A stretch of 64,000 bases of DNA, taken from the IMG/VR virus record IMGVR_UViG_3300022562_000410; one strand, written 5' to 3'. This DNA comes from an uncultured virus (IMG/VR IMGVR_UViG_3300022562_000410). Taxonomy: Duplodnaviria > Heunggongvirae > Uroviricota > Caudoviricetes. The position numbers were made by a program, and so were the translations under genes. This document shows, in pieces, positions 1-64,000 of the stretch (the stretch's first letter is position 1; the number at the start of each line of letters is the position of its first letter). Below the pieces are notes generated by a model. That model was not told the origin of the DNA. It did no database searches and saw only the letters and a program-made list of their open reading frames with translations.

Positions 1-3000
1 CGCTACGGTTATGAGCGCCGGGTCGAGGGCTGCGTCGATCCATTCACCGGCAAGGTCTATCTCGTATCCGGCAACATCGGCGACATGCCGACCATCCACC
101 GGGTGTTCGTCGAGGAATCGCTGGGTCACCACGGGCTGCGTGGCTTCTTCGGTAGTGAGTTCGACAACTTCCTTGATGAGATCATCCCCAACATCGAGGG
201 CAGTGATGCATGGAACGCCCTGCTGCGCGACTACAAGCACGTCGGTCGGTTAATCGCAAACAAGAATACGAGTCAGAGAGGAAGGCGGCTGGCGGCAGAA
301 GAGCTGCTGGCCAAGATGGATGTCGATCAGAACGTCTGGCAGAAGTTCGTCGCATGGGTGCGGAGCTGGCTGCGTTCCAGAGGGCTGATCACCAACTACA
401 CCGAGCAGGACCTGCGCCGGATCATGACGCAGGTTCACAACCGGATCATCAACGGCACGACCCCCCACCCATGGGGTGCCCGCAACCACCGACCATCGTA
501 CGCCGGAGCAGCGCCGTTCTCGATCCGGGCGTGGCACGGCTCACGCCACGAGTGGTACACCCCGAGGCTGGCTAAGGCCGGAACAGGCGAGGGCTTCAAT
601 GCCTTCGGCTGGGGGTTCTATGTAGCTGAGAATCGAGACGTTGCCGAGTACTACAAACTCTCGGGGATGGCGTCCGACCCCAGACTTTACCGGAAGATGC
701 TTGACACCAATGGGAACCACTTCAGGGAGTGGGACAATTCACCAGCCGCTGGCATCGCTGAGAATCTGTTCTACGATGCTGACGGAGATTACAACAAGGT
801 CCGTTCGATCCTTTCTTCTGCTTCTGGTGGGCAGCAGGCCCCGAAGTCGGCAGGACTTCGTAGAGAGGTTCTGGACATAATCACTCAGTGGGAAGCTGCC
901 GGAATAACACTGGAGGAGGCAAAGCCGGAGCCTGAGGGCAACATCTACGAGGTCCATATCGACGACGGGGTCGCTGCCAACATGTTGCTCTGGGAGTCCC
1001 CTCTCGAAGATCAGCCAGACGTCGTCAAAGCAGCAATCGAGAGTAACGAATGGGTGAAGCGCAAGCTGGCTTCATGGCGGATGAGCTTTGGTGGTCCCGC
1101 GATCAACGGTGAGGCGATCTACAAGGCCTTCGCGCAGGCACCCAGCGAGGGTATGTCTGAGAACCAACAGGCAGCGTCCGAAGCGCTGGCTGCGCTGGGG
1201 GTGACCGGGGTCAAATACTACGATGCAATCTCCCGGCCTATCGCTCGGGCGGCAAGGCGGGCGGCTGGTGGCCTGATCGGTCCACTGGCTAGTGCGATCA
1301 AGGGTGAGGAGGAAGCCAAGCCTCAGTACAACTACGTACTCTTCAACGAGAAGGACATCAACGTCGTGTCACGTAACGGCACGCCGTTTTCCATCAAGAC
1401 CAAAGGCCACATCAATGGCACTGGCCTGCGCGGCCATAGCGCTGGGGAGCACTACCCACTGATGGTGATCGGGCTGGGTAACCCAAACTCCCCAGTGGAT
1501 TCCCCAGACGCCCTCAAGTGGGCTGTACAGCGCCCAGACGGCTCGATAGAGGAGGAGCGGTTCGAGACCCCCGGTCAGGCACAGAAACGCGCTCAGGAGC
1601 TTGCTGAGGAGCTTTCGACGGTCCCCTTCTCGATTCTCCCCGACCCGGAATACGCTGAACGGTACCCGCATCCTGCAGAGCCGGAGGTTGGAGTTAATGA
1701 GAAAGGCAAGCCGTATCTGAAAAAAGGGAGTACCCCGGAGAGCGAGCGTTTCATGGAAGCTCGCGCCCGGATCATTGATCAGATCAAGCAGGAGGGCTTC
1801 GACCCCTACTTCGATCCTGCCCAGCGATATGATGTCGATCCCCAATATTACCCAACCCAGATCGAAACACTGGAAGCCAAGCCGGTGCAGGCCAAAGTGT
1901 TGGCCAAGTGGCGACGGAAGATCAAGACGCCAAGCGCTAAACGTCGGCTGCAGGAGGCCTATGACATGGGAGTCTTGCAGGGCTTCCATGATGGCTGGTA
2001 CAAGATGGGCCAGCTCGAAGCTGAGTTCATGAAAGAGTACGGCCCTGAGGATGGCCGGAGGATGTTTCAGGAACGCTTTCTCAATGCCATGGCGGCGACC
2101 ACTGCTGGTAACCGACCGGCCCAGAACTTCCTGATCGCCATGTACCTAAACTACCTGACGAACTTGGGCTTGCCGCTGCCAGAGGAAAGCCACCAGTTTC
2201 CGTCTCCATTGGGGACGCCTCGTGGCGCTCTCAATGTGAAGTCTTATAAGGACCTGATGGCTGAGGCACGGTGGCGGATTACTCAACCCAAGAGTCACAA
2301 CTTTGCCGCCAACTTCGCTGGCCATGAGCGCATGGCTACGATTGATTCCCAGATTGGTGAGATTGTCACTGGTAAAGCCAAGGGCGAGCTACAGAGAATC
2401 CTGCAGAATCGCTACGGAATCTTCGAAGAACTAGTCGTTCAGATGGCTGAGGAGAACGGGGTGTCACCACGCGAATTCCAAGAGGTGGCGTGGGGCGGCT
2501 ACAAGTACATGAAGGAGGGTTATACCGGCACACCGATGATCCAGATCGTCAACGAGGCGATCGAGCGCACATCGAGGATCACCGGGGCTTCACCCGAAGA
2601 GGTGGTCCGTCGCGGCATAGTCCGCAATGAGATGCCGATTTACTCCTTGCGTCGGCCCAGAGGAGTAGACGACGAACTGCGGATCGTCAACGAGAAGATC
2701 GCCCGGTCGTTCAGTGAGATGACGCTGGTTGACCGGGTCACCCACTGGTTCCATCAGATTCGCGATGCCATGGCCGCTGGTGATTTTATCTGGGGCCTGA
2801 AGCAAGGCGTGCTTGATGACGCTGCCGTAGTCGAGCGCTACGAGAAAGAGCTGTTCGGCGACCTGCAGGATGCGGCGATCTCTCCGTACAAGGCGATTCA
2901 TGCCACCAAGAACCTCGCTTCCGTAATGGCGGCGATCTCCAAGGTGGGTGTTCCAGAATATCGCAACGGAACTTTCGTCCCGGCGCAAGGACGCAAGGGC

Positions 3001-5409
3001 TTTATCGAAATCTTCCGGCCCCTGTTTGAGCATTCTGATGGCGATCTGCTGGAACTGTGGGAAGGCTATGCGGCAGCACGTCGTTCCCAACGCCTGATCC
3101 AAGAGACCAACCCGGACGGTACCAGTCGGGAGAAACTGTTCACGCAAGAGGAGATCAACAAGCTGTTGGCGCTGGAGCAGCGCTACCCCGAGTTCAAGGA
3201 CGTGTTCGACGACTGGACCGAGTTCAACAACCAGCTCCTCGATCTGGCGGTTGAGCAGGGGGTTATCAGTGAGGCTGAGCGTGAGGCATGGACGAAGTAC
3301 GACTACATTCCATTCTACCGGGCCATGGAGGAGATCGAAGGCATCGATCAGCGCACCGGCTGGGGTCGCGTCAAGGCTGGCATCGAGGGACAGAAGTACT
3401 TCGGTCGTCGTCTGAAGGGTGGTGAGCAGAAGCTGGCCAATGTGATCGAGAACATGTGGTTCAACACTGCCAGCATGGTCGACAAGATTTACAAGAACCA
3501 AGCAATGAACCGGGTCGTCGATATGCTCGAAGGCGTGGTCATGCACGAGATCGATATGCCGTGGGAGGCCGTCAGGATCACCAATGGCCAGCTCGCTTCC
3601 GCACTGAAGAGCGCGGGGCTGTTATCGAAGACCAACCAAACGCCGTTGCAGCAGGTTCAGGCCATGACTGCCGAGCAGCGCATGCAATGGAATAAGGTCT
3701 TCCGGCGCGTCCGTCCCACGGCACCAAATGTGGTGGCCGTCTCTCGTGAAGGTCGGCTGGCTTACTTCGAGGTGACCGATGAACTACTGCTAAGAACCCT
3801 GCAGGGGATGACAGCAGAGGGACTTGTCGGCTTCATGAAAGCGATGGGTTGGTCAAAGCACTTGCTTACCCGAATGGTCACACTGGACCCGGCCTTCATG
3901 GTCGCCAACTGGATGCGCGATACGCTGTCGGCATGGGTGACTTCCGATGCCAACTTCATCCCAGTTCTGGACTCGATCCGATCTGGGGGAGACGTCTTCA
4001 CCGAGAGCGGCAGCTACATCCAGATGATGATGTCTGGCCATGGTGGCGGTGGCTTCTATGATCTGACCGGAGGCAATGTCAGCCGGGTTCTAAAGGAAGA
4101 GCTGGCGCATGGTGGTCGGCACTGGGCACACAAGGTCTGGAACGGTTATATGAAGCTGGGCGCAGCCTCCGAGAACTCGAACCGTTTGGCGATCGCCAAC
4201 CGCATTCTGAAGAAGGGTGGCTCGGTTGCCGAAGCGATGTATCAGGCTCAAGATATTATGAACTTCACGATGTCGGGTGACTACGCCGCCATCAAGTTCC
4301 TGATCCGCACAGTGCCCTTCATGAACGCTCGCCTGCAGGGTCTCTATCGCCTCTACCGTGGCGCTAAGCAGCACCCGGTCGGGTTCATCGCCAAGGGCAT
4401 GGCGGTGGCCGCTGCGACGCTGGCATTGCTGGCTCGTAACTGGGATGACCCGGACTATGAGCGGCTGGAAGGGTGGCAGAAGGATACCAACTGGAACTTC
4501 TTCATTAACGGCTTCCACTATGCGCTGCCGAAACCGTTTGAGGTGGGTGTGATCTTCGGTTTGTTGCCGGAGCGAATTGCCCGAGCCCTGCTGGGCCGTG
4601 ATGACATGAAAGACTCACGGGATTCGCTGCTGCGAGCCATCGGCAGCACCTTTGCTTTTAATCCAGTCCCCCAGCTATTCAAACCAATCCTCGAACAGAT
4701 GATGGACTACAACTTCTTCATGGGTTCGCCGATCGTGGGGCAATCACTGGCCGGGTTGGAGCCTGCCGCCACCCATCTGCAGTACAACCCATGGACCTCC
4801 GAGGCTGCGGTCAAGTTGGGCGCGGCGATGCCGGACTGGATGGGTAAGCTGCGCTCACCACGCCGCATCGAGCATCTGGTTCGTGCCTACACCGGCACTA
4901 TGGGTCTGTACACTCTGAACGCGATCGACTGGATGATTCGTAGTGTCGACAAAGATCAGCCAGAGCCTCCAACCACGTACTGGTACGAACGGCCCGTGTT
5001 CTCCCGGTTCCTTAAGGGTGAGGCCAAGAGCGCCAAGTACAACAAGTACACCCAGCAACTCTATGACGTGATCGACGAATCGAACTCGGCGCAGCAGGCT
5101 TTCAACCTGTTAGCAGAGCAGGGGCGTAGGGATGAGGCGGTGGAAATCTACAAGAAGTTCGCTCCGCTAGTCGACCCGAGCGGTAAGGCTACTGAGGGTT
5201 CAGTTCGCAAGCAGCTCCTGCAGTACCAGTCAGCCATGCGCGAGATCAATAAGGCGCAGAGGGCGGTGATGACATCCAAGGAGCTGACCGGGGACCAAAA
5301 ACGAGAGCGCCTAGACCAGCTCCAGATGCGGCGTCACGAGATACTCGGGAACGCAGCCCACCTGCTGGAAATGATCGAAGATTTCGAGTTGCCAGAGCCT
5401 CAGCCATAG
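1..5409 (+). CDS. C-terminal part of giant polyvalent/DNA-ejection protein (5' truncated): metallopeptidase-like, ADP-ribosyltransferase-like, DUF7178/glycosylase-like and LPD38-like modules
   Basis: Frame is open from base 1 (RYGYERRVEGCVDPFTGKVYLV...), so the listed start at 85 is internal. Motifs: EESLGHHGLR; AWHGS...GTGEGFNAFGWGFY...YNYVLFNE; WY...MAATT...PKSHNF...TIDSQ...QEVAW; C-terminal VPFMNARLQGL, LPKPFEVGVIFG, PILEQMMDYNFF. Confidence 0.85.
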   Translation, partial: RYGYERRVEGCVDPFTGKVYLVSGNIGDMPTIHRVFVEESLGHHGLRGFFGSEFDNFLDEIIPNIEGSDAWNALLRDYKHVGRLIANKNTSQRGRRLAAEELLAKMDVDQNVWQKFVAWVRSWLRSRGLITNYTEQDLRRIMTQVHNRIINGTTPHPWGARNHRPSYAGAAPFSIRAWHGSRHEWYTPRLAKAGTGEGFNAFGWGFYVAENRDVAEYYKLSGMASDPRLYRKMLDTNGNHFREWDNSPAAGIAENLFYDADGDYNKVRSILSSASGGQQAPKSAGLRREVLDIITQWEAAGITLEEAKPEPEGNIYEVHIDDGVAANMLLWESPLEDQPDVVKAAIESNEWVKRKLASWRMSFGGPAINGEAIYKAFAQAPSEGMSENQQAASEALAALGVTGVKYYDAISRPIARAARRAAGGLIGPLASAIKGEEEAKPQYNYVLFNEKDINVVSRNGTPFSIKTKGHINGTGLRGHSAGEHYPLMVIGLGNPNSPVDSPDALKWAVQRPDGSIEEERFETPGQAQKRAQELAEELSTVPFSILPDPEYAERYPHPAEPEVGVNEKGKPYLKKGSTPESERFMEARARIIDQIKQEGFDPYFDPAQRYDVDPQYYPTQIETLEAKPVQAKVLAKWRRKIKTPSAKRRLQEAYDMGVLQGFHDGWYKMGQLEAEFMKEYGPEDGRRMFQERFLNAMAATTAGNRPAQNFLIAMYLNYLTNLGLPLPEESHQFPSPLGTPRGALNVKSYKDLMAEARWRITQPKSHNFAANFAGHERMATIDSQIGEIVTGKAKGELQRILQNRYGIFEELVVQMAEENGVSPREFQEVAWGGYKYMKEGYTGTPMIQIVNEAIERTSRITGASPEEVVRRGIVRNEMPIYSLRRPRGVDDELRIVNEKIARSFSEMTLVDRVTHWFHQIRDAMAAGDFIWGLKQGVLDDAAVVERYEKELFGDLQDAAISPYKAIHATKNLASVMAAISKVGVPEYRNGTFVPAQGRKGFIEIFRPLFEHSDGDLLELWEGYAAARRSQRLIQETNPDGTSREKLFTQEEINKLLALEQRYPEFKDVFDDWTEFNNQLLDLAVEQGVISEAEREAWTKYDYIPFYRAMEEIEGIDQRTGWGRVKAGIEGQKYFGRRLKGGEQKLANVIENMWFNTASMVDKIYKNQAMNRVVDMLEGVVMHEIDMPWEAVRITNGQLASALKSAGLLSKTNQTPLQQVQAMTAEQRMQWNKVFRRVRPTAPNVVAVSREGRLAYFEVTDELLLRTLQGMTAEGLVGFMKAMGWSKHLLTRMVTLDPAFMVANWMRDTLSAWVTSDANFIPVLDSIRSGGDVFTESGSYIQMMMSGHGGGGFYDLTGGNVSRVLKEELAHGGRHWAHKVWNGYMKLGAASENSNRLAIANRILKKGGSVAEAMYQAQDIMNFTMSGDYAAIKFLIRTVPFMNARLQGLYRLYRGAKQHPVGFIAKGMAVAAATLALLARNWDDPDYERLEGWQKDTNWNFFINGFHYALPKPFEVGVIFGLLPERIARALLGRDDMKDSRDSLLRAIGSTFAFNPVPQLFKPILEQMMDYNFFMGSPIVGQSLAGLEPAATHLQYNPWTSEAAVKLGAAMPDWMGKLRSPRRIEHLVRAYTGTMGLYTLNAIDWMIRSVDKDQPEPPTTYWYERPVFSRFLKGEAKSAKYNKYTQQLYDVIDESNSAQQAFNLLAEQGRRDEAVEIYKKFAPLVDPSGKATEGSVRKQLLQYQSAMREINKAQRAVMTSKELTGDQKRERLDQLQMRRHEILGNAAHLLEMIEDFELPEPQP

Positions 5410-5726
5410 TCTCCCCCTTTTCCCTGCATGGGCAGGCGCGGCCCAGAGGCAGGTACTCAGCGTTCCCATGCGCGTATGCAGGTCGAGGCGGTCGGGGGTG
5501 GGACCGTGGCTCCTCTCTATCTCGTTTCGCAGGCTGCTTCTCTGAGGGGCAACGACAGTCGACGTTCGCGAACTCACAGCGCCTCGGGCTGGCGGAACGA
5601 GAGAGACACAAGATGTTGTGTATTAGGTGGAATTACGTAGCACTAGATAGCAAGCTGTGATATATTAGCCACGTAGTCATCTATCGTTTCGCAGCGTCGA
5701 TACTACGCCCATCGGATGGGCTTGTG

Positions 5727-5760
5727 AAGCCCCCCAACTCCTCGGGGGGTTTCCTTTTTC
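5727..5760 (+). terminator. Intrinsic terminator
   Basis: AAGCCCCCC-aactcctc-GGGGGGTTT hairpin followed by CCTTTTTC. Confidence 0.65.
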
Positions 5761-5771
5761 TGGGAACCCCG

Positions 5772-5780
5772 TGCTACACT
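5772..5780 (+). promoter_or_regulatory. Putative extended -10 promoter for the sRNA
   Basis: TG-C-TACACT just after the upstream terminator; GGGAAC half-site at 5762..5767. Confidence 0.5.
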
Positions 5781-5786
5781 TCAGCT

Positions 5787-5874
5787 TGAACGGCTTCATC
5801 CAACGAGACGTTCAGTCTTCATCTCCTTTGTTGATGGAAGGACGAAGCCCTCGGAGAAATCCGGGGGCTTTTTC
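5787..5874 (+). ncRNA. Predicted antisense sRNA of three hairpins; loop 2 is anti-RBS
   Basis: TGAACG/CGTTCA stem; GTCTTCATC-TCCTTTGTT-GATGGAAGGAC stem-loop; terminator. 5821..5836 is complementary to the RBS motifs at 5937..5950 and in the leftward operon. Confidence 0.65.
5846..5874 (+). terminator. Intrinsic terminator
   Basis: AGCCCTCGGA-GAAA-TCCGGGGGCT-TTTT. Confidence 0.85.
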
Positions 5875-5900
5875 TATTCTCACCCCCTGAGAATTCCCCC

Positions 5901-5929
5901 TGTTACTGTGAACACAGTTCCCCTATAAT
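5901..5929 (+). promoter_or_regulatory. Putative recT operon promoter with operator-like palindrome
   Basis: Perfect TATAAT at 5924..5929 with weak -35; GTGAAC-ACA-GTTCCC at 5908..5922. Confidence 0.6.
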
Positions 5930-5957
5930 GGGTGGGTCAACAAAGGAGGTAAGTGTC

Positions 5958-6980
5958 ATGAGGCAAGAGTTGGTTGAGGTCAAGAATGAACTCGGGCGCG
6001 GCGGAGCGTTGTGCAAGGAGTTCAACCGGGTCAAGATGCGCGACGATCAGAACTGGCGCATCGAGATGTTCTACGCGCTGGAGGCCATGGAGAAATCCAA
6101 GGCGCTGCAGGACTGCGAGCCATCGAGCATTGGCCGCTGCATCATCGACGTCGGCACCATGGGCCTGTCCCTGAGTCCGGCGAAGAAGGAGGCCTACCTG
6201 ATCCCGTACCAGATCAAGGTTGGGCCGAATAAGAGAATCTACCGGGCTGAGCTGAGCATCAGCTACATGGGGATGGAGCAGATCGCGTACCGAACGGGGT
6301 TCGTGGAGCTGATCCAGACCAACGTGGTCCGGGCTGGCGATAAGTGGAAGCTCTGGGCGGATGAGGATGGTCGCCACATCGAGCACGTGGAGGGCCCGGA
6401 GCGCGGCTCCGTACTACTGGCCTACTGCATCGTTAAGCTCTCCTCAGGAAGGACGTACATTGAGACGATGACCAAGGAAGAGCTGTTGGAGGTCAGAAAG
6501 GCAGCGACCAAGAAGAACGGCGACAAGATACCGTTCACATGGACCGGGCCGTTCCGGGTCGAGATGTACAAGAAGTCGGTGCTGCGGAGGGCATGGAAGA
6601 ACCTTCCGAGGTCTGAGAATCCGCGCCTGTTAGCTATGATGGAGGCCGTGGACCGGGCCGACAAGATCGAGTTCAAGCGTGAAGACGAAAACGTCGTGCG
6701 TGAGGACCCATTCATCGATGGTGATCATCTCTCAGAATTAGTTGAGATGATGGCTGACGCAGAGGTCCCAAAAAAGAAGTATGGTGCGATCCTCGCGGGT
6801 TTGGCTAAATCTATGGGCTACCCCGGAGGCATCCGATCCCTGCCGAAATCTGAGTTCGAAGCTGCGAGAGGAGAGCTACTCAAAGTTGTTGAGAGGTTCA
6901 GAAAATGGCAGCAGTCGCAGACATCACCCCAATCCGGCTCCGAGCAGGGCGATACTACGCAACAGGCGGAGGCGACCTAG
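5958..6980 (+). CDS. recT: RecT-family single-strand annealing recombinase
   Basis: GLSLSPAKKEAYLIPY, ISYMGMEQIAYRTG, EMYKKSVLRRAWKNLP; AAGGAGGT SD before ATG 5958. Confidence 0.88.
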   Translation: MRQELVEVKNELGRGGALCKEFNRVKMRDDQNWRIEMFYALEAMEKSKALQDCEPSSIGRCIIDVGTMGLSLSPAKKEAYLIPYQIKVGPNKRIYRAELSISYMGMEQIAYRTGFVELIQTNVVRAGDKWKLWADEDGRHIEHVEGPERGSVLLAYCIVKLSSGRTYIETMTKEELLEVRKAATKKNGDKIPFTWTGPFRVEMYKKSVLRRAWKNLPRSENPRLLAMMEAVDRADKIEFKREDENVVREDPFIDGDHLSELVEMMADAEVPKKKYGAILAGLAKSMGYPGGIRSLPKSEFEAARGELLKVVERFRKWQQSQTSPQSGSEQGDTTQQAEAT

Positions 6981-7207
6981 TGTTCATCCAGCGGGTTGAA
7001 GGCTTGGTCGCGCATGGCATCTTCATCGCCGGTCATGCCTTTGCCCACTGGTATGTGGACGGTCGGTTCATCACTACGGAAAACAACCAGCCGTCCGACT
7101 TCGACATCAACAGTGAGGTGAAAGGCCATGAAGGAAGGAGTTTTTACAGGAATACCCAACGAGGTGTATCACGCGGATCGTACGGCGGTTTCGTCAACGT
7201 GGGTTAA
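6905..7207 (+). CDS. Hypothetical protein overlapping both neighbours
   Basis: GAGAGG SD; fills the gap between recT and the exonuclease gene. Confidence 0.5.
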   Translation: MAAVADITPIRLRAGRYYATGGGDLVFIQRVEGLVAHGIFIAGHAFAHWYVDGRFITTENNQPSDFDINSEVKGHEGRSFYRNTQRGVSRGSYGGFVNVG

Positions 7208-7994
7208 GCTCATCAACGAGAAAACGCCGTGGCACCTGCGGAGCTACCTCGACTCGCCACCGGCAGACCCCACCCCTGCCCTCGTTATGGGGGCAGCGGT
7301 GGACTGTCTCATCTTCGAGCCAAAGATGTGGGACAGGCAGTTCATCATCCACCCTGTAATCAACCGGCGCACGAACGCCGGGAAGGAGGAATGGGCCGCG
7401 CTGGAGGCTCGGGCGAAGAAGGAGCACAAGTACCTGATCGACGAAGCCAAGCGGGAGGAGGCGATGCTGACTGCCAAATCGGTCAGGACCAACCCCCGGA
7501 TGGCGGATGTCCTGAAGCGTGGGGTTGCTCAGCAGGTGGTCGTCTGGCGCGATCCCGTGACCGGCCTGCTGTGTAAGTGCAGGACCGACTGGTACGATAA
7601 GAAGGACCAGACGATCTATGACCTAAAGGCCATGCTCGATGCCAGCCCTGATGGCTTCTCTCGGGCGGTCCATAACTTCAGCTACCACATTCAAGCAGCG
7701 TTCTATTGGGATGGGTACCTGACGGCTGGATTGCCCGTTAAGCGATTCGTTTTTGGGGTGCAAGAGAAGCCTGACAACAGGAACACATTCGTTGCTGACC
7801 CCCGGCTGATGAGCTGGTACACCCTGACCTTGAAGGACATCGAGGCTGGGCAGGACAGCTACACGTCGGCGTTGGCAGCGATCAACGCCTGCATGGAGAA
7901 CGAGGAGTGGCCGGGTTACTCGAACGAGATCATCGAGATCACCCGCCCGCCGTGGGCCAAGCGCACCGATATCGACGACGTGGTTGCGCTGTGA
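7128..7994 (+). CDS. Exodeoxyribonuclease VIII (RecE-like) PD-(D/E)XK exonuclease
   Basis: YHADRTAVSST, LCKCRTDW, IYDLK, YHIQAAFY; adjacent to recT. Confidence 0.88.
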   Translation: MKEGVFTGIPNEVYHADRTAVSSTWVKLINEKTPWHLRSYLDSPPADPTPALVMGAAVDCLIFEPKMWDRQFIIHPVINRRTNAGKEEWAALEARAKKEHKYLIDEAKREEAMLTAKSVRTNPRMADVLKRGVAQQVVVWRDPVTGLLCKCRTDWYDKKDQTIYDLKAMLDASPDGFSRAVHNFSYHIQAAFYWDGYLTAGLPVKRFVFGVQEKPDNRNTFVADPRLMSWYTLTLKDIEAGQDSYTSALAAINACMENEEWPGYSNEIIEITRPPWAKRTDIDDVVAL

Positions 7995-9562
7995 GCTTCA
8001 TCCTTCGCGATTTTCAGGCCCGTAACAAGGCCAACATCAGGAACCTGTTCAGGAAGGTCAGGAGCGTGCTCTATGTGGCCCCAACAGGTTCCGGCAAGAC
8101 CGTTACAGCCGCCTCGATCATCGAGGCGGCTAACGCCAAGGAGACCTGCACATGGTTCGTAGCGCACAGGCGTGAATTGATCGAGCAGGCCTCGGAAACG
8201 CTCTGGAAGTCAAACGTCAGGAACGGCATTCTGATGGCTGGTTACAGATACGAGCCGCATCTCCCAGTGCAAGTATGTGGCATAGATACCCTGCGATCCC
8301 GGCTGCTGAATGACAACAAGTTGGTGCTCGTACGTTCACCGACATTTCTGGTGATTGACGAGGCTCATCGCAGCCTTGCCCGGACTTACCTGAAGCTGTT
8401 CGAGCGATTCCCGAACGCCTTTCGGCTGGGCCTGACCGCTTCTCCGGTCCGGTCCGATGGCAGAGGACTGGGCCACGTGTACGATGCCCTCGAATTAGCC
8501 CCGTCAGTGGCCGAGCTGATTGAGCAAGGGTGGCTGGTCAGGCCACGCTATTTCACTGGGGAGTGTGCCGAGCTGACAGGTATAAAAACACAGGATGGTG
8601 ACTACGCCCCCGGCGAGCTGGAAATCCGGTACAACCGGGCCGATTTGCGCGGGGATGTCGTGGAACAATGGCTGCGCTTGGCCAATGGGCGCAAGACCAT
8701 CGTGTTTGCCACAGGAGTCCGCCATAGTTTGGCACTAGCAGAGGACTTCAACGCTCGCGGCATCCCCGCTTTTCACCTTGATGGCAGTACCAATAAGTAT
8801 CTCCGCATGGACCAGTTCGATGAGTTCAGGCATAGCGACAAGTGGAAGGTGCTGGTCAATTGCAACATTGCCACCGAGGGTGTGGATGTTCCCGAGGTTG
8901 GCTGTGTCCAGATGGCCACAGCCACCAAGATCATCTCACGCTACATCCAGATGGGCGGCAGGGGGCTTAGGACCTGTGAGGAGATTGGTAAGCAGGACTG
9001 CATCATTATCGACCATGGCGAGAACATCAAACGCCACGGCTTTCTCGAAGACCCGATCCCATGGTCGCTGGATACCAACGGTCGTTTACAGGATCGCCTC
9101 CCGGCAGTGCGTGACAAGTTGCCGAGGATATTCGTCTGTGTGAACTGTGGCCACACCTTCAGCGGCCAGCTTCGCTGTCCTGAGTGCCGAACCAGATTGG
9201 AGATACAACCACACCACGAGCTGATCAGCACGCCAGAGGACCTGATCCAAGTGACCCGTGGCGCAGCCGGGATCGAGGTGGCGGATAAGCAGCGGACGTA
9301 CTCAGAGGTCCAGCGCCGGAACTTCTATGCCCAGCTCCTCGGCTACTGCAAGGAGAAGGGCTACAAGTATAACTGGGCTGATCACAAGTTCAGGGCCAAG
9401 TTCGGTGAGTGGCCACCGTGGCCAATGACCTCAATCATTCCTCAGCGCCCCACTGATCTGGTCACTGCTTATTGCCATGGCCAACAGGTGGCTTGGCGCA
9501 TCCGTAATCGCAAGCGCAAACAGAAGGAGCAGCAGGCAAATGGGCAAGCCGACGCTAGGTGA
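7991..9562 (+). CDS. SF2 DEAH helicase with C-terminal zinc ribbon
   Basis: APTGSGKT, IDEAH, GLTASP, QMGGRGLR, CVNC..CPEC; GTG start overlaps upstream stop. Confidence 0.92.
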   Translation: MSFILRDFQARNKANIRNLFRKVRSVLYVAPTGSGKTVTAASIIEAANAKETCTWFVAHRRELIEQASETLWKSNVRNGILMAGYRYEPHLPVQVCGIDTLRSRLLNDNKLVLVRSPTFLVIDEAHRSLARTYLKLFERFPNAFRLGLTASPVRSDGRGLGHVYDALELAPSVAELIEQGWLVRPRYFTGECAELTGIKTQDGDYAPGELEIRYNRADLRGDVVEQWLRLANGRKTIVFATGVRHSLALAEDFNARGIPAFHLDGSTNKYLRMDQFDEFRHSDKWKVLVNCNIATEGVDVPEVGCVQMATATKIISRYIQMGGRGLRTCEEIGKQDCIIIDHGENIKRHGFLEDPIPWSLDTNGRLQDRLPAVRDKLPRIFVCVNCGHTFSGQLRCPECRTRLEIQPHHELISTPEDLIQVTRGAAGIEVADKQRTYSEVQRRNFYAQLLGYCKEKGYKYNWADHKFRAKFGEWPPWPMTSIIPQRPTDLVTAYCHGQQVAWRIRNRKRKQKEQQANGQADAR

Positions 9563-9998
9563 TCTGGAAAGGCTCCTTTCAAGCCAAGACGTTTTGATCT
9601 CGTTGTGGAAAAGGGTTTCCGAGTTGAGCCAAGCAAACGATGATCTGGTGGTGGAGAACTTGGATTTGCAGCGCAAGGTGGATGAGCTGGAGCAGTGGAA
9701 GAAAGATGGCAAGCCCCATCGTCCCACCCCGTTCACCAGCTACCTCGATTGCTTCGAGGCGGTGCTTAATGGTGCGACATTGTCTGACGCAGCGAAACCG
9801 TTTCGCTTCAGTGGACCATGGGCAAAGTCTGCGATCTGTCGGTGTGTTCGGGTGTTGCCCCGCTTGCTTGACTCCCCCCGAGCATGGGGCTATGCGAGCG
9901 AGAGCGGCAGGATCACGGTTCGGGCGGTTCGCAGTAACAAGGATTTCTGGTTAACCATGATCAATGAGTACAGAGAGAAGGAGTTGAGTAATGGATAG
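9540..9998 (+). CDS. Hypothetical protein (coiled coil, possible HTH)
   Basis: AAGGAG SD upstream; operon packing. Confidence 0.55.
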   Translation: MGKPTLGDLERLLSSQDVLISLWKRVSELSQANDDLVVENLDLQRKVDELEQWKKDGKPHRPTPFTSYLDCFEAVLNGATLSDAAKPFRFSGPWAKSAICRCVRVLPRLLDSPRAWGYASESGRITVRAVRSNKDFWLTMINEYREKELSNG

Positions 9999-10434
9999 AT
10001 ACCAAGTTTCAGAGAGCGCCAACGGCCCGTGGATCGAGCTGGTGGTAACCAACAACCCGGCGCAGGCACTGGCCAAGGCGCGGGCCAGCTTTGACTGGCC
10101 GATCATCTGGGTGGCGAAGATGCGCCCGATTATGGGCGTGGACCTGCTGCCGCCTTCCGAGGTGTTCTGGGCCGACACGATGGAGCGCATGGCGATTCTG
10201 TATGGCAACACCACGGTCGACGAGTTGGAGCCCCTAATGAGTGAGCAGACCTTTGAGTACCTCTCTACGGCCCTCACAGGCGCTCTGCTGGATGCGGAGG
10301 TGGAAATCCTTGCCCCAGATGTGAAACGGGCGTATGGGGCAGATCAGGCGGTCAAGGCCACTGATTTTCTCGAAGACGGCCCCGAGATTCAGAAGCTGAA
10401 GCGGAAACCAAGCCTGAAGGAGCTGCTGGGATGA
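9991..10434 (+). CDS. Hypothetical protein
   Basis: AAGGAG SD; overlaps with neighbours. Confidence 0.65.
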   Translation: MDRYQVSESANGPWIELVVTNNPAQALAKARASFDWPIIWVAKMRPIMGVDLLPPSEVFWADTMERMAILYGNTTVDELEPLMSEQTFEYLSTALTGALLDAEVEILAPDVKRAYGADQAVKATDFLEDGPEIQKLKRKPSLKELLG

Positions 10435-10649
10435 AATGGAACGAGCCAGCGGCCTTCTCGCATGAGCAGTGGAAAGAGTGCCGGGATCGGATCGACGATG
10501 CACGGCTGGCGCACCTGACGATCCGCGATCCCAATACCGGTGAGTACTGGACCTATTCCGGTCTGGTCTCGAAAGAGACCGCAGGTAAGTTGGTTGACGC
10601 CTATATCTTCGCTGGCCCGGATATGCAGGGAGAGCTGGACCTTGGATAG
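10431..10649 (+). CDS. Hypothetical protein
   Basis: ATGA overlap; AAGGAG SD. Confidence 0.6.
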   Translation: MKWNEPAAFSHEQWKECRDRIDDARLAHLTIRDPNTGEYWTYSGLVSKETAGKLVDAYIFAGPDMQGELDLG

Positions 10650-10798
10650 GAAGGAGAGCAATCGGAAGCGCATGCCGAACGTGGCCGACCTGATCGACGA
10701 GATCAGAGAAGCTAATCCCAGCCTGACCTTCAAAGTAATTGCTGCGGAGGACTTCGAGACTGGGGTCAAGGTCGGACAGTTTGAGGAGGAACGAGAGC

Positions 10799-10996
10799 AT
10801 GAACGATGAGCAGAAAGCCGCTTACGTGATGGCGCAAGCAGCCTGCGCGTTGATCGAGGCGCAAGGGATGGTGGCAGTCAACAAAACACGTGAGCTGCGT
10901 GGCGAATCACTGGCCTATGTGGAGGAAGACTTCATGGCAGTGATCAACAAGTATGGCATCGACCACAATTCAGTTCTGGGTACCTTCTATGAATGA
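10799..10996 (+). CDS. Hypothetical protein
   Basis: GAGGAGG SD; MNDEQKAAYV... Confidence 0.6.
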   Translation: MNDEQKAAYVMAQAACALIEAQGMVAVNKTRELRGESLAYVEEDFMAVINKYGIDHNSVLGTFYE

Positions 10997-11675
10997 AGAA
11001 GCCTATGTGGCCTACCACGGGTGGGTCTACCTGAAGAATGCCATCAACAGCCACCAGTACGGCCTGAGGGTGCTGCTCAAGCTGTGTCATGAGGATGATC
11101 TGAAGGTCTTCGAGGGCCTGCAGAAACACCGCAAGAACCGGGCGGGCAGCGGGGCCTTCCGGGTAATGACCCGGCTCAGCGGTCGAGAGGATTGGTACGG
11201 CCCGGTTGACATGCTCTTCATCACATGGAGCCACTCAGTCACTGGTGGCGCTGTGATCACTTTTGAACTGGATGACCAGCAGGAGTGGGAGGCGATCCGG
11301 GCTAGGCCAGCGCTGATGGGTGGCACCGATGAGGCCGCGCTCGACAAGATCGAGATGATGATGATCGAGCTGGACGACGAGGGGAAGGTAGTCGACGTCA
11401 AGCAGCGAGCCAAGCTGGAGGCTATGGCCCGGAAGCGGAAGTGGCCTAAAGGCGGGCCACAGAGCAAACGCGCAGCCCGCCTATGCCAAGACCCGGAGTT
11501 CAAGCTGTGGCTGGGGCATCGCATGGACTGGCAGGAGGTGGATACCGCGAAGGCAGCAGATTGGATGCGACGGGAGTGTGATCTCGACACCAGAGCGCAA
11601 TTGGATCACGACCCAGCGGCCCTGCAGCGGTTCGAGGATCGCGTGGCGAAGCCTTTCTTGAGGACGCAGCTATGA
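10989..11675 (+). CDS. Hypothetical phage protein
   Basis: Long ORF with coupled overlaps; C-terminal AARLCQDPEF...CDLDTRAQLD. Confidence 0.7.
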   Translation: MNEEAYVAYHGWVYLKNAINSHQYGLRVLLKLCHEDDLKVFEGLQKHRKNRAGSGAFRVMTRLSGREDWYGPVDMLFITWSHSVTGGAVITFELDDQQEWEAIRARPALMGGTDEAALDKIEMMMIELDDEGKVVDVKQRAKLEAMARKRKWPKGGPQSKRAARLCQDPEFKLWLGHRMDWQEVDTAKAADWMRRECDLDTRAQLDHDPAALQRFEDRVAKPFLRTQL

Positions 11676-12007
11676 TCGACAAGTACACCCACTGGGACCA
11701 TATCAGGGGCTTGGGCTGCTGTATCTCCTGCACCAACATCGATGTGACGATTCACCACTGCCACAGCGGCAGCATCACAGAATACTTCGGGCTGGTCGGT
11801 TGGGCCATGCGCCAGAGTGACATGCTGGTGATCCCGCTGGCAGCAAAGTTCCATACGGGCTGCTACGGAATCGACAGCAGCTTCGGTGTCCTTGCATGGG
11901 AGCAGCAGTTCGGCACGCAGATCGACCATCTGAGGCGTGTCGCAGTTCAGATCAGGATGCTGTATGGCTACGACATATTCGAGGAAGCGGGAGTTCCGTC
12001 GCCGTGA
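11672..12007 (+). CDS. Ref/DUF968-like HNH-type nuclease
   Basis: GCCISC, IHH, VIPLAAKFHTG, WEQQFGTQ. Confidence 0.65.
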   Translation: MIDKYTHWDHIRGLGCCISCTNIDVTIHHCHSGSITEYFGLVGWAMRQSDMLVIPLAAKFHTGCYGIDSSFGVLAWEQQFGTQIDHLRRVAVQIRMLYGYDIFEEAGVPSP

Positions 12008-12489
12008 GGTATGAAACCCCAGAAGACAGGGCGCGACAGGCTAGATTAAAACCTTGGCTTGAGTGGTTATTGATCGATGCCAATGGGTGGCCGATTACCG
12101 TCAAAGAGACGGCGCGGTTTCCTGCTGAATCACACGACTTTGAATTCCACTCAGATAAGGGTGTGGTTGGGGTAGCGGAAGCGAAATGCCGCAAGGGCAA
12201 GTACACAGAGGCTTACTTTAAGCGTGAGGGGCTTCTGGTGGAGCGGGAGCGATTCGAGGCCCTGAAGGGCGCATGGTTTGACATCGGTGCTCTGGTTTTG
12301 CTCGTTTTGATGACCGCAGACAATAAGATTTACGTGATTTCGTTCAACGAGTTGGAGCCGCTTATACCAAAGTTAAGACTGGTTGGAAGTTGGATGTTGA
12401 AGGATGATCACGGGAGGAAGAAAACCGACAAGTCTGGATACATTCTTCCGCTAAAACACATGACGTACTTAGGAGAATGTGATGAGTAA
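12004..12489 (+). CDS. Putative PD-(D/E)XK nuclease
   Basis: HDF...VAEAKCR motif; GTGA overlap. Confidence 0.55.
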   Translation: MRYETPEDRARQARLKPWLEWLLIDANGWPITVKETARFPAESHDFEFHSDKGVVGVAEAKCRKGKYTEAYFKREGLLVERERFEALKGAWFDIGALVLLVLMTADNKIYVISFNELEPLIPKLRLVGSWMLKDDHGRKKTDKSGYILPLKHMTYLGECDE

Positions 12490-12907
12490 AGCGATAGCTG
12501 CGATAGTGGGATACTGGGTTGAGCGAGGTGGCTTTGAGCTGATGGTAGAGGTGGTCCCAAAAGGGCATGGGAGGGGTCTTCAGCCGAGCGCTAGAATCAA
12601 GATCAGGAGGTCAGGGAAGCGCCCGTGGAACTTTCTCATGGTGCGCTTCAGTGCTGAGCATAATCATGAGGTGATCGACAGATTCCCGTTGCTTGTGCTG
12701 GATACCCAGAAGGATTATGGGGCCGTTCAAGGTATGTTGTACTACTTTGTTTCAACAGACCTTGATAGGGCGTTTGTTATCGACCCAAAGAAGGCGGCTG
12801 GGGTCACTAGCCATACGTACAGTCTCAACGGTGATCAGGTAGAGATGGCTGTAGCCCCCCGCAACAACTGGAAGGTTATTAATCTATGGGAGAAAGGCCA
12901 TGAGTAA
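12479..12907 (+). CDS. Hypothetical protein
   Basis: AGGAG SD; operon packing. Confidence 0.55.
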
Positions 12908-13349
12908 CTTGAACAAGGCAATGTTGATCGGGAGGCTGGGGCAGGACCCGGAAACACGTTACACCGCATCTGGTGCAGCAATAACCAATATCAGTCTGGC
13001 TACCAGCGAACGCTGGCGCGACAAGCAGACGGGCGAACAGCAGGAGAAAACGGAATGGCACCGGTTGGTGTTTTTCGGTCGTCTGGCCGAGGTGGCCGGG
13101 GAATATCTGCGTAAGGGCGATCTGATATACGTGGACGGGCGGCTGCAGACTGATAAGTGGGAGGACCAAGACGGCGTCACTCGCTATACTACGAAAATCG
13201 TGGCCAGCAACCTGCAGATGCTGTCCGGTAAGAAGGAAGGTCAGAAGCAGGAGGCCAAGAGTGGCGGTTTCAGAGACAAGAAGCCCGCCGAGCAGTCTCC
13301 GCAGCGCGAGCTGGAAGATGAGTTTACGGACGACGACATCCCATTCTGA
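12900..13349 (+). CDS. ssb: Single-stranded DNA-binding protein
   Basis: [21 protein letters not shown]-terminal DDDIPF. Confidence 0.97.
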
Positions 13350-14173
13350 TGGCAGGTAAGAAAGTCAAGAAGGTCAACTTAAGGGAATTGCTAGGGGAGA
13401 GGCAGTCCAATGCAGAACTATATCGAGACGACCCGGAAAAACGAAAGCACCACGAGCGGCATCGAACGCCACGGCACCGGCTGATCACACCGAAAGGATC
13501 GGACTACATCCCATTAGCCGTCAATGTCGAGCGCGATATTAAGCTCAATGAGCTGGCTCGTGAATTCATCAGCAACGGCATGGACAAGGTTAAGGCTGTG
13601 GCGGCAGTGTTCGGGATTTCCATAGGCGCTGCCCGTAACCAGAAGTACATGCAGATTTTCGATTCCACGAGTTTCCGCAAGAAGATCGTGGATATGATGT
13701 ATGGTCACGATGACAAGCTGATTGAGCCCGCCAAAGACTTTGCGATCCAGCGCTACATGTCCATGCTGAACCTGAACATCCTCGACTTCTTTGATGATGA
13801 TGGGAACTGGCTATCGATCTCCGAGATGCGCCACCTGCCTCCAGAGATGCAGATTCTGATCAGCGCCGTGAGCGTTAAGACCATTTCCCGCAAGGTGCCT
13901 TTGACGGATAATAAAGGCGAGGTCATCAGGGGTGTGGATGGCCAGCCCGTCACGGTCGAGCATGTTGAGCAGTACGTCACCAACCTCAACCTGCCGGACA
14001 AACAGAAGACCATGGAGAAGTTCAGCCAGTTGATGGGCTGGATCATCACCCATCACGAACACCTCCATGCACATGCCTTTGCTTCCGATCTGATGATCGC
14101 AGCAGAGGCTCGTATTCGGGAGAGGAAACAACGTGAAATTGAAGGCTCTGCAGAGCGAATATCCACAGATTGA
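13349..14173 (+). CDS. Putative terminase small subunit
   Basis: Upstream of terL; NILDFFDDDG and LPDKQKTMEK resemble TerS C-terminal motifs. Confidence 0.6.
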   Translation: MAGKKVKKVNLRELLGERQSNAELYRDDPEKRKHHERHRTPRHRLITPKGSDYIPLAVNVERDIKLNELAREFISNGMDKVKAVAAVFGISIGAARNQKYMQIFDSTSFRKKIVDMMYGHDDKLIEPAKDFAIQRYMSMLNLNILDFFDDDGNWLSISEMRHLPPEMQILISAVSVKTISRKVPLTDNKGEVIRGVDGQPVTVEHVEQYVTNLNLPDKQKTMEKFSQLMGWIITHHEHLHAHAFASDLMIAAEARIRERKQREIEGSAERISTD

Positions 14174-14381
14174 TGCAGTGATGGAGTATGACGACTCCCC
14201 GGAGTTTGCTGCTGATCTGATTGAAGAGTGCGCCAAGCGGTTCACCAAGCAGCAGATCGCTGCTCACGTTGGTATCTCCCGGCGCTACCTGTCCTACATG
14301 AAGCAACGCGGCATCAAGAGCTTCCCGATCCAGTTAGCGCTTGAGATCATGGCTGGCAGGAAGGTCCTTGGGGATCAATGA
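14133..14381 (+). CDS. Small helix-turn-helix protein
   Basis: TKQQIAAHVGISRRYLSYM. Confidence 0.7.
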   Translation: MKLKALQSEYPQIDAVMEYDDSPEFAADLIEECAKRFTKQQIAAHVGISRRYLSYMKQRGIKSFPIQLALEIMAGRKVLGDQ

Positions 14382-15859
14382 GCGCGGGGACTCGCCCCCA
14401 GTTCAGGAACGATGATGAGGCAGAGGAGTTTGCCGATTGGATCATGTCGTTCCAAGACGATCCGTACGAATGGGTCCTTGCCATCTATCCTTGGGGCGAA
14501 CCGGGCACGGCGCTGGCGCATTATGACGGCCCTGATGACTGGCAGACGGAGGTGCTGCAGGGTGTTGCCGCAGAGCTGAAGGCGGGCAAGACCCAGATAA
14601 GGGTGGCTGTCAGTTCAGGCCACGGCATCGGCAAGACCGCTCTCGTTGCTTGGCTCATCCACTGGTTCATTTCCACCCACCCACATCCCCAGATCGTCGT
14701 CACGGCCAACACTGGCCAGCAGCTCACCAACAAGACGTGGCGTGAGCTGGCCAAGTGGAAGAACTACGCCATCAATGGTTGGATGTTCGAATGGACAGCG
14801 ACCAGCTATCGCTACAAGAGCGAAGAGGCCACATGGTTTGCCACGGCCACCAAGTGGTCGGCCCACAGCTCCGAGGCTTTCGCCGGGACGCACGAAGAAG
14901 ACATGAAGGTCATGATGGTGTTCGACGAAGCTTCTGGCATCGACGACATTATCTGGGAGGTTGCTGCAGGCGCTTTCACTACGGGTGGTCTCTGGTTCGC
15001 ATTCGGCAACCCGACCCGGAACACTGGCAGGTTCTACGAGGCAGCATTCGGGCGGCACCGTAAACGCTGGACAACCTACGTCATCGACTCGCGCAGAGCG
15101 AAGATGGCCAATCGTGAACTGATCGAAGAGTGGAAAGAGGACTGGGGCGAGGACAGTGACTACTTCAGGGTGCGCGTCAGGGGCTTGCCGCCGAAGCAAG
15201 GGCCGCTGCAGTTCATCAGCTCCGCCGTGGTCGATCTCGCAATAGCCCGTGAGATTCCACCAGAGGCGCTCTCAGACCGTATCCCTAGGATCATGGGGTT
15301 TGATGTGGCCAGACAGGGCGACGACGTCTCAGCGATCGTCATACGGCACGGCAGGAAGGTCATCGAGCTGGCGGATGGTGGTTACATCAAGCGGTTCCAG
15401 ATCAGGGACATTACCCAGCTCTGCCACCACGTGGCCAAGATCATCAACGAGAACTACCCAGACATGATCGTGGTGGATGGTACTGGTATCGGGGCCGGTG
15501 CAGTGGATTACCTCCGCCTGCTGGGCTATGACAATGTGATCGAGGCCCATGGCGGGGAAAGCGCCAGTGACCAGAAGGTATTTCTGAATAAGCGGATTGA
15601 AATGTGGGATAGGATGAGGCAATGGTTGGAAGGGGCCGACATTCCTGACGACCCCCAGCTTGCCGTTGACTTGACGACTCCTGAGTTTGCATTCGAGCAG
15701 AAGTCGCAGAAGATGAAGCTGGAGAGTAAAGAGGACATGAAAAAAAGAGGGGCGGACTCACCGGACAGCGGCGATGCGCTGGCCCTGACGTTTTATCATC
15801 AGGCTCCGAGTAAGTCCGCCCTCTTCACTGAGTCAAGCGCTGAACCGGAAGTGGTCTAG
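14378..15859 (+). CDS. terL: Terminase large subunit
   Basis: SGHGIGKT Walker A, VFDEA Walker B, GNP, GFDVAR and DSGDAL nuclease acidic residues. Confidence 0.95.
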   Translation: MSAGTRPQFRNDDEAEEFADWIMSFQDDPYEWVLAIYPWGEPGTALAHYDGPDDWQTEVLQGVAAELKAGKTQIRVAVSSGHGIGKTALVAWLIHWFISTHPHPQIVVTANTGQQLTNKTWRELAKWKNYAINGWMFEWTATSYRYKSEEATWFATATKWSAHSSEAFAGTHEEDMKVMMVFDEASGIDDIIWEVAAGAFTTGGLWFAFGNPTRNTGRFYEAAFGRHRKRWTTYVIDSRRAKMANRELIEEWKEDWGEDSDYFRVRVRGLPPKQGPLQFISSAVVDLAIAREIPPEALSDRIPRIMGFDVARQGDDVSAIVIRHGRKVIELADGGYIKRFQIRDITQLCHHVAKIINENYPDMIVVDGTGIGAGAVDYLRLLGYDNVIEAHGGESASDQKVFLNKRIEMWDRMRQWLEGADIPDDPQLAVDLTTPEFAFEQKSQKMKLESKEDMKKRGADSPDSGDALALTFYHQAPSKSALFTESSAEPEVV

Positions 15860-16227
15860 CTTTCCCGGCCAGTCTTGACCTTCGTGAACACCCCGATATA
15901 GAGCTGGAACTGGCCACGGTCTGTGATCCCGTAGCCATGGGCGGCGTCGAGCTTGTTGACGAACTGCCTGACGGTCAGTGCCGGTTCGTCTTCCTGACCG
16001 AACCCGGAAGCGTCGCAGAACAGTTCTTCTTCGATCTCCCAGCCCTTCGGGATGTGATCGCCGAGCAGGGGGATTTGCTTGAGCAGCGCAGGGATTTCGC
16101 CCCGCTCCACCTGAGCCTTGGCATCCGCCAGCTCGTAGTCCCAGAACATCTTGGGGTAAAGACCTCGCTGGGCGGCTTGAGCGCCAGCCTCAGCAGACAT
16201 GGCCTTGATGGTTTGCAGTGACATCAT
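15856..16227 (-). CDS. Hypothetical protein
   Basis: GAGGAG SD; converges on the terL stop. Confidence 0.7.
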   Translation of the reverse strand: MMSLQTIKAMSAEAGAQAAQRGLYPKMFWDYELADAKAQVERGEIPALLKQIPLLGDHIPKGWEIEEELFCDASGFGQEDEPALTVRQFVNKLDAAHGYGITDRGQFQLYIGVFTKVKTGRES

Positions 16228-16409
16228 GAGCAATTACTCCTCTCTTTGGTGGTGTGCTCCAGATGGTGTTCGACCATCTTTCGCAGTGTGTTAGTGCAGT
16301 TCGATGAGAACGTCTTCCCGTCTACGGTGACGACGTAAGTGTCGCCACCAATGAAACGGGCATACGTGCTCACCAGCCAGAACGCATGGTTGTAGAATGG
16401 GCTATCCAT
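16224..16409 (-). CDS. Hypothetical protein
   Basis: GGAGG SD; coupled overlaps. Confidence 0.55.
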   Translation of the reverse strand: MDSPFYNHAFWLVSTYARFIGGDTYVVTVDGKTFSSNCTNTLRKMVEHHLEHTTKERSNCS

Positions 16410-17298
16410 TGTCCCAATCCTCCAGCGAGCTGGCGATCTCGTACAGGCGCTGACGCTCGGCCTCCTGCCGTTCTATCATGGCGTCCATCCGGGTGCGGTC
16501 CATGTAGTGCTCGACCTTGGCCCGGATCAGGCGATCGAGGTAGCGGGGCTCCAGCGCATCCAGCTCCCAACTGTTGTGGCCGAACCGGGCGATGTAATCA
16601 GTCGCCCGAGAGTCGGTCAGTTTGGCCGGGTTTGGCGGTGGGTCCAGTTCATCGATCTGATCCATGTTCAGCGCAATCCGCTCGACCTCCACGGCCCCGG
16701 AGTACCGACTGAACATGTCCAGTCGATCACCGTTGTCGCGAGTCATGTCGATACCAGACGGGTCGTGGTCTCCCAAGTGCAGCAGGATAACCGGCTGGTT
16801 GTTCCTGCGGTACGTGAGAAAGCGCACACCAGCTTTTCTCTGCTCGGACTGGGATACATAGCCCCGGCACGAGAAGAACGGCACGTCGAGGTCCCGACAG
16901 GGCTTCTCGACGACACCAGCCAGCGCTTCTTTTTCGATCCAGACCTCGACCCGGTAGGGTTGATCCGCCCACAGATCAATTCGGTATCCAGCCGCAGCCG
17001 AGTGAATGATGTGAGCGGGGTCTTCCCAGTGGGGATTGATCTGCAGGTTGCGCGTACGATCCTCGATAGCTTCCCAGTCGATCAGGCCAGCCAGCCGCCC
17101 GTCACTGATGATGGTGCCCAGCCGCTTGTAGTTGCGTTGGGAATTCGCCATCAGATCGCGGGCAACGAACTGGTAGTACAACTGGCGCAGGGTGAGCACG
17201 AACCCATCATCCATGTATTCCCGGATGATCTGATTCGCTTGCTCGATGACCTGCAGGGTGGGCGCAGCGAAGTTGAACGATTGGTACTTGAACTTCAT
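16402..17298 (-). CDS. Topoisomerase VI subunit A/Spo11-like wHTH plus TOPRIM protein
   Basis: LTLRQLYYQ, VEVWIEKEAL, RGY, LGDHDPSG, WELDAL. Confidence 0.8.
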   Translation of the reverse strand: MKFKYQSFNFAAPTLQVIEQANQIIREYMDDGFVLTLRQLYYQFVARDLMANSQRNYKRLGTIISDGRLAGLIDWEAIEDRTRNLQINPHWEDPAHIIHSAAAGYRIDLWADQPYRVEVWIEKEALAGVVEKPCRDLDVPFFSCRGYVSQSEQRKAGVRFLTYRRNNQPVILLHLGDHDPSGIDMTRDNGDRLDMFSRYSGAVEVERIALNMDQIDELDPPPNPAKLTDSRATDYIARFGHNSWELDALEPRYLDRLIRAKVEHYMDRTRMDAMIERQEAERQRLYEIASSLEDWDNG

Positions 17299-17555
17299 GA
17301 CAGCGCCTCCTTCAGCAGGTTGCGTGCGCCCTTACTGATCGAGACCTTCAGCCCCAGAGAATTCCGGGGCCGAAGCATCTGGCGAGCCAGTGAGGACAGC
17401 GTGAGGCCCTCTAGGGGCCGACATTCCAGTGAACCCTTCACCTTGGTAAGGCGGATACGTGATCCGTCCATATAAACGATCTGGGTCCACTTGGGGCCTT
17501 CCTTGGTGACGACGACCCGGAAGCCGCCGTCCACGAACGCTCTACCGTGGTTCAT
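17295..17555 (-). CDS. Hypothetical basic protein
   Basis: GGAGG SD; ATGA overlap with downstream gene. Confidence 0.65.
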   Translation of the reverse strand: MNHGRAFVDGGFRVVVTKEGPKWTQIVYMDGSRIRLTKVKGSLECRPLEGLTLSSLARQMLRPRNSLGLKVSISKGARNLLKEALS

Positions 17556-17880
17556 TGAGAGCCTCCGCCCATTCGGACCGGTAAGCGGCAGTGATTGTCT
17601 CGCCTTCGTAGTGTGTGACTACGTCTTCGAGCTTGATCGCCCACCAGAACGAAGACCAGCGGCCATAGGTCGGCTCACGGTGCCAGTCGTCGACCCAACG
17701 GGCCAACTTGACCGCCCACAGCTCGCCTTTCGGTGGCCGCTCGCCGCGCAGGGTGTTCTCGATGACGTGCATACCCTCGATGGGCCAGCACTGGTCGTAG
17801 CGCAGCATGTCGATAGGGAACGGGCCGCGCCCCCGGACGATGAACGTCTGGAAGTACGGTGCTCCTTTGTTTCGTTTCAT
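17542..17880 (-). CDS. Hypothetical phage protein
   Basis: AGAGGAG SD after hammerhead A; FPIDMLRYDQCWP. Confidence 0.75.
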   Translation of the reverse strand: MKRNKGAPYFQTFIVRGRGPFPIDMLRYDQCWPIEGMHVIENTLRGERPPKGELWAVKLARWVDDWHREPTYGRWSSFWWAIKLEDVVTHYEGETITAAYRSEWAEALNEPR

Positions 17881-17901
17881 AGCAAATCTCCTCTGTTGAT
17901 G

Positions 17902-17967
17902 TGACCTATCTCATCAGTGGCGGTAGGTCAGCTCCGCCAGACCCCGGTCCTCAGCCGGGGTTTCGAT
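17902..17967 (-). ncRNA. Hammerhead ribozyme A (type II, pseudoknot)
   Basis: AUC-GAAA-CCCCGG[CUGAGGA]CCGGGG-UC^-UGGCGG[AGCUGACCUA]CCGCCA-CUGAUGA-GAU-AGGUCA; predicted cut 17940/17939. Confidence 0.93.
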
Positions 17968-18567
17968 TCACACAATGGCGCTGTCCAGAGCTTCCGTGAT
18001 GGTGGATTTCGCTTCATCGATGTAGCTCTGAAGCTCTTCCTTCCGGCGCTCTTCTTCATCGCGCTCGTGCTGAGCTTTGTTGGCTTCCCAGTCGTTGAGG
18101 TCGGACTGATAGTCCTCGTCGTCGTCATAGTCTTCCGGGTCCGGTTCGGGTTCGTCGAACTCTTCTTCGTCGAAGTCGAATTCATCGATGTAGTCCAGCT
18201 CGCTCTCGACGTTGTCCAGCGCGTCGACGCGCTCCTGCAGCAGCTCACCCGTGGGCGAGTACTGGAGCGACTCGGGCATGTTGTCCAGACTGGACTGCGT
18301 CTCGTCGCGCAGGTCCTCGATCTGGCTGCGAACCTCGTCGACTAGCGTTTCCATGTCAGTCGGGTCCTCAAGCTCAAAGTCTTCGACATACTCCTGCAGA
18401 CTGTAGACGCTGCTGAAGTATGCAGACTGTGTGAGCTGGGAGTTGCGGGGCCGGGTCTTCGAGTAGCGCTTCCCGCCGTAGCGGAACTTCCACCAGAAGT
18501 ACGGCTCACCTGCCTTGACGGCTGGGTTGTCCTTGCGGGCCTTTTTCACGTAATGAACACGTGGCAT
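17968..18567 (-). CDS. Hypothetical protein with basic N-terminus and very acidic C-terminal half
   Basis: Likely start MPRVHY at 18567 after AGAGGAG; DEFDFDEEEFDEPEPDPEDYDDDEDY. Confidence 0.8.
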   Translation of the reverse strand: MPRVHYVKKARKDNPAVKAGEPYFWWKFRYGGKRYSKTRPRNSQLTQSAYFSSVYSLQEYVEDFELEDPTDMETLVDEVRSQIEDLRDETQSSLDNMPESLQYSPTGELLQERVDALDNVESELDYIDEFDFDEEEFDEPEPDPEDYDDDEDYQSDLNDWEANKAQHERDEEERRKEELQSYIDEAKSTITEALDSAIV

Positions 18568-18590
18568 GGTGTATCTCCTCTGTTGATGAT

Positions 18591-18658
18591 GATCCTGTCT
18601 CTTCAGAGTGGGTAGGATCGGATTCCCACTGACCCCGGTCCTCAGCCGGGGTTTCGAC
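18591..18658 (-). ncRNA. Hammerhead ribozyme B (type II, pseudoknot)
   Basis: GUC-GAAA-CCCCGG[CUGAGGA]CCGGGG-UC^-AGUGGG[AAUCCGAUCCUA]CCCACU-CUGAAGA-GAC-AGGAUC; predicted cut 18631/18630. Confidence 0.93.
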
Positions 18659-18659
18659 A

Positions 18660-19448
18660 TTACCCTTCCCAGTCGTCAGCCGTGATGGCGGGCTTCTGGG
18701 GCACGAACCCGGTGACACGGTCCATGAGATCATGGAGGCGGATCGTCCGGGGCATCAACTCGATCAGCGACACGCCCTTGTTGGCGGGCTTCAGGGCCTC
18801 GGTGGCGGCGTTGAACATGCGCCATGCGGTCTGCTCGCCGTGGTCGTAGGACGGCTCGTCCCACTCCTGCACGACCTTACCGACCCGGCTGGGGTTGATC
18901 ACCTCGGACCGCAGCATGTCGACGATGATGTGGTCGGCCTGCCGCTTGTCCTTGATCCGGTACTCGCGATAGTGCTCCCAGCGGGCCTCCTGATTGACCT
19001 TGTAGAGCTGGGTCTGGTTGACCGCATTGCCGATCAGGTCAGGCAGGTCGCGCATGATGTGGACCGTGTGCTTGCGGCTGAAACGAATCTCAGCCGAGAA
19101 CGCAAGGTTGTCACACACGAAGACGTGTGAGCCGAAGCCCATCGCAGCCGGGAAGCTCTTGTCGATCGAGTTCCGAATGCCGACGACCAGCGCGAACTCT
19201 TCCTGAACTGAGCTTCCATTCAGAAGCTCGATCAGGCCGAAGTACCGGGCCTTGTCGTGGGTCAGGCTGTGCGCCTGATTGCCGAAACGAAAGCCCATCG
19301 CCTGCAGCCGCTCTTCGGCCATATCCACGACGGTCTGGTGACCGACCGGAAAGTAGGTGTCCGTAGCCGGAGGCAGGACGATTCCTTCAAGCTCTTCGCG
19401 CTCGACGTGGCTGGCACCGCAGTGCAGCATAAGGTTTGCTCTTGCCAT
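18660..19448 (-). CDS. DUF932-family protein
   Basis: TYFPVGH, GIRNSIDKS, VFVCDNLAF, RKHT, TAWRMFNAATE. Confidence 0.8.
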   Translation of the reverse strand: MARANLMLHCGASHVEREELEGIVLPPATDTYFPVGHQTVVDMAEERLQAMGFRFGNQAHSLTHDKARYFGLIELLNGSSVQEEFALVVGIRNSIDKSFPAAMGFGSHVFVCDNLAFSAEIRFSRKHTVHIMRDLPDLIGNAVNQTQLYKVNQEARWEHYREYRIKDKRQADHIIVDMLRSEVINPSRVGKVVQEWDEPSYDHGEQTAWRMFNAATEALKPANKGVSLIELMPRTIRLHDLMDRVTGFVPQKPAITADDWEG

Positions 19449-19474
19449 GGTAGTTCTCCTCTGTTGAAGTGTGT

Positions 19475-19536
19475 TTGGCAGTCTCTTCAGACCCGGAATG
19501 CCAATCCGGGTGACGCCCCCTCCGGGGCGTTTCGAC
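19475..19536 (-). ncRNA. Hammerhead ribozyme C (type II, pseudoknot)
   Basis: GUC-GAAA-CGCCCC[GGAG]GGGGCG-UC^-ACCCGGA[UUGGCAU]UCCGGGU-CUGAAGA-GAC-UGCCAA; predicted cut 19512/19511. Confidence 0.93.
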
Positions 19537-19628
19537 TAGTGTGTGAACAGATAGCCAAGGCTCAGCCAGATGGCCGAGTAGGCAGCGATGGCAGCGTAGG
19601 CTTGGGCAAGCGGGATGCGGTATTTCAT
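19536..19628 (-). CDS. 30-aa single-TM microprotein, not in ORF track
   Basis: MKYRIPLAQAYAAIAAYSAIWLSLGYLFTH; GAGGT SD; ATGA overlap; stop abuts hammerhead C. Confidence 0.7.
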   Translation of the reverse strand: MKYRIPLAQAYAAIAAYSAIWLSLGYLFTH

Positions 19629-19837
19629 GATCCCACCTCACAAGCCTTCAGGAAGCGCTCACGATCGAAGTTGGGGTTCTCGTGGCGGAAGTAGTCCGCC
19701 AGCGCTCCAGCCATCGACCTGCGAGTGGCCTCAGCACCCTTCTTAAAACCGGGTGTCAGGTACTTATCATCAGGATCGAACTTGCGATCACGAACGATGC
19801 TTGCGATAGCCTCGAAATGCTTGCGCGTCATGCTCAT
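19625..19837 (-). CDS. Small phage protein (70 aa)
   Basis: MSMTRKHFEAIA...NPNFDRERFLKAC; AGAGGAG SD after hammerhead D. Confidence 0.8.
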   Translation of the reverse strand: MSMTRKHFEAIASIVRDRKFDPDDKYLTPGFKKGAEATRRSMAGALADYFRHENPNFDRERFLKACEVGS

Positions 19838-19855
19838 GTTGGTCTCCTCTGTCGG

Positions 19856-19922
19856 TGGCAGTCTCATCAGTATCGGAATGCCAATCCGATATACCTGCCC
19901 CTCCTCTAGGACAGGTTTCAAC
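19856..19922 (-). ncRNA. Hammerhead ribozyme D (type II, pseudoknot, GUA site)
   Basis: GUU-GAAA-CCUGUCC[UAGAGGAG]GGGCAGG-UA^-UAUCGGA[UUGGCAU]UCCGAUA-CUGAUGA-GAC-UGCCA; predicted cut 19892/19891. Confidence 0.9.
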
Positions 19923-19997
19923 GATGGCCGGGATTAACCCACACCGGCAGGGTCCGTTCACCCTCCCGGCACTAGAAGCCGGGAGGGTTTGCGGTAG

Positions 19998-20486
19998 CTA
20001 TACAGCTTCACGCTTGGTGGCTTCGTCACCAGTGGCGATCTTCAGGGTGAAGTGGAACCCACGGCGCTTCTTCGCCGGGGTGGCTTCGGACTGCGTGTAG
20101 CGAACCGTGTCGATGTATTCGACCAGATCGTCGTCCAGATCAGGCACGAAGTTCCTGATCTTGTAGTGAGCCTCGGGCGGCAGGTAGACCTTGTAGATGC
20201 AGTAGCCTTGCGGCTGCATCGTACGAGCATTCATATCACGCTCTTCCTGCAGGCGCTGGCACTCCCTGAGAGAGGCATGTGTCTGCCAGTAGGCAGCGCT
20301 GCTGGTGAAGAAGTGGTACTCACGCTTGCGATCTTTTCTCCAGCGGTCCTCGCGGAAGCTAGAGATCACTTCGAGGCAATCCTCGAAATCATCAGCCGTG
20401 GCGTCACTGCCAGACTGGCGCAGATCGGGGATCAAGGTTTCACGCAGATGGGTGACCAGTGCGTAGATATTGTCGAAGCTATGCAT
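19998..20486 (-). CDS. Hypothetical protein, first gene of the leftward operon
   Basis: AGAGGAG SD after hammerhead E. Confidence 0.75.
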   Translation of the reverse strand: MHSFDNIYALVTHLRETLIPDLRQSGSDATADDFEDCLEVISSFREDRWRKDRKREYHFFTSSAAYWQTHASLRECQRLQEERDMNARTMQPQGYCIYKVYLPPEAHYKIRNFVPDLDDDLVEYIDTVRYTQSEATPAKKRRGFHFTLKIATGDEATKREAV

Positions 20487-20508
20487 TTCGTTCTCCTCTG
20501 TTGATGGG

Positions 20509-20575
20509 TGGCCTGTCTCATCAGAGCGGGTAGGCCATCTCCCGCTGACCCCGTCGTGGTGACCGGGGTTTCAAC
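20509..20575 (-). ncRNA. Hammerhead ribozyme E (type II, pseudoknot)
   Basis: GUU-GAAA-CCCC(G)GUC[ACCAC]GACGGGG-UC^-AGCGGG[AGAUGGCCUA]CCCGCU-CUGAUGA-GAC-AGGCCA; predicted cut 20547/20546. Confidence 0.92.
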
Positions 20576-20848
20576 AATCAGAGGAGGAGATTGTTGAGTA
20601 GGGCGAGTCGTTACCTTCTGTCCCCGAGCGGTTTACGGCTTGCTCCGCTTGCCTCGGGAAGGTCGCTACTACCAACGTCGCTTCTACAGGTTCCTGCTGA
20701 CATTCGCCTTTCGGCCAAGTGGTCAGACTACGCAGCGTCTTCCCGTCCCCAGTTTCACCGAGTGGGTCTCGTCGAAGTCTTGGCTTCGCTTCCCCGGCCA
20801 GTGCCAGATGGGGGCTGTGGGCCGTGGTCACGTCCTGTGACAGCTCCC

Positions 20849-20877
20849 ACTTTAGGGGAACCCAGTTCCCATGTCAA
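20849..20877 (-). promoter_or_regulatory. Leftward sigma70 promoter with palindrome in the spacer
   Basis: TTGACA-17 nt-TAAAGT; spacer holds perfect GGGAAC-N3-GTTCCC (20856..20870). Confidence 0.85.
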
Positions 20878-20966
20878 CTACTTTTTATCCAGATGCTCGA
20901 TAGGATGTGGGAAAGGAGTTCTCTCAGGCACTCTTTATATAGAGGTTCGTGTTGCGGGATTCTTCG

Positions 20967-20975
20967 TGCTATAAT
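20967..20975 (+). promoter_or_regulatory. Rightward extended -10 promoter
   Basis: TG-C-TATAAT, divergent from the leftward promoter. Confidence 0.6.
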
Positions 20976-21344
20976 CGAGTGGAATCAAACACTTGGATCA
21001 GGAAATGGCGCAGAATCAAGTACCTACACGGAAGCCCATACAGCGCAGGACGACGATGAAGCAGCTTGCGGACTGGGGCAATAGGGCTTTACCGCCTGAA
21101 TCTGAGTTCAAACCGTACCTGTTCGGAAACGGGACCAAAGAGAAGAAGGCAGGGAAGGGAGCCTACGACGGAAGTTAAATCGAGCTGCGAACGAGGTGCC
21201 ACATGCAAATCACACCTGCGGTCCGTGCGACCGTGATCACCGAAGTCATCGCCGAGCTTATGAGCTATGGCCACCACTACGCTGCCGGACACGTCAACAG
21301 TTGCCGAGAGCGATTGCTTGCACGCCATGCCGGGGAGTGTGGTC

Positions 21345-21797
21345 ATGTTGTACGAGATAGTACCAACACCGAAGCCGAGGATGACGCAACGCGACAAGTT
21401 GCCGTCACGGGTCAAGCCGCCTCGGCCACCGGTTGCTAGATACTGGGCGTTCAGGGACGAAGTCCGGTGGAAGATGCAGGGCGTCAAGCTCCATGGATCG
21501 TGCGTGGTGTTCTTCATGCCGATGCCGAAGAGCTGGAGCAAGGCCAAGCGCGAGAAGATGCTGGGCCAACTGCACCAACAGAAGCCAGACCTCAGCAACC
21601 TGCTGAAGGCACTGGAGGACTCGCTCTACGGCGACGACTCCCACATTGCCCACTACGGCAGCTTGACGAAGGTCTGGAGCGAGACAGGCCACATACTGGT
21701 CAAGGATGGATGCCAGCATGGCACTGAAGTTCTGCAGGCCCTGCGGCGAGCGCTGGGGCGTAGCGAGCATCTGGAACGTGAGTCATTGGGAAGTTGA
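21345..21797 (+). CDS. rusA: RusA-family Holliday junction resolvase
   Basis: PTPKPRMT, KPDLSNLLKALEDSL..DDSHI; start uncertain (GGGGAG SD). Confidence 0.85.
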   Translation: MLYEIVPTPKPRMTQRDKLPSRVKPPRPPVARYWAFRDEVRWKMQGVKLHGSCVVFFMPMPKSWSKAKREKMLGQLHQQKPDLSNLLKALEDSLYGDDSHIAHYGSLTKVWSETGHILVKDGCQHGTEVLQALRRALGRSEHLERESLGS

Positions 21798-21898
21798 CGA
21801 GTGTGACGGCTGCGGACGCATGACCATGACCGCCAAGGCGGGGTACTGGAAGATCACCGTGCAACGTGCCCGAGAGGCACTGGAAGAGAGGAAGGCCA

Positions 21899-22222
21899 AT
21901 GAACGACGAGAAGAAACAGATCGCTGAACACCTTGAGTTGACTCCTGAAGAGATTCGGGAGTTGGACGAAATCAGCAGCGACAAGGATGGCGTGAAGACG
22001 GCCCTTAGGGTGGCTCAGAACTACGCTGCCAACGCCCTGTCCCGGCTGCGTCGGAAAGAAAAGAAGTGGTGGAAGGATGTCATGCAGAAGCGAGGCGTCC
22101 CGCTACACTCGCATTACGTGGCGGAGATAGACCACACCATCCCGCATATCAGGGAAGCCACTGAGCAGGAGAAGATGGCACCTAGGGACGCCATCGAGGG
22201 CTGGCTGGACAAGAACACATGA
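21899..22222 (+). CDS. Hypothetical protein
   Basis: GAGG SD; ATGA overlap downstream. Confidence 0.6.
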   Translation: MNDEKKQIAEHLELTPEEIRELDEISSDKDGVKTALRVAQNYAANALSRLRRKEKKWWKDVMQKRGVPLHSHYVAEIDHTIPHIREATEQEKMAPRDAIEGWLDKNT

Positions 22223-22635
22223 GGCAAGAGCTGCCAGTCGCGATCGAGAGGCTGAGGGTCCAGCCACCCGAGTTTCCACGTACCGCTCAAGGTAGCCTGT
22301 ACGGTGCGTTCTACTGGCCGGAGAAGAAGATTTACATCATCTCCTCTGGTTCAGGTCCTGAGGCAGGCGGCTGGGAGCACGTCAGTGTGTCGCATGCCAA
22401 GCGCACACCGACATGGGATGAGATGTGCCGGGTCAAGGATGCCTTCTGGGGTGAGGATGAGACTGTGGTCCAGTTCCACCCGAGAGCATCCGAGTACGTC
22501 AACCTGCATCCCCACACGCTGCACCTCTGGAAGCGCACTGATGGGGACTACACGTTACCGCCTCACCTGTTCGTGGGGCCAAAGTCAACTGAGGAGAAAG
22601 GCAATGATGATGAATCCGAACATGACGCTGGCTGA
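22219..22635 (+). CDS. Conserved-looking His-rich phage protein
   Basis: WEHVSVS...PTWDEMCRVKDAFW...QFHP...YVNLHPHTLHLW. Confidence 0.75.
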   Translation: MRQELPVAIERLRVQPPEFPRTAQGSLYGAFYWPEKKIYIISSGSGPEAGGWEHVSVSHAKRTPTWDEMCRVKDAFWGEDETVVQFHPRASEYVNLHPHTLHLWKRTDGDYTLPPHLFVGPKSTEEKGNDDESEHDAG

Positions 22636-22894
22636 GTTCGCTGAGGCATTCGGCGCGATCGAGCCAGCACCATGGCAGAAGAAGGCCATGGATGATCTGG
22701 CCACGGCTGTTCGAGTGGCTGATAAGGTCAAGCTGCCATTGAATCGTCGCAGCTACCTACGCATCCACCCATTCCGCCATCCGTTCTACGATGAGCCACG
22801 GCATCGCCCCGTACAGGGTGGTCACATGGTCAAGGACTGCCGCACGGGTGAAGTGCATGAGCCTCTGATACGCAGGAGGGAGCCATGGGAATGA
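22604..22894 (+). CDS. Hypothetical protein
   Basis: GAGGAG SD before ATG 22604. Confidence 0.55.
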   Translation: MMMNPNMTLAEFAEAFGAIEPAPWQKKAMDDLATAVRVADKVKLPLNRRSYLRIHPFRHPFYDEPRHRPVQGGHMVKDCRTGEVHEPLIRRREPWE

Positions 22895-23066
22895 ACGAAT
22901 TCTCAGGCCGCTGGCCGCTGCACTCATCCCTCTGGAGCAACGCAGCGCTACCCATGGACACCAGTGTCGTCCGCACCATGTTCAAGTGCCTCACCCTACT
23001 CTTCATCCTGACCGTGGGTGACCCAGACATCATTGACGCCATTGTCATGTGGTTGGGGAGAGCCTG

Positions 23067-23306
23067 ATGAGATACAGCGGACTGCTCACCATGCTGCTCA
23101 TTGGCTTCCTCCTAGGCATAGGAGTAGGTAGCGCCATCGAACGTTACAGCACCGCAGCACACTCCACCGGACAGGTCTTCAGCTATACACAAGACCAGAT
23201 GGATAGAGCACGGGTATACCAGCGGCAGTGTCTGGGGAATGGAGGGTCACCACGTATCACTGAGTCCTCTGTAGGGGTGCAAATACTCTGCATAGGCGGT
23301 AGGTGA
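23067..23306 (+). CDS. Small membrane-anchored protein
   Basis: GGGGAG SD; hydrophobic N-terminus. Confidence 0.55.
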   Translation: MRYSGLLTMLLIGFLLGIGVGSAIERYSTAAHSTGQVFSYTQDQMDRARVYQRQCLGNGGSPRITESSVGVQILCIGGR

Positions 23307-23354
23307 TGGGAACTCTGTTCGGGAATCGTACACTATAGAAACCGGGGAAATACG

Positions 23355-23621
23355 ATGATCAAAGCGATCGAGATTTTTCAGACGGCCCGACTGGGGTGGG
23401 CGGTGACGATTCAAACGGACGACGAGGACCACCCAGTCCAGAGCCTATTGTTTGATAGCGTGGGCGACATGCTGGCGTGGCAGGGTAAGCATCTGGGTGA
23501 GCCTGCGGCCATTGCCTGCTATAGCCCTGCGGTACTCCACCGCTGGGTTGAGGTCGAGGGGCGGGAGATATGCGCTGACTGTGGCATGCATAAAGCCTAT
23601 GGTGCTAAGGAGGCGGCGTGA
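23355..23621 (+). CDS. Hypothetical protein
   Basis: ORF with purine-rich leader and CxxC. Confidence 0.5.
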   Translation: MIKAIEIFQTARLGWAVTIQTDDEDHPVQSLLFDSVGDMLAWQGKHLGEPAAIACYSPAVLHRWVEVEGREICADCGMHKAYGAKEAA

Positions 23622-23846
23622 GCGTCTACCGGGAGACTGAAGTGGTGCGGTAAGTCAGGTCCGAATAGTGACTGTCCGTACTGTAAAGCCAAGGGAATCC
23701 TCAACGACAACCGGGAGAGTGAGTGATGATCGAGTATTGGCTGGCGAAAATCACCTGTTTTCTCAGGGGGCATAAATACCAAAAGCCTTTCTTCGGCTGC
23801 GTGATCTGCGAGCGGTGCGGCGATTGGTACAACGTGGAGAGTGACG

Positions 23847-24212
23847 ATGAGTGATCTTATAAAACGTCTACGCAACTACCCAGAACGTCTGGACCATAGT
23901 GCCGTGGATTTGTGTGATGAAGCCGCTGACTATATCCGCGTCCTCGAAGCACAGCTTGAGCGGGTGCGGGGGTTGCCAATGGGACAACTTATCAAGGCGT
24001 TGCGTGTTGCGTCCGATGCGCTGGAAATAGCGGCTGACTGGCATGTTGTGGATGTGCAGGTCTGGCCGCCCGAGGCTTGGAATTTACCGGCCTACGAAGA
24101 GGATGCAGCAGAGGGGTGGTGCTCAACGCAGGCACTCTCCGAAAGATTGGGAAAAGTAGCCGACGAACTGGAAGCCGCCCTTGTTTCCAACGACAACCGG
24201 GAGGGTGAGTGA
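23847..24212 (+). CDS. Hypothetical protein
   Basis: GGAG SD; MSDLIKRLR...CDEAAD.I..LE phage-type N-terminus. Confidence 0.6.
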   Translation: MSDLIKRLRNYPERLDHSAVDLCDEAADYIRVLEAQLERVRGLPMGQLIKALRVASDALEIAADWHVVDVQVWPPEAWNLPAYEEDAAEGWCSTQALSERLGKVADELEAALVSNDNREGE

Positions 24213-24397
24213 TGGGTGACGTGATTTCTCTACCAATACACCCAGAAAAGGACGACAGCGACATGGTTTGGGGTTGCAACCAGTGTGGCGAGACACGCCA
24301 CTACCTGCATGACGATGGCTCTGTTTCATGCGGTGGCTGTCACGCTGTTTTTGAGGACATCCAGCACTTCAACCCGAAGGAAACTGACAATGGATAG
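24209..24397 (+). CDS. Small zinc-finger protein
   Basis: CNQC...CGGC; GGAGG SD. Confidence 0.55.
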   Translation: MMGDVISLPIHPEKDDSDMVWGCNQCGETRHYLHDDGSVSCGGCHAVFEDIQHFNPKETDNG

Positions 24398-24638
24398 GAT
24401 GAGGGATGAACTTCAGATACAGGACTGTGGGGGCATTTGGTGCATAACGCGCAATGGTGTTGTTATCCGGCCTGCTGATGAAATTGACAAGGAGTTGGTT
24501 GAACGCATTAACACCCTCGAAGCACAGCTTAGTAGCCTGTCCCTGTATAGCGAAGCGGTTGCTGAGGTTTGTGATGAGGATATATTCAATCGTATCGAGA
24601 GTGAGTGGAATCTCCGTAAGGAGGCGCGGGATGAGTGA
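24390..24638 (+). CDS. Hypothetical protein
   Basis: AAGGA SD; coupled overlaps. Confidence 0.55.
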   Translation: MDRMRDELQIQDCGGIWCITRNGVVIRPADEIDKELVERINTLEAQLSSLSLYSEAVAEVCDEDIFNRIESEWNLRKEARDE

Positions 24639-24984
24639 TCCACGTCGTGATCTGGAGAAGATTATGGAGCAGTACACCGAGACCATGATCCTACTCACTT
24701 GCGTCACGTACCTGCGGCCACATTGCAGTGAATGCATGGTCAAACACTACTACGAAGAAGAGCTGGACCGCTTCATGGAGTCAGTTGGTGACCTGATGCA
24801 CGATGACTTACCCCAATTCCTGCGCCAGCTCGTCATCAATGCCAAAGAGCGCACCGAGGAACGCCTCATTGAGCACACCTGTCCACGGGGATCGCTCAAG
24901 GAGGTTGTAGAGCATGAGCGGGAGAAGCTCACACTAGCCATTGGTATGGTAGACTTCGGTCCAGACACGGAGGGCGGATCATGA
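24631..24984 (+). CDS. Hypothetical protein
   Basis: TAAGGAGG SD. Confidence 0.65.
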   Translation: MSDPRRDLEKIMEQYTETMILLTCVTYLRPHCSECMVKHYYEEELDRFMESVGDLMHDDLPQFLRQLVINAKERTEERLIEHTCPRGSLKEVVEHEREKLTLAIGMVDFGPDTEGGS

Positions 24985-25277
24985 GCCAGAACAACGGTGT
25001 GGCCATCAGCCAGCACACCCTGTACGTCAACAGTGGCAGCGAGCCTGTCGAGATCAATGGTATCGGCTACAAGCGGACGCTTGGCACCACCACCTATCGC
25101 TTCAACACACATACACCGATCAAGCTCCAGCCGGGGCAGCGGATTGTGGTGGTGAGCGACGAGGTGGATGGCGAGCCACGACGCAGGTATTACCGGGTCA
25201 GTGATGGACCACATGGCTTGACCCATGAGCGCCTAGATGGTGAGGAGCTTGTGGTAGACTCAATCAATGGTGGATGA
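24981..25277 (+). CDS. Hypothetical protein
   Basis: GGAGG SD; ATGA overlap. Confidence 0.6.
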   Translation: MSQNNGVAISQHTLYVNSGSEPVEINGIGYKRTLGTTTYRFNTHTPIKLQPGQRIVVVSDEVDGEPRRRYYRVSDGPHGLTHERLDGEELVVDSINGG

Positions 25278-25845
25278 ACACTCTCAGGAGGGCGTAGAGG
25301 CGTTCGACCTGCGCGGGGCCATGCTCCGTGCCAAGAAGGCACTCACACCCGGTGTGAAGGATGCAGGAGGCGATCCTGAGGGCGTCGTCGACCATCCCGA
25401 TTTACTCGACAAGCATTACCCCGCCAGCGCCGTCATCCTCTGCAAGGACATCGCCGACCAGCTCAGCCAAGAGTTCCCCGGCTGGGCATGGGCCGTGCAG
25501 CCCGATCCCAAGGGCGGCATCATCAATATCTGGAACCTGCACTGCCACAACGAGCTGGGCTATACGATCCATGGTGACCTACTGGACAACGCCAAGGTCA
25601 GGAAGCGTGAAGTCCGCAAGGCGGGCGGCGAGATACTGGAGCGTTTCAGGATGCCAAGCAGGCTGGACCGGGAGCGTGTGGCCGAGGCACCTCGTGACGC
25701 TCGTGGCCGCATGATCCCCGACCTGCGCGGGTTGAACATGGTCAGGCAGAAGATGAACGCCGAGATCGCGATGGCGTACGCCGAGGGCCGTGCTGAAGTG
25801 GTCCATGATTTGGAAGGTAATGAGTATCTGAGGATCAGACAATGA
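25267..25845 (+). CDS. Hypothetical protein preceding the portal
   Basis: FPGWAWAV...GGEILERF; ATGA overlap with portal. Confidence 0.7.
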   Translation: MVDEHSQEGVEAFDLRGAMLRAKKALTPGVKDAGGDPEGVVDHPDLLDKHYPASAVILCKDIADQLSQEFPGWAWAVQPDPKGGIINIWNLHCHNELGYTIHGDLLDNAKVRKREVRKAGGEILERFRMPSRLDRERVAEAPRDARGRMIPDLRGLNMVRQKMNAEIAMAYAEGRAEVVHDLEGNEYLRIRQ

Positions 25846-28340
25846 CAGGGATGTTCGGGCCAAGCAGTGAGTCCGTGCTTGAAGACGGCACGTCAGCGGG
25901 GGCCATGGATCAAGGCTATACGGACAAGGGGCCAGCGAAGGATGACGACGGCATGGATGCCGATCCCGGCAATGATGCCTTCTGGATCAAGCGAGCACGC
26001 GACAGCTACATGACTGGGCAGGACTGGTTCGACACCTCAGTCCGCTACAGGATGGAAGACAGCATGCGGCTCTTCAATAGTGAACATCCCCGAGGGAGCC
26101 GCTACAACGACGAGGCCTACGAGAAGCGCAGCAAGCTGTTCAGGCCAAAGACCCGTGCTTCGATCCGTAAGCTGGAGGCTGCAGCGGTCGCCGCCTTCTT
26201 CGCCACGCAGGACGCTCTGACCTGCACGCCACCGAACCAGCGTGACAAGATGCAGCGCTTGGCTGCTGACTCCATGGCCGAGCTACTGAACTATCGCCTG
26301 ACCACGCAGGGCAATATCCCGTGGTATCTAACCTGCATCGGGGCCCTGCAGGATGCTTCCAAGCAAGGCGTGGTGATCAGCAGGCAGCAGTGGGTCTACC
26401 GTGAGGTGGAGGAGGAGTACGACGAGGAGATCGTCGACGCCCTGACGCAGCAGCATTTCACCCAGATCAACCGGGAGACAAGGGTAGTGGCGGATCGTCC
26501 TGATGTGGTGCTCAGGCCGGTCGAGAACATCCTGTTCAGCCCAGCCAGCGACTGGCGCAACCCGGTACAGACCTCACCGTTCCTGATCGACATGGAGCCA
26601 TTCTATGTGGGTGAGGTCGAGGAGCGCGGCGAGGATGGCAAACAGGGGCCGTATGACGTGGCATGGCGCAAGCTGTCACGCGATACGATCAGGAGTGCGA
26701 TGAAGCAGTCCTACGATCCTGTGCGGCAGGCACGTGAAGGTCACCGGGAAGATCGCTATGACGACCAGCGCTCAGCCATCCTCGAATACGATGTGGTCTG
26801 GGTGCATCACAACTATGTTCGCATCTACGGGCAGGAGTGGTATTTCGCCACGCTGGGCACCGAGGTCATGCTGAGCGACCCCGTGCCACTCGAAGAGGTA
26901 ACGCCGCTGGGTGAGCGGCCCTATGTGCTGGGCATGGCCACGATCGAGCCGCACAAGCCGTATCCGACCTCCGTGGTCGAGCTGGCCAGACCGTTACAGG
27001 AAGAGATCAATGACCTCTCGAATCTCAGGATCGACAACATCCGTCACATCATTTCTCCGCGCTATTTCATCAAGCGAGGCACGTCGGTCGACATTAGGTC
27101 TCTCCTACGAAATATCGCGGGAGGTGTCACGGCTATGGAAGACCCCAAGAACGACGTCAACATCCGAACCATCCCTGACGCCACTGGCAGCAGCTTCCAA
27201 GAGCAGGACAGGCTCGCCATCGAGATGGACGATCTTACGGGGGGCTTCAATCAGTCTAGCGTCGCTTCTAACCACAATATCAATGAAAGAGTAGGCAACA
27301 CCCAGATGGTCGGTGAGGCCGCGAACCAGATCACCGAGATGACCATCAGGACCTTCAGTGAGACGTGGGTCGAACCGGTACTGCAGCAGGTGCTCGAACT
27401 GGAGCGTGCGCTGGAGAGTGATCAGGTGGTGATGGCGATCGTCGGCCAGCGCATGGGCGTGCCGCCAGAGCAAATCTTCCGTATGCTGGACCTACCGGTG
27501 CGGGTGACCGTCAATGTAGGCTTCGGTGCGACCAACCCGCAGAAGCGGCTGGAGAAGGTCACCATGGCCTTCGCCACGCTGGCCCAGATCAATCCCGAGT
27601 GGGTGGCCAAGGCGGATCAGGCTGAAGTGGTCACCGAGGTGTTGGGAGCGGTGGGCTTCAAGAACGCTGAGCGCTTCTTCCCAGACATCGCCGAGGGTGC
27701 TCAGCAGCAAGACCCGAGGTTGCAGCAGGCCCTGCAGGAGAATGAGCAGCTCAAGGCGCTACTGCAGGGTGAGGGCCAGAAGCATCAAGCCATGCTGCAG
27801 GGCAAGCAGATCGACGCTCAGGTCAAGGTGCAGATCGAGCAGGGCCGGTTGCAGTATCAGCGTGAGAAGGACATGACGCAGGCTGAGCTGGCTCACAAGG
27901 TCGAAGAGAACAAGTGGAACATGAAGATGCTCGACATCAACATCGAGCGTGAGCAGAACGAGTTCAGGCGGCAGGAGCTGATCCAGCAGCGCATCGCCCT
28001 GAACCATACCATCACCATGGATGAGCGGCAGCTCGCCATGCAGCAGCAACAGGCAGACATGCAGGCGCAGCAGGTCCACATCAACCCGCAAACAGGTCAA
28101 CCAACCAAAGCCGCCAACAAGGAAGGCGTGAAGCAGATACAGCAAGCAGGCTCAGGGACGAGTCCCCAGCATCCGTCACCACCCAACCCGAAGGAGGCCT
28201 CGACCAAAGAGCCGACTCCACCGAAAGCCCCGGATGGTGGTGGGGGAAGAATCGCCAACCAACCCAAGATAGGAAACGAGGATCGCGCTGGCGTGATCGC
28301 AAGAGGACGTTATGGTGCGGTGCCGTTTCAGGAGGGCTAG
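25842..28340 (+). CDS. Portal protein (podovirus type, long Q-rich C-terminus)
   Basis: Size and position; ARPLQEEINDLSNLRIDNI and VTVNVGFG portal-like segments. Confidence 0.85.
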   Translation: MTGMFGPSSESVLEDGTSAGAMDQGYTDKGPAKDDDGMDADPGNDAFWIKRARDSYMTGQDWFDTSVRYRMEDSMRLFNSEHPRGSRYNDEAYEKRSKLFRPKTRASIRKLEAAAVAAFFATQDALTCTPPNQRDKMQRLAADSMAELLNYRLTTQGNIPWYLTCIGALQDASKQGVVISRQQWVYREVEEEYDEEIVDALTQQHFTQINRETRVVADRPDVVLRPVENILFSPASDWRNPVQTSPFLIDMEPFYVGEVEERGEDGKQGPYDVAWRKLSRDTIRSAMKQSYDPVRQAREGHREDRYDDQRSAILEYDVVWVHHNYVRIYGQEWYFATLGTEVMLSDPVPLEEVTPLGERPYVLGMATIEPHKPYPTSVVELARPLQEEINDLSNLRIDNIRHIISPRYFIKRGTSVDIRSLLRNIAGGVTAMEDPKNDVNIRTIPDATGSSFQEQDRLAIEMDDLTGGFNQSSVASNHNINERVGNTQMVGEAANQITEMTIRTFSETWVEPVLQQVLELERALESDQVVMAIVGQRMGVPPEQIFRMLDLPVRVTVNVGFGATNPQKRLEKVTMAFATLAQINPEWVAKADQAEVVTEVLGAVGFKNAERFFPDIAEGAQQQDPRLQQALQENEQLKALLQGEGQKHQAMLQGKQIDAQVKVQIEQGRLQYQREKDMTQAELAHKVEENKWNMKMLDINIEREQNEFRRQELIQQRIALNHTITMDERQLAMQQQQADMQAQQVHINPQTGQPTKAANKEGVKQIQQAGSGTSPQHPSPPNPKEASTKEPTPPKAPDGGGGRIANQPKIGNEDRAGVIARGRYGAVPFQEG

Positions 28341-28471
28341 ATGTTTGTCACAATCTGCACTTATCTCTCGGTGTTCGGAGCGGGTGTTACGATAGGCATG
28401 CTCTACATGTACCTCTACTGTCATCACAAGCGCTACAGCTTCAGGAAGCGCAACCAAGAGAGAAAGTAGTC

Positions 28472-28900
28472 ATGCCTCGCATGAAACGTCGCACGCTACT
28501 GAAAGGTCTCGCCGCTGGGATAGCGCTCAGTCTGTCCCCGGTGTTCCTGAACCGGGCCAGACTGGAACTGGTTCACGAGCAAGAGCCTGAGTACATCATC
28601 ACGGTCAATGCCTACCTCAACGGTAAGCTGGTGGCGATCGGGCAGAACCGGGTTGTGGATAATGGCGTGGACATGTTGGCTGAGACATCTGCTCCGGGGG
28701 TAACCATGGTCACGCCCTATCGAGGCGTGCCTGAGAGGGCCCGACGTTTCCGCTTCCCTGCCGGTCAGGTAGTCGGCAGCATCGATGAGGTCTCGGTCGA
28801 TATGCCGGGAGTGGAGCGACAGCGCACGGTCTTTGATCAACCCATCACCGTGATGGCTGACGAGGAGCTGGATGTGGTCTACGAGTACAGGAGGGCATGA
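28472..28900 (+). CDS. Hypothetical protein with twin-arginine-like N-terminus
   Basis: MKRRTLLKGLAAGIALSLSP. Confidence 0.6.
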   Translation: MPRMKRRTLLKGLAAGIALSLSPVFLNRARLELVHEQEPEYIITVNAYLNGKLVAIGQNRVVDNGVDMLAETSAPGVTMVTPYRGVPERARRFRFPAGQVVGSIDEVSVDMPGVERQRTVFDQPITVMADEELDVVYEYRRA

Positions 28901-29033
28901 TGGCTAAGCAGAAGGCAGCGCCAAAGAAGGAGCGACTGGTGAAGAAGAAGCCGGTTGCACAGGCCGTGCAGCGAGCTGTACGGGAACAGCGGAACCGGGT
29001 CGCGTTGCGGCTCAATCGAGAGAGGATAAAGGA

Positions 29034-29399
29034 ATGAGCGTTCACAACCTAGAGCACAGGGGCGTGCTCAACGCCATCATCTTGCCGGGTACGCCTCAGG
29101 CTATCACCGGTAATGGCGCGGCCAGCATCGACAAGTACAAAACGGACCTGACCACGGGCGCTGGTGCAGCCGCTGTCTCACTAGCCAATGGCCGCTACGA
29201 TGGGCAGCTAAAGCTGATCCAGATGGTGGTTGATGGTGGCGGTGATGCCACAGTCACCCCGGACAGCTTGGCGGACGGCAGCACCATCACCTTTGCCGAT
29301 GCCGGGGACAGCGCGTTGCTGGCGTGGAACAACGGGGCGTGGTTCGTGGTAGACCTGTTCAATCGTGCTGACGGCGCGAGCGCACCGGTAGTCGCCTGA
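29034..29399 (+). CDS. Putative virion structural protein
   Basis: G/A/T-rich beta-type composition in head region. Confidence 0.55.
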   Translation: MSVHNLEHRGVLNAIILPGTPQAITGNGAASIDKYKTDLTTGAGAAAVSLANGRYDGQLKLIQMVVDGGGDATVTPDSLADGSTITFADAGDSALLAWNNGAWFVVDLFNRADGASAPVVA

Positions 29400-29534
29400 T
29401 GCCGTACGAGAAGACAGGCAAGAAGGACAGCAAGGGTCGCAAGCTGTACAGGACCCCGTCTGGCGTACTGGTCACCCAGAGCCAGATCGGGGCCATCGAA
29501 TCGAAGAAGCACGGACGGGAGCGAAAGAAAGGCC

Positions 29535-29843
29535 ATGGTCGAAAGTAGGAACAAGGAACGGCTGCAGGACAACTGCGGCTTCTGCGGCAACCACAAGGAT
29601 GATGTGCCGCTGATGGTGACGAGTCAGCTCGACTCGTACAACAACCCGGCGATCTGCGCCAACTGCGCGATGGCGATCGTGCAGCAGACGTTCATCCGGT
29701 TTGGCATCCTCGACAAGCAGATCAGGCAGCAGATGAGGAAGCCTCCGGTGCCAGAACTGATCGTGCCGGGAGCGGCCAATGATGCCGCCGACAGGGCGAT
29801 CAATGCCGTTCAGGGGGAGCACGGTGACCGAGCAGACGAATGA
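29535..29843 (+). CDS. ClpX C4-type zinc finger protein
   Basis: CGFCG..KDDVPLMV....ICANC. Confidence 0.75.
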   Translation: MVESRNKERLQDNCGFCGNHKDDVPLMVTSQLDSYNNPAICANCAMAIVQQTFIRFGILDKQIRQQMRKPPVPELIVPGAANDAADRAINAVQGEHGDRADE

Positions 29844-30222
29844 TCCACTAGACGGGTTCCGTAGCAGGACCCGAGACGCCTATGAATCGTTAGAGGAGGA
29901 GGTCCGCTCATGGCGAGCGCTGGCTGCTGATGATGTCGACCTGCGAAACCTTCAGGACATCATCAAGATGGACAACCTACTGAAGGAGCTGGAAGGTGGA
30001 TCGACGACAATCAAGCGGCTGGTTACATACGCATCTCAACGCATTGGAGAGGCATGTGCGCTATGGGTTCAGAGTGGTGATCCTACCGCTCTTCCGGTTA
30101 TTGCCGCTCATCGGAATGCTCGTGCCGCACGGCTACTTCTGGACTGGATAGACGATCACATCAGGGCAGGCAAGGCAGCGGAGAGTCAAATCTTACTAAA
30201 CGAGGACGAAGGTTATGAGTAA
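29824..30222 (+). CDS. Hypothetical protein
   Basis: GGGGAG SD, GTG start; precedes scaffold. Confidence 0.6.
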   Translation: MTEQTNDPLDGFRSRTRDAYESLEEEVRSWRALAADDVDLRNLQDIIKMDNLLKELEGGSTTIKRLVTYASQRIGEACALWVQSGDPTALPVIAAHRNARAARLLLDWIDDHIRAGKAAESQILLNEDEGYE

Positions 30223-31609
30223 AGCAAAGGCAAACCCACAACTGGCCGGTTACCGGCGCGAGAAGATTGGCGACGACAAAGAGGCGCGGGCCGAGGCCGA
30301 GAACCGACAGATCGCCAAGGCTGAGGCCGAAGAGACCGCCGAGCCGGAGCTGCGCCCTGATCCCAGTGTGCAGGTGCCGACTGGCGACGAGACCCAACCC
30401 ATGCCGCAGCCAGAGCATCGCAGTGCACTGAACACGCTGTATGAGAAGTCCCGCAAGAACCGGGAGCTGGTAACCCGTGAGGATGAAGAGGGCTCGCCCG
30501 ACGTCGCTCGCATCCGGGCGCTGCAGTCTGAAGCAGCCGGTGGCCAGCCACAGGAGGAGTTCGATACCAATCGGCCCGATCGTTTCAGCACACCAGAAGA
30601 GATTCAGGCTTATGAGGAGCGTGTGGCCCAAGAGGATGGAGCAGACGATCCCGAAGAGCCAGATTCGGCTAAATCTGATATATCTGAACCTCGGCGGGAA
30701 CAGCGTTCCTATGAAGACGTTGATACTGATGTTAGAGTCTCCGTCAAGGTAGATGGTCAGTTCTACGATGTACCCCAGCAGGATATCGATGATGCTGGCG
30801 GCATCGAGAACTACCAGAAAAACAGGGCGGCGACGATCCGCCTGCAGCGTGCAGCTACCCTAGAGCGTAAAGCTCAGGAGAGGGCGCTTCAGATGCAGCA
30901 GGTTCCGGTGACCCCGCCCGAAGAGCTTACAGACCCACCCGAGGGCGGTCAGAGCGAAGCTGATGATGTCGACTCCCTGCGAAGGGAGATGATGGACGTC
31001 GTGATCGACGGCGATGAGTCGCAGATCAATGAGTGGATCGTAAATCGCTTACAGCGTAAACGTGAAGCCGCTGCTCCGACCCCCAAGCCCCAGACTCGAC
31101 GTACCACGACGGAACGCGCAGAACCTCCGATAGAACAGTCGGAGATTCAGCAGGAGCTGAAGCGCCAGTACGACGAGGACATCGAGGCCACCAATGCCAT
31201 GATGAACGAAGAGTTCCCCGACATCATGGAAGGTGCCAAGCCAAACGCAAGCGAGTTGCAGCGACGTCGATTGGCCGACGCTCAGGAATACTTCAGAGTG
31301 CTCACCATGGACCCGCATAACGTCGGTCGGACCCAGAAGGAGATGGCCCGCGAAGCAGCTCGACGTGCCCGCAAGATCGTTTATCCAGAGGAGCATCGAG
31401 GACCGATGCCCCGTATCGAGGAAGAGCGTCAGCAACGGGTACAACGCAAGCGCAGGCTCCCTCAGCCCTCCCGTGCAGACCGCACAGCCCCGGCGCAACC
31501 CAAGCAGGATCAACCAACGGTAGCTACTGCGCGGGAGCACCTACAGCGTCTTCGTCGGCATGCTGGTCTGGACCTCGGTGAAGAGGACCTAGCCCGCACC
31601 CGGCGCTGA
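30215..31609 (+). CDS. Putative capsid scaffolding protein
   Basis: Acidic coiled coil with VKVDG motif, directly upstream of capsid gene. Confidence 0.75.
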   Translation: MSKAKANPQLAGYRREKIGDDKEARAEAENRQIAKAEAEETAEPELRPDPSVQVPTGDETQPMPQPEHRSALNTLYEKSRKNRELVTREDEEGSPDVARIRALQSEAAGGQPQEEFDTNRPDRFSTPEEIQAYEERVAQEDGADDPEEPDSAKSDISEPRREQRSYEDVDTDVRVSVKVDGQFYDVPQQDIDDAGGIENYQKNRAATIRLQRAATLERKAQERALQMQQVPVTPPEELTDPPEGGQSEADDVDSLRREMMDVVIDGDESQINEWIVNRLQRKREAAAPTPKPQTRRTTTERAEPPIEQSEIQQELKRQYDEDIEATNAMMNEEFPDIMEGAKPNASELQRRRLADAQEYFRVLTMDPHNVGRTQKEMAREAARRARKIVYPEEHRGPMPRIEEERQQRVQRKRRLPQPSRADRTAPAQPKQDQPTVATAREHLQRLRRHAGLDLGEEDLARTRR

Positions 31610-31648
31610 CGATCAGGGTCTCCGCGCTTTGAACGGAGACTTTGAACA

Positions 31649-32647
31649 ATGGCTGGACAAGTATGGCAAGTGGACGTGCTGGGTGGGTACATGTACTCAG
31701 ATCAGTTGTCCGACAAACTCCGCATCGAGCTGTTGCCTTCTGTCAAGTTCCGCCAGCTTTGCGACGCTCGGGACGCGATGGATAAAGGCCTGAATACAGG
31801 CGATGCCTACAACTGGAATGTGTACTCTCGCGTGGTCACGGGTGGCGGGCAGTTGCTCGAAACCCAGCCGATGCCAGAGACCAACTACAAGATCGTTCGC
31901 AACTCCCTGACGATCACCGAGTACGGCAACAGTGTGCCGTACACCGGCAAGCTGGACGACCTGTCCCGCCACCCGGTCGAGGAGATCATCAAGAAGGTGC
32001 TGAAGATCGATGCGAAGGAAACGCTGGACGGTGGCGCACACGCCCAGTTCAACCTCGCAGCTCTGACGGTCACCCCTACTGGCGGCAACAGCACGACCTC
32101 GGTCACGCTGGAAGAGGGTGGCTGCACCATCACCAACAACATTGCGTTGGGCAAGGAGCACATCAAGAGCACGGTCGACGCCATGAAGGAGCGGAACATT
32201 CCGCCCTACATCGGTGATGACTACTACGCGATCGGCTGGCCGACGACCTTCAGGACGTTCAAGAACGACCTCGAAGGGATCAAGGTCTATGTCGAGACCG
32301 GGTTCCGGCACATCATGAACGGTGAGATTGGCCGTTACGAGAGCTGCCGGTTCATCGAGCAGACTCATGTCGCCAAGGGTGGCGCAGCGGATTCCGTCAC
32401 GTGGACCTTCCGCACCCCAGACCTATGGGACAACGGCAAGTCCGACTGGGTGTTCTTCCTCGGCGAAGACACTGTGGCGGAGGCCGTCGCCATCCCCGAA
32501 GAGATTCGAGGCAAGATTCCGACCGACTTTGGCCGGAGCCGTGGTATCGCATGGTACTACCTCGGTGGCTTTGGGATCGTCCATCTCGGCAATGCGACCG
32601 ATGGTTTCATCAACGACCGCATCGTCAAGTGGGAGAGCGCAGCGTAA
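31649..32647 (+). CDS. Major capsid protein (N4 gp56-like by motif)
   Basis: TITEYGNSV, GEIGRYESCRFIE, DFGRSRGIAWY. Confidence 0.88.
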   Translation: MAGQVWQVDVLGGYMYSDQLSDKLRIELLPSVKFRQLCDARDAMDKGLNTGDAYNWNVYSRVVTGGGQLLETQPMPETNYKIVRNSLTITEYGNSVPYTGKLDDLSRHPVEEIIKKVLKIDAKETLDGGAHAQFNLAALTVTPTGGNSTTSVTLEEGGCTITNNIALGKEHIKSTVDAMKERNIPPYIGDDYYAIGWPTTFRTFKNDLEGIKVYVETGFRHIMNGEIGRYESCRFIEQTHVAKGGAADSVTWTFRTPDLWDNGKSDWVFFLGEDTVAEAVAIPEEIRGKIPTDFGRSRGIAWYYLGGFGIVHLGNATDGFINDRIVKWESAA

Positions 32648-32749
32648 GGGCGGCTGAACCAGTCTGAGGTGGCTGGCTGACGACCCTCTGGGTGTACGGC
32701 CTTTCCACCCAGACAGCCAGTCACCTCAACTTCAAGAGGAACAGGAAAG

Positions 32750-33160
32750 ATGAAAACGTATGACAATCCAATCACCGTGAGCCACAACCTCGGTGTGGTG
32801 GACTACGGCGCTGGTAACTCAGTGCAACTGATCCCTGTGCCGCCCAACGTGAGCCGTGCTCGCCTCGAATTCGTCCTGTTGGACGTTGACGAGACCTTCA
32901 ACACGGACACCACGGACGGGCGCTTTCAGGTTGGCGACGGGACCACGGCGGACAAGTTCATGGACGCTGACATCGGCGCAGCAGCGGTCGACACAGCCGT
33001 GTCTTTCGCCTGCGGCAAGGATGCGGGCAAGGAGATCGATCTGGATCGTGATGGGGACGGTGGTGCCGCTCTCACGTTTCTGACGGTCACCATGGTCGCG
33101 CCGACCGGTGGCACCCCGGCAGGTATCGCAAACACGACACTTGTCGTATCGTGGTACTGA
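32750..33160 (+). CDS. Putative capsid decoration/cement protein
   Basis: Small beta-rich protein following the capsid gene. Confidence 0.6.
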   Translation: MKTYDNPITVSHNLGVVDYGAGNSVQLIPVPPNVSRARLEFVLLDVDETFNTDTTDGRFQVGDGTTADKFMDADIGAAAVDTAVSFACGKDAGKEIDLDRDGDGGAALTFLTVTMVAPTGGTPAGIANTTLVVSWY

Positions 33161-33197
33161 TCGCTGCGGACAGGTAACCCGTAACTTACATGAGGCA

Positions 33198-33413
33198 ATG
33201 ATCATGAAGAAAGTGAGCAAGAACCCCGCGATGAGCAAGGGCGGACTGAAGGGTTCCTTCCCTTCGAGCAACGGCGGCTCTCTGAAGACCGGCCTGTCGT
33301 CCCGTGAGACCATGTCGTCCAACCCGGACGCACTGGGCATGGGCAACACAGGTCCGAACCAGATGCCGATGTGTGGCCCGAAGGACAAGGTCGGAAAGTT
33401 CCAGTTCTGCTAA
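33198..33413 (+). CDS. Small hypothetical protein
   Basis: GAGG SD; G/S/K-rich. Confidence 0.5.
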   Translation: MIMKKVSKNPAMSKGGLKGSFPSSNGGSLKTGLSSRETMSSNPDALGMGNTGPNQMPMCGPKDKVGKFQFC

Positions 33414-33520
33414 CAGTTTGGGCCTAACGGCCCAACCTTGTTCGCTAGGATGCGGACAGAGCGGGCGGGTCTCTCCCCCCCTATTGGGACTCGCCCGCTC
33501 ACCTTACCCGAGGGCATGTC

Positions 33521-33778
33521 ATGAGACACAAGATGCGACGCTCCAAGAGCAAGGCCGCTGAGACGGCGGTCACCATCGATCCGTACAGTGGCGACTACTC
33601 GTCCCTGCAGGACCCGGTGGACCCGGACGGGCGCGGTTACACGTCGCCCCGAAGCCCAACGAACCTACGGTACGCACGCTCCCACGAAGAGCTGGCCGGG
33701 AGGGGGAGTCCGCCCCTGTCTGCCGGTCTGAGCATGCGTGAACCTCTGGAGACGGAGGATTACTACACCACGGACTGA
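33521..33778 (+). CDS. Hypothetical protein
   Basis: GAGG SD. Confidence 0.55.
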   Translation: MRHKMRRSKSKAAETAVTIDPYSGDYSSLQDPVDPDGRGYTSPRSPTNLRYARSHEELAGRGSPPLSAGLSMREPLETEDYYTTD

Positions 33779-33792
33779 CAGGAGAAAGGCCA

Positions 33793-34167
33793 ATGGCTGT
33801 TAAACGACTGGACCGCAATCGCCGTTACTCGCAAGTCTATGGCGACGAGGCAGAGAACCCAACACGTCCGCGCAAGTTCTATCAGGACGGCATGTATTTC
33901 GATGGAGCGGGCGTAGCCATCGAGGGGAGCCAAGTTCCCAAGCACACGCCACCGCCGAGCGCGGCAGACGAACCAGATGATGAGGCACCGGTAGGTGTCG
34001 ACACGCCGGATAACAGTGAGGCGATCAAGATGCTGAAGGGGCTGTCCGTTCCCAAGCTGAAGGCGCTCGCAGAGCAGGTCCACGAGGCAACTGGCAAAAA
34101 GCTGCCGGAAGGTGGGGCCGGTGTGAAGAACCGACTGATTGGCTACATCATCGCGAACTCCGAATGA
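33793..34167 (+). CDS. Hypothetical protein
   Basis: AGGAG SD; YQDGMYFD. Confidence 0.65.
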   Translation: MAVKRLDRNRRYSQVYGDEAENPTRPRKFYQDGMYFDGAGVAIEGSQVPKHTPPPSAADEPDDEAPVGVDTPDNSEAIKMLKGLSVPKLKALAEQVHEATGKKLPEGGAGVKNRLIGYIIANSE

Positions 34168-34178
34168 GGAGGTAGCGA

Positions 34179-34916
34179 ATGGCTTCGGATACCTATCTTG
34201 AGCTGGTATCTGACATGATCATGGAGACGGGGCTTAACGCAGGTCAAGCCCCGTCTTCCATAGATGCTGCAGAGGATGATGCCAAGAAAGCGGCCTATTG
34301 GATTCGCATCGCTGACCTTGAGGTGCAGCGTGAGCGGATCGATTGGGACTTTCTGTGGGGCATTCACCAGCCGAGCCTGACGCCCAACAGCAACGTGGTA
34401 CCAGCCCCGGTCGACCAGCCGGACCCTGACGACAACAACACCCGCACGGTGCTGATCAATGCCGTAGCCAAGAAGCGGCTGGCGGTCATGAACACCAACG
34501 GTGAGGCGTACTTCCCGACATGGTTGGAGTGGAACGACTTCTCCGTCCTGTACAACTATGAGGTGCAGAGCAACTCTGATTATCCAGCTCATTGGACGAT
34601 CAGGCCTGACCGGGTAATCATGCTCTCAAATCCGATTCAGAGTTCAGGTCTCACGTGCAAGTACGAGTACTGGCGCAAGCCGCTTCGTCTGCGCCAGAGC
34701 AACGACGTGAGTCGCATTCCAGATGATTTCTCACGGATCATCATCCTGCGGGCCAAGATTCTCTACGCCGAGCACGAGGATGCGCCCGAGGTTGACGTGG
34801 GTGCCACCGCTGATTACGACATCATGCTGGGTCAGATGCTCGCCGTGCATTCCCCTATGGCCCACTGGCAGCGGATGGAAAACAACGACGAATACCTGCA
34901 GGTGGAGACTGCGTGA
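34179..34916 (+). CDS. Head-tail adaptor (tail tubular protein A-like)
   Basis: TYLELV, DWDFL, SRIPDDFSRIII; position. Confidence 0.7.
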   Translation: MASDTYLELVSDMIMETGLNAGQAPSSIDAAEDDAKKAAYWIRIADLEVQRERIDWDFLWGIHQPSLTPNSNVVPAPVDQPDPDDNNTRTVLINAVAKKRLAVMNTNGEAYFPTWLEWNDFSVLYNYEVQSNSDYPAHWTIRPDRVIMLSNPIQSSGLTCKYEYWRKPLRLRQSNDVSRIPDDFSRIIILRAKILYAEHEDAPEVDVGATADYDIMLGQMLAVHSPMAHWQRMENNDEYLQVETA

Positions 34917-37084
34917 TGTTCCGGCTCGCTGAAGCCAAGCGAGCAAACAACCGCAGACGTCGAACCACGTCGGTGCGGACATCCGATCGCGTAGTCTTCC
35001 GCATGGGCCTAGACCTCGTCTCCTCCGCCGAGCAGATCGACCCCGGTGCCTTACTGTCCTGCAGGAACTACGAGGTTCAGTACCTGAGCGGCAGGAAAGG
35101 GCCGGGAAGCGGTTATCGACGGCTGGCCGGATTCGAGGTCTTCGATGGCCACCCAAGGCCGCACATGGCCGAATACTGGCGAGTGGACCTGTCCTCAATA
35201 GCGGGCGGGCCCTTCGTTTACGGCGAGACCGTGACGGACGGTGTGGAGACAGCCATCGTGGTGGCTTACGTGGTTGACGAGGCTGCTGCCGATGACACCG
35301 GCTATATCATCATTACCGACCTGACCAACGACGTCGACGAAGGCGCAACATGGACAGGCAACACCTCAGGAGCCACCGCCTACGGCGCTGGCAGCACCGA
35401 GTATCAAGGACAGGAAGACGAGGACCTGCACGACGCCGCCCAGTTGCTGGCCGAAGACTATCGCCGAGCGTTCATCCAGAAGGTGGGTGAAGGGCTCTGT
35501 GAAGGCCCGGTGCGCGGAGTCCACGTCTACAATGACACCGTGTACGCTTTCCGTGATCTGATTGGCGGAACAGGCGGCTCCATGTGGCGCAGCACGGTCT
35601 CTGGCTGGGAGCAGATCGATCTCGGCTGGCAGGTGCGCTTCGAACAGGGGGAGAAACAACCGAACGAGGGGGATACCTTGACCGGTGTGTCAAGTGGGGC
35701 CTCGTGTGTCATACGAAGGATCGTCAGCACCAGCGGCATGTGGGCGGGTGGCGACGGCGTCGGGTATTTCGTGACCGACACCATTGTCAACGGGCCTTTC
35801 GTTTCGGGTGAAGACCTGCAGGTATCCGGGGTCAAGATAGCGATCAGCAATACCGCTCTGGCGCAGCAGCAGCAGTCCATCGCCACGGGCGGGAAATACA
35901 GCTTCCGCAACTACAACTTCGGTGGTCACACCTCGACCTATCGCATGTATGGCGTTAATGGTGTCAGCAATGCGTTCGAGTTTGACGGCACCTACTTTGT
36001 ACCGATCGAGACTGGCATGGCCTTTGACCAGCCGATCCTCATCGGCGTCCATCGTGGCCAGATGCTGCTGGCCTACGTGGGCGGTTCGCTGCAGCACTCC
36101 GGCAAGAACAACCCGCTCTCGTTTCAGCCCGTGCTTGGGGCGAACGAGATCACGGCTGGAGATGAGATCGTCGGCTTCATCGAGGAAATCGGCGACGTGT
36201 CCTTCGTGTTCACCCGCAACAAGACCTACCGGCTGGAGGGCTTCGTGCAGGAGAACATCCAGCTCAAGCTGCATAATTCGGAGACCGGGGCGCTGGCCAA
36301 CTCGATCCAGCGGATCGGGCGGTCGATCTACCTCGATGACCGTGGCTTCACGCAGCTCCCGACCACGGATGCTTTCGGTGACTTCGCCTCGAACCAGATC
36401 AGTCAGGCCATCAGCACGCTGGTGCAGTCTTTTCTGGCTACCTCGGATATCGAGACCTCGATCATCAACCGGACCCAGAGCCTGTACCGCTGCTTCTTCG
36501 AGAATCAGGGCGCAATCTCGATCTGTTTCTCGGGTAACAAGAGCATCGGCATCACGGCCATCGACTACGGCCTGAGCGTCAGCGGCTCGGCCAATGGCAA
36601 CATGAACAACGAGAACGGCAAGAAGGTCGAACGCCTGTTCCTGTGCGACAACGATGGCTGGGTCTACGAGATCGACGTGGGGCGCAACTTCAACGGCCAG
36701 CCCATGGAGGCGTACTTCGTGACGGCCTATCACTTCTCAGGGTCGTCAGAGCACAACAAGCGCTACCGGAGAGCGACCGTCTATGTCACTGGCGAAGGGA
36801 GAACTACGCTTCGAGTATCGGCGGACTACGACTACAACGAAGCGCCGACTAACTTCGAGCGTATCCTCGATGAGGCCATTCCCCTTGGTGGTGGTCGATA
36901 CGGCATTGATCGACACAATCAGTTTCTCTATTCACGGGCCTCGGAAGGCGACGTTCGTGTTCCGATGGATTCGCACGCCCGGAACGTCAGTCTCATCGTC
37001 TACCACAAGGAGGTGAACGAGAACCCGCACGTTGTCCACGCTGTTCATTATCACGTCAGCCCAAGGAAGATCATCAGACGCTAA
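34913..37084 (+). CDS. Tail nozzle/DNA-stabilisation protein (P22 gp10/tubular B-like)
   Basis: Beta-propeller-like 723 aa after adaptor; NKRYRR near C-terminus. Confidence 0.7.
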   Translation: MMFRLAEAKRANNRRRRTTSVRTSDRVVFRMGLDLVSSAEQIDPGALLSCRNYEVQYLSGRKGPGSGYRRLAGFEVFDGHPRPHMAEYWRVDLSSIAGGPFVYGETVTDGVETAIVVAYVVDEAAADDTGYIIITDLTNDVDEGATWTGNTSGATAYGAGSTEYQGQEDEDLHDAAQLLAEDYRRAFIQKVGEGLCEGPVRGVHVYNDTVYAFRDLIGGTGGSMWRSTVSGWEQIDLGWQVRFEQGEKQPNEGDTLTGVSSGASCVIRRIVSTSGMWAGGDGVGYFVTDTIVNGPFVSGEDLQVSGVKIAISNTALAQQQQSIATGGKYSFRNYNFGGHTSTYRMYGVNGVSNAFEFDGTYFVPIETGMAFDQPILIGVHRGQMLLAYVGGSLQHSGKNNPLSFQPVLGANEITAGDEIVGFIEEIGDVSFVFTRNKTYRLEGFVQENIQLKLHNSETGALANSIQRIGRSIYLDDRGFTQLPTTDAFGDFASNQISQAISTLVQSFLATSDIETSIINRTQSLYRCFFENQGAISICFSGNKSIGITAIDYGLSVSGSANGNMNNENGKKVERLFLCDNDGWVYEIDVGRNFNGQPMEAYFVTAYHFSGSSEHNKRYRRATVYVTGEGRTTLRVSADYDYNEAPTNFERILDEAIPLGGGRYGIDRHNQFLYSRASEGDVRVPMDSHARNVSLIVYHKEVNENPHVVHAVHYHVSPRKIIRR

Positions 37085-37656
37085 TGGCCGCTCTCGAACC
37101 GTATACCAATACCTACACCGACGTCGCTGATTCGATCATGGACGCCGATGACCTCGTGGCCGAGTTCTGGCGCGTGGCGTACTTCCTTGCGCTCTGGGGC
37201 GAGGGCGTCGAAGCCATTGGCCGCAAGGATGAGTACACCCTGTACATCGAGGAAATCGAGGGGCAACTGGCTGAGATTCTGCCCGCCCGTGGGCTGATCC
37301 AGCGCTTGGAAGTCAGCTACGACACCGAGCAGTTCGAGGTATCGATCCAGCCGCACACCGTGGGAGCGCCGTTCAGGGTCTATATCGTGATCCGTTGCGC
37401 CAACCCGAACACCCGGTTTACGGTTTCAGCCCCTGCCGGAGAGAGCCACGTCTTCAGCGTGCAACGCACTCAGCAGGAGTTCCAGTCCACGGCTGAGCGG
37501 TTCATGCCGTCGCAGGTGATCGCTGACGGTTGGTACACCGCCACGGTGATCGTGACCTACGGTAGCGAGAAGGGCGTCAAGGTAATCGTGCATTCCGCCA
37601 ACCCGGAGGAAGAGGTGGTGGACTTCAACGACGTACTGAGTACGAGGCCGGTCTGA
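37084..37656 (+). CDS. Tail protein, paralogue group 1
   Basis: N-terminal motifs shared with the next two genes. Confidence 0.65.
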   Translation: MAALEPYTNTYTDVADSIMDADDLVAEFWRVAYFLALWGEGVEAIGRKDEYTLYIEEIEGQLAEILPARGLIQRLEVSYDTEQFEVSIQPHTVGAPFRVYIVIRCANPNTRFTVSAPAGESHVFSVQRTQQEFQSTAERFMPSQVIADGWYTATVIVTYGSEKGVKVIVHSANPEEEVVDFNDVLSTRPV

Positions 37657-38240
37657 TGCCACTGCCAGCAGAATGCATCTACATCCCGCAGATCACTGCC
37701 GAGTTTGGCAAGACGATCACCAACGAGGAAATCGACCGGGAGTTTCAGGAGATCGAGCGGGTCTTCAATTGCTTCGAAGAAGCGATCGGCAGCTACACCT
37801 CGGAGGAGACCAACATCCACGATTACGGGGTAATCGACAACTCGTACACCCTGACCCCGGCTTTCGGCATCCTGCAGTACATGGAGCTGCTGGGAGACGT
37901 AGAGCTGGAGATGGACATCCCCGGTGAGGATGATCCCAAGCTGATCACACTGATCATTGCCAACGCAGGCTCCATCGAGCTGGGCACTTACGGGCGTTTC
38001 AACTTCAAGAGCGGTACCACGTGGTCGGCGGATCGGGACCTGCCGATGGATGGCAAGCCGTGGAACATGTGGGCCAACCTTGACAGCACCGAGACCGGCA
38101 CCCAGTACCCCGGCTTCTATGGCGGAATCGTGAACTGCATCTGGGATGGCGTGGGCTGGGTTCACCTCGTTTATGCCCGTCACCATCTGAACATCTTCGT
38201 CCCCACTCCCGATCCAGACGACATCTACGACTGGCTGTGA
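37656..38240 (+). CDS. Tail protein, paralogue group 1
   Basis: EIDREFQEIERVF, TLTPAFGILQYMEL. Confidence 0.65.
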   Translation: MPLPAECIYIPQITAEFGKTITNEEIDREFQEIERVFNCFEEAIGSYTSEETNIHDYGVIDNSYTLTPAFGILQYMELLGDVELEMDIPGEDDPKLITLIIANAGSIELGTYGRFNFKSGTTWSADRDLPMDGKPWNMWANLDSTETGTQYPGFYGGIVNCIWDGVGWVHLVYARHHLNIFVPTPDPDDIYDWL

Positions 38241-38241
38241 C

Positions 38242-41148
38242 GTGGCGCTCTATATCAACAACTTCAGGGGGCGTGCCGGTCGGCTGGAACAGGCTAAGCA
38301 CATCGTGCGCGAGTTCGACGCCATCGAGGCGGCGTTTGCCAAGCTGCAGGCCCTCAACGTTGCGTCTTACCTGACGATCTACACCAACTCGACGGTGCTG
38401 ACAGGCACGGTCACGATCCAGCCGGACAACGGCTACCTGCAGGAACTGACCCTGACCTCGGATACTTCGATCGAGATCGCCGTGCCGTTGAACGAGAGCC
38501 AGTACCGTCTATGCCTGCTGATCCATGGCTCGGGCTACACGGTGACCAACCTGTGGGGCGCTCAGACATGGAAAGAGTACGGTCTCGGGAGCTGGTGGGA
38601 CCTGTACTGCGGGAACGGCGAATACGCCTCGATGATGCTGGAGTTCTACTGGGACATCTGTGACCACACATGGATTTGCGTGGCGTTCTCCAAGAACCAG
38701 ATGAACACCTTCGTGGCAGGTACGGCGCAGCGCTTCTATCCGCTGCACTGCAACCTGTGGAACATCGAGCATGACGATCAGCTTGGCTTCAGCCGTGCCA
38801 GCTTCGGCATGACCATCGACGACCATCAGGCCTATCACTTCCTCAGGAACGAGGAACCCCGCTTTCATGGTGCGCGATACATCGACAACTGGTGCGCCAC
38901 GCCCAGCGACCTGACCAGTGTAGGGTGGACCCCGACCGACTGCACTGTCACCACGGACACAGGCGCGGGGCCTTCAGGACAGGACGTACAGCGGTTGAGC
39001 TTTGATGTCACTGGTGGCCGCTTGGCAGCGTACGTCCTGCCTGCCTTTGGTCGGGCCTCGACGCAGGCCGATTCGATCAAGGTGGCGGTCCGGTTCAAGG
39101 GGCAGGGGGTGAACGGGCCTGAGAGCGTCCGGGTTCGCGCTGCGTTCATGGGTAAGGTCACGCTCGACCCTCCGGTGCATGATCAGGTGCAAGTGGACAT
39201 GACGGCGAGCTGGGAGGAATACGGCTGCGTGCTGGACGTGACCAAGGAGGACAACGCCACCACCTCGATGGCGCTGGACCGTGAATACCCACGGACCCTG
39301 ATCGAAATCGCCTTTGTAAGCCCCTCAGGCAGCGCAGGAGGCGATATCAGGATCACGGACGTGCAGTTCGAGGTCCTGAGGGGTACGGACGAGGAGACGG
39401 TACAGGAGATTGTTGACGGCGGGATCGGGGCCTCGATGACCCTGACGTCTTCTGGAACCGGTTCATGGGTCGATGGCACCAAGACCATGACGCTGGCCAC
39501 TCCCGGCGAGTATGTCGATTTCTCAGCCAATCTGGAGGTGGGCAAGTCGTACCTCGTGCATCCCCGGCTGCAAAGCGGCGATGCCTGCGACATTCGCATG
39601 GTCAATGAGCTGACCGTGTGGGCGGCTGGGCTGGTTTCAGACGACCTGTACCTGCAAGACGCGCCGTTCGTGTTCCAGTACGACGGTGGCATCCTGAAGT
39701 TCGTGCTGGTCGAGGGCACCTCCTCGATCTACCTCGTGGACATCTACGAGCTGACCGGGCAGCACAGCGTATCCTGCTACCAGAATCTGACTGCAGTGAG
39801 CGACAACGGTGCGCTGTTCGAGGCGATCGCTGATCCGCCGATCCCGGTTTCATCCGGCATTCTTGATGGCGTGGCCCGTGAGATCGCATCGAGCAACCTG
39901 ATCCCATATGCGTTCTTCCGCACGTTCACAGCGTGGGATCAGGCGGGGCTGACAGGGCACGCCGTCAACGACTGCCGGACCCCCGTCTTCCAGAGCGAAT
40001 ACGGCATCGACCAGTGGCCAGCACGGGCGACGATCCTACAGGGCGCGAGCACGGTCACGGACGGCTTCATTCAGCGCCTGTTCTCGATCCCGGCATCAGT
40101 CCAAAGCTACGACTTCCAGATGTGGATCAGGCGCACGTTCGACGAGGAAGGTAACCAGATTTACTTCCCCCAGCACAACGACGTGAAGACGCCGATCTCG
40201 CGCTACGTTGATTTCGAGGCCGAGCTGACGGGCGGCAGCAGCATTATTGGTGGGCCGCGCATCCGTCTGGACCTGCAGACCGGCAACTTCGTCACCTCTG
40301 ATGACACCGCTTACGATGGGCTGGGTATCTACGAATGGGATGACTGGTACCACATCGTCGTGCAGATATCGAACGACGGTACCCATACCGGCTTCCGGGT
40401 ACGGGTGTACCCGTCCAGCGCCGACGATCCTGATCCCAACGTGATCGATGTCACCAATACCGGCTGGGTGATCATCGACTGGGCACAATTCGAGGTCACG
40501 GGTGGCACTTACGGCGGCAGTTCGCCCATCATCGGCGCGATGACACGGGACGTAGAGGACTTCACCTCAGGCCTGCAGGATGGCTATTTCTACCGGCTTG
40601 ACAACATGACGCTGGTAGCGACCCTGACGGCGGGGGATTTGATCTGGGTTAATGCGGACGGCGTATATGAGAACTTGCTCTATAGCACCAGCCTGCAGGA
40701 AGCCTCGGTGGTCTCGCGCAACATGCACGAGTTCGGTCTGGTGGAGGCTGAAACACCCGCATTGCCAAACCTCGTAGTTGCCACCACCACGCCTTATCCG
40801 ATTGAGGCGGTCGAGGCACTGGATTTCAGTGTGACGCTGGAATCTTCGCTGTTCATGACCATCCCCTTCGCGGAGTTTGATGTCAGCTTCGCGTTCCAGT
40901 CAGGCACGCTGGAGCAAATACTGCTATCAGCCCCGACGCAGACGGCTGACTTTGATACCTCGTTCACCCTCAATACTGCGGTTCTGAATGATTTGCTGTT
41001 GGTGATTTCGCCTCAAGAGGCAGCATTCGACACCTCGTTCGCATTTCTTTCCGGTGAGCTGGTCTCGAAGCTGGTTTCCGCCTTTGCCCCAGACGAGGCA
41101 CTGGATTTCTCGCTTTCCCTGATCGATGGGACACTGACGACGGTATAA
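38242..41148 (+). CDS. Tail fibre/spike-like protein
   Basis: IVREFDAIEAAF N-terminus, carbohydrate-binding-like segments, C-terminal ~26-aa repeats. Confidence 0.7.
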   Translation: MALYINNFRGRAGRLEQAKHIVREFDAIEAAFAKLQALNVASYLTIYTNSTVLTGTVTIQPDNGYLQELTLTSDTSIEIAVPLNESQYRLCLLIHGSGYTVTNLWGAQTWKEYGLGSWWDLYCGNGEYASMMLEFYWDICDHTWICVAFSKNQMNTFVAGTAQRFYPLHCNLWNIEHDDQLGFSRASFGMTIDDHQAYHFLRNEEPRFHGARYIDNWCATPSDLTSVGWTPTDCTVTTDTGAGPSGQDVQRLSFDVTGGRLAAYVLPAFGRASTQADSIKVAVRFKGQGVNGPESVRVRAAFMGKVTLDPPVHDQVQVDMTASWEEYGCVLDVTKEDNATTSMALDREYPRTLIEIAFVSPSGSAGGDIRITDVQFEVLRGTDEETVQEIVDGGIGASMTLTSSGTGSWVDGTKTMTLATPGEYVDFSANLEVGKSYLVHPRLQSGDACDIRMVNELTVWAAGLVSDDLYLQDAPFVFQYDGGILKFVLVEGTSSIYLVDIYELTGQHSVSCYQNLTAVSDNGALFEAIADPPIPVSSGILDGVAREIASSNLIPYAFFRTFTAWDQAGLTGHAVNDCRTPVFQSEYGIDQWPARATILQGASTVTDGFIQRLFSIPASVQSYDFQMWIRRTFDEEGNQIYFPQHNDVKTPISRYVDFEAELTGGSSIIGGPRIRLDLQTGNFVTSDDTAYDGLGIYEWDDWYHIVVQISNDGTHTGFRVRVYPSSADDPDPNVIDVTNTGWVIIDWAQFEVTGGTYGGSSPIIGAMTRDVEDFTSGLQDGYFYRLDNMTLVATLTAGDLIWVNADGVYENLLYSTSLQEASVVSRNMHEFGLVEAETPALPNLVVATTTPYPIEAVEALDFSVTLESSLFMTIPFAEFDVSFAFQSGTLEQILLSAPTQTADFDTSFTLNTAVLNDLLLVISPQEAAFDTSFAFLSGELVSKLVSAFAPDEALDFSLSLIDGTLTTV

Positions 41149-41152
41149 GGAT

Positions 41153-42118
41153 ATGACTTTTCGAATTGGTAAATACAAGGATTTGATCGTTCCGCTGGGG
41201 ACCTTCCACAACAAGATCGGCGGCGAGTTTCGGGTGATCCTGCGAGACCTGCAGGAGCGGGTGCTCTATGACTCGGGGTGGAGGCATAACCTAATTCTCG
41301 ATCAGGGGCTGGATCGGATTGCAAACGCTTCGATCGCTACCTATGGCCATATCGGCAGCAGCTCCACGCCAGCGGCGGTTACAGATACCACCTTGGGGTC
41401 TGAGCTGGCTCGCTCCAACTCCAGCGATCCCAACTTCTACTATCAGGACCCGATCCCTGCGGGACCACCGGACTACTACAACTACAAGACACAGTATTTT
41501 CGCTTTAATGCTGGTGTGGGAACGGGGACGGTCAGGGAGGTAGGTTGCGGCACCACACCCGACACCCTGATCGATGTCCGGCATGTGCTGGGAACGCCTA
41601 TCGTCAAGGCCGCACAGAATGTGCTTGATGTCTATTACCGCTATTCAGCCTATCCAGACCTGACCGACGATGTGGGTCAGGTGACGCTGGACGGTGTGCT
41701 CTACGATTACACTGGCAGAGCCGCTGATGTTGGCCTCTCCAGTTATCAACTGGAGGATGGAAGGAGCGCTGGTCCGGTTAGTTATCCATCGGATATTGGT
41801 ACCTATCGTTATTTCACGGACGGCATGGCGTTGGGGTCCATCACCGGCCTACCGACAGGTGGAACACCGTCCATCGGTCTGGCCTACCTGACCAAGTCGA
41901 CATCCACCTACGTGGCGAGTAATCACTACCTTGATTTCTCATGGTTCATTGATCTGGATGGAGCGAATGATCCCAGTGGTTTTCGGGGCTTGGTGACGCC
42001 GCTCTGGCTCAACTATATCCAGTACATCTTCTCCGCCAATTCTGGTGGCGGGACGATCCCGAAAACCAATACGAAGACGCTTTCCTTCACATGGAGGGTG
42101 AGCTGGTCGAGGCACTGA
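41153..42118 (+). CDS. Tail-associated protein, paralogue group 2
   Basis: NLILDQGLDRI...IPKTNTKTLSFTWRVSW. Confidence 0.7.
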   Translation: MTFRIGKYKDLIVPLGTFHNKIGGEFRVILRDLQERVLYDSGWRHNLILDQGLDRIANASIATYGHIGSSSTPAAVTDTTLGSELARSNSSDPNFYYQDPIPAGPPDYYNYKTQYFRFNAGVGTGTVREVGCGTTPDTLIDVRHVLGTPIVKAAQNVLDVYYRYSAYPDLTDDVGQVTLDGVLYDYTGRAADVGLSSYQLEDGRSAGPVSYPSDIGTYRYFTDGMALGSITGLPTGGTPSIGLAYLTKSTSTYVASNHYLDFSWFIDLDGANDPSGFRGLVTPLWLNYIQYIFSANSGGGTIPKTNTKTLSFTWRVSWSRH

Positions 42119-42119
42119 T

Positions 42120-43097
42120 ATGCATATTCAGACACATAGGGATATTGTCGGCGACCGACCCATCCTGATACCGATCGGGGTCAAGGGCTTCGTCAAGATC
42201 GTCGGGATCAATAAGTTCACCGGACGCAGGCGCGTACTGGCGAACTGGTTCCCGAATAAGGTTCTGGACACCGGCAGGAATTACATCGGCAGCAACAATG
42301 GCTGGATGGATTACTGTCAGGTTGGGACGGACAACACGACGCCGACAGCGGGCGACACAGGCCTGATCGAATGGTTCGCCGGGACAAGCACGAAATATAC
42401 GGATGTGAACTCGGCCCAGCCGTCTTCTCCGTACTATGGCTACCGCAGGATTACTTACCGTTTCGCCCAAGGCAGCACAGCAACGAACCTGTCGGAGGTG
42501 GGTGTGGGCTGGGGGTTATCAGCCGGAGCTAACCTGTTCTCTCGTGCCCTCATTGTCGACCAGTTCGGTAGCACCACCACGGTAACACCGCTGGCCGATG
42601 AGATTCTGGAGGTCACCTACGAGCTGCGGTATTACCCCCCAACTTCTGACGTGAATGGCACGATCGTACTTGATGGCCAGACGTATGACACTGTGATCCG
42701 GGCCTCCGAGGTGAACTCCACTACGTGGCAGTGTGACTTCATTGGGACGATGGTTGGTATCTATTCCAATGGAACGGGCGACTGGAGCGCATGGGATGGA
42801 ACGCTGGGTACAATCATTCAGGCTCCTAACGGCAGTTCACAGGGCATCGACAATGCCGCCAACGTCAGCAATGTTGCGTACGCGAACAACTCGTACCAGC
42901 GTGACATGATCGCTAATTGCGGGATCAATGGCTGGAACCTCGGGGCTGGTATTCGCAGCATCCGCATCAGGACCACTGCCGGGTCTTTCCAGACTCAGTT
43001 CAGCAACCAGTCTGGAGGCACCACGATCCCCAAGACCGTTGCCCAGACCTTGAGCCTGACATGGCGTATTGCATGGGTGGAGGGTGTCGCAGCGTGA
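42120..43097 (+). CDS. Tail-associated protein, paralogue group 2
   Basis: NKVLDTGRNYI...IPKTVAQTLSLTWRIAW. Confidence 0.7.
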   Translation: MHIQTHRDIVGDRPILIPIGVKGFVKIVGINKFTGRRRVLANWFPNKVLDTGRNYIGSNNGWMDYCQVGTDNTTPTAGDTGLIEWFAGTSTKYTDVNSAQPSSPYYGYRRITYRFAQGSTATNLSEVGVGWGLSAGANLFSRALIVDQFGSTTTVTPLADEILEVTYELRYYPPTSDVNGTIVLDGQTYDTVIRASEVNSTTWQCDFIGTMVGIYSNGTGDWSAWDGTLGTIIQAPNGSSQGIDNAANVSNVAYANNSYQRDMIANCGINGWNLGAGIRSIRIRTTAGSFQTQFSNQSGGTTIPKTVAQTLSLTWRIAWVEGVAA

Positions 43098-43702
43098 CGA
43101 TCCGAGAGCACAGGCTGTCGACGCAAGTAGTCGCCGGTACTTTTCTTGACCCGGATGGCCGTGATCGCCAACTGGATGAGGATTACGAGTTAGGGCCGCT
43201 CGCGCCCAATGACACCTCGCTGGGGATCGCTTATCAGCCATGGCACCTGACGTGGGATGGTGGGACCGGTGACTTTACGATCACCCCGGAGACTGCGGGG
43301 ACGCCGGTAGCCGTGCTCAATGCTGCCGGGGTAACCCAGTGCTCACTGGCGTTCGACAACAACGCCCATGTCAATATCGCCTATACCGCGAACGGCAATG
43401 CCTATCTGTACTGGTACGACACACTAATCACGAACTGGACGACGACTAACTTCGGCCCGGATTTCATCACGCCAACCCTGACGCTGGACGATAAACGGGA
43501 TACTCAGTCAGTGATCAATGACATCATCCTCTGGTACACGAAACTGAACCCGGACGGAGAAACCTACAACCTCTATACTCGTGAGCAGCGCGATCGGTTC
43601 CTGACGCCATACGACATGGGGGCATTCCAGCCTTACCTCTATAAAATAGGCATGGACAGCGGGCTGCGGATTCAGATAGCTGGATCGAGCTTCATTTTCT
43701 GA
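43094..43702 (+). CDS. Tail-associated protein
   Basis: GTG start with GGAGG SD; DYELGP, SLAFD, LYWYD, TLDDKR, QRDRF. Confidence 0.7.
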   Translation: MTIREHRLSTQVVAGTFLDPDGRDRQLDEDYELGPLAPNDTSLGIAYQPWHLTWDGGTGDFTITPETAGTPVAVLNAAGVTQCSLAFDNNAHVNIAYTANGNAYLYWYDTLITNWTTTNFGPDFITPTLTLDDKRDTQSVINDIILWYTKLNPDGETYNLYTREQRDRFLTPYDMGAFQPYLYKIGMDSGLRIQIAGSSFIF

Positions 43703-43712
43703 GGACAGAGTT

Positions 43713-44879
43713 ATGGCAACGGAAGACAAGTACAGCTTCTTGAACGGCACCAAGACCGCCACCAAGCCAAAGAACACGGATGTTTATGATCCAAACGCTG
43801 GGGCCAGTGATGCTTCGACCCAGAGCGATGGCTCAGAGAATCCAACACTACCACCCGGCGAAGGCACCCAGCCGGGGCCGGATGTCACAGTTACCGATCA
43901 AGGTGGCACGGATACCGGGAGCACGGACCCCAACAATCCTGTTCCACCGACGCAGAACACCGTGCCGGATTACACCCCGGAGGATTACTCTGGCGAGGTA
44001 GGGCAGAACACCGTCGACCCGGCGACCAAGATCGATACAACGCCACCGCCTGCAGGTGATGTGCCCTTCGTGACATCCTCGGGCACGGCTGAACCGACCA
44101 TGACGCCATGGGAGGTCACTCGCGAACAGACGGTGCAGGGGCAGCTTACCGATCTGTACAACCGTGACAGCCCGTTCTTCGAGACCGCACGCCAGCGGGC
44201 GATACGATCTGCACTGAGCGGTGGTGCCCAGAACTCCGCCATGGCTGGGGCTTTCGGTGAGCTGGCGGCGATGGACGAGGCCTTCAAGGTCGGGTTTGCT
44301 GATGCCCAGACCTATGCCCAGTCGGCCCAGTTCAATGCCCAGATGGCGAATCAGTTCTCGCTGGCGGAGCAGCAGTTCGTACATAACGCCCTACTGAGTG
44401 ACCAGAACTACCGGCAGGCGCGAGAGCTGCAGACCCAGCGTATCGCGGGGCAGCTCAAGGCGATTGTGGCTGACTATCAGGGGCGGTCGGCGCTGATGGA
44501 TCAGGAGCTGCAGAACTGGTTCACGCAGGCCAAGCAGGCACACGAATACCAGATCGACCTACTGTATGAGCAGGGGGCACTGGCCGAGGGCCAGTCAGGC
44601 CGGGACTTCGCCCGGACCATGGTGCTCAATGGGATGAACACCATGACCAACTTCTATACCAATGCATTTGCTGCGGTCATGCAGTACGCCAACAACCCGA
44701 ACTTCACACCGGAACAACAGAAAGCGGCGATGGAGAACGGAATGGCGTGGGCGCAATCGCAGTGGGATATGCTGCAGGCTTACTGGGGTCAGTGGGCGGC
44801 AGGCGGACCGCCGATGCAAAGTTTCCTCGGTGGGACCAGCAACTGGTACGACTGGAGTCAACCATACACGGGAGGCTAA
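43713..44879 (+). CDS. Putative internal virion/ejection protein
   Basis: P/T-rich N-terminus, Q/A-rich helical remainder. Confidence 0.6.
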   Translation: MATEDKYSFLNGTKTATKPKNTDVYDPNAGASDASTQSDGSENPTLPPGEGTQPGPDVTVTDQGGTDTGSTDPNNPVPPTQNTVPDYTPEDYSGEVGQNTVDPATKIDTTPPPAGDVPFVTSSGTAEPTMTPWEVTREQTVQGQLTDLYNRDSPFFETARQRAIRSALSGGAQNSAMAGAFGELAAMDEAFKVGFADAQTYAQSAQFNAQMANQFSLAEQQFVHNALLSDQNYRQARELQTQRIAGQLKAIVADYQGRSALMDQELQNWFTQAKQAHEYQIDLLYEQGALAEGQSGRDFARTMVLNGMNTMTNFYTNAFAAVMQYANNPNFTPEQQKAAMENGMAWAQSQWDMLQAYWGQWAAGGPPMQSFLGGTSNWYDWSQPYTGG

Positions 44880-44880
44880 T

Positions 44881-45342
44881 TTGATCCGAAAGGCCAAAGA
44901 GGAAGATATTCCATTCATCATCGAGATAGGACAGCGACTGCATCAGAGATCAGGTAATGAAGAGGTGGCAATACACAGGCCTACAGTTTTCTCGGTTCTC
45001 CGGGTTTTCATTGTTGCCAGAGACAAGCTCTGCCTCGTCTCGGAACGGGACAATCTGCTGCGCGGATTTCTCATGGCCAGCATCGAACCCTTCTGGTGGG
45101 CCGACCCGGTACGTGGTCGCCGATACGTCACCGATTGGGCGTTCTACTCTGAGATCAGGGGAGATGGTGTTCTTATGCTGAAGGCGATGCAGGAGTGGGC
45201 GTGGATGCAGCCTCGGGTGGTCGAGGTAGCCTGCGCCACCAACGTGCCCAAGGGCCGTGGCGTGGTCGACCGGTTGTTCGATCAGGCAGGGTTCCAGCGT
45301 GTGGGCGGACGTTACAAGGTGAGCAAGCCTGATGATCGTTGA
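44881..45342 (+). CDS. GNAT-fold acetyltransferase-like protein
   Basis: TTG start after GGAGG; IRKAKEEDIP...RLFDQAGF. Confidence 0.7.
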   Translation: MIRKAKEEDIPFIIEIGQRLHQRSGNEEVAIHRPTVFSVLRVFIVARDKLCLVSERDNLLRGFLMASIEPFWWADPVRGRRYVTDWAFYSEIRGDGVLMLKAMQEWAWMQPRVVEVACATNVPKGRGVVDRLFDQAGFQRVGGRYKVSKPDDR

Positions 45343-46531
45343 AGGCCTCAGGAAGTATTCCTCGACCCTGTTTCACGGCAAGAACCCCATTCAGGCAGCA
45401 AAGTGGTCAGGGCGATTGCCTGACCATAAGAACCTGACCAATCACCAGCTTTGCATCGTGGCCAGCGGCATAGTGACGGCTGGTGTCTATGCGGTTCATA
45501 TCATCCCCGACACAGATCGCGAGGACATGTCGGCGACCATCGGCCTGACCCTAGACCTGACAGGCAAGAACTCAGCGATGATCCGGTTCACTGGCGTCAT
45601 CAAGGGCATCAGGTTGTTCACCACGACGCCGATCACGGATTCGGTGACCCTGAGCGCCGTCCTGTCCTCGTTCTCGCGTTACAAGCGATCTCACGAAGGC
45701 TCAGCACCAAGACCCGGCGATCGTCTGGACTATGTAAGCAGCACGATTGCCATGACTCGTGCCAGCGGGTTCAGTGATTTCACTGCCAATACCGAGAATC
45801 ACCGCAACATGATCTACCACCAGATCGCGCTGTCGGCCAACAACGCACTGGCGGATCAGTATCGGGTGAGGATCATCCCCGAGAGCGAGTACACACTGGA
45901 AGCCTCCGTGGATACCGGACGCATCATCGACTTCAACAACACGGAGTCGGCGTTCGTTTATTTCGGTGGCGTAATGCAGGGGATTCATCTCGAAGCGATC
46001 ACGGCTCCAACCGCTGGCAGCATTGTCAGCATGGTGCTGTCCTCGACTGTCGAACGCTCGGACGAGATTATCTACGATTTCATTGGTGATTCACCCACGG
46101 TTGACGACCATGTGGGTGATCTCAATAACCCGCATCAGACCTCGTGGGATAACCTGCTGAACAAGCCGGAGGTGTTCCCCAACCACGAGGTTTTGCGGAT
46201 TCCGCTGACGATACCAAACGAATACCAGCTTCTGATTTGGGAGAAGTTCGAGATCGACGGCGGAGCGCTGGAAGTGGCTCCGGGCGGCAAGTTGATTATC
46301 TTGCATGATCGCCCAGAGACCGAACTGACCGGGCCAGACTTCACTTACAATGGAAGCGGAGAATTGACCCAGATCGATTATGACAATGGGGAACAGAAAC
46401 TGTTCACGTACACCGCTGGTGATCTGATCCGGGTGGACACCCTCATCGATGGGACGACGTTGAGGAAGGACTTTTATTACGGCGGAGGGGGAGAGCTGGA
46501 TTACATTGATGAGTATTATGTTTACGCTTAA
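45332..46531 (+). CDS. Putative virion structural protein
   Basis: HVGDLNNPH fibre-type motif; YD-like C-terminal strands. Confidence 0.55.
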   Translation: MIVEGLRKYSSTLFHGKNPIQAAKWSGRLPDHKNLTNHQLCIVASGIVTAGVYAVHIIPDTDREDMSATIGLTLDLTGKNSAMIRFTGVIKGIRLFTTTPITDSVTLSAVLSSFSRYKRSHEGSAPRPGDRLDYVSSTIAMTRASGFSDFTANTENHRNMIYHQIALSANNALADQYRVRIIPESEYTLEASVDTGRIIDFNNTESAFVYFGGVMQGIHLEAITAPTAGSIVSMVLSSTVERSDEIIYDFIGDSPTVDDHVGDLNNPHQTSWDNLLNKPEVFPNHEVLRIPLTIPNEYQLLIWEKFEIDGGALEVAPGGKLIILHDRPETELTGPDFTYNGSGELTQIDYDNGEQKLFTYTAGDLIRVDTLIDGTTLRKDFYYGGGGELDYIDEYYVYA

Positions 46532-46547
46532 ACAGGAGTAAAGCACC

Positions 46548-48476
46548 ATGTCTCTCGTAGCCACTGACTGGACAATTGACCGGGCAACCGGGAACATCCG
46601 GTACACCGGGAACGACCACAACGGAGCTGCGCCGTCGTATGCCACAGTCATCGAATTCCATCGCTGGTTGCAGGACTTGGCGGACGACGCAGAGTTCGTG
46701 GGCGATGATGAACTCGACATCATCGATGACACCCCGTCTGATCGTTCAACCGACAACATCATCACCCTGATCAACGGGTTCAATATCGACGACACTGCCG
46801 CCGAACACCTCTACGACGGCTCGATCATTCAGGCGGGCGGCAACACGATCTACGACGGCATCGTGAACTTCGGCAACGCTGGCGTGATCATCCAGATTCA
46901 TCAGGACGGAGCGGTCCTGACCGACGACTGGTGGAACTACTCGGTAGGTGGCAGCGATGATACCAGTACCAATGCCGCCTTCCTGACGGACAGTGGGGCC
47001 ACGTTCACCACCAATGAGTTCGTTGGTTATTTCATCTACAACGTCACGGACGGCAGCTTCGGTCTGATCACGGCAAACACTGGCACCACGGTTACCGCGA
47101 CCCTGCAGGGCGGGACCTTGGACAACTGGAACAGCGGTGATGCCTACCTGATCGCCAAGGGCTTGAATGAAGATTCAGCCTCCGGCATCTCGCACCGGTT
47201 CATGATCAAGGTGCGGACGGGCGGGGTAGATACTGATGGCCGTCGCCTGATCGGCACCACCCGGCGTTGGGGGTTCACCTACTCCGAGTTCAAGATTTCA
47301 GCCGGTACCTCGCGAGGCAATAACGTACTCGCGCTGGGCGACTCGGCGGACCTGAACAACACTACGGCCTACAACACTGTGTCGGGCTGGTCGACGATCG
47401 CCAACAGCACTGAAGGCTTTGTCCAGCTCGACGTCAACAACGACACGACTAACGAGGACTACTATTCCGAGTGGAACCGGGATACCTACACCATCAACCA
47501 GTTCTACGAACGGATGAAGTTCCTGACCACGGACGGCTCCAGCTCAACCTTGTATGGCCTGAACGGCGAACTGTTCCGTGGCATCACCCATGAGCTAGAC
47601 GTCGATGGTGGCAGCGGCACATGGGGCACACCAGAGCATGAAGAGATCACGTGGACGGGTGGTTCAGGGCGACTGCTGGCGGTCGACAACAAGACCGGTA
47701 CCAGCACCACGAAAATCTGGTTCCAGTTGCTCACTGGCGTCGTCCCGACCGACAACCAGACGATCACCGGCACTACTTCCAGCGCCACAGCGGACGCTGA
47801 TCTGACGACGGGAGCATTGACGGCACGCCCGATCTCGACACCCTTTGTCGGTGTATCCACCGGCTCGGCATTGATCGGTTCCTATGGGTTGTCTTTGGAG
47901 GTTGCCGACCTCGCCGCCACCGACACCGTGTTCGATCTGACCAATACAGCAATCACACCACCAAACAACGTGACCTTCACGGTATCGGGACTGGTTTCTG
48001 GCGAAGATCGGGTGTTGGTATCCAACGACAACACGGGTATTGACTTCACCCAAATGACGCTGGCCACAACCCTGAGTGCCGCTGCCGAGACGACAGTCGA
48101 CGTAGGGGCTGGAAACATCCCGGTTGATACGCCAGCCAGCGGCACGATCCGCATTCAGCGGGATAACGGTCTTTACAGCCGTCATCCGTTCAGTGCCTAT
48201 GACGCAGGACGCCAGAACTTCACAATCACCTCGGCAGACTTCAGCACCAACAATGCGACGTCAGGCAACGATGTGTTCGTAAGCTACATCGACAAACTGG
48301 CAGGAGCGACCTCGGAGCAGTTCACCACGGTCTACAACGCCAGCCGGACGCTGTTCATCCGGGTGCGGGATGGTGGCACTGCGGGCGATCTGGAGGGCAC
48401 AAAGACCTACGAGGGTACAGGCGTACTGGGTTCTAACGGAGGCTCGGTCACGATCAACCGTATTAGTGATGTCTAA
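46548..48476 (+). CDS. Putative virion structural protein
   Basis: T/G/D-rich 642 aa; AGGAG SD. Confidence 0.65.
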   Translation: MSLVATDWTIDRATGNIRYTGNDHNGAAPSYATVIEFHRWLQDLADDAEFVGDDELDIIDDTPSDRSTDNIITLINGFNIDDTAAEHLYDGSIIQAGGNTIYDGIVNFGNAGVIIQIHQDGAVLTDDWWNYSVGGSDDTSTNAAFLTDSGATFTTNEFVGYFIYNVTDGSFGLITANTGTTVTATLQGGTLDNWNSGDAYLIAKGLNEDSASGISHRFMIKVRTGGVDTDGRRLIGTTRRWGFTYSEFKISAGTSRGNNVLALGDSADLNNTTAYNTVSGWSTIANSTEGFVQLDVNNDTTNEDYYSEWNRDTYTINQFYERMKFLTTDGSSSTLYGLNGELFRGITHELDVDGGSGTWGTPEHEEITWTGGSGRLLAVDNKTGTSTTKIWFQLLTGVVPTDNQTITGTTSSATADADLTTGALTARPISTPFVGVSTGSALIGSYGLSLEVADLAATDTVFDLTNTAITPPNNVTFTVSGLVSGEDRVLVSNDNTGIDFTQMTLATTLSAAAETTVDVGAGNIPVDTPASGTIRIQRDNGLYSRHPFSAYDAGRQNFTITSADFSTNNATSGNDVFVSYIDKLAGATSEQFTTVYNASRTLFIRVRDGGTAGDLEGTKTYEGTGVLGSNGGSVTINRISDV

Positions 48477-50323
48477 TGACCGCCGCAACATACACGACGA
48501 ATCTTGCCGACATTTTCACGGACGGCTCTACTACCGGGTGGACCGCACTCGGTGGTGGGGCCTCCGGTCTGGCGCAGGAGACTGATTACTTCATTCAGAA
48601 CACGTCGTGCCTGAGCAAGGCGGCGTTTGCCTCAGCCACCAAGGGCATGATCTTCAGTTACGGCTCAGATGCCGGTGGCTCAGGATCGGACGGTGCTTAC
48701 ATTGCGTGGATGACCCATACCGCACCGAACTCACTGGCAAACCGCAGCGCGGGTGGCATGCAGTTCCTGATCGGTTCCGGTACCGGCGACTACGAGCAGT
48801 ACTACGTTGGTGGGGCCGACACCATGGTGTTCCTCGGCTGGGAACTGGTTGCTGTCAGCGAAACGGTCTCTGGGGACAACACCACCGGCTCCCCCTCTTC
48901 CACCGTGGAATCGTACTTCGGGGCGCTCTGGAACCTGCCCTCTGGTGGTCCAACGAAGGGCAACCCGAACGCCATAGACGCGATCCGCTTCGGGCGTTGC
49001 GATGCGATTATCGAGCTGGGCGACGCGACCCCCAACGGTCCAGCCAACTTTGACGACGCTATCTCGACGCTGGACTCGATCGCAAACCGTTACGGCCTGC
49101 TGACACAGCGTAAGGCGGGCGCGGCGATCGAGAACTCAGGTCTGGTCCAGTTCGGCAGCAGCACCAACGCGGTGCTGTTCGAGGACAGCGACAAGACGAT
49201 CCTGCTGCGGAACCATCCCCACGTCACAGCCAACTTCCACACATGGGAAGTTCAGAACGCCTCCAGCTCGGTCACCCTGACGCGCATCACGGTGCAGGCA
49301 CTGGGTACGACCAGCCCCGGACGCTGGGTAACGACGGACAACGCCACGCTGGCCTTCACGGCTTGCTCGTTCATCGACATGGGCGTGTTCGGCTTCGAGA
49401 GCAACGCCAGCATTCTCGGCTGTCTGTTTCTGAGGACGGATGAGATCACGGCGAACACGGCAGACTTAACCGGCTCTTCGTTCGTGGATTGCGCGGCGGC
49501 GGCGGATGGAGCCTGCGTGATCTGGGATGTAGCTACTGATCCAGATGGCTACTTGGACGACACCAGCTTCGACTCAACGAATTCCACCAACGCGATCCAT
49601 GCGATCGAGTTCGGCACGACATCACCAACCTCGATTACCCTGCGCGGGATTGATTTCAAGGGCTTCAACGCCACCAGCGGGCAGAACGACAGTACCTTCA
49701 ATGTCCTGCGCGGCAGTGGTACCGTCACGATTAACCTCGTGAACTGCACCAGTGACGTCTCCTTGACCAACTCCTACAAGTCAGCCGGGGCGACGGTGAA
49801 CATCGTGGCCAACCCAGTGACTACCACGGTTTCCTGTGTCGACAGCACCGGGGCGGCAATCTCTGGCGCACGGGTCTTCCTGCAGGCAGCGAATGGCACC
49901 GGTCCTTTACCGTTCGAGGACAGCATCAGCATCACCCAGACTGGCGGCGTGGCTACGGTCAGTCATACAGCGCATGGCCTTGCCACCAATCAATACGTTG
50001 TGATCCGTGGGGCGACCGAGGAGGGCTACAACAAGGTTGCCCAGATCACGGTCACTGGCGCGAACAGCTACACTTACTCAGTGGACAGCGGGCTGTCGTC
50101 CCCGGCTACTGGAAGTCCAGTCTCAACCGGCGTGCTGGTCTATGGGACCACGGGCGCTCCGGGGACGGTAACAGATACCCGGACCCTGTCAGCCAGCCAG
50201 CCAGTGACGGGATGGGCGCGGAAGTCGACCTCCAGCCCTCTGTACAAGACCGCTCCGATTACTGGCACAGCCAGTAGCTCGGCGGACACGACCTTAACGG
50301 CGGTTATGATCGGAGATGAATAA
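48476..50323 (+). CDS. Putative virion structural protein (beta-helix/Ig-like)
   Basis: T/S/G-rich 615 aa. Confidence 0.65.
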   Translation: MTAATYTTNLADIFTDGSTTGWTALGGGASGLAQETDYFIQNTSCLSKAAFASATKGMIFSYGSDAGGSGSDGAYIAWMTHTAPNSLANRSAGGMQFLIGSGTGDYEQYYVGGADTMVFLGWELVAVSETVSGDNTTGSPSSTVESYFGALWNLPSGGPTKGNPNAIDAIRFGRCDAIIELGDATPNGPANFDDAISTLDSIANRYGLLTQRKAGAAIENSGLVQFGSSTNAVLFEDSDKTILLRNHPHVTANFHTWEVQNASSSVTLTRITVQALGTTSPGRWVTTDNATLAFTACSFIDMGVFGFESNASILGCLFLRTDEITANTADLTGSSFVDCAAAADGACVIWDVATDPDGYLDDTSFDSTNSTNAIHAIEFGTTSPTSITLRGIDFKGFNATSGQNDSTFNVLRGSGTVTINLVNCTSDVSLTNSYKSAGATVNIVANPVTTTVSCVDSTGAAISGARVFLQAANGTGPLPFEDSISITQTGGVATVSHTAHGLATNQYVVIRGATEEGYNKVAQITVTGANSYTYSVDSGLSSPATGSPVSTGVLVYGTTGAPGTVTDTRTLSASQPVTGWARKSTSSPLYKTAPITGTASSSADTTLTAVMIGDE

Positions 50324-50397
50324 TGAACGCAGGTGTATTGTGGAGTGCGTTTAATCTAATCATGACAGGCAATGTCCTCGGAATTCCAAGGGAGCAT

Positions 50398-50670
50398 ATG
50401 AGAATGCAGTTTGGATCGACCGATAGAGAACCGGAACCTACCGAGGAGCAAAAGCAGGCGCAAGCGGCTCGTGAGGTGCGTGACAGGACGGCGACGATTG
50501 CCGGAATCAGCGCTGAGCTGCAGATTCAATCACAGCGGATGGAGAAGCTGTTCGAGGAACTTCATCGAACACAGAACCTGTATCAGACTCTGCTGAACCG
50601 TTTCGAGCAGTTCGAGCGGCAGCGGGTGAAGGAGCTGCAGAAGCTGCTGAACGGAGGGCCAACGGCCTAA
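50398..50670 (+). CDS. Small coiled-coil protein
   Basis: Q/E-rich; start uncertain. Confidence 0.55.
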   Translation: MRMQFGSTDREPEPTEEQKQAQAAREVRDRTATIAGISAELQIQSQRMEKLFEELHRTQNLYQTLLNRFEQFERQRVKELQKLLNGGPTA

Positions 50671-50673
50671 GCG

Positions 50674-51180
50674 ATGGCGATCACGATAGACTACGCCACC
50701 AAGGTGATCAGTGTGCCTCAGGGCGACTGCACGCTGGTCAGTGGTACGGTCTATACGATGGATACCGAGAGCGTGTTCCGGCAGACTATCATGGCGCTAC
50801 TGGCCGATGAGGATCACATCTGGATGGATGATGTCTATGATCATGCCACTCAGCGCTCGGTGGCCGGGGTGACGTACGCCAGAGCGATCTCGATCATCAA
50901 TGGCTACACGATCCAGTTCACGCCTGACAGCCAATGGTCGGTAGTACTGACCGGGTCCAACAATGATCTGTGGGACGTGCTGGGCGGAATCCTTGTCCAG
51001 AATCAGGTTCAGGTGATACCAACCAATTCGGCTGGGTTGGTTGTGGCGGGCACGGGCGGAGGTGCGACGGCGCAGGAAGTATGGGAATACCTGCTGACCT
51101 CAGGGCAACAGGCACAGGCGGAGCTGATCAAGGCACGGCTCAACGCAGGGAACGCATTCGCCGTGAGCGCGGCGAAGTAG
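50674..51180 (+). CDS. Putative virion structural protein
   Basis: GGAGG upstream; position in fibre module. Confidence 0.6.
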   Translation: MAITIDYATKVISVPQGDCTLVSGTVYTMDTESVFRQTIMALLADEDHIWMDDVYDHATQRSVAGVTYARAISIINGYTIQFTPDSQWSVVLTGSNNDLWDVLGGILVQNQVQVIPTNSAGLVVAGTGGGATAQEVWEYLLTSGQQAQAELIKARLNAGNAFAVSAAK

Positions 51181-51189
51181 GAGAACGGG

Positions 51190-53010
51190 ATGAGCGAGAT
51201 CACCCTATACGAAGGAGCAGCAGCCGCAACACCACCCTCTGGCGGAATCACCATCTATGCCAAGGTCAACCACCGGCTTTATTGGAAAACCGACACGGGC
51301 GTCGAGATTCCGTTTTATCCCGAGGGCGCGGGCACAGGTGATCTGAACTCTGACGGCAGCGTCGCCCTAACCGTCAACTGGGACATGGGCAACTACCAGA
51401 TGCGGGCGCTGCAGTTCTACCCAGATGCCACCACTGGCACACCGCCATTTGTGGTCGACTCTACGACTTTAGTCGCAAACCTGAACGTCGATCAGCTCGA
51501 TGGCTACGAGGCGTCCGCCTTCGTCCTGCTGGCAGCAACCGATATCTCCACTGCTGGGTTCTTCCTCGACGAAGACAACATGATCTCGGATGATCCAACC
51601 AAGGTAGCCAGCCAGCAATCGATCAAGGCTTACGTCGATATGAAGACGGCTGGGGCCCTGATGTTCCAGACGGGCTATAACGCCAGCACCAATAGCCCCG
51701 ACCTGACGACCTCGCCGAACTCTATCCTGAAGGGCCAGTACTGGGTGGTCAGCGCTGCCGGAACCTCGTTCTACAGCCTGAATCTGGAGATAGGGGACAC
51801 CTTGATTGCTAATCAGGATGATCCCTCGCTCGTGGGTCATTGGACGGTCCTACAGACGAATCTCGATGCGGCCAGTATCAAGACCCTGTATGAATCGAAC
51901 AGCAACACCAATGCCTATCCAGATGCTGACGTGGCGGTAGTTGCCGCAGCCTTGGTCGATGGTGATTTTTCCGGGGCCAATGGCGAGATGCAGAAAACGG
52001 GCAGCGGAACCTACAGCACAATCAAGTGCGACTTTGCGGCCACTGCCGATCCAGATGCAAACTATGACAACACGGCTGGCTGGGCAGTTGGTAGTCGCAT
52101 TATCAACGTCAACAACGACACGGTGTGGACGTGTGTTGATGCGAGCACTGCCGCTGCGTTATGGACGGAAGGCGGTGGCGCGGGTGGACTGGTACCACAG
52201 TTCAAGACCGCCAGTTTCACAGCCGTCGCAGGCAACATGTATTTCTGCGACACGTCAGGTGGGCCAATAGCCGTCACCTATCCTGCCGGAGTTGATCAGG
52301 ACAACATCGCAATCTATGGCGATGCAACGTCAAGAGCGAACAACATCACCATCACGCCCGATGGCTCCGAGACCATCGACAACGACACCTCGTTCGTCAT
52401 CGACCAGAACTTTGGTCAGGCGAATACTGCCTATGATGCCGCCAACACCAACTGGGTCTGTGCCTTAACCGGCATGCCAGAGGTGGTTAATGTCGAGGCT
52501 TACATCATAGGAGCACAGACTTTTATTTTTAGAGCTGGCGACTTTGGTTTGGGTGGTACACCACCGTCACTAGGAACGGCTGCTGGGAACTATGGCGTTA
52601 AGGTTCTGGCATTTGATGATTCAGCCTATGAAGCGGCAAACTTGGCCTTGCCGATGCCCAACCGATGGAACGAGGGACAGTTCAAATATCGGATAATCTG
52701 GCAACCACTTTCAACAGGCACCGGGACAGTTCAGTGGGGAGTTTATGGAAACGCCGCCACCGATGGTAGTGTTATGCCAACTTCTTCGGTGGGCGCTTCT
52801 GTTGAAGATGCTGCTAGTGGAACGGCCAATGCTTGGCAAACCACCATATGGTCAGCATGGTTTTCATTCGGCAACACCCCTGATTTGACAAAGATGATAG
52901 CCCTCAGGGTGCAGCGTAATGGTCCGTCTGGGCCTGATACTTATGTAGGAGATGCAAACTTTATCGCCATCGAACTTCAGTGGGTCTCTAACGCAGCAAC
53001 GGATGATTAA
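51190..53010 (+). CDS. Tail fibre protein
   Basis: VANLNVDQLDG, ASQQSIKAYVD fibre-type motifs. Confidence 0.75.
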   Translation: MSEITLYEGAAAATPPSGGITIYAKVNHRLYWKTDTGVEIPFYPEGAGTGDLNSDGSVALTVNWDMGNYQMRALQFYPDATTGTPPFVVDSTTLVANLNVDQLDGYEASAFVLLAATDISTAGFFLDEDNMISDDPTKVASQQSIKAYVDMKTAGALMFQTGYNASTNSPDLTTSPNSILKGQYWVVSAAGTSFYSLNLEIGDTLIANQDDPSLVGHWTVLQTNLDAASIKTLYESNSNTNAYPDADVAVVAAALVDGDFSGANGEMQKTGSGTYSTIKCDFAATADPDANYDNTAGWAVGSRIINVNNDTVWTCVDASTAAALWTEGGGAGGLVPQFKTASFTAVAGNMYFCDTSGGPIAVTYPAGVDQDNIAIYGDATSRANNITITPDGSETIDNDTSFVIDQNFGQANTAYDAANTNWVCALTGMPEVVNVEAYIIGAQTFIFRAGDFGLGGTPPSLGTAAGNYGVKVLAFDDSAYEAANLALPMPNRWNEGQFKYRIIWQPLSTGTGTVQWGVYGNAATDGSVMPTSSVGASVEDAASGTANAWQTTIWSAWFSFGNTPDLTKMIALRVQRNGPSGPDTYVGDANFIAIELQWVSNAATDD

Positions 53011-53012
53011 TC

Positions 53013-53786
53013 ATGGGCGCTCTTTCTTCTAAGTTCACAGCTTATATAACAGATGATGCGACCATCGGGGATGCTGACATCAAGGGTGGCAAGATCGGCT
53101 ATGGCACTGACGGAAAGCACGTCGGCACCATGCTGGCTGAGGACCCTTATTGGGCTAACGTGGTGTTCCTGCTTCCCTGTCGGACTGTTGCTCCATTCTG
53201 GTGGTATGCAAGCAGCGGTGGGCCGCTGTACGGTGGGTTTGATACAACGTCACCCAAGTTCGGGAATGTGAGCTATTACGCAGACGGCAGTGGCGATGTC
53301 CTGTTTGCAACGCTACCTGCCTTGGGTACTGGTGATTTTACTATCGAGACGTGGCTGTGGCCGATCACTGGTGGGGCTGGAAGTAATTATGGCCGCATCT
53401 TTCAGATTGGTCCAAACAGCACCGCTGGTGGCTTATTTCTTGTCAGGAACAATGCGCCTAATCCACTGAGCTTTCTGTGCCAGTTCTGTTACACCTCATC
53501 GTATACAACATTGTTCAGCCCCGGCACGACGATCCCCAATACCACATGGGCGCATATCGCAATGGTCCGGGCCAGCGGTGTATTGAGCTTTTACGTGAGC
53601 GGGACGAGGGTCTATACCGGGACTCCAAGTACTTTCAACATCACGCAGACGTTGCTTTGTCTTGGTGCTAATAACTCTGCCGCTGAGAGCTTTAATGGCA
53701 AGTTCAACAACCTTCGCATCACGACCGCAGCGCGATACTCGGGGGCCACCCTGACCTTACCCACAGAAGAGTTCCCGACTTATTAG
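53013..53786 (+). CDS. Concanavalin A/LamG-like lectin-fold protein
   Basis: DPYWANVVFLL, GDFTIETW, WAHIAMVR, NLRIT..ARY. Confidence 0.8.
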   Translation: MGALSSKFTAYITDDATIGDADIKGGKIGYGTDGKHVGTMLAEDPYWANVVFLLPCRTVAPFWWYASSGGPLYGGFDTTSPKFGNVSYYADGSGDVLFATLPALGTGDFTIETWLWPITGGAGSNYGRIFQIGPNSTAGGLFLVRNNAPNPLSFLCQFCYTSSYTTLFSPGTTIPNTTWAHIAMVRASGVLSFYVSGTRVYTGTPSTFNITQTLLCLGANNSAAESFNGKFNNLRITTAARYSGATLTLPTEEFPTY

Positions 53787-53794
53787 GCAGGCCA

Positions 53795-54487
53795 ATGACC
53801 AAACTCTCAGATTATTTTCAACGGGTTCTAACTGGCCAGCAGCCGGGAGGGTTCAATGGAATCCTGTGTGATCTGAGCACTCCCAGAGGGGCTTCTGGTG
53901 CCTATACGCTGGACATGGCCAATGCAGTGATCCTTGCCACCGAGATGAGTCTCCTCAGTTCGGCAGGCGGGACGCTGGATTCAGAGGGATTTTTTACGTG
54001 GACTTCAGCCGTACCTATCGGCTCTAGTTCAGGTGCTCCGCCACGGCTGACCAGCGTTACCAGAGAATATCTTTTCGAGATTAAGACCCTCACCACGCCA
54101 GCCGATGGGAACAACATCTATTGCATATTCAATTATGTTGATGCGAGCAACTACTGGGTCATCATTTTTCAGTACCTGACTGCCAGCACCCTTTACCAAG
54201 CTTATCTCTATGAAATAACGGGTGGCAGCGGCACGCAGCGCGGCGTTATCAACATGTCCACCACCCTCGACCATCCATCTTATTTCCGAATCACAGTGCG
54301 TGACTACGGGGATCGCGTTACCTTGTTTGTCGATGGTTGGAAGACCGACAACACAAGTTTGTACGACTCTAAGACTTTAACTTACACCGTAGCCAGTCGT
54401 CCCAACAAAGGCGGCGTCGGATTTTATATCAATCTGGTCAACGGAAATAAATACGCCTTCAGGCGAATGCGGGTTGCAGATGTCTAA
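53795..54487 (+). CDS. Hypothetical beta-rich protein
   Basis: ORF at end of fibre module. Confidence 0.6.
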   Translation: MTKLSDYFQRVLTGQQPGGFNGILCDLSTPRGASGAYTLDMANAVILATEMSLLSSAGGTLDSEGFFTWTSAVPIGSSSGAPPRLTSVTREYLFEIKTLTTPADGNNIYCIFNYVDASNYWVIIFQYLTASTLYQAYLYEITGGSGTQRGVINMSTTLDHPSYFRITVRDYGDRVTLFVDGWKTDNTSLYDSKTLTYTVASRPNKGGVGFYINLVNGNKYAFRRMRVADV

Positions 54488-54566
54488 TTCGCAGCAAACC
54501 GAGGTGTTAGTTTGTTATCATGGGTTAGCCAGTATTGGCTATCTTGAATGATTTGCGGAGGGGACT

Positions 54567-55031
54567 GTGACAGATCATAATGACGCAGCAAAGGAAGGCC
54601 GACAGATTCCGTGGAAGCCGGTGTCGATAGCAGGGATCATCACACTGATGGTGGCTATAGTTCCGATACACGATAGAGTGTACGACTCCCGCTATGTCCG
54701 AACGGATCGTGACAGTTTCGAGAAGGTTCACAAGGAATTCGCCCTAAAAGATCAGGTGCTCACTGTCAGTGAAGCGATGCCCATCAAGGAGCAGGTCGCC
54801 AAGATCGATCGGAACTCCTCCCAGAACACAGAAAAACTCGATACGCTACTTATCTCATCGGCGATCCAGTTGGCGATTTCCGCCGAGGATCGCTACGAGC
54901 GATTGAGCAATACACCAACAGCCTCGGAACAGGACGTACACGACGCCAAGGCTACAATGATCAAAGCCCAGCGATACCGGGATTGCTTGTTGGATCGACA
55001 ACCCAACTGTCAGGCCTTAAGGGTCTGGTAA
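54567..55031 (+). CDS. Membrane-anchored protein upstream of the endolysin
   Basis: GGAGG SD; one TM segment. Confidence 0.55.
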   Translation: MTDHNDAAKEGRQIPWKPVSIAGIITLMVAIVPIHDRVYDSRYVRTDRDSFEKVHKEFALKDQVLTVSEAMPIKEQVAKIDRNSSQNTEKLDTLLISSAIQLAISAEDRYERLSNTPTASEQDVHDAKATMIKAQRYRDCLLDRQPNCQALRVW

Positions 55032-55438
55032 TGAGTCTCGGGGCACGTCAGGAAGAGTTCATGGAGCTGGTGCCACGCTTGCTAGACAAGGTCCATGAGC
55101 TGGGTTTCAGAATCCGTGGGGGTAGCCTCTTCCGTGATCCACGCCTGCATGGCCAGAAAGGGCATCCAGACGTGATGACATGGCTGGAGACCAACTTCCC
55201 TGAGGCCTTCACCGCCGCAGAGGCGGCAGGGTATCGTGGCTACGGCTCACGAGTCTCGCTGCACAAAGACAAGTGCGCCATTGACCTGAATCTGTTTCTT
55301 GACGGCCAGCCAGTGACGGGTACTGACGAGCACGCTCCCATTGGCGCATGGTGGGAAGAACAAAACCCGCTGTGTCGGTGGGGTGGTCGCTTCAACGACG
55401 GCAATCACTACGAATATCTCGCTGAGCCGTGGCGATGA
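55031..55438 (+). CDS. Endolysin, M15-family peptidase
   Basis: SLHxxxxAIDL and WGGRFNDGNH zinc-binding motifs. Confidence 0.9.
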   Translation: MSLGARQEEFMELVPRLLDKVHELGFRIRGGSLFRDPRLHGQKGHPDVMTWLETNFPEAFTAAEAAGYRGYGSRVSLHKDKCAIDLNLFLDGQPVTGTDEHAPIGAWWEEQNPLCRWGGRFNDGNHYEYLAEPWR

Positions 55439-55680
55439 AGGCCGCATTCACCGCCTTCGGCAGGTTTATCGAGAAACTGGTTGAGCAGCACAAACTGGTG
55501 CGCCGTGGGCTGGTTGTTTGGATCGTGGTTGAGATCACATGGGTAGTCGACCGGGTCTTCACCAGCCCGCACGAGATTACAGCGCCGGAGGCTACTGCAT
55601 TTGGTGTGCTGACCGGCTTGTTGACATTGGTCCTCGGGTTTTACCAACGAACGAGGAGCAAGGAGGACGGGGATAAGTGA
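55435..55680 (+). CDS. Putative holin (2 TM)
   Basis: Two hydrophobic segments and charged tail, between endolysin and spanins. Confidence 0.65.
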   Translation: MKAAFTAFGRFIEKLVEQHKLVRRGLVVWIVVEITWVVDRVFTSPHEITAPEATAFGVLTGLLTLVLGFYQRTRSKEDGDK

Positions 55681-56093
55681 GCGCTTTGGATTTAGCTAAA
55701 GGTCTGCTGGGCAAGGCCAACCCCTACGCGATCTACATCAAGTGGGGCGCGATCTTCGCAGTGGCCTTACTGGCTTTCTTCTATGTGCGGGGTGCTGAGC
55801 AAGCCAAGGCTGACGTAATCACCCTGTCAAGTGATTTAGATGAAGCGCAGGCGAACACACGCAAGAATCAAGAAGCCTTCGAAACCTGTTCCGCTGCCAA
55901 TGAAGCGAACCGGGCGGAGGCCGAGCGCCAGCGGCACTTAGTCATGGTGGCTGAGGCCCGGATAGAGATGATGCGGCGACAAGCCGATATCAAAGTAGAG
56001 GATATAAACCATGAGGTGGGAACCTTCCGTAGCGCTGGGCTTGAGTGCCCTGCTCTCACTGATGATTTTCGTCAGTGGGTGCGCGGCTCCTAA
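55677..56093 (+). CDS. i-spanin (Rz-like)
   Basis: N-terminal TM plus coiled coil with Cys. Confidence 0.75.
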   Translation: MSALDLAKGLLGKANPYAIYIKWGAIFAVALLAFFYVRGAEQAKADVITLSSDLDEAQANTRKNQEAFETCSAANEANRAEAERQRHLVMVAEARIEMMRRQADIKVEDINHEVGTFRSAGLECPALTDDFRQWVRGS

Positions 56094-56325
56094 GCCGATA
56101 ACCGTCTACGAAACCAAGGAGGTCGTGCGGGACCGGTATGTCCCTATCGACCCCTCCTTGACCGCCCCGGTGGATATAATCACCTTGTCGGAGGACTTCG
56201 ATCTGTACGCACTGGGGGCGGCGTACAAGGCCCAGAGAGTTCGTGCCGAACAGTGCAACGGCCAGCTTGCGGAGATCGCCAAGCTGGGCAATTCAATGAA
56301 ACGAGAGGACCAATTCCATGAATAG
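56011..56325 (+). CDS. o-spanin lipoprotein (Rz1-like)
   Basis: Lipobox VSGC; overlaps 3' end of i-spanin; QCNGQL. Confidence 0.8.
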   Translation: MRWEPSVALGLSALLSLMIFVSGCAAPKPITVYETKEVVRDRYVPIDPSLTAPVDIITLSEDFDLYALGAAYKAQRVRAEQCNGQLAEIAKLGNSMKREDQFHE

Positions 56326-56851
56326 CAAGATAAAGATCATCACCGCCGACACCAACCGGGAACAGATCGAGGCATTGCTCGATCAGAAAGAACTGATCGA
56401 CGCGCAGATACGCCAGTTGCGCTACGAAGAGCTGCACCCGCCGATTCAGGAATACCCGGATTTCGAGAGTGTTGAGTTCACCATGCTCGACACACTGGAG
56501 CCATACAACAACCTGAACATGACCCGCAAGGTGACGATGCATTTCATCGTTGCTGGCAAGGAATATACGTGGTCGAATCAGCAGGAGATGCCGGACTTTC
56601 AGGCCATTGCTTCTGGCGTGCAGGACATCGATGCCGATACATGGATCATCGAGCTGCCGAAGATCGAGTGGAAAGAGGACATGTCCACAGAAGACAGAGC
56701 CATCGTGATTGGCCGCTTCGAGCGATACAAGGGCGGCTTGCGCGACAACCTGCGGATGTGCCCTCAGGAGCTGAAGGACGCATACACCCGGACGCATGTC
56801 ATGCCGAAGCGCCGAGCCGTATACTACGTTTACCCGGTAGCGATGCCGTAG
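56318..56851 (+). CDS. Hypothetical protein
   Basis: GAGG SD; 177 aa. Confidence 0.65.
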   Translation: MNSKIKIITADTNREQIEALLDQKELIDAQIRQLRYEELHPPIQEYPDFESVEFTMLDTLEPYNNLNMTRKVTMHFIVAGKEYTWSNQQEMPDFQAIASGVQDIDADTWIIELPKIEWKEDMSTEDRAIVIGRFERYKGGLRDNLRMCPQELKDAYTRTHVMPKRRAVYYVYPVAMP

Positions 56852-56876
56852 GTCGAACACCAACAGGGACGTAGCC

Positions 56877-57764
56877 ATGAGTGGTCTAGTCAATTCGGTC
56901 AAGAAGGTCTTCAAGAAGGCGACCAACTTCGTGAAGAAATACTGGAAGCCAATTCTTGCAGCCGTCGCCATTTACTTCACGGCAGGGGTGGCCCTGTCCT
57001 ACTTTGGGAGTACCGCTGGCTTTGCCAGCAGCTTACCGGGGTTCGGAACAGGGGGCCTATTCAGCAAGGCTGCTGTCTGGATGGGCTTCAACGGGACGGC
57101 AGGCAGCGGACTCTTCAACACTGCGGTGGCTGCGGGCAAGATCGCCCCAGCCATCGCCACAACCGCTAACACTACGGGCGTGCTCGCGGCGGATACCGGA
57201 GCGATCGGCGCAGGTGGTAGCAGTGGTGGCCTGTTTGTCAACCCAGTGACGGGCGAGGCTGGGGCCAAGGCTTCCGCTTCCATGCTGGCTGGCGGAGGCG
57301 GGGCTGCTGCCGGGGGTGGTGGTGGCGCACTGGTCGCGCAGCAGGCCACCCAGTCCGCAACCGAAAGCGCACTGGTCAAGGCGCTGGAAACCCAGACCAA
57401 GCTCAGCATGGTCAAGATGGGAATCGACACGGTGTCCGGCCTGTTGGCTCCTGATCCGTACGAAGAGGCCCGCAAGATGCACGATCTGCAATACGCCTCT
57501 TCTTTCGGCGTAGACCGGCAGGGCAATGATACCTTTGGCTGGGGTAAGAGCGACAGCGCGGCTGGCTGGGCCAACATGAATAAACGACAGTCCGGGTTTG
57601 GTTCCAATGTGGGCTACGGAATGTCGTCCGACCAGAGCCAGTTCCGTGAAGCCCAGTTCGTGCCAACCCAGCACGAGCAGAACAACCCATATGGTCAGAT
57701 GAAGCCACAGCAACCACCCGGACAGCCTGCCTTTGTGCAGCCGAGCATGAACCGGAGAGCGTAA
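56877..57764 (+). CDS. Putative DNA ejection/pilot protein
   Basis: Basic amphipathic start, TM segment, G/A-rich. Confidence 0.65.
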   Translation: MSGLVNSVKKVFKKATNFVKKYWKPILAAVAIYFTAGVALSYFGSTAGFASSLPGFGTGGLFSKAAVWMGFNGTAGSGLFNTAVAAGKIAPAIATTANTTGVLAADTGAIGAGGSSGGLFVNPVTGEAGAKASASMLAGGGGAAAGGGGGALVAQQATQSATESALVKALETQTKLSMVKMGIDTVSGLLAPDPYEEARKMHDLQYASSFGVDRQGNDTFGWGKSDSAAGWANMNKRQSGFGSNVGYGMSSDQSQFREAQFVPTQHEQNNPYGQMKPQQPPGQPAFVQPSMNRRA

Positions 57765-58591
57765 TGCCAGAGTTCATTCCCCAAGGACAGGCCCCTCAGG
57801 GGCAAGGTGGGCAGGAGATGGTGGCCCCAGCTCCCGCCCAATTCCTCTCGCCTCAGCAATCCGCCCAGATGGCCCAGACCGGCATGCAGGCGCAGGGTCA
57901 GCCACAGGCCCCTCCGGGCGCTCCGGTGGGGGCTGGCATGGGTGCGACGCAGGAGGACCCGTTCAACGCGCCCGAGGAGCCAGCAACAGACGAAGAGGAG
58001 CAGCAGTTCGAGGACCTGTTCATCCGTACCATTGCCGCCGTCAATGACAACCGCAAGCCACCGAAGGGTCGGCGCTCGCTGGCTGATGAGGTGGTCAGGC
58101 AGTTGTCGCAGAAAGGCAAGGAGGCCTACATCGTCATCGGCGATACAGCAGGCCTGATCATGACCCAGATGGTGGATAACGCGAAGCGTCAGGGGGTGCA
58201 GTACGAAGGCTCGGTCGTCATGCAGGCTGGCATGGGCCTTATCGGTGAGTTGATCAAGATTGCCCGTATGTCCGGCGCGATCAAGAACCTACCAGAAGAG
58301 GATTCGGAAGAGGAGCAAAAGCTGGTTGAGCTGGCCGCGTTGCAGGGATCGAAGTATTTCGGTGAGTATCAGCTCTCCACCGGGCAGGCTGATCAGATGG
58401 GGCATCGCAAGGAGCTGGACGAGCAGATGCAGCGCGAGGCTGACTCAGGGCAGCTCGATGACTGGGGCATGGAGCAGATGAGCCCCGACATCCGGGCCTC
58501 TCTGATGCAACAGATCGGCGGAGGTGGTGGGCAGGGGCCGCAGCCATCGCCGCAGCCACAGGCCCCACAGGGAATGCAGGGAGCACGCTGA
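57764..58591 (+). CDS. Putative internal virion protein
   Basis: Q/P/G-rich; position. Confidence 0.55.
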   Translation: MPEFIPQGQAPQGQGGQEMVAPAPAQFLSPQQSAQMAQTGMQAQGQPQAPPGAPVGAGMGATQEDPFNAPEEPATDEEEQQFEDLFIRTIAAVNDNRKPPKGRRSLADEVVRQLSQKGKEAYIVIGDTAGLIMTQMVDNAKRQGVQYEGSVVMQAGMGLIGELIKIARMSGAIKNLPEEDSEEEQKLVELAALQGSKYFGEYQLSTGQADQMGHRKELDEQMQREADSGQLDDWGMEQMSPDIRASLMQQIGGGGGQGPQPSPQPQAPQGMQGAR

Positions 58592-58592
58592 C

Positions 58593-59741
58593 ATGGGTCT
58601 GAACTGGTACGGTGGCGCTCAGGGCGCGTCAAAGGGTCTGGAGACCTTGCTTGGTGTTCAGTCAAAGAATATCGACATGCTCTACGATCAGGTAACGCGA
58701 GAGAATCACGATCGCTTTGCCTCCGCCGAGGCCGAGAAGCAACGACAGTTTGTGAAGGAACAGGCCGACACCGAGTGGAGTCGGAAGATGCCGCTCGAAT
58801 ACGGCAAGCTGAACCTGCAGGGACAGCAGATCGAAGCCACTAATAAGTTGCAGCAGGCTCAGCTTGAGGCGACCACGGCGTACCAGAACGCCAACATTGG
58901 CATTCAGCAGCAGCGCAATGAGATGACCGGTCTGGCCAATGCCGCCACCGCCGAGTCCAGACGAGCGACTAATGCCCGCGAGCAGGCAGCGGATGATCAG
59001 AAGACACTGGATGCGATCAACGAGAAGATCGCTGCAGCCGAAAAGGACATTGTGTCTACCCCAGAACAGCGCCAGTCCGACATCAACTATTGGAAGGAGC
59101 AGCGCCAGCTCGTAACGGAATACGGGGCCGATGGTGCGATGGACTTCACCAAGATACAGAGCATCATGGCTGGCCACCCACAGACCGAGTACTACGGGCG
59201 GGCCTATGCCCTGATGAAACCCGAGGAGCGGCGGAACGTGGACCGGGAGGCTCTGCGCCTTCAGAGAGACAAGAAGGCGGATGGCCGTCGCCAAGCCTAC
59301 GCCATGGCGATCGACGCTGTGATGGGAGAAGGGGAGGCCCAGACCCCTGCCAAAGAGGAGAAACCGCCTCAGAATCGATCTGAGGGGCAGGGGCAGGCCA
59401 CTCCAAAGGCTGAGACACCTGAAAAAAAGACTCAGCCCCAATTCACTGATCTTCCCGCGAAACCTCCGGGCTATGATTTCTCGGCTGAGAAGGGGATGAC
59501 CCGTGAACAGCGAATCGCTGCCCAGAACACTGCGGCAGTGGCGACCAGTAAGTACAAGAAGGCCACCAAGGCGCAGGTTGAGGCGCTGGCCAAGGAGCTG
59601 GCCAAGAAGGACGGTTTTCAGATGTGGGGCATGCTGTTCCGTGGTCAGCGGAACAAGTACCTTGAGATGGCTCAGGAACAGATCGACAAAGCTCCTCGCG
59701 AGGACACGAGGTTTATCGCTGCTAGTGGTGGGTCGAAATAG
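58593..59741 (+). CDS. Putative DNA ejection protein
   Basis: GGAG SD before ATG 58593; Q/A/E-rich coiled coil. Confidence 0.6.
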   Translation: MGLNWYGGAQGASKGLETLLGVQSKNIDMLYDQVTRENHDRFASAEAEKQRQFVKEQADTEWSRKMPLEYGKLNLQGQQIEATNKLQQAQLEATTAYQNANIGIQQQRNEMTGLANAATAESRRATNAREQAADDQKTLDAINEKIAAAEKDIVSTPEQRQSDINYWKEQRQLVTEYGADGAMDFTKIQSIMAGHPQTEYYGRAYALMKPEERRNVDREALRLQRDKKADGRRQAYAMAIDAVMGEGEAQTPAKEEKPPQNRSEGQGQATPKAETPEKKTQPQFTDLPAKPPGYDFSAEKGMTREQRIAAQNTAAVATSKYKKATKAQVEALAKELAKKDGFQMWGMLFRGQRNKYLEMAQEQIDKAPREDTRFIAASGGSK

Positions 59742-59775
59742 CAGCCTATTAAAGCCCTGACGGGCTGGGACAGGC

Positions 59776-62700
59776 ATGGACAAGGATTATTCGTCGTTTG
59801 CGGAAGATAAAACCTATACGCAGGAAACGGAAGCTCCACCTTTAACCGCATCAGCAGCGCTAGAGATACCAGAATCAAGCGACTATTACTCGTCGTTTTC
59901 TAGCGATATCGACTATACCAAGGGCCCCGAACCAGCTCAGGGTGCGCCGGGAGAAGAACCCTCTTTCCTGAAGAACCTCGTCGCTGAGTGGGGTGTTGGT
60001 TCCGGTCAGCTCGCTCAAGGTATCGGGCAACTGATGGACGACTGGCTCGGATGGAAGAGCGGAGCTGAATTCGTCCGCAACGCAGGGCAGCGAGCCGAGG
60101 AGTACTGGAAAGGCTCGATCCCCGAGGACGAGTGGAACCGGATCGAGAAGGAGACTCAGAAGAACTTTATGACCCTCAAGGACGAGGGCGACTGGTGGAA
60201 CCCCATGGACTGGGAGCGGGGCGACATGGGTCTCGAAGGCTTGCTCTATATGGGCATGCAGTCCATGCCAGCCACGGTGGCCACCATGCCGATCGCCGGA
60301 CTTGGTGGTAAGTTGGGGATGGCTGCGATCAGCAAGATACCGGGCGTATCCAAGCTGATAACCACTTCTAAGGTCGGAAAACTAGCTGAGGCGGCTGGCG
60401 GATCGGCGGAAGCGATCAAGGCCGGGAAGCGGGCCGATAAGATTCTAAACCGGATTCAGGGAACCCTCATGGGCACTACCTATGGTGGCGCTGAGGGCGC
60501 GATTTCGGCTGGCCAGACGGGCTACCAAATCAATCAGCAGGTTGACAACATGCGGTTCGAGGACCTGCTGTTGAAAAGTGACTATGCCCGGAACGTATAC
60601 GAGGCCCACATCGCCGAGGGTATGGACCCTGAGGAGGCGGCGAACCAGACACGGGAAATGGTCAAGGAGAAGGCCAGATCAGACGCCATGTGGAAGACCA
60701 TGGTCACCACAAGCGCTCTGGGCGCTCCCATGGGCATGTTCTTCTCCTCCGTGCTGCTCAGGACACCATGGGCTAAGGCTTTCGCTTCCGGCAAGGTGGC
60801 TGGATTGGTTGAGGGCGCAGCAGGTGAGGCCGCACAGGAGACTTTGCAATCGGCCTTTGAGCAGTATTGGCAGAACGAGGCGACACAGAAGTATGCGGAC
60901 AAGACGATCAAGCTCTCCGATGGTGTGTTCGAGGCTGCTCTCACAGGTGGTATTGTCGGCGGTGTTCTGGGTGGCGCTTTCGGCGTGGCTGGTACGCCAA
61001 CTAAGGCTCAGGCCCAGAGGGAAGAAACCCGCACCCAGAACCTGAAGGACAACCTGAAGGTTGAGGTGCATTCACGACTGGCCGCTTCTAGTCTGATGCA
61101 GAACTATGGCAAGACGCCAGAGCAGGCTACTGAGATTATCACCCCGATTATGCAGCGCTACTCGGAAACCAGAAATCTGGTTGAGGCGGCTGCTGACCTG
61201 AAGTTCCTTGAGATGACAGGTCGTACTCGTGAGCGTGGCCTTGATAATGTTGGGCAGGCCCAGCCGGATTACGGCGACCTCGATGTCAGTGTTGAAGAGG
61301 AGGCTGGGCAGGAGCGCAACGGCCACACCCTGAAGTACCCAGCCGGGAAGATCAACGGCACGGTCGGCGCTGACGGCATGAACGTCGATATCGTTGGTCC
61401 GGGCACCGGCAATCGCATCTACATCGCCGAGAAGTTGGCCCCTGATGGTACCTTCGAGCAGCACAAGGTCCTGTATGGCTTCGAAAATGAAGAGCAGGCC
61501 ATGGATGCGTTCTACAGCACATGGGGCCGGGACGACGCCGACAACCTCGGCAACCTGACTGAGGTTAACAATCAGGAGCTGAACGACGCTCTGGCCCGCT
61601 GGACACGTGACTATGGAACTGAACTGGGACCAGCCACCGATGAGCCGCTGACGCCAGAAGAGGACCTCGCGCTTCGCAAGGATGAAGACTTGCAGGTTGG
61701 CATCGAGGATGTCCAGTCCCAGCTTGATTATGTACAGAACGAGGACGGCTCTTACCCGACCGAAGCTGAGCCTCTGCTCAACCGCCTGAAGGTGCTACAG
61801 GAAGAGAAACAGCGCCGGATCAACTCTGGTGAGTGGCAGCAAGAAGCGGGCGTGGAACAGCCCGTGGAACAAGGTGAACAGGGTTCCCAGCCAGAGGGCG
61901 AAAATCAAGCAACCACACAGGTTTCAGAGGAAGCTCCACGTGGAACAGAAGGGGGTGAAACACCACTCAGCCTGCGCGAGGGTGGCCGTACCATGCGCGG
62001 GCCATACCCGGAGCGGATACGGCCTTCCGAGGCTGCTGGTGCTGGTGAGAGGGCGGTCGATGTCGATTTCTTGCATCTCTCTCGCGAACCTGATCTGCAG
62101 GTATTGAAGGGCGAGAAGGCTAGCACCTCCGCCGTCCGGCGTACGCGAGCCAAGGTGGGTCGTGAAGCCACTGCCAATCGAGTTTACATCTACGCCCAGC
62201 AAGAGAAGGCGATGGGTGGCCGTTCTGTTAGTGGCAATGAGTCCGTTGTCTCTCGGGCCTCGGATCAGGTCTACAGCGGGACCGCTACCAACCTGTACGA
62301 CTTTGATGCTGATCCGCTGAACCTGCTGCAGGGGGCAAAGATGCCCTCTGAAAGCATGGAAGCCGCCATCCTCAAGGCGGGTTACGACGGTTGGTACTAC
62401 GAGAAGTTCCCGAAAATACATGGCGGCATGGGCGTCATCCTCAACAAGGATGTGGCGGCGATGTATCACGGTCGCGCCCAGAAGGTTAAGGAGCTGTTGC
62501 GCGAGCCGAGCATGTTCCAACATCTGGTCGCGTGGGAAACCATCCCCGGCAGTGCCTCCCCATTTGCCGCAGCCACCTCTCTGCTGACCCCGGCAGAAGC
62601 TCAGGTGCTGAACGAGAAGCTGCTGCTCGGCGTGGTGATCCAGAAAGACCTCCGTAGTGATATGCTGGCCTCGGCCATGGGACTTCCATCGCGGCTGCTG

Positions 62701-64000
62701 TTACAGCGCTGGGGCGGATATTCCGGTAAGGTCATGCCGTCGATGCAGGTTGGTCTTGACAGCGCCCTGCAAGCCAACCTGTATTCGGCGGCGATTAAGC
62801 TGATCTACCAGCAGGATGCCGTGCCATGGATGCATGCCACGCCCAAGGGGGACAGGGACGGCATCGAAATCGAGCTGGACAGAACACCGACCCAGAAGCA
62901 GCTCGAAGCCTTCCAGCGTGAACTTGAGAAAAATCTCGGGCAGTTTGTTGGGTTCACGGTCATGCCGGATGGCAGGATCATGGTCGGGAACTACGATGAG
63001 AATGTATCCAGAGCGCAGTTTGTAGCGCGAGTGGATCGCTCGGCAGCAGTGCTTCCAAGTGGTACAATGACCTCCTTCAAGTTCGAGGGCGCGTATCGTG
63101 ACGAAAGCCAGCAAGAAACTAAAGAACTTGCGCTACGCTGGGCAAGCGAAGCCGGATCACCGAATCTACAAGAGTGGATTTCAACTGCTCAGGCCCGTGC
63201 GGCAAAGGCCGCAGGGGAATTCTTCAGCTCCCTCCCAAGAAGCCACGCCGCCCGCCAAGCCTACGAAAACTCAGCAGTAACCCCGCTCAGCCTGCTGCCG
63301 GAGGAGTTCCAGCTCACTCCTCCCGACGAAGAGGCTGAGGCCGAATACAAGGACCCATTCTATTCAGCCCTTCTCCGAACGGTGGAGGAGGGTTCGCAGC
63401 GTGGTATGCCAAAGAAGGGAGCCAAGGCCATCAAGGAATGGCTGCTTGCTGCCCAGAGGAAAGGTCTGTTCAAGAAGGAGGAGTACGACTGGCTGGACCT
63501 TGATCGTGTGTTCGAGGATTACAGCGAGGTCGGCGCTCCCGAAATGAAGCGTCAGGACCTACTCGATTACGTTAAGAGAAATCAGGTCAGGATTGAGGAC
63601 TCCTTTGCTGGTGCGCCAGACCGTGCAGCGTTCCGTCCTTACGATATAGCCCTCGGTGATCTGCTGGATTACATCTATACCCTCAGTGCCACCAGCGGGA
63701 TCAATGAGAGCGCCCTGAAGATGTGGGCCAACGGCACTGACGTCGGGGGCATAGAAGCTATCCCAGAGCATCAGCGTAATGAGCTGCTGAGGCGTCATGA
63801 AAAGTTCATCCAGCTTGAGGCGCAGTCCATCGAGCGCGGCCTCAAGACGGATCGACCGGCAACCAAGTATGAGGAATACAGTCTGGCCGGTGGTCGGAAT
63901 GCTCGCGAACTACTACTGGTTGTCCCCGGTATTGGTGAGTGGGGCGATGGGCATATATGGAATCAGGACGGTCGAAAGCGGGCGGTTGTTCATGTCCGAT
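59776..64000 (+). CDS. N-terminal part of giant polyvalent/ejection protein (3' truncated; absent from ORF track) with degenerate inorganic pyrophosphatase-like domain
   Basis: ATG 59776; frame spot-checked open to window end; AGEAAQE helical region; GTVGADG..VD...HKVLYGF at ~61270..61530; YEEYSLAGGRNARELLL...VVHVR at the end. Confidence 0.85.
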   Translation, partial: MDKDYSSFAEDKTYTQETEAPPLTASAALEIPESSDYYSSFSSDIDYTKGPEPAQGAPGEEPSFLKNLVAEWGVGSGQLAQGIGQLMDDWLGWKSGAEFVRNAGQRAEEYWKGSIPEDEWNRIEKETQKNFMTLKDEGDWWNPMDWERGDMGLEGLLYMGMQSMPATVATMPIAGLGGKLGMAAISKIPGVSKLITTSKVGKLAEAAGGSAEAIKAGKRADKILNRIQGTLMGTTYGGAEGAISAGQTGYQINQQVDNMRFEDLLLKSDYARNVYEAHIAEGMDPEEAANQTREMVKEKARSDAMWKTMVTTSALGAPMGMFFSSVLLRTPWAKAFASGKVAGLVEGAAGEAAQETLQSAFEQYWQNEATQKYADKTIKLSDGVFEAALTGGIVGGVLGGAFGVAGTPTKAQAQREETRTQNLKDNLKVEVHSRLAASSLMQNYGKTPEQATEIITPIMQRYSETRNLVEAAADLKFLEMTGRTRERGLDNVGQAQPDYGDLDVSVEEEAGQERNGHTLKYPAGKINGTVGADGMNVDIVGPGTGNRIYIAEKLAPDGTFEQHKVLYGFENEEQAMDAFYSTWGRDDADNLGNLTEVNNQELNDALARWTRDYGTELGPATDEPLTPEEDLALRKDEDLQVGIEDVQSQLDYVQNEDGSYPTEAEPLLNRLKVLQEEKQRRINSGEWQQEAGVEQPVEQGEQGSQPEGENQATTQVSEEAPRGTEGGETPLSLREGGRTMRGPYPERIRPSEAAGAGERAVDVDFLHLSREPDLQVLKGEKASTSAVRRTRAKVGREATANRVYIYAQQEKAMGGRSVSGNESVVSRASDQVYSGTATNLYDFDADPLNLLQGAKMPSESMEAAILKAGYDGWYYEKFPKIHGGMGVILNKDVAAMYHGRAQKVKELLREPSMFQHLVAWETIPGSASPFAAATSLLTPAEAQVLNEKLLLGVVIQKDLRSDMLASAMGLPSRLLLQRWGGYSGKVMPSMQVGLDSALQANLYSAAIKLIYQQDAVPWMHATPKGDRDGIEIELDRTPTQKQLEAFQRELEKNLGQFVGFTVMPDGRIMVGNYDENVSRAQFVARVDRSAAVLPSGTMTSFKFEGAYRDESQQETKELALRWASEAGSPNLQEWISTAQARAAKAAGEFFSSLPRSHAARQAYENSAVTPLSLLPEEFQLTPPDEEAEAEYKDPFYSALLRTVEEGSQRGMPKKGAKAIKEWLLAAQRKGLFKKEEYDWLDLDRVFEDYSEVGAPEMKRQDLLDYVKRNQVRIEDSFAGAPDRAAFRPYDIALGDLLDYIYTLSATSGINESALKMWANGTDVGGIEAIPEHQRNELLRRHEKFIQLEAQSIERGLKTDRPATKYEEYSLAGGRNARELLLVVPGIGEWGDGHIWNQDGRKRAVVHVR

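What the first reader, a model, noticed from the sequence alone, without database searches (positions are those of the whole stretch)
5787..5874. Candidate master antisense sRNA against the RBS shared by the ribozyme-linked genes and recT
Seen: a unit with an extended -10 (5772..5780), two hairpins and a strong terminator. Hairpin 2 carries AUCUCCUUUGUUGAUG (5821..5836), with UCCUUUGUU in the loop. It can form 16 bp (one G-U) with CAUCAACAGAGGAGAU downstream of hammerheads A and B, 15 bp at E, about 13 bp at C and fewer at D. It can also form 14 bp with UCAACAAAGGAGGU (5937..5950), the predicted 5' end and RBS of recT mRNA. Partial sites precede the RecE-like gene (7105..7119) and ORF 22604 (22585..22597). 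The pairing extends well beyond the SD core. Inference: one trans-acting sRNA silences the early and recombination regulon, which would explain the conserved leader and might substitute for a CI-type repressor.
Basis: partly seen in the sequence, partly recalled or inferred. Interest (0 to 1): 0.9.

Follow-up and report, generated by a model that had tools for sequence, protein, structure and literature searches.

The report
Phage small RNA matching early-gene leaders
A marine phage and its relatives seem to encode a small RNA whose exposed part is complementary to a short leader shared by several early genes, so one RNA could switch off their translation together.

Summary
Positions 5772-5874 (+) hold an extended -10, two hairpins and a strong terminator, and 5821-5836 is complementary to the leader that follows five type II hammerheads and precedes recT.

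Three related phages keep the same unit in the same place, upstream of recT: L117, L124 and L126/G003 (RecT 44-46% identical). Each copy has its own extended -10 and terminator.

The pairing part differs between phages and tracks each phage's own leader "box" next to the Shine-Dalgarno sequence:
- Window: CATCAACA.
- G003: CATCATCA.
- L117: CTATCAACAC.
- L124: ACAACATCAA.

Across five orthologous genes, the phage's own sRNA is the best predicted binder in 15 of 18 cases.

G003 has the sRNA and the shared leader but no hammerhead, so the ribozymes are an addition in the window's phage.

I read this as a real trans-acting anti-RBS sRNA that probably represses early and recombination genes. It works like the P1/P7 c4 RNA but is not a member of that family.

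Expression is untested. I found no support for it replacing a CI repressor: no lysogeny genes were detected, and palindromic operator-like sites sit in the early promoters.

The parts
5772..5780 (+). Extended -10 promoter of the sRNA (TGCTACACT)
   Evidence: Read. The positional equivalents are TGGTATATT (L117), TTGTATACT (L126) and TGCTACAGT (L124), each 6-8 nt before the 5' hairpin.
5787..5814 (+). Hairpin 1 of the sRNA (loop holds CCAAC; inner stem CUU/GAG)
   Evidence: Fold. A 5' hairpin is predicted in L117 and L126. The outer stems differ in sequence: GAACG/CGUUC, CCAUG/CAUGG, GAUGU/ACAUU. CCAACGAGAC is identical in the window, L117 and L126. The MFE fold of L124 does not show this hairpin.
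5818..5838 (+). Hairpin 2 with the pairing segment AUCUCCUUUGUUGAUG (5821-5836; loop UCCUUUGUU 5824-5832): anti-SD followed by anti-box
5844..5874 (+). Intrinsic terminator of the sRNA (12-bp stem plus U-run)
   Evidence: GC-rich terminators with U7 runs are found in all three relatives.
5935..5950 (+). recT leader (box plus SD) at the predicted 5' end of recT mRNA. The -10 TATAAT is at 5924-5929 and the recT ATG at 5958.
   Evidence: own-leader duplex -31.5 kcal/mol; 2 of 1000 shuffled leaders reach it.
7105..7120 (+). Leader of the recE-like PDDEXK nuclease gene (CATCAACAGTGAGGTG; ATG 7128)
   Evidence: own sRNA is the best of four, -28.4; rank 6 of 78.
22585..22598 (+). Partial box-plus-SD leader of ORF 22604 (GTCAACTGAGGAGA)
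   Evidence: rank 9 of 78.
20491..20506 (-). Leader after hammerhead E (CATCAACAGAGGAGAA; ATG 20486)
   Evidence: (-30.7, best non-self site).
19842..19857 (-). Leader after hammerhead D (CACCGACAGAGGAGAC; ATG 19837)
19454..19469 (-). Leader after hammerhead C (CTTCAACAGAGGAGAA; ATG 19448, DUF932 protein)
   Evidence: rank 12 of 78.
18573..18588 (-). Leader after hammerhead B (CATCAACAGAGGAGAT; ATG 18567)
17886..17901 (-). Leader after hammerhead A (CATCAACAGAGGAGAT; ATG 17880)
17900..20576 (-). Array of five type II hammerheads: 20507-20576, 19853-19923, 19473-19537, about 18591-18659 and 17900-17968. They cut the minus-strand early transcript into units that each begin with the shared leader.
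   Evidence: Rfam searches report four of the five. The one at about 18591-18659 was seen only by eye.
20849..20877 (-). Promoter of the hammerhead operon (TTGACA, 17-nt spacer, TAAAGT) with the palindrome GGGAACTGGGTTCCC in the spacer

Best explanation
Positions 5787-5874 (+) encode an sRNA of about 88 nt with its own constitutive-type extended -10 promoter and its own terminator. The exposed segment in hairpin 2 is an anti-Shine-Dalgarno run (CUCCUUU) joined to a phage-specific 'anti-box' (GUUGAUG).

I propose that this segment pairs in trans with a leader of the form box plus SD. The leader lies at the very 5' end of recT mRNA, before the recE-like gene and ORF 22604, and directly after each of five hammerhead ribozymes in the minus-strand early operon. 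Pairing would cover the ribosome-binding site and repress translation, and might also alter mRNA decay.

The hammerheads cut the polycistronic transcript into pieces that each start with the same leader. That would let one sRNA address every cistron.

What is shown: the sequence features, their conservation, and covariation of the pairing segment with the leader across phages.
What is inferred: that the sRNA is transcribed, that the effect is repression, and when it acts.
For: 1. The anatomy and fold are confirmed: z = -3.96, 0 of 200 shuffles fold as well.
2. Complementarity is well above chance: 7 sites against 0.59 expected. The predicted targets are 7 of the 15 best non-self sites among 25,588 windows and take 8 of the top 12 ranks among 78 start regions once self-structure is counted.
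3. Synteny holds. L117, L124 and L126/G003 (RecT 44-46% identical) keep the order: conserved block, sRNA1 unit, sRNA2 unit, recT promoter, recT. Each unit has an extended -10 and a U-run terminator. The relatives' units fold with z of -3.8 to -4.3.
4. For the recT leader, each phage's own sRNA is the best binder in every row and column of the 4x4 matrix. Shuffled leaders reach the observed energy in 2/1000 (window), 0/1000 (L117), 0/1000 (L126) and 71/1000 (L124) trials.
5. The boxes are phage-specific:
   - ATCAACA forms 4 leaders out of 14 occurrences in the window.
   - ATCATCA forms 9 listed leaders, 8 of them distinct, out of 32 occurrences in G003. The window's box forms 1 of 20 there.
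   - TATCAAC forms 3 of 6 in L117, and 0 of 6 and 0 of 9 in the window and G003.
   The pairing segments mirror these changes: UGUUGAUG, UGAUGAUG and GUGUUGAUAG.
6. Over the orthologous start regions of recT, the recE-like gene, the g17295-like gene, SSB and DUF932, own pairs average -23.0 kcal/mol (n = 18) and foreign pairs -16.5 (n = 54). The own sRNA is best in 15 of 18 columns.
7. The targets lie on both strands and far from the sRNA gene. Several have their own promoters, with the box starting within a few nucleotides of the predicted transcription start.
8. No ORF is conserved on the minus strand. It reads as a four-codon ORF (MSRW then stop) in L117, about 34 codons in L126, and 40 codons without a usable SD spacing in the window.
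Against: - There are no expression data of any kind for this phage or its relatives.
- Only three relatives could be reached, plus one tentative case (L204). The start regions within one phage share the same box, so they are not independent. The Mann-Whitney p of 3e-7 therefore overstates the support. At the level of whole phages there are only four observations.
- L124 is weak. Its recT pairing is not significant (71/1000), its MFE fold lacks hairpin 1, and its short pairing segment alone reaches -18 kcal/mol on none of its 25 called start regions.
- Several non-initiation sites score as high as true leaders in the duplex scan, for example 35011(-) and 29276(-). Rank 1 in the cofold list is a box-less start region at 55677.
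- Hammerheads A and B share an identical stem III. Their identical leaders may therefore partly reflect recent duplication rather than selection.
- RNAduplex energies ignore self-structure and allow large loops.
Confidence: 0.62

Rival explanations
1. The element acts only in cis on recT. The unit would be an upstream part of a long recT leader, made by read-through of its terminator, whose anti-SD sequesters the recT ribosome-binding site. The matches elsewhere would be side effects of a shared RBS context.
For: The unit lies directly upstream of recT, on the same strand, in all four phages. Its pairing with the phage's own recT leader covaries.
Against: A 10-12-bp GC-rich terminator with a U-run, followed by a separate recT promoter (a -10 in all four phages, and a -35 with 17-nt spacing in the three relatives), separates the unit from the recT leader. 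Distant genes on both strands, some with their own promoters, carry the same phage-specific box: g17295 orthologues, SSB in L117 and L124, and the hammerhead leaders.
Confidence: 0.1
2. The sRNA is real and pairs with the leaders, but the outcome is not repression. It might protect the 5' end of the mRNAs, open an inhibitory structure, or act mainly against co-infecting relatives or host mRNAs as an exclusion or take-over factor.
For: The box begins at or near the predicted 5' end of primary transcripts, and right after the ribozyme in processed ones. Pairing would therefore cap the 5' end. The phage-specific segments resemble the heteroimmunity logic described for c4 (passages read in PMC12197685). 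The conserved loop CCAACGAGAC has no complementary site in any of the phage sequences searched, so a host partner is possible.
Against: In the window, G003 and L117 the duplex covers the SD itself. In known cases this blocks initiation (c4 and sar as described in PMC12197685 and PMC5320573; passages read).
Confidence: 0.15
3. It is a relic: an orphan copy of the minus-strand leader left by rearrangement, with no function as an RNA.
For: The motif at 5821-5836 has the same (minus) orientation as all five hammerhead leaders. The window's phage is rearranged around this module compared with its relatives.
Against: There is no hammerhead remnant here, and no start codon at a usable distance (GGAGATG; the next ATG is 21 nt away). 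The + strand promoter, hairpin and terminator are conserved in relatives whose leaders differ, and the segment changes with those leaders.
Confidence: 0.04
4. The shared box is a protein-binding or translation-enhancing element, and the complementarity of the small RNA is incidental.
For: Conserved leader sequences next to the SD could equally serve a translational regulator protein. This is inference only; no call supports it directly.
Against: It does not explain why a promoter-and-terminator-bounded unit carries the exact complement, or why that complement changes in step with the box in four phages.
Confidence: 0.05

Closest known systems
c4 antisense RNA of phages P1 and P7 (immI region; Rfam C4 family)
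   Same: Both are small phage RNAs encoded on the same strand as their target and upstream of it. One exposed segment occludes the ribosome-binding site and a second gives specificity by pairing with upstream sequence. Sequence differences between related phages change the specificity (passages read in PMC5320573, and PMC12197685). The two-part pairing in L117 and L124 (hairpin-1 loop as anti-SD, tail as anti-box) resembles the a'/b' loops.
   Different: There is no Rfam C4 match in 5350-6000, even at E up to 10. This unit has its own promoter and terminator, whereas c4 is cut out of the target's transcript by RNase P. It has many predicted targets on both strands rather than one operon. No lysogeny or antirepressor context was detected.
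P22 sar RNA and lambda OOP RNA (cis-encoded phage antisense RNAs)
   Same: These are short phage RNAs that base-pair with a phage mRNA to block its expression (passages read in PMC12197685).
   Different: Those RNAs are transcribed from the strand opposite a single target and are fully complementary to it. Here the RNA is encoded elsewhere, pairs over 12-18 nt, and has several targets.
Tandem hammerhead ribozymes that flank genes in prophages (Perreault et al. 2011, PMC3088659)
   Same: Several type II hammerheads lie between genes of one transcription unit, and the authors proposed that they process long phage transcripts into gene-length mRNAs (passages read). The pseudoknot they describe, between loop I and the 3' tail, can be drawn for the window's ribozymes just upstream of the box (by eye).
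   Different: The passages I read do not mention a common leader after the ribozymes or an RNA complementary to it.
C-rich anti-SD sRNAs such as RsaE/RoxS
   Same: An sRNA loop complementary to SD sequences regulates several mRNAs (from my own recall of the literature). cmscan aligns CAUCUCCUUUGU to the RsaE consensus CAUCCCCUUUGU.
   Different: The RsaE hit scores 21.2 bits against a gathering score of 79, so this is not a member. RsaE is a host-encoded, conserved bacterial sRNA. The RNA here is phage-encoded and gains its specificity from the box.

Membership tests
Rfam C4 antisense RNA (P1/P7 c4) | Match to the family covariance model | tested here: not met
   cmscan of 5350-6000, both strands, at E up to 10 listed 12 weak hits. 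None was C4.
Rfam C4 antisense RNA (P1/P7 c4) | Processed by RNase P out of the same transcript as its target | not testable with these tools
   The sequence instead shows a separate promoter and terminator, which argues against this feature but does not test it.
Rfam C4 antisense RNA (P1/P7 c4) | Two exposed segments, one covering the RBS and one pairing upstream for specificity | tested here: met
   The anti-SD and anti-box are contiguous in the window and G003, and split between the hairpin-1 loop and the tail in L117 and L124. This is a functional resemblance only.
Trans-acting base-pairing sRNA (general class) | Independent transcription unit (promoter and intrinsic terminator) conserved in relatives | tested here: met
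   An extended -10 and a U-run terminator are present in 4 of 4 phages at the same position. Actual transcription is not tested.
Trans-acting base-pairing sRNA (general class) | Pairing segment and target sites covary | tested here: met
   The own sRNA is best in 15 of 18 orthologous start regions. The boxes are phage-specific. Only four phages were available, and L124 is weak.
Trans-acting base-pairing sRNA (general class) | The RNA is detectable and regulates its targets | not testable with these tools
   No RNA data could be examined for this phage.
Hammerhead ribozyme type II (RF02276), for the target-linked ribozymes | Match to the covariance model at or above the gathering score (37 bits) | tested here: inconclusive
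   Two of five are above it (49.6 and 38.1 bits) and two below (35.5 and 25.3 bits). The fifth was not reported at E up to 1 and was recognised by eye from GAAAC, GUC and CUGAAGAG.
RsaE/RoxS (RF01820) | Match to the covariance model at the gathering score (79 bits) | tested here: not met
   21.2 bits, E = 0.45.

The most novel reading that the evidence does not exclude
This phage group may use an RNA address system. A short, phage-specific box next to the SD marks a set of early mRNAs, and one small RNA carrying the matching anti-box plus an anti-SD run controls them all. In the window's phage, five hammerhead ribozymes cut the early polycistronic RNA so that every cistron starts with the address. 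That would be a natural counterpart of the ribozyme insulators used in synthetic biology (a comparison from my own recall). Because pairing segment and box drift together between relatives, the pair would also decide which related phages can silence each other's early genes.
Probability: 0.35. Interest if true: 0.85.

Novelty: new variant of a known kind. Interest (0 to 1): 0.72.

Why it matters
Phage antisense RNAs that block a ribosome-binding site are known, but each acts on one gene or one operon. A single phage sRNA that controls a whole set of early genes through a shared, co-evolving leader would be a regulon-scale translational switch in a virus.

Combined with ribozymes that give each cistron the same leader, it would also suggest a concrete job for the tandem hammerheads found in phage genomes. 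The passages of Perreault et al. 2011 that I read leave their role at "processing, other possibilities exist".

The system is small, sequence-defined and easy to test with reporter fusions and compensatory mutations. It could be reused as an orthogonal set of sRNA/leader pairs.

Tried and rejected
Searches for relatives and records:
- megablast of window 1-25000 and blastn of 5410-5960 against the phage collection gave only an SSB fragment and terminator-like chance hits.
- RecT alone found nothing in viral contigs.
- The 15-nt leader pattern in viral contigs gave 116 or more single chance hits.
- Two block patterns in viral contigs returned only the three known relatives plus coding-sequence chance hits: 59 loci and 7 loci.
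- Genome contigs gave nothing related with RecT. The block pattern there gave 14 chance hits with no related DNA or protein.
- A scan with the 75%-conserved protein g14378 returned 77 loci. blastn with the four intergenic modules matched only the two loci from the L117 and L124 contigs; none of the other 75 loci matched.
- The CCAACGAGAC motif is absent from all other held loci, 1.44 Mb in total.
- G001 is the same phage as the window from position 18425 onward and lacks the sRNA region.

Expression:
- No RNA holder is listed for window 5000-7000. The only holder is a marine-sediment DNA run that may be the source of the contig, so I did not lay reads.

Readings considered and dropped:
- A hammerhead remnant at 5837-5900 on the minus strand: no Rfam signal.
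- A minus-strand small ORF: not conserved.
- A target for the conserved loop CCAACGAGAC: no site in any of the four phages.
- Targets for sRNA1: nothing stands out (timed out).
- MAFFT alignments of the sRNA units (A2, A6) were not structural, so I did not run formal pair counts or build a covariance model.
- The third palindrome, at 61874, lies in what looks like coding sequence and is probably chance.

Full report
**What the window is.** The window is most of a phage contig of about 66.5 kb (contig length), 57.7% G+C. The only sequencing run that holds it is a marine-sediment DNA run.
- It encodes an SU10-type portal and adaptor, a 1,774-aa polyvalent protein with an LPD38 domain (85-5409), RecT (5958-6980) and a DUF3799 PDDEXK nuclease (7128-7994).
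- It also encodes helicases, SSB, RusA and a topoisomerase-like protein.
- Pfam and PHROGs detected no integrase or CI-like repressor among the roughly 80 proteins I scanned.

**The observation.**
- TGCTACACT (5772-5780) is an extended -10.
- 5787-5878 folds into hairpin 1, hairpin 2 (loop UCCUUUGUU) and a 12-bp terminator. The energy is -37.1 kcal/mol, z = -3.96, and 0 of 200 shuffles fold as well.
- The segment 5821-5836 is the complement of CATCAACAAAGGAGAT.
- Its near-copies lie on the minus strand at 17886, 18573, 19454, 19842 and 20491. That gives 7 sites with up to 3 mismatches against 0.59 expected; 0 of 100 shuffles reach 7.
- Each near-copy sits 4-6 nt before an ATG and directly after a type II hammerhead.
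- Rfam reports four of the five hammerheads, two of them above the gathering score. I recognised the fifth only by eye.
- The recT leader (5935-5950) can form 15 consecutive pairs with the segment.
- In a duplex scan of 25,588 windows, the proposed targets are 7 of the 15 best non-self sites.
- In a cofold ranking that charges for self-structure, they take 8 of the top 12 places among 78 start regions. Rank 1 is an unrelated start region at 55677.

**Which strand matters.** The motif at 5821-5836 has the same orientation as the five leaders, so an orphan minus-strand leader was the obvious rival. I reject it for these reasons:
- The region has no hammerhead signal.
- On the minus strand the SD runs straight into an ATG followed by a stop three codons later, and the next ATG is 21 nt away.
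- No minus-strand ORF is conserved in the relatives.
- The promoter and the U-run terminator are + strand features, and they are conserved.

**Relatives.** A RecT alignment (A1) retrieved three related phages:
- L117, from a 38-kb contig.
- L124, which is record G002 (16.9 kb).
- L126, which is record G003 (64,754 bp). Its 117-nt terminal repeat looks like a circular assembly overlap.

RecT is 44-46% identical to the window's, and the nuclease is 59-64% identical. All three relatives keep the same non-coding module upstream of recT:
- a conserved block of about 190 nt;
- a first promoter-and-terminator unit (sRNA1);
- a second unit at the place of the finding (sRNA2);
- a recT promoter.

The sRNA2 units have extended -10 elements (TGGTATATT, TTGTATACT, TGCTACAGT) and GC-rich terminators with U7 runs, and they fold with z of -3.8 to -4.3. 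The 5' hairpin is predicted in the window, L117 and L126 with different stem sequences and the shared loop sequence CCAACGAGAC. The MFE fold of L124 does not show it.

**Covariation.** The part between hairpin 1 and the terminator is not conserved in sequence. In each phage it is complementary to that phage's own leaders.
- For the recT leader, the own sRNA gives the best energy in every row and column of the 4x4 matrix. Shuffled leaders reach it in 2, 0, 71 and 0 of 1000 trials for the window, L117, L124 and L126.
- Each phage has its own box next to the SD on several genes:
  - ATCAACA in the window: 4 leaders of 14 occurrences.
  - ATCATCA in G003: 9 listed leaders, 8 distinct, of 32 occurrences, whereas the window's box gives 1 of 20 there.
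  - TATCAAC in L117: 3 of 6, and none in the window or G003.
- The pairing segments carry the matching change. The window's UGUUGAUG and G003's UGAUGAUG differ by one base, mirrored by CATCAACA and CATCATCA.
- Over the orthologous start regions of recT, the nuclease, a g17295-like gene, SSB and DUF932, own pairs average -23.0 kcal/mol (n = 18) and foreign pairs -16.5 (n = 54). The own sRNA is best in 15 of 18 columns.
- The three misses are the window's recT (a tie, lost by 0.1 kcal/mol), the window's SSB (which has no box) and L124's SSB (a tie, lost by 0.3 kcal/mol).
- In L117 and L124 the pairing is two-part: the hairpin-1 loop holds the anti-SD and the tail holds the anti-box. In the window and G003 the two are contiguous in hairpin 2.
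- Several targets have their own promoters, and the box begins within a few nucleotides of the predicted start.
- These start regions are not independent within a phage. The real sample is four phages, and L124 is the weak one.

**Hammerheads are an add-on.** No hammerhead was found in the 48.7 kb fetched around recT in the relatives, or in the whole records G002 and G003 (0 of 2). G003 is complete yet has 8 box-bearing leaders and the sRNA. The sRNA-and-leader system is therefore the conserved feature. In the window's phage, the ribozymes would give each cistron of the minus-strand early operon (promoter at 20849-20877) its own copy of the leader. Tandem hammerheads flanking prophage genes, and the idea that they process long transcripts, are in print (PMC3088659, passages read). 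I did not see a shared leader or a matching sRNA mentioned in those passages.

**Mechanism proposed.** The sRNA is made from a promoter that has no palindrome. It pairs through its loop with box plus SD, blocks 30S binding, and so lowers translation of recT, the nuclease and the hammerhead-linked genes. Because the box is at the 5' end of the mRNAs, an effect on decay is also possible. Transcription, direction of the effect and timing are all inferred.

**The CI idea.** The CI-substitute idea is not supported.
- I found no lysogeny genes.
- Both the recT promoter (5908-5922) and the hammerhead-operon promoter (20856-20870) carry GGGAACnnnGTTCCC in the spacer.
- The relatives have other palindromes at the same places (by eye).
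- Together these point to a protein regulator acting alongside the sRNA.

**Comparison with known systems.** The closest known system in how it works is the c4 RNA of P1 and P7.
- Similarities: it is encoded on the same strand upstream of its target, one loop covers the RBS and another gives specificity, and sequence differences underlie heteroimmunity (PMC5320573 and PMC12197685, passages read).
- It is not a family member: there is no C4 model match, the unit has its own promoter and terminator, and it has many targets.
- The weak RsaE-like hit (21.2 bits against 79) reflects only the shared anti-SD run.
- My literature searches turned up no phage sRNA with a regulon-wide shared leader. They covered only the held open-access library.

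**Verdict.** It is very probably a functional phage sRNA directed at a shared early-gene leader, and so a new variant of phage antisense control. Expression and effect remain to be shown.

Noticed in passing
window 5415-5612 (L117 9505-9690; L126 586-785; L124 9490-9690): A non-coding block of about 190 nt begins 6 nt after the LPD38 stop codon and is the best-conserved DNA of the module (66-69% identical to L117/L126, and 79% between L117 and L126). It starts with CCCTTTTCCCTGCAT and includes GGCAGGTACTCAGCG. Consensus folds show compensatory pairs on either strand: + strand -31.1 kcal/mol with 9 of 41 pairs, minus strand -36.9 with 13 of 43. There is no Rfam match. The strand and the function are unknown.
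   Followed up: partly
window 5658-5759 (+): A second sRNA-like unit (sRNA1) lies here. It has an extended -10 (TGATATATT), a structured body (z = -4.42) and the terminator GAAGCCCCCC..GGGGGGTTTC. Promoter and terminator are conserved in all three relatives, while the body varies. Duplex scans gave no clear target.
   Followed up: partly
window 5908-5922 and 20856-20870: The palindrome GGGAACnnnGTTCCC (one mismatch at 5908) sits in the spacer of the recT promoter and of the hammerhead-operon promoter. It is probably an operator for an unidentified protein regulator. The relatives have different palindromes (of the TGCA..TGCA type) at the equivalent promoters.
   Followed up: partly
window 20570-20600 (-): Just 5' of hammerhead E, the operon's 5' UTR contains CAACAAUCUCCUCCUCUGAUUGUUG, which resembles the sRNA's pairing segment. 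In the MFE fold of the uncleaved RNA, CCUCCUCU pairs with the SD of gene E across the ribozyme. Self-cleavage might therefore free that RBS.
   Followed up: partly
window about 18591-18659 (-): The fifth hammerhead (core GAAAC ... GUC ... CUGAAGAG) is visible by eye but was not reported by Rfam, even at E up to 1. Hammerheads A and B share an identical stem III, and C and D share the stem I loop UUGGCAU, which suggests the cassette has been duplicated.
   Followed up: no
window 85-16000 compared with L117, L124 and G003: Gene order differs around the module. In the relatives the helicase-SSB-g14378 block runs away from the module on the other strand, and the LPD38 gene converges on recT and the recE-like gene. 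In the window all of these are on the + strand, with LPD38 directly upstream of the block. One rearrangement breakpoint therefore coincides with the left edge of the conserved block.
   Followed up: no
L204 about 360-450 (minus strand of the locus): A more distant relative (g14378 71% identical) lacks the block and recT in the fetched part but has two terminator-ended units next to its helicase gene. The second unit holds GGUAGUUCUCC, complementary to GGAGAACUACC just before the ATG of three genes (13272-, 11622-, 11406-). These rank 6th, 7th and 9th among the non-self sites of 11,880 windows scanned. It may be a fifth case with a different pairing register.
   Followed up: partly
G003 (reverse-complement coordinates) about 55625-55640 (-): The DUF932 leader of G003 has no CATCATCA box. 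It does carry ACUGACUAA, a perfect 9-nt complement of the linker UUAGUCAGU between hairpins 1 and 2 of that phage's sRNA.
   Followed up: no

Follow-up and report, generated by a model that had tools for sequence, protein, structure and literature searches.

The minus strand of the window (the whole 64,000-nt stretch of DNA analysed here) carries five elements, HH1 to HH5, which lie within 2.7 kb and are, by their core and fold, type II pseudoknotted hammerheads. The reading we favour, with a probability of about 70%, is that they are functional ribozymes, set in intercistronic cassettes of the order stop codon, hammerhead, RBS and start codon, that cut the message into gene-sized mRNAs. The window is phage DNA, with genes for an SU10-like portal, major head, tail fibre, RecT, exonuclease, SSB and RusA, and the genome should be roughly 64 kb or larger. 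The five elements, with their predicted cut sites, are:

20507..20576, minus strand: HH1, type II hammerhead; cut between 20547 and 20546; found by Rfam and by model R2 (see below)
19854..19923, minus strand: HH2, type II hammerhead; GUA triplet; cut between 19892 and 19891
19473..19537, minus strand: HH3, type II hammerhead; cut between 19512 and 19511
18589..18659, minus strand: HH4, type II hammerhead; cut between 18631 and 18630; 12-nt loop I
17900..17968, minus strand: HH5, type II hammerhead; cut between 17940 and 17939

Motifs, placement, conservation and covariation were all established here. Concerning the core, every invariant position of the type II consensus, given in the Methods of PMC3088659 as C3 U4 G5 A6 N7 G8 A9, G12 A13 A14, the A15.1-U16.1 pair and H17, is intact in the five copies: G12-A13-A14 and the A15.1-U16.1 pair closing stem III are always present (GAAA in all), the second core strand reads CUGAUGA or CUGAAGA, and the cleavage triplet is GUC in four copies and GUA in one (HH2). 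Stem III is a hairpin of 6-9 bp and stem I one of 6-7 bp, both closed by loops, while stem II is an open helix of 3-4 bp built from the flanks. Loop I pairs with the 3' tail in pseudoknots of 6, 5, 6, 6 and 6 bp in HH1 to HH5 (UGGCCU/AGGCCA, UGGCA/UGCCA, UUGGCA/UGCCAA, GAUCCU/AGGAUC and UGACCU/AGGUCA, respectively); most type II members have a pseudoknot of this type, with at least 4 bp. A first-pass annotation of this DNA had described five minus-strand elements with a full core at these places, the type II topology, the same five pseudoknot pairs, and stem I and pseudoknot sequences that differ between copies yet pair; all of this was recovered, with cognate pairing in each copy. Pairs 1.1-2.1 and 15.1-16.1 are standard throughout, and pair 10.1-11.1, beside the core, is G-C in three copies and a G10.1-U11.1 wobble in HH1 and HH2. 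U-G at this position occurs in just 4 of 124 distinct rows of a set seeded with a C-forcing pattern, and cleavage of HH1 and HH2 may be slow given this core-adjacent wobble.

The layout around the elements is very regular. Computed new 5' ends fall at 20546, 19891, 19511, 18630 and 17939, leaving leaders of 60, 54, 63, 63 and 59 nt up to the ATG (HH1 to HH5), values exactly equal to the cut sites and 54-63 nt leaders predicted earlier. The leaders end in the RBS octamer CAGAGGAG, identical ahead of all five hammerhead-led genes, so that the common RBS claimed just 3' of each copy is indeed there. Three copies (cuts at 17939, 18630 and 19511) abut or overlap the upstream stop codon, again as had been noted; at HH3 this stop ends a 30-codon hydrophobic ORF. 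The genes that follow the hammerheads, with the signals between them, are:

20493..20500, minus strand: RBS CAGAGGAG of gene 1, the octamer found before the five hammerhead-led genes
19998..20486, minus strand: gene 1, 162 aa, no family
19961..19987, minus strand: hairpin, 10-bp and G+C, just past the gene 1 stop, without a U tract; read from the sequence
19625..19837, minus strand: gene 2, 70 aa; its homologue in viral contig L146 is also preceded by a hammerhead
19536..19628, minus strand: hydrophobic ORF of 30 codons; it overlaps the stop of gene 2 (ATGA) and has its own stop TAG inside HH3 stem II
18660..19448, minus strand: gene 3, 262 aa, DUF932 (PF06067, 26 bits against a cut-off of 23)
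17968..18567, minus strand: gene 4, 199 aa, phrog_4068, with a basic N-terminus and a very acidic C-terminal half
17542..17880, minus strand: gene 5, 112 aa, phrog_11674
15856..17555, minus strand: remainder of the operon, with four genes (86, 298, 61 and 125 aa) that overlap or abut

The window has a single minus-strand operon, and the cassettes occupy its first half; no hammerhead lies between the four genes of 15856..17555, of which the 298-aa one is phrog_6247, 'DNA topoisomerase'. Part of the hairpin at 19961..19987 falls inside a weak EBER1 alignment.

Covariance searches with three models agree on the five elements to different degrees. The Rfam type II model proposed as a check, RF02276 (Hammerhead_II), gives full-length matches (model 1-66) to four copies, of which HH3 (49.6 bits) and HH1 (38.1 bits) pass the gathering score of 37, whereas HH5 (35.5 bits) and HH2 (25.3 bits) fall below it and HH4, whose loop I has 12 nt, is absent from the hits even when a 161-nt stretch is searched at E<=10. 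Since MAFFT alignments of five or four copies misregister HH2 or HH3, model R1 was built from three window copies, excluding these two; it recovers HH3 at E 4.5e-9 and HH2 at E 1.2e-6, the next match in the 64 kb being at E 1.6. Model R2 contains no window sequence, its 109 hammerheads coming from 70 other viral contigs; it finds exactly these five at E<=1 in the 64 kb (E 9.5e-19 to 4.3e-9), with 67.6 bits for HH1, 39.4 for HH2, 57.9 for HH3, 58.8 for HH4 (E 1.2e-14) and 73 for HH5. This phage hammerhead subgroup is captured better by a phage-built model than by RF02276. No other ribozyme or RNA family was found in the window at E<=0.5, except for a weak BSnc120 match (24 bits, against a gathering score of 114).

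The wider set of phage hammerheads shows the same structure and the same placement. In an alignment of 126 sequences, 99.1% of 1899 cells are paired, compared with 66.4% after shuffling and 25-50% with slid partners, and double changes occur in 15 of the 16 pairs. Cognate pseudoknots of at least 5 bp are present in 92 of the 126, against 7.1% of 2468 non-cognate loop/tail pairs, and 45 distinct pseudoknot sequences are found among the cognate pairs. Together with the compensated relative described below, the pairing, covariation and cognate pseudoknots point to selection acting on hammerhead structure. As for placement, 101 of 124 phage hammerheads start -3 to +6 nt from the stop of a frame of at least 50 codons (5.2% of 6200 random positions), 104 are followed 12-60 nt downstream by an SD, a start and an ORF (11.6% at random), and the full stop-hammerhead-RBS-start cassette is found for 83, against 0.7% of random positions. 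An SD-like tetramer in the stem III loop was considered as a further general feature and discarded: it is seen in four of the five window copies and in 24 of the 126 overall, where 18.4 are expected.

This kind of arrangement has been described before. Clustered type II hammerheads flanking single prophage genes were reported by Perreault et al. in 2011 (PLoS Comput Biol; PMC3088659) in Clostridium scindens, Azorhizobium caulinodans and Agrobacterium tumefaciens; there, arrays of three cleave both in E. coli and while being transcribed in vitro, and the authors proposed that long transcripts are processed in this way into single-gene mRNAs. The window shares with those arrays the type II topology, the pseudoknot between loop I and the 3' tail, and several copies flanking single genes or short blocks in phage DNA; its five copies in 2.7 kb each precede a gene on the same strand. 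Both also show a link to accessory genes, ardA in A. tumefaciens according to the same paper, and ArdA and DUF932 among the hammerhead-led genes of the present analysis. The window differs in having five copies where the arrays tested in that work have three, in being known from sequence alone, and, relative to the arrangement as described there, in the tight stop-hammerhead-RBS packing and an anti-RBS hairpin leader at the first copy. Arrays larger than five are common, copies numbering 7 and 8 having been found in other viral contigs. In Desulfovibrio vulgaris, three type II hammerheads beside phage-derived genes cleave in vivo as reported from cyPhyRNA-seq, with 5'-OH and cyclic-phosphate ends detected (PMC8782182), although these are single copies at three distinct genome locations rather than an array in one operon. 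With arrangement and reading in print since 2011 and larger arrays common, the novelty implied by the first-pass annotation does not hold, while its self-processing interpretation fits both the type II identity and the layout; the window array is a clean example of a known arrangement rather than a system of a new kind.

What we infer from this arrangement is that the locus is transcribed, that cleavage occurs in vivo, and which way mRNA stability would change. The features ahead of HH1 that bear on it are:

20849..20877, minus strand: sigma-70-like promoter TTGACA-17-TAAAGT, 10/12 matches, with a spacer palindrome GGGAAC..GTTCCC
20577..20842, minus strand: conserved non-coding leader of about 265 nt, ahead of HH1
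20572..20596, minus strand: hairpin CAACAAU/AUUGUUG with loop CUCCUCCUCUG at 20589-20579

Sigma-70-like sites are not in excess in the region (3 versus 2.2 in shuffles), and the -35 block of this one, with its flank, is conserved in the relative L204; it is the likely start of the minus-strand transcript. An 'early' timing of the operon is suggested by the promoter match and the gene content, which are its sole basis. Transcription would thus probably run from a host-type promoter near 20877-20849. Each hammerhead would fold as it is transcribed, with stems I and III as hairpins, stem II formed by the flanks and the 5-6 bp pseudoknot between loop I and the 3' tail, and the cut would follow C17 (A17 in HH2). 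The expected products are a leader RNA (about 300 nt), one mRNA for each of genes 1 to 4, with the small hydrophobic ORF included in that of gene 2, and a last RNA that holds gene 5 and the four genes after it, which are coupled in translation. Every upstream product would keep its stop codon and, 24-29 nt further on, end in the hairpin of stem III, bearing a 2',3'-cyclic phosphate. Every downstream product would start from the base of stem I with a 5'-OH and continue with a uniform leader and an identical RBS. The likely benefit would be context-independent translation signals for each cistron with no need for host RNases; we propose that, having its own hairpin-capped ends, each cistron would also have its own lifetime.

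The opposite effect, in which the 5'-OH and cyclic-phosphate ends mark the messages for nucleases and so give a brief pulse of early expression, is unlikely in our view. It has a precedent in the glmS ribozyme, which as summarised in a review lowers expression since cellular RNases degrade the cleaved mRNA, and a 5'-OH end can trigger decay in this way where the host has RNase J; any protection from RNase E by the 5'-OH end would depend on the host nucleases, and in RNase J hosts the message may decay instead. Hammerhead-led genes are also mostly small and accessory (88 of 98 in other contigs are without a Pfam family), which fits transient expression. However, both new ends lie at stable hairpins, the opposite of an exposed entry for decay: stem I, of 6-7 bp, has the new 5' end at its base, and stem III, of 6-9 bp, stops 1 nt short of the new 3' end, and each cistron retains the same strong RBS.

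HH1 deserves separate consideration. From promoter to first start codon the region aligns with L204 over 464 columns with 77% column identity. The leader matched no Rfam family, and an 86-codon GTG frame at 20831-20571 was dismissed as a gene because indels in the L204 orthologue break the frame. The loop CUCCUCCUCUG of the hairpin at 20572..20596 includes CUCCUCUG, the exact complement of the common RBS octamer, and the 3' arm of this hairpin partly coincides with the 5' strand of HH1 stem II; in L204 the loop block is identical and the stem is altered with compensation (AACAUU/AAUGUU). An 8-nt anti-SD upstream of the hammerhead is found at HH1 alone (1 of 104, with 10 of 1545 among non-cognate pairs), which by these comparisons is special to the lineage of the window phage. 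No further homologue of the leader or the hairpin appeared in the genome contigs scanned, and two viral scans returned only this phage and two chance matches (L207 and L209), in which inspection found no CUGANGA core. Predicted RBS accessibility goes on cleavage from 0.02 to 0.52 at HH1, 0.43 to 0.80 at HH2, 0.41 to 0.45 at HH3 and 0.40 to 0.57 at HH4, and falls from 0.60 to 0.43 at HH5; with a clear rise at HH1 and HH2 only, a general 'unmasking' role is not supported.

RiboJ-type ribozyme insulators, and hammerhead aptazymes that free a sequestered Shine-Dalgarno, are engineered parts. Like the former, the window elements place a self-cleaving ribozyme just 5' of the RBS, standardising the leader of each gene; like the latter, HH1 has its anti-SD strand across the cut site from the SD. 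Unlike either, they are natural, type II and arrayed, with predicted unmasking clear, in this comparison, at HH1 only. It is conceivable, if quite unlikely, that HH1 is more than a cutter: before the cut, the anti-SD would clamp its weak stem II and hide the gene 1 RBS, and the freed leader of about 300 nt would then act in trans as an anti-RBS regulator of all ribozyme-processed messages. If true, this would tie ribozyme processing to a common translational control and explain the identical RBS kept in every cassette.

Comparison with relatives bears on whether hammerhead-plus-RBS units act mainly at the DNA level, as portable junctions for gene gain, loss and reshuffling, RNA cleavage being secondary. 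In the relative L203/L204, whose DUF932 protein is 75% identical to that of the window, hammerheads lie at the same junctions before and after DUF932, with stems and pseudoknots that differ yet pair and an unchanged core, and a similar small ORF ending ..YLVTH* precedes a hammerhead. The two layouts differ by one extra unit, a 133-aa gene plus hammerhead, between the small hydrophobic ORF and DUF932. Hammerhead-flanked DUF932 homologues occur in L203, L204, L205, L111 and L094; gene 4 homologues follow a hammerhead in L095 and L203, and in L095 the order of the gene 4 and gene 5 homologues is reversed, yet a hammerhead again separates them. Exchange of units is further suggested by the stem III hairpin identical in HH4 and HH5 and by the loop I and pseudoknot common to HH2 and HH3. 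The common-leader pattern CTGANGAGA..CAACAGAGGAG was found in 10 other viral loci: one is an unrelated 55-kb phage (L055) whose whole record has a single, real hammerhead, which carries this CAACAGAGGAG leader, and at the remaining 9 the hammerhead model found nothing. Even so, a recombination site needs neither an intact core nor the compensated stems and pseudoknot of 126 copies, and the two roles can coexist, so that recombination as the primary role seems very unlikely.

The search for the same array in related phages, suggested by the first-pass annotation, thus succeeded at the shared junctions of L203/L204 and came up empty further away: none of 50 viral loci around phrog_6247 homologues (41-60% identity, 6 kb flanks) has a hammerhead, which makes the array a lineage-specific accessory feature. 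Among annotated phage records, only the phrog_6247 gene was matched (12 records, 3-4% of the query), and none matched across the hammerhead region.

Returning to the gene-sized mRNAs of the favoured reading, these could in principle be re-ligated into circular mRNAs, by the reverse hammerhead reaction or a host RtcB-type ligase, with ends joined via stem II. Perreault et al. raised this possibility (PMC3088659), internal fragments would have the 5'-OH and 2',3'-cyclic phosphate required, and stem II is near-invariant, its strands (GAC/GUC) being largely interchangeable between neighbouring copies; but the same authors report having sought circular or spliced products and detected none, and the HH4-to-HH5 fragment is limited to 2 hybrid stem II pairs, leaving this option highly improbable. 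No more credible is the idea that some or all copies are inactive relics or structured spacers, hairpins that protect without cutting, for although HH1 and HH2 have the wobble and HH2 and HH4 fare poorly with Rfam, the invariant core is complete in all five, R2 gives 39-73 bits, and the HH1 orthologue in L204 keeps U11.1 plus the full core.

According to a 2019 review, the function of bacterial and phage hammerheads is largely elusive, and the locus described here leaves the general picture of their role unchanged. It is, rather, a compact and very regular test case: five cassettes use one RBS, the promoter is probably of the host type, a close relative differs by one cassette and has orthologous ribozymes with compensated helices, and HH1 is tied to a conserved anti-RBS leader. 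As such, it lends itself directly to testing what cleavage does to each message (stabilise, destabilise or insulate it), whether the joints of gene shuffling are hammerhead units, and whether an RBS can be gated by ribozyme cleavage in nature.

Five elements on the minus strand between 17900 and 20576 show the full hammerhead architecture in type II order; they are called HH1 to HH5 here, in transcript order, and one precedes each of genes 1 to 5. Read 5' to 3', each opens with the stem II 5' strand and GAAA, followed by the stem III hairpin with GUC after it (GUA in one copy); then come the hairpin of stem I, CUGAUGA or CUGAAGA and the stem II 3' strand, and last a short tail, which base-pairs with loop I. 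A script parse gives helix lengths of 6-9 bp for stem III, 6-7 bp for stem I and 3-4 bp for stem II, with a G-U wobble at 10.1-11.1 in HH1 and HH2.

Type II hammerheads of the window, in transcript order.
HH1: 20576-20507, minus strand; new 5' end 20546, leader to ATG 60 nt, pseudoknot 6 bp
HH2: 19923-19854, minus strand; new 5' end 19891, leader to ATG 54 nt, pseudoknot 5 bp
HH3: 19537-19473, minus strand; new 5' end 19511, leader to ATG 63 nt, pseudoknot 6 bp
HH4: 18659-18589, minus strand; new 5' end 18630, leader to ATG 63 nt, pseudoknot 6 bp
HH5: 17968-17900, minus strand; new 5' end 17939, leader to ATG 59 nt, pseudoknot 6 bp

The five type II hammerheads that the first-pass annotation placed on this strand are thus borne out, the full architecture being present in all five; the parsed cut sites and leader lengths equal its numbers exactly, and the loop I/3'-tail pseudoknots have the sequences it listed. 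Its placement of three copies at an upstream stop codon and its common ribosome-binding site (RBS) hold as well: HH5, HH4 and HH3 adjoin or overlap the stop codon of the preceding ORF, and an identical octamer, CAGAGGAG, followed by ATG lies downstream of every copy. The ORFs opened by these ATGs measure, from HH1 to HH5, 162, 70, 262, 199 and 112 codons.

The Rfam Hammerhead_II model (RF02276, gathering score 37), proposed earlier as a check, recovers the array in part: HH3 (49.6 bits) and HH1 (38.1 bits) score above the gathering value, HH5 (35.5 bits) and HH2 (25.3 bits) below it, and HH4 is absent from the matches even with a search space of 161 nt at E<=10. Given this unevenness, the copies were submitted to two further model tests. 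Searched against all 64 kb without filters, the covariance model R1, trained on HH1, HH4 and HH5 alone, recovers the two copies outside its training set (HH3, E 4.5e-9; HH2, E 1.2e-6). Its next-best match in the window, at E 1.6, is simply a stem III hairpin read in reverse complement. A second model, R2, draws on 109 hammerheads from 70 viral contigs other than the window, gathered with R1 and hence not a fully independent selection; window sequences are absent from it. Over the 64 kb at E<=1 it returns exactly five matches, which are the five hammerheads (73.0, 67.6, 58.8, 57.9 and 39.4 bits; E 9.5e-19 to 4.3e-9). The observation of five hammerheads is confirmed, and no other ribozyme or RNA family was found in the window.

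Concerning the surroundings, the window is phage DNA. The plus strand downstream encodes an SU10-like portal, a major head protein, tail fibres and a RusA resolvase, with RecT, an exonuclease, a helicase and SSB upstream and giant polyvalent-type proteins at both window ends. The end ORFs, very large plus-strand frames that run off the window (1-5409 and 59776-63999), look like giant polyvalent virion proteins, one with an LPD38 domain and the other with an InPase domain and DarB-like or virion-RNA-polymerase-like PHROG matches. The same hammerheads occur in G001, a viral record of 47.9 kb that is nearly identical to the window. Of the ORFs chosen as likely genes, only those of the hammerhead operon (20486-15856) form a run of several minus-strand genes in succession. 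The operon begins at a divergent, A+T-richer gap holding a TTGACA-17-TAAAGT match (20877-20849), the number of such promoter matches in the region being not above shuffles; the -35 block is kept in L204, which with L203 represents a related phage (L203/L204). The spacer of this promoter-like site (20849-20877, minus strand) contains a perfect palindrome, GGGAAC-TG-GGTTCCC, which could be an operator; the spacer of the L204 orthologue differs. The hammerhead-led genes encode two ORFans, a DUF932 protein, a phrog_4068 protein and a phrog_11674 protein, and the four genes after gene 5 overlap or adjoin one another with zero hammerheads between them. That the operon is an early one we infer from promoter type and gene content.

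Three further features of the operon are of note. Gene 4 (17968-18567, minus strand; phrog_4068) encodes a protein whose N-terminal part is basic and whose very acidic C-terminal half is rich in Asp and Glu; it might be a DNA mimic or an anti-restriction-type protein, a role that no family match supports. Its homologues in L203 and in another contig, L095, are also hammerhead-led. A hydrophobic ORF of 30 codons (19536-19628, minus strand), whose product ends in ..YLFTH*, runs over the stop codon of gene 2 and itself stops inside HH3; a similar small ORF ending ..YLVTH* (L203, about 250-336) precedes a hammerhead, pointing to a genuine small membrane peptide. Gene 1 is followed, right behind its stop codon and some 35 nt ahead of HH2, by a 10-bp G+C hairpin without a U tract (19961-19987, minus strand), which may serve as a 3' stabiliser or as a pause site.

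A pattern scan for type II hammerheads sharing this stem II yielded at least 135 stretches in the viral collection; the sample was seeded with GTCGAAAC and so represents one subgroup. Applied to 72 sources (70 contigs, the contig L055 and the window), R1 gives 126 matches among the stretches listed, spread over 70 of these sources. In the alignment of these matches, which is fitted to the model and therefore favours the structure, standard pairs occupy 99.1% of 1899 cells against 66.4% when shuffled and 25-50% after a shift of the partners by 1-3 columns, and both-sided changes occur at 15 of 16 pairs. Since the pseudoknot cannot be part of a covariance model, it was checked separately: a hammerhead's own loop I and tail form at least 5 contiguous Watson-Crick pairs in 92 of the 126 listed, with 45 distinct pseudoknot sequences, whereas only 7.1% of 2468 loop/tail pairs mixed from different hammerheads reach that length.

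The order of stop codon, hammerhead, RBS and start codon was analyzed for 124 hammerheads (two of the 126 were set aside for want of an exact CTGANGA string) against 6200 random same-strand positions. The hammerhead starts -3 to +6 nt from the stop of an open frame of at least 50 codons in 101 cases (5.2% of random positions), an RBS, start and ORF of at least 30 codons follow 12-60 nt after the core in 104 (11.6%), and both features coincide in 83 (0.7%). This cassette is general among the sampled hammerheads, which form one subgroup. Counting the matches listed within about 5 kb of the seed, 40 sources have one match, 20 two, 3 three, 3 four, 2 five (one being the window), 1 seven and 1 eight; type II arrays larger than that of the window are carried by the contigs L106 (8 matches in 3.2 kb, one led gene encoding ArdA) and L109 (7 in 2.7 kb). 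Hammerhead-led genes in other contigs are mostly small and of no known family, 88 of 98 being without a Pfam family; the remaining ten belong to DUF932 (2), phi29-type SSB (2), AAA_5 (3), ArdA, Bro-N and DUF7249. DUF932, found behind hammerheads in those contigs, is also the family of window gene 3.

The metagenome contigs L203/L204 stem from a closer relative, whose DUF932 protein is 75% identical to that of the window and whose DUF932 gene likewise has hammerheads directly before and after it. Their stem I, stem III and pseudoknot sequences differ from those of the window yet still pair, with the core unchanged. Behind the second hammerhead follows a homologue of gene 4 (61% identity over 82 residues), and one extra unit, a 133-codon gene plus hammerhead, separates the DUF932 gene from the small hydrophobic ORF (L203 1-2028 and L204 1-2682 vs window 18500-19700). 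In L095, a hammerhead is flanked by homologues of genes 5 and 4 in the order opposite to that of the window. The extra unit and the reversed order indicate that gene-plus-hammerhead units behave as modules, and single genes seem to be gained or lost together with a hammerhead.

Constitutive, co-transcriptional self-cleavage of the operon transcript is the best-supported reading of this arrangement, and the processing interpretation of the first-pass annotation appears reasonable on sequence grounds. Cleavage would yield a leader RNA, four single-gene messages (that of gene 2 including the small ORF) and a last message with gene 5 and the coupled genes behind it. Upstream messages would retain their stop codon, 24-29 nt ahead of the new 3' end, and therefore terminate normally; that end would be a G+C-rich hairpin with a 2',3'-cyclic phosphate. 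In downstream messages the new end would be a 5'-OH at the base of stem I, followed by the standard leader. Points that weaken this reading are the G-U wobble of HH1 and HH2, the absence of HH4 from the Rfam matches and an RBS unmasking that is not predicted for every copy. The layout resembles engineered ribozyme insulators. A 5'-OH can protect against RNase E; whether the ends would stabilise the messages, as first proposed, or mark them for decay depends on the host nucleases.

In place of a gene, a leader of about 265 nt (20577-20842, minus strand), without a match to any Rfam family, lies between HH1 and the promoter-like site. The aligned stretch from that site to the first start codon is 77% identical to L204 over 464 columns, with indels that break any reading frame; HH1 would thus release what is probably a non-coding RNA. 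A hairpin close upstream of HH1 (20572-20596, minus strand; about 930-965 in L204) displays CUCCUCCUCUG in its loop, in which CUCCUCUG (20586-20579) exactly complements the RBS octamer common to all five led genes (gene 1 RBS, 20493-20500). The 11-nt loop and the preceding U form a 12-nt block identical in L204, and the stem has changed with compensation (CAACAAU/AUUGUUG in the window, AACAUU/AAUGUU in L204). Nearest-neighbour energies, which ignore tertiary contacts, are -24.3 kcal/mol for the hairpin form, which occupies the stem II 5' strand of HH1, -19.4 kcal/mol for the hammerhead fold alone and -30.3 kcal/mol for the hammerhead fold with the anti-RBS:RBS helix. The gene 1 RBS is predicted to be unpaired with a probability of 0.02 before cleavage and of 0.52 in the RNA that cleavage yields. 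The hairpin may clamp the weak stem II of HH1 and mask the gene 1 RBS until cleavage. No comparable complement occurs in the other hammerheads of 104 examined, and the predicted unmasking is not general across the five; the coupling at HH1 is a lead, not a result.

Perreault et al. (PMC3088659) report that three tandem arrangements cleave in vitro, that the A. tumefaciens arrangement cleaves in E. coli, and that circular or spliced products were not detected. ArdA lies behind a hammerhead both in the published A. tumefaciens array and in the sampled contigs. Given the published arrays and the multi-copy arrays of other viral contigs, that of the window is a known kind of arrangement, and the transcript-processing interpretation is already in print as a hypothesis. 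The value of the locus lies in its regular array, in the informative relative L203/L204 and in the anti-RBS leader at HH1.
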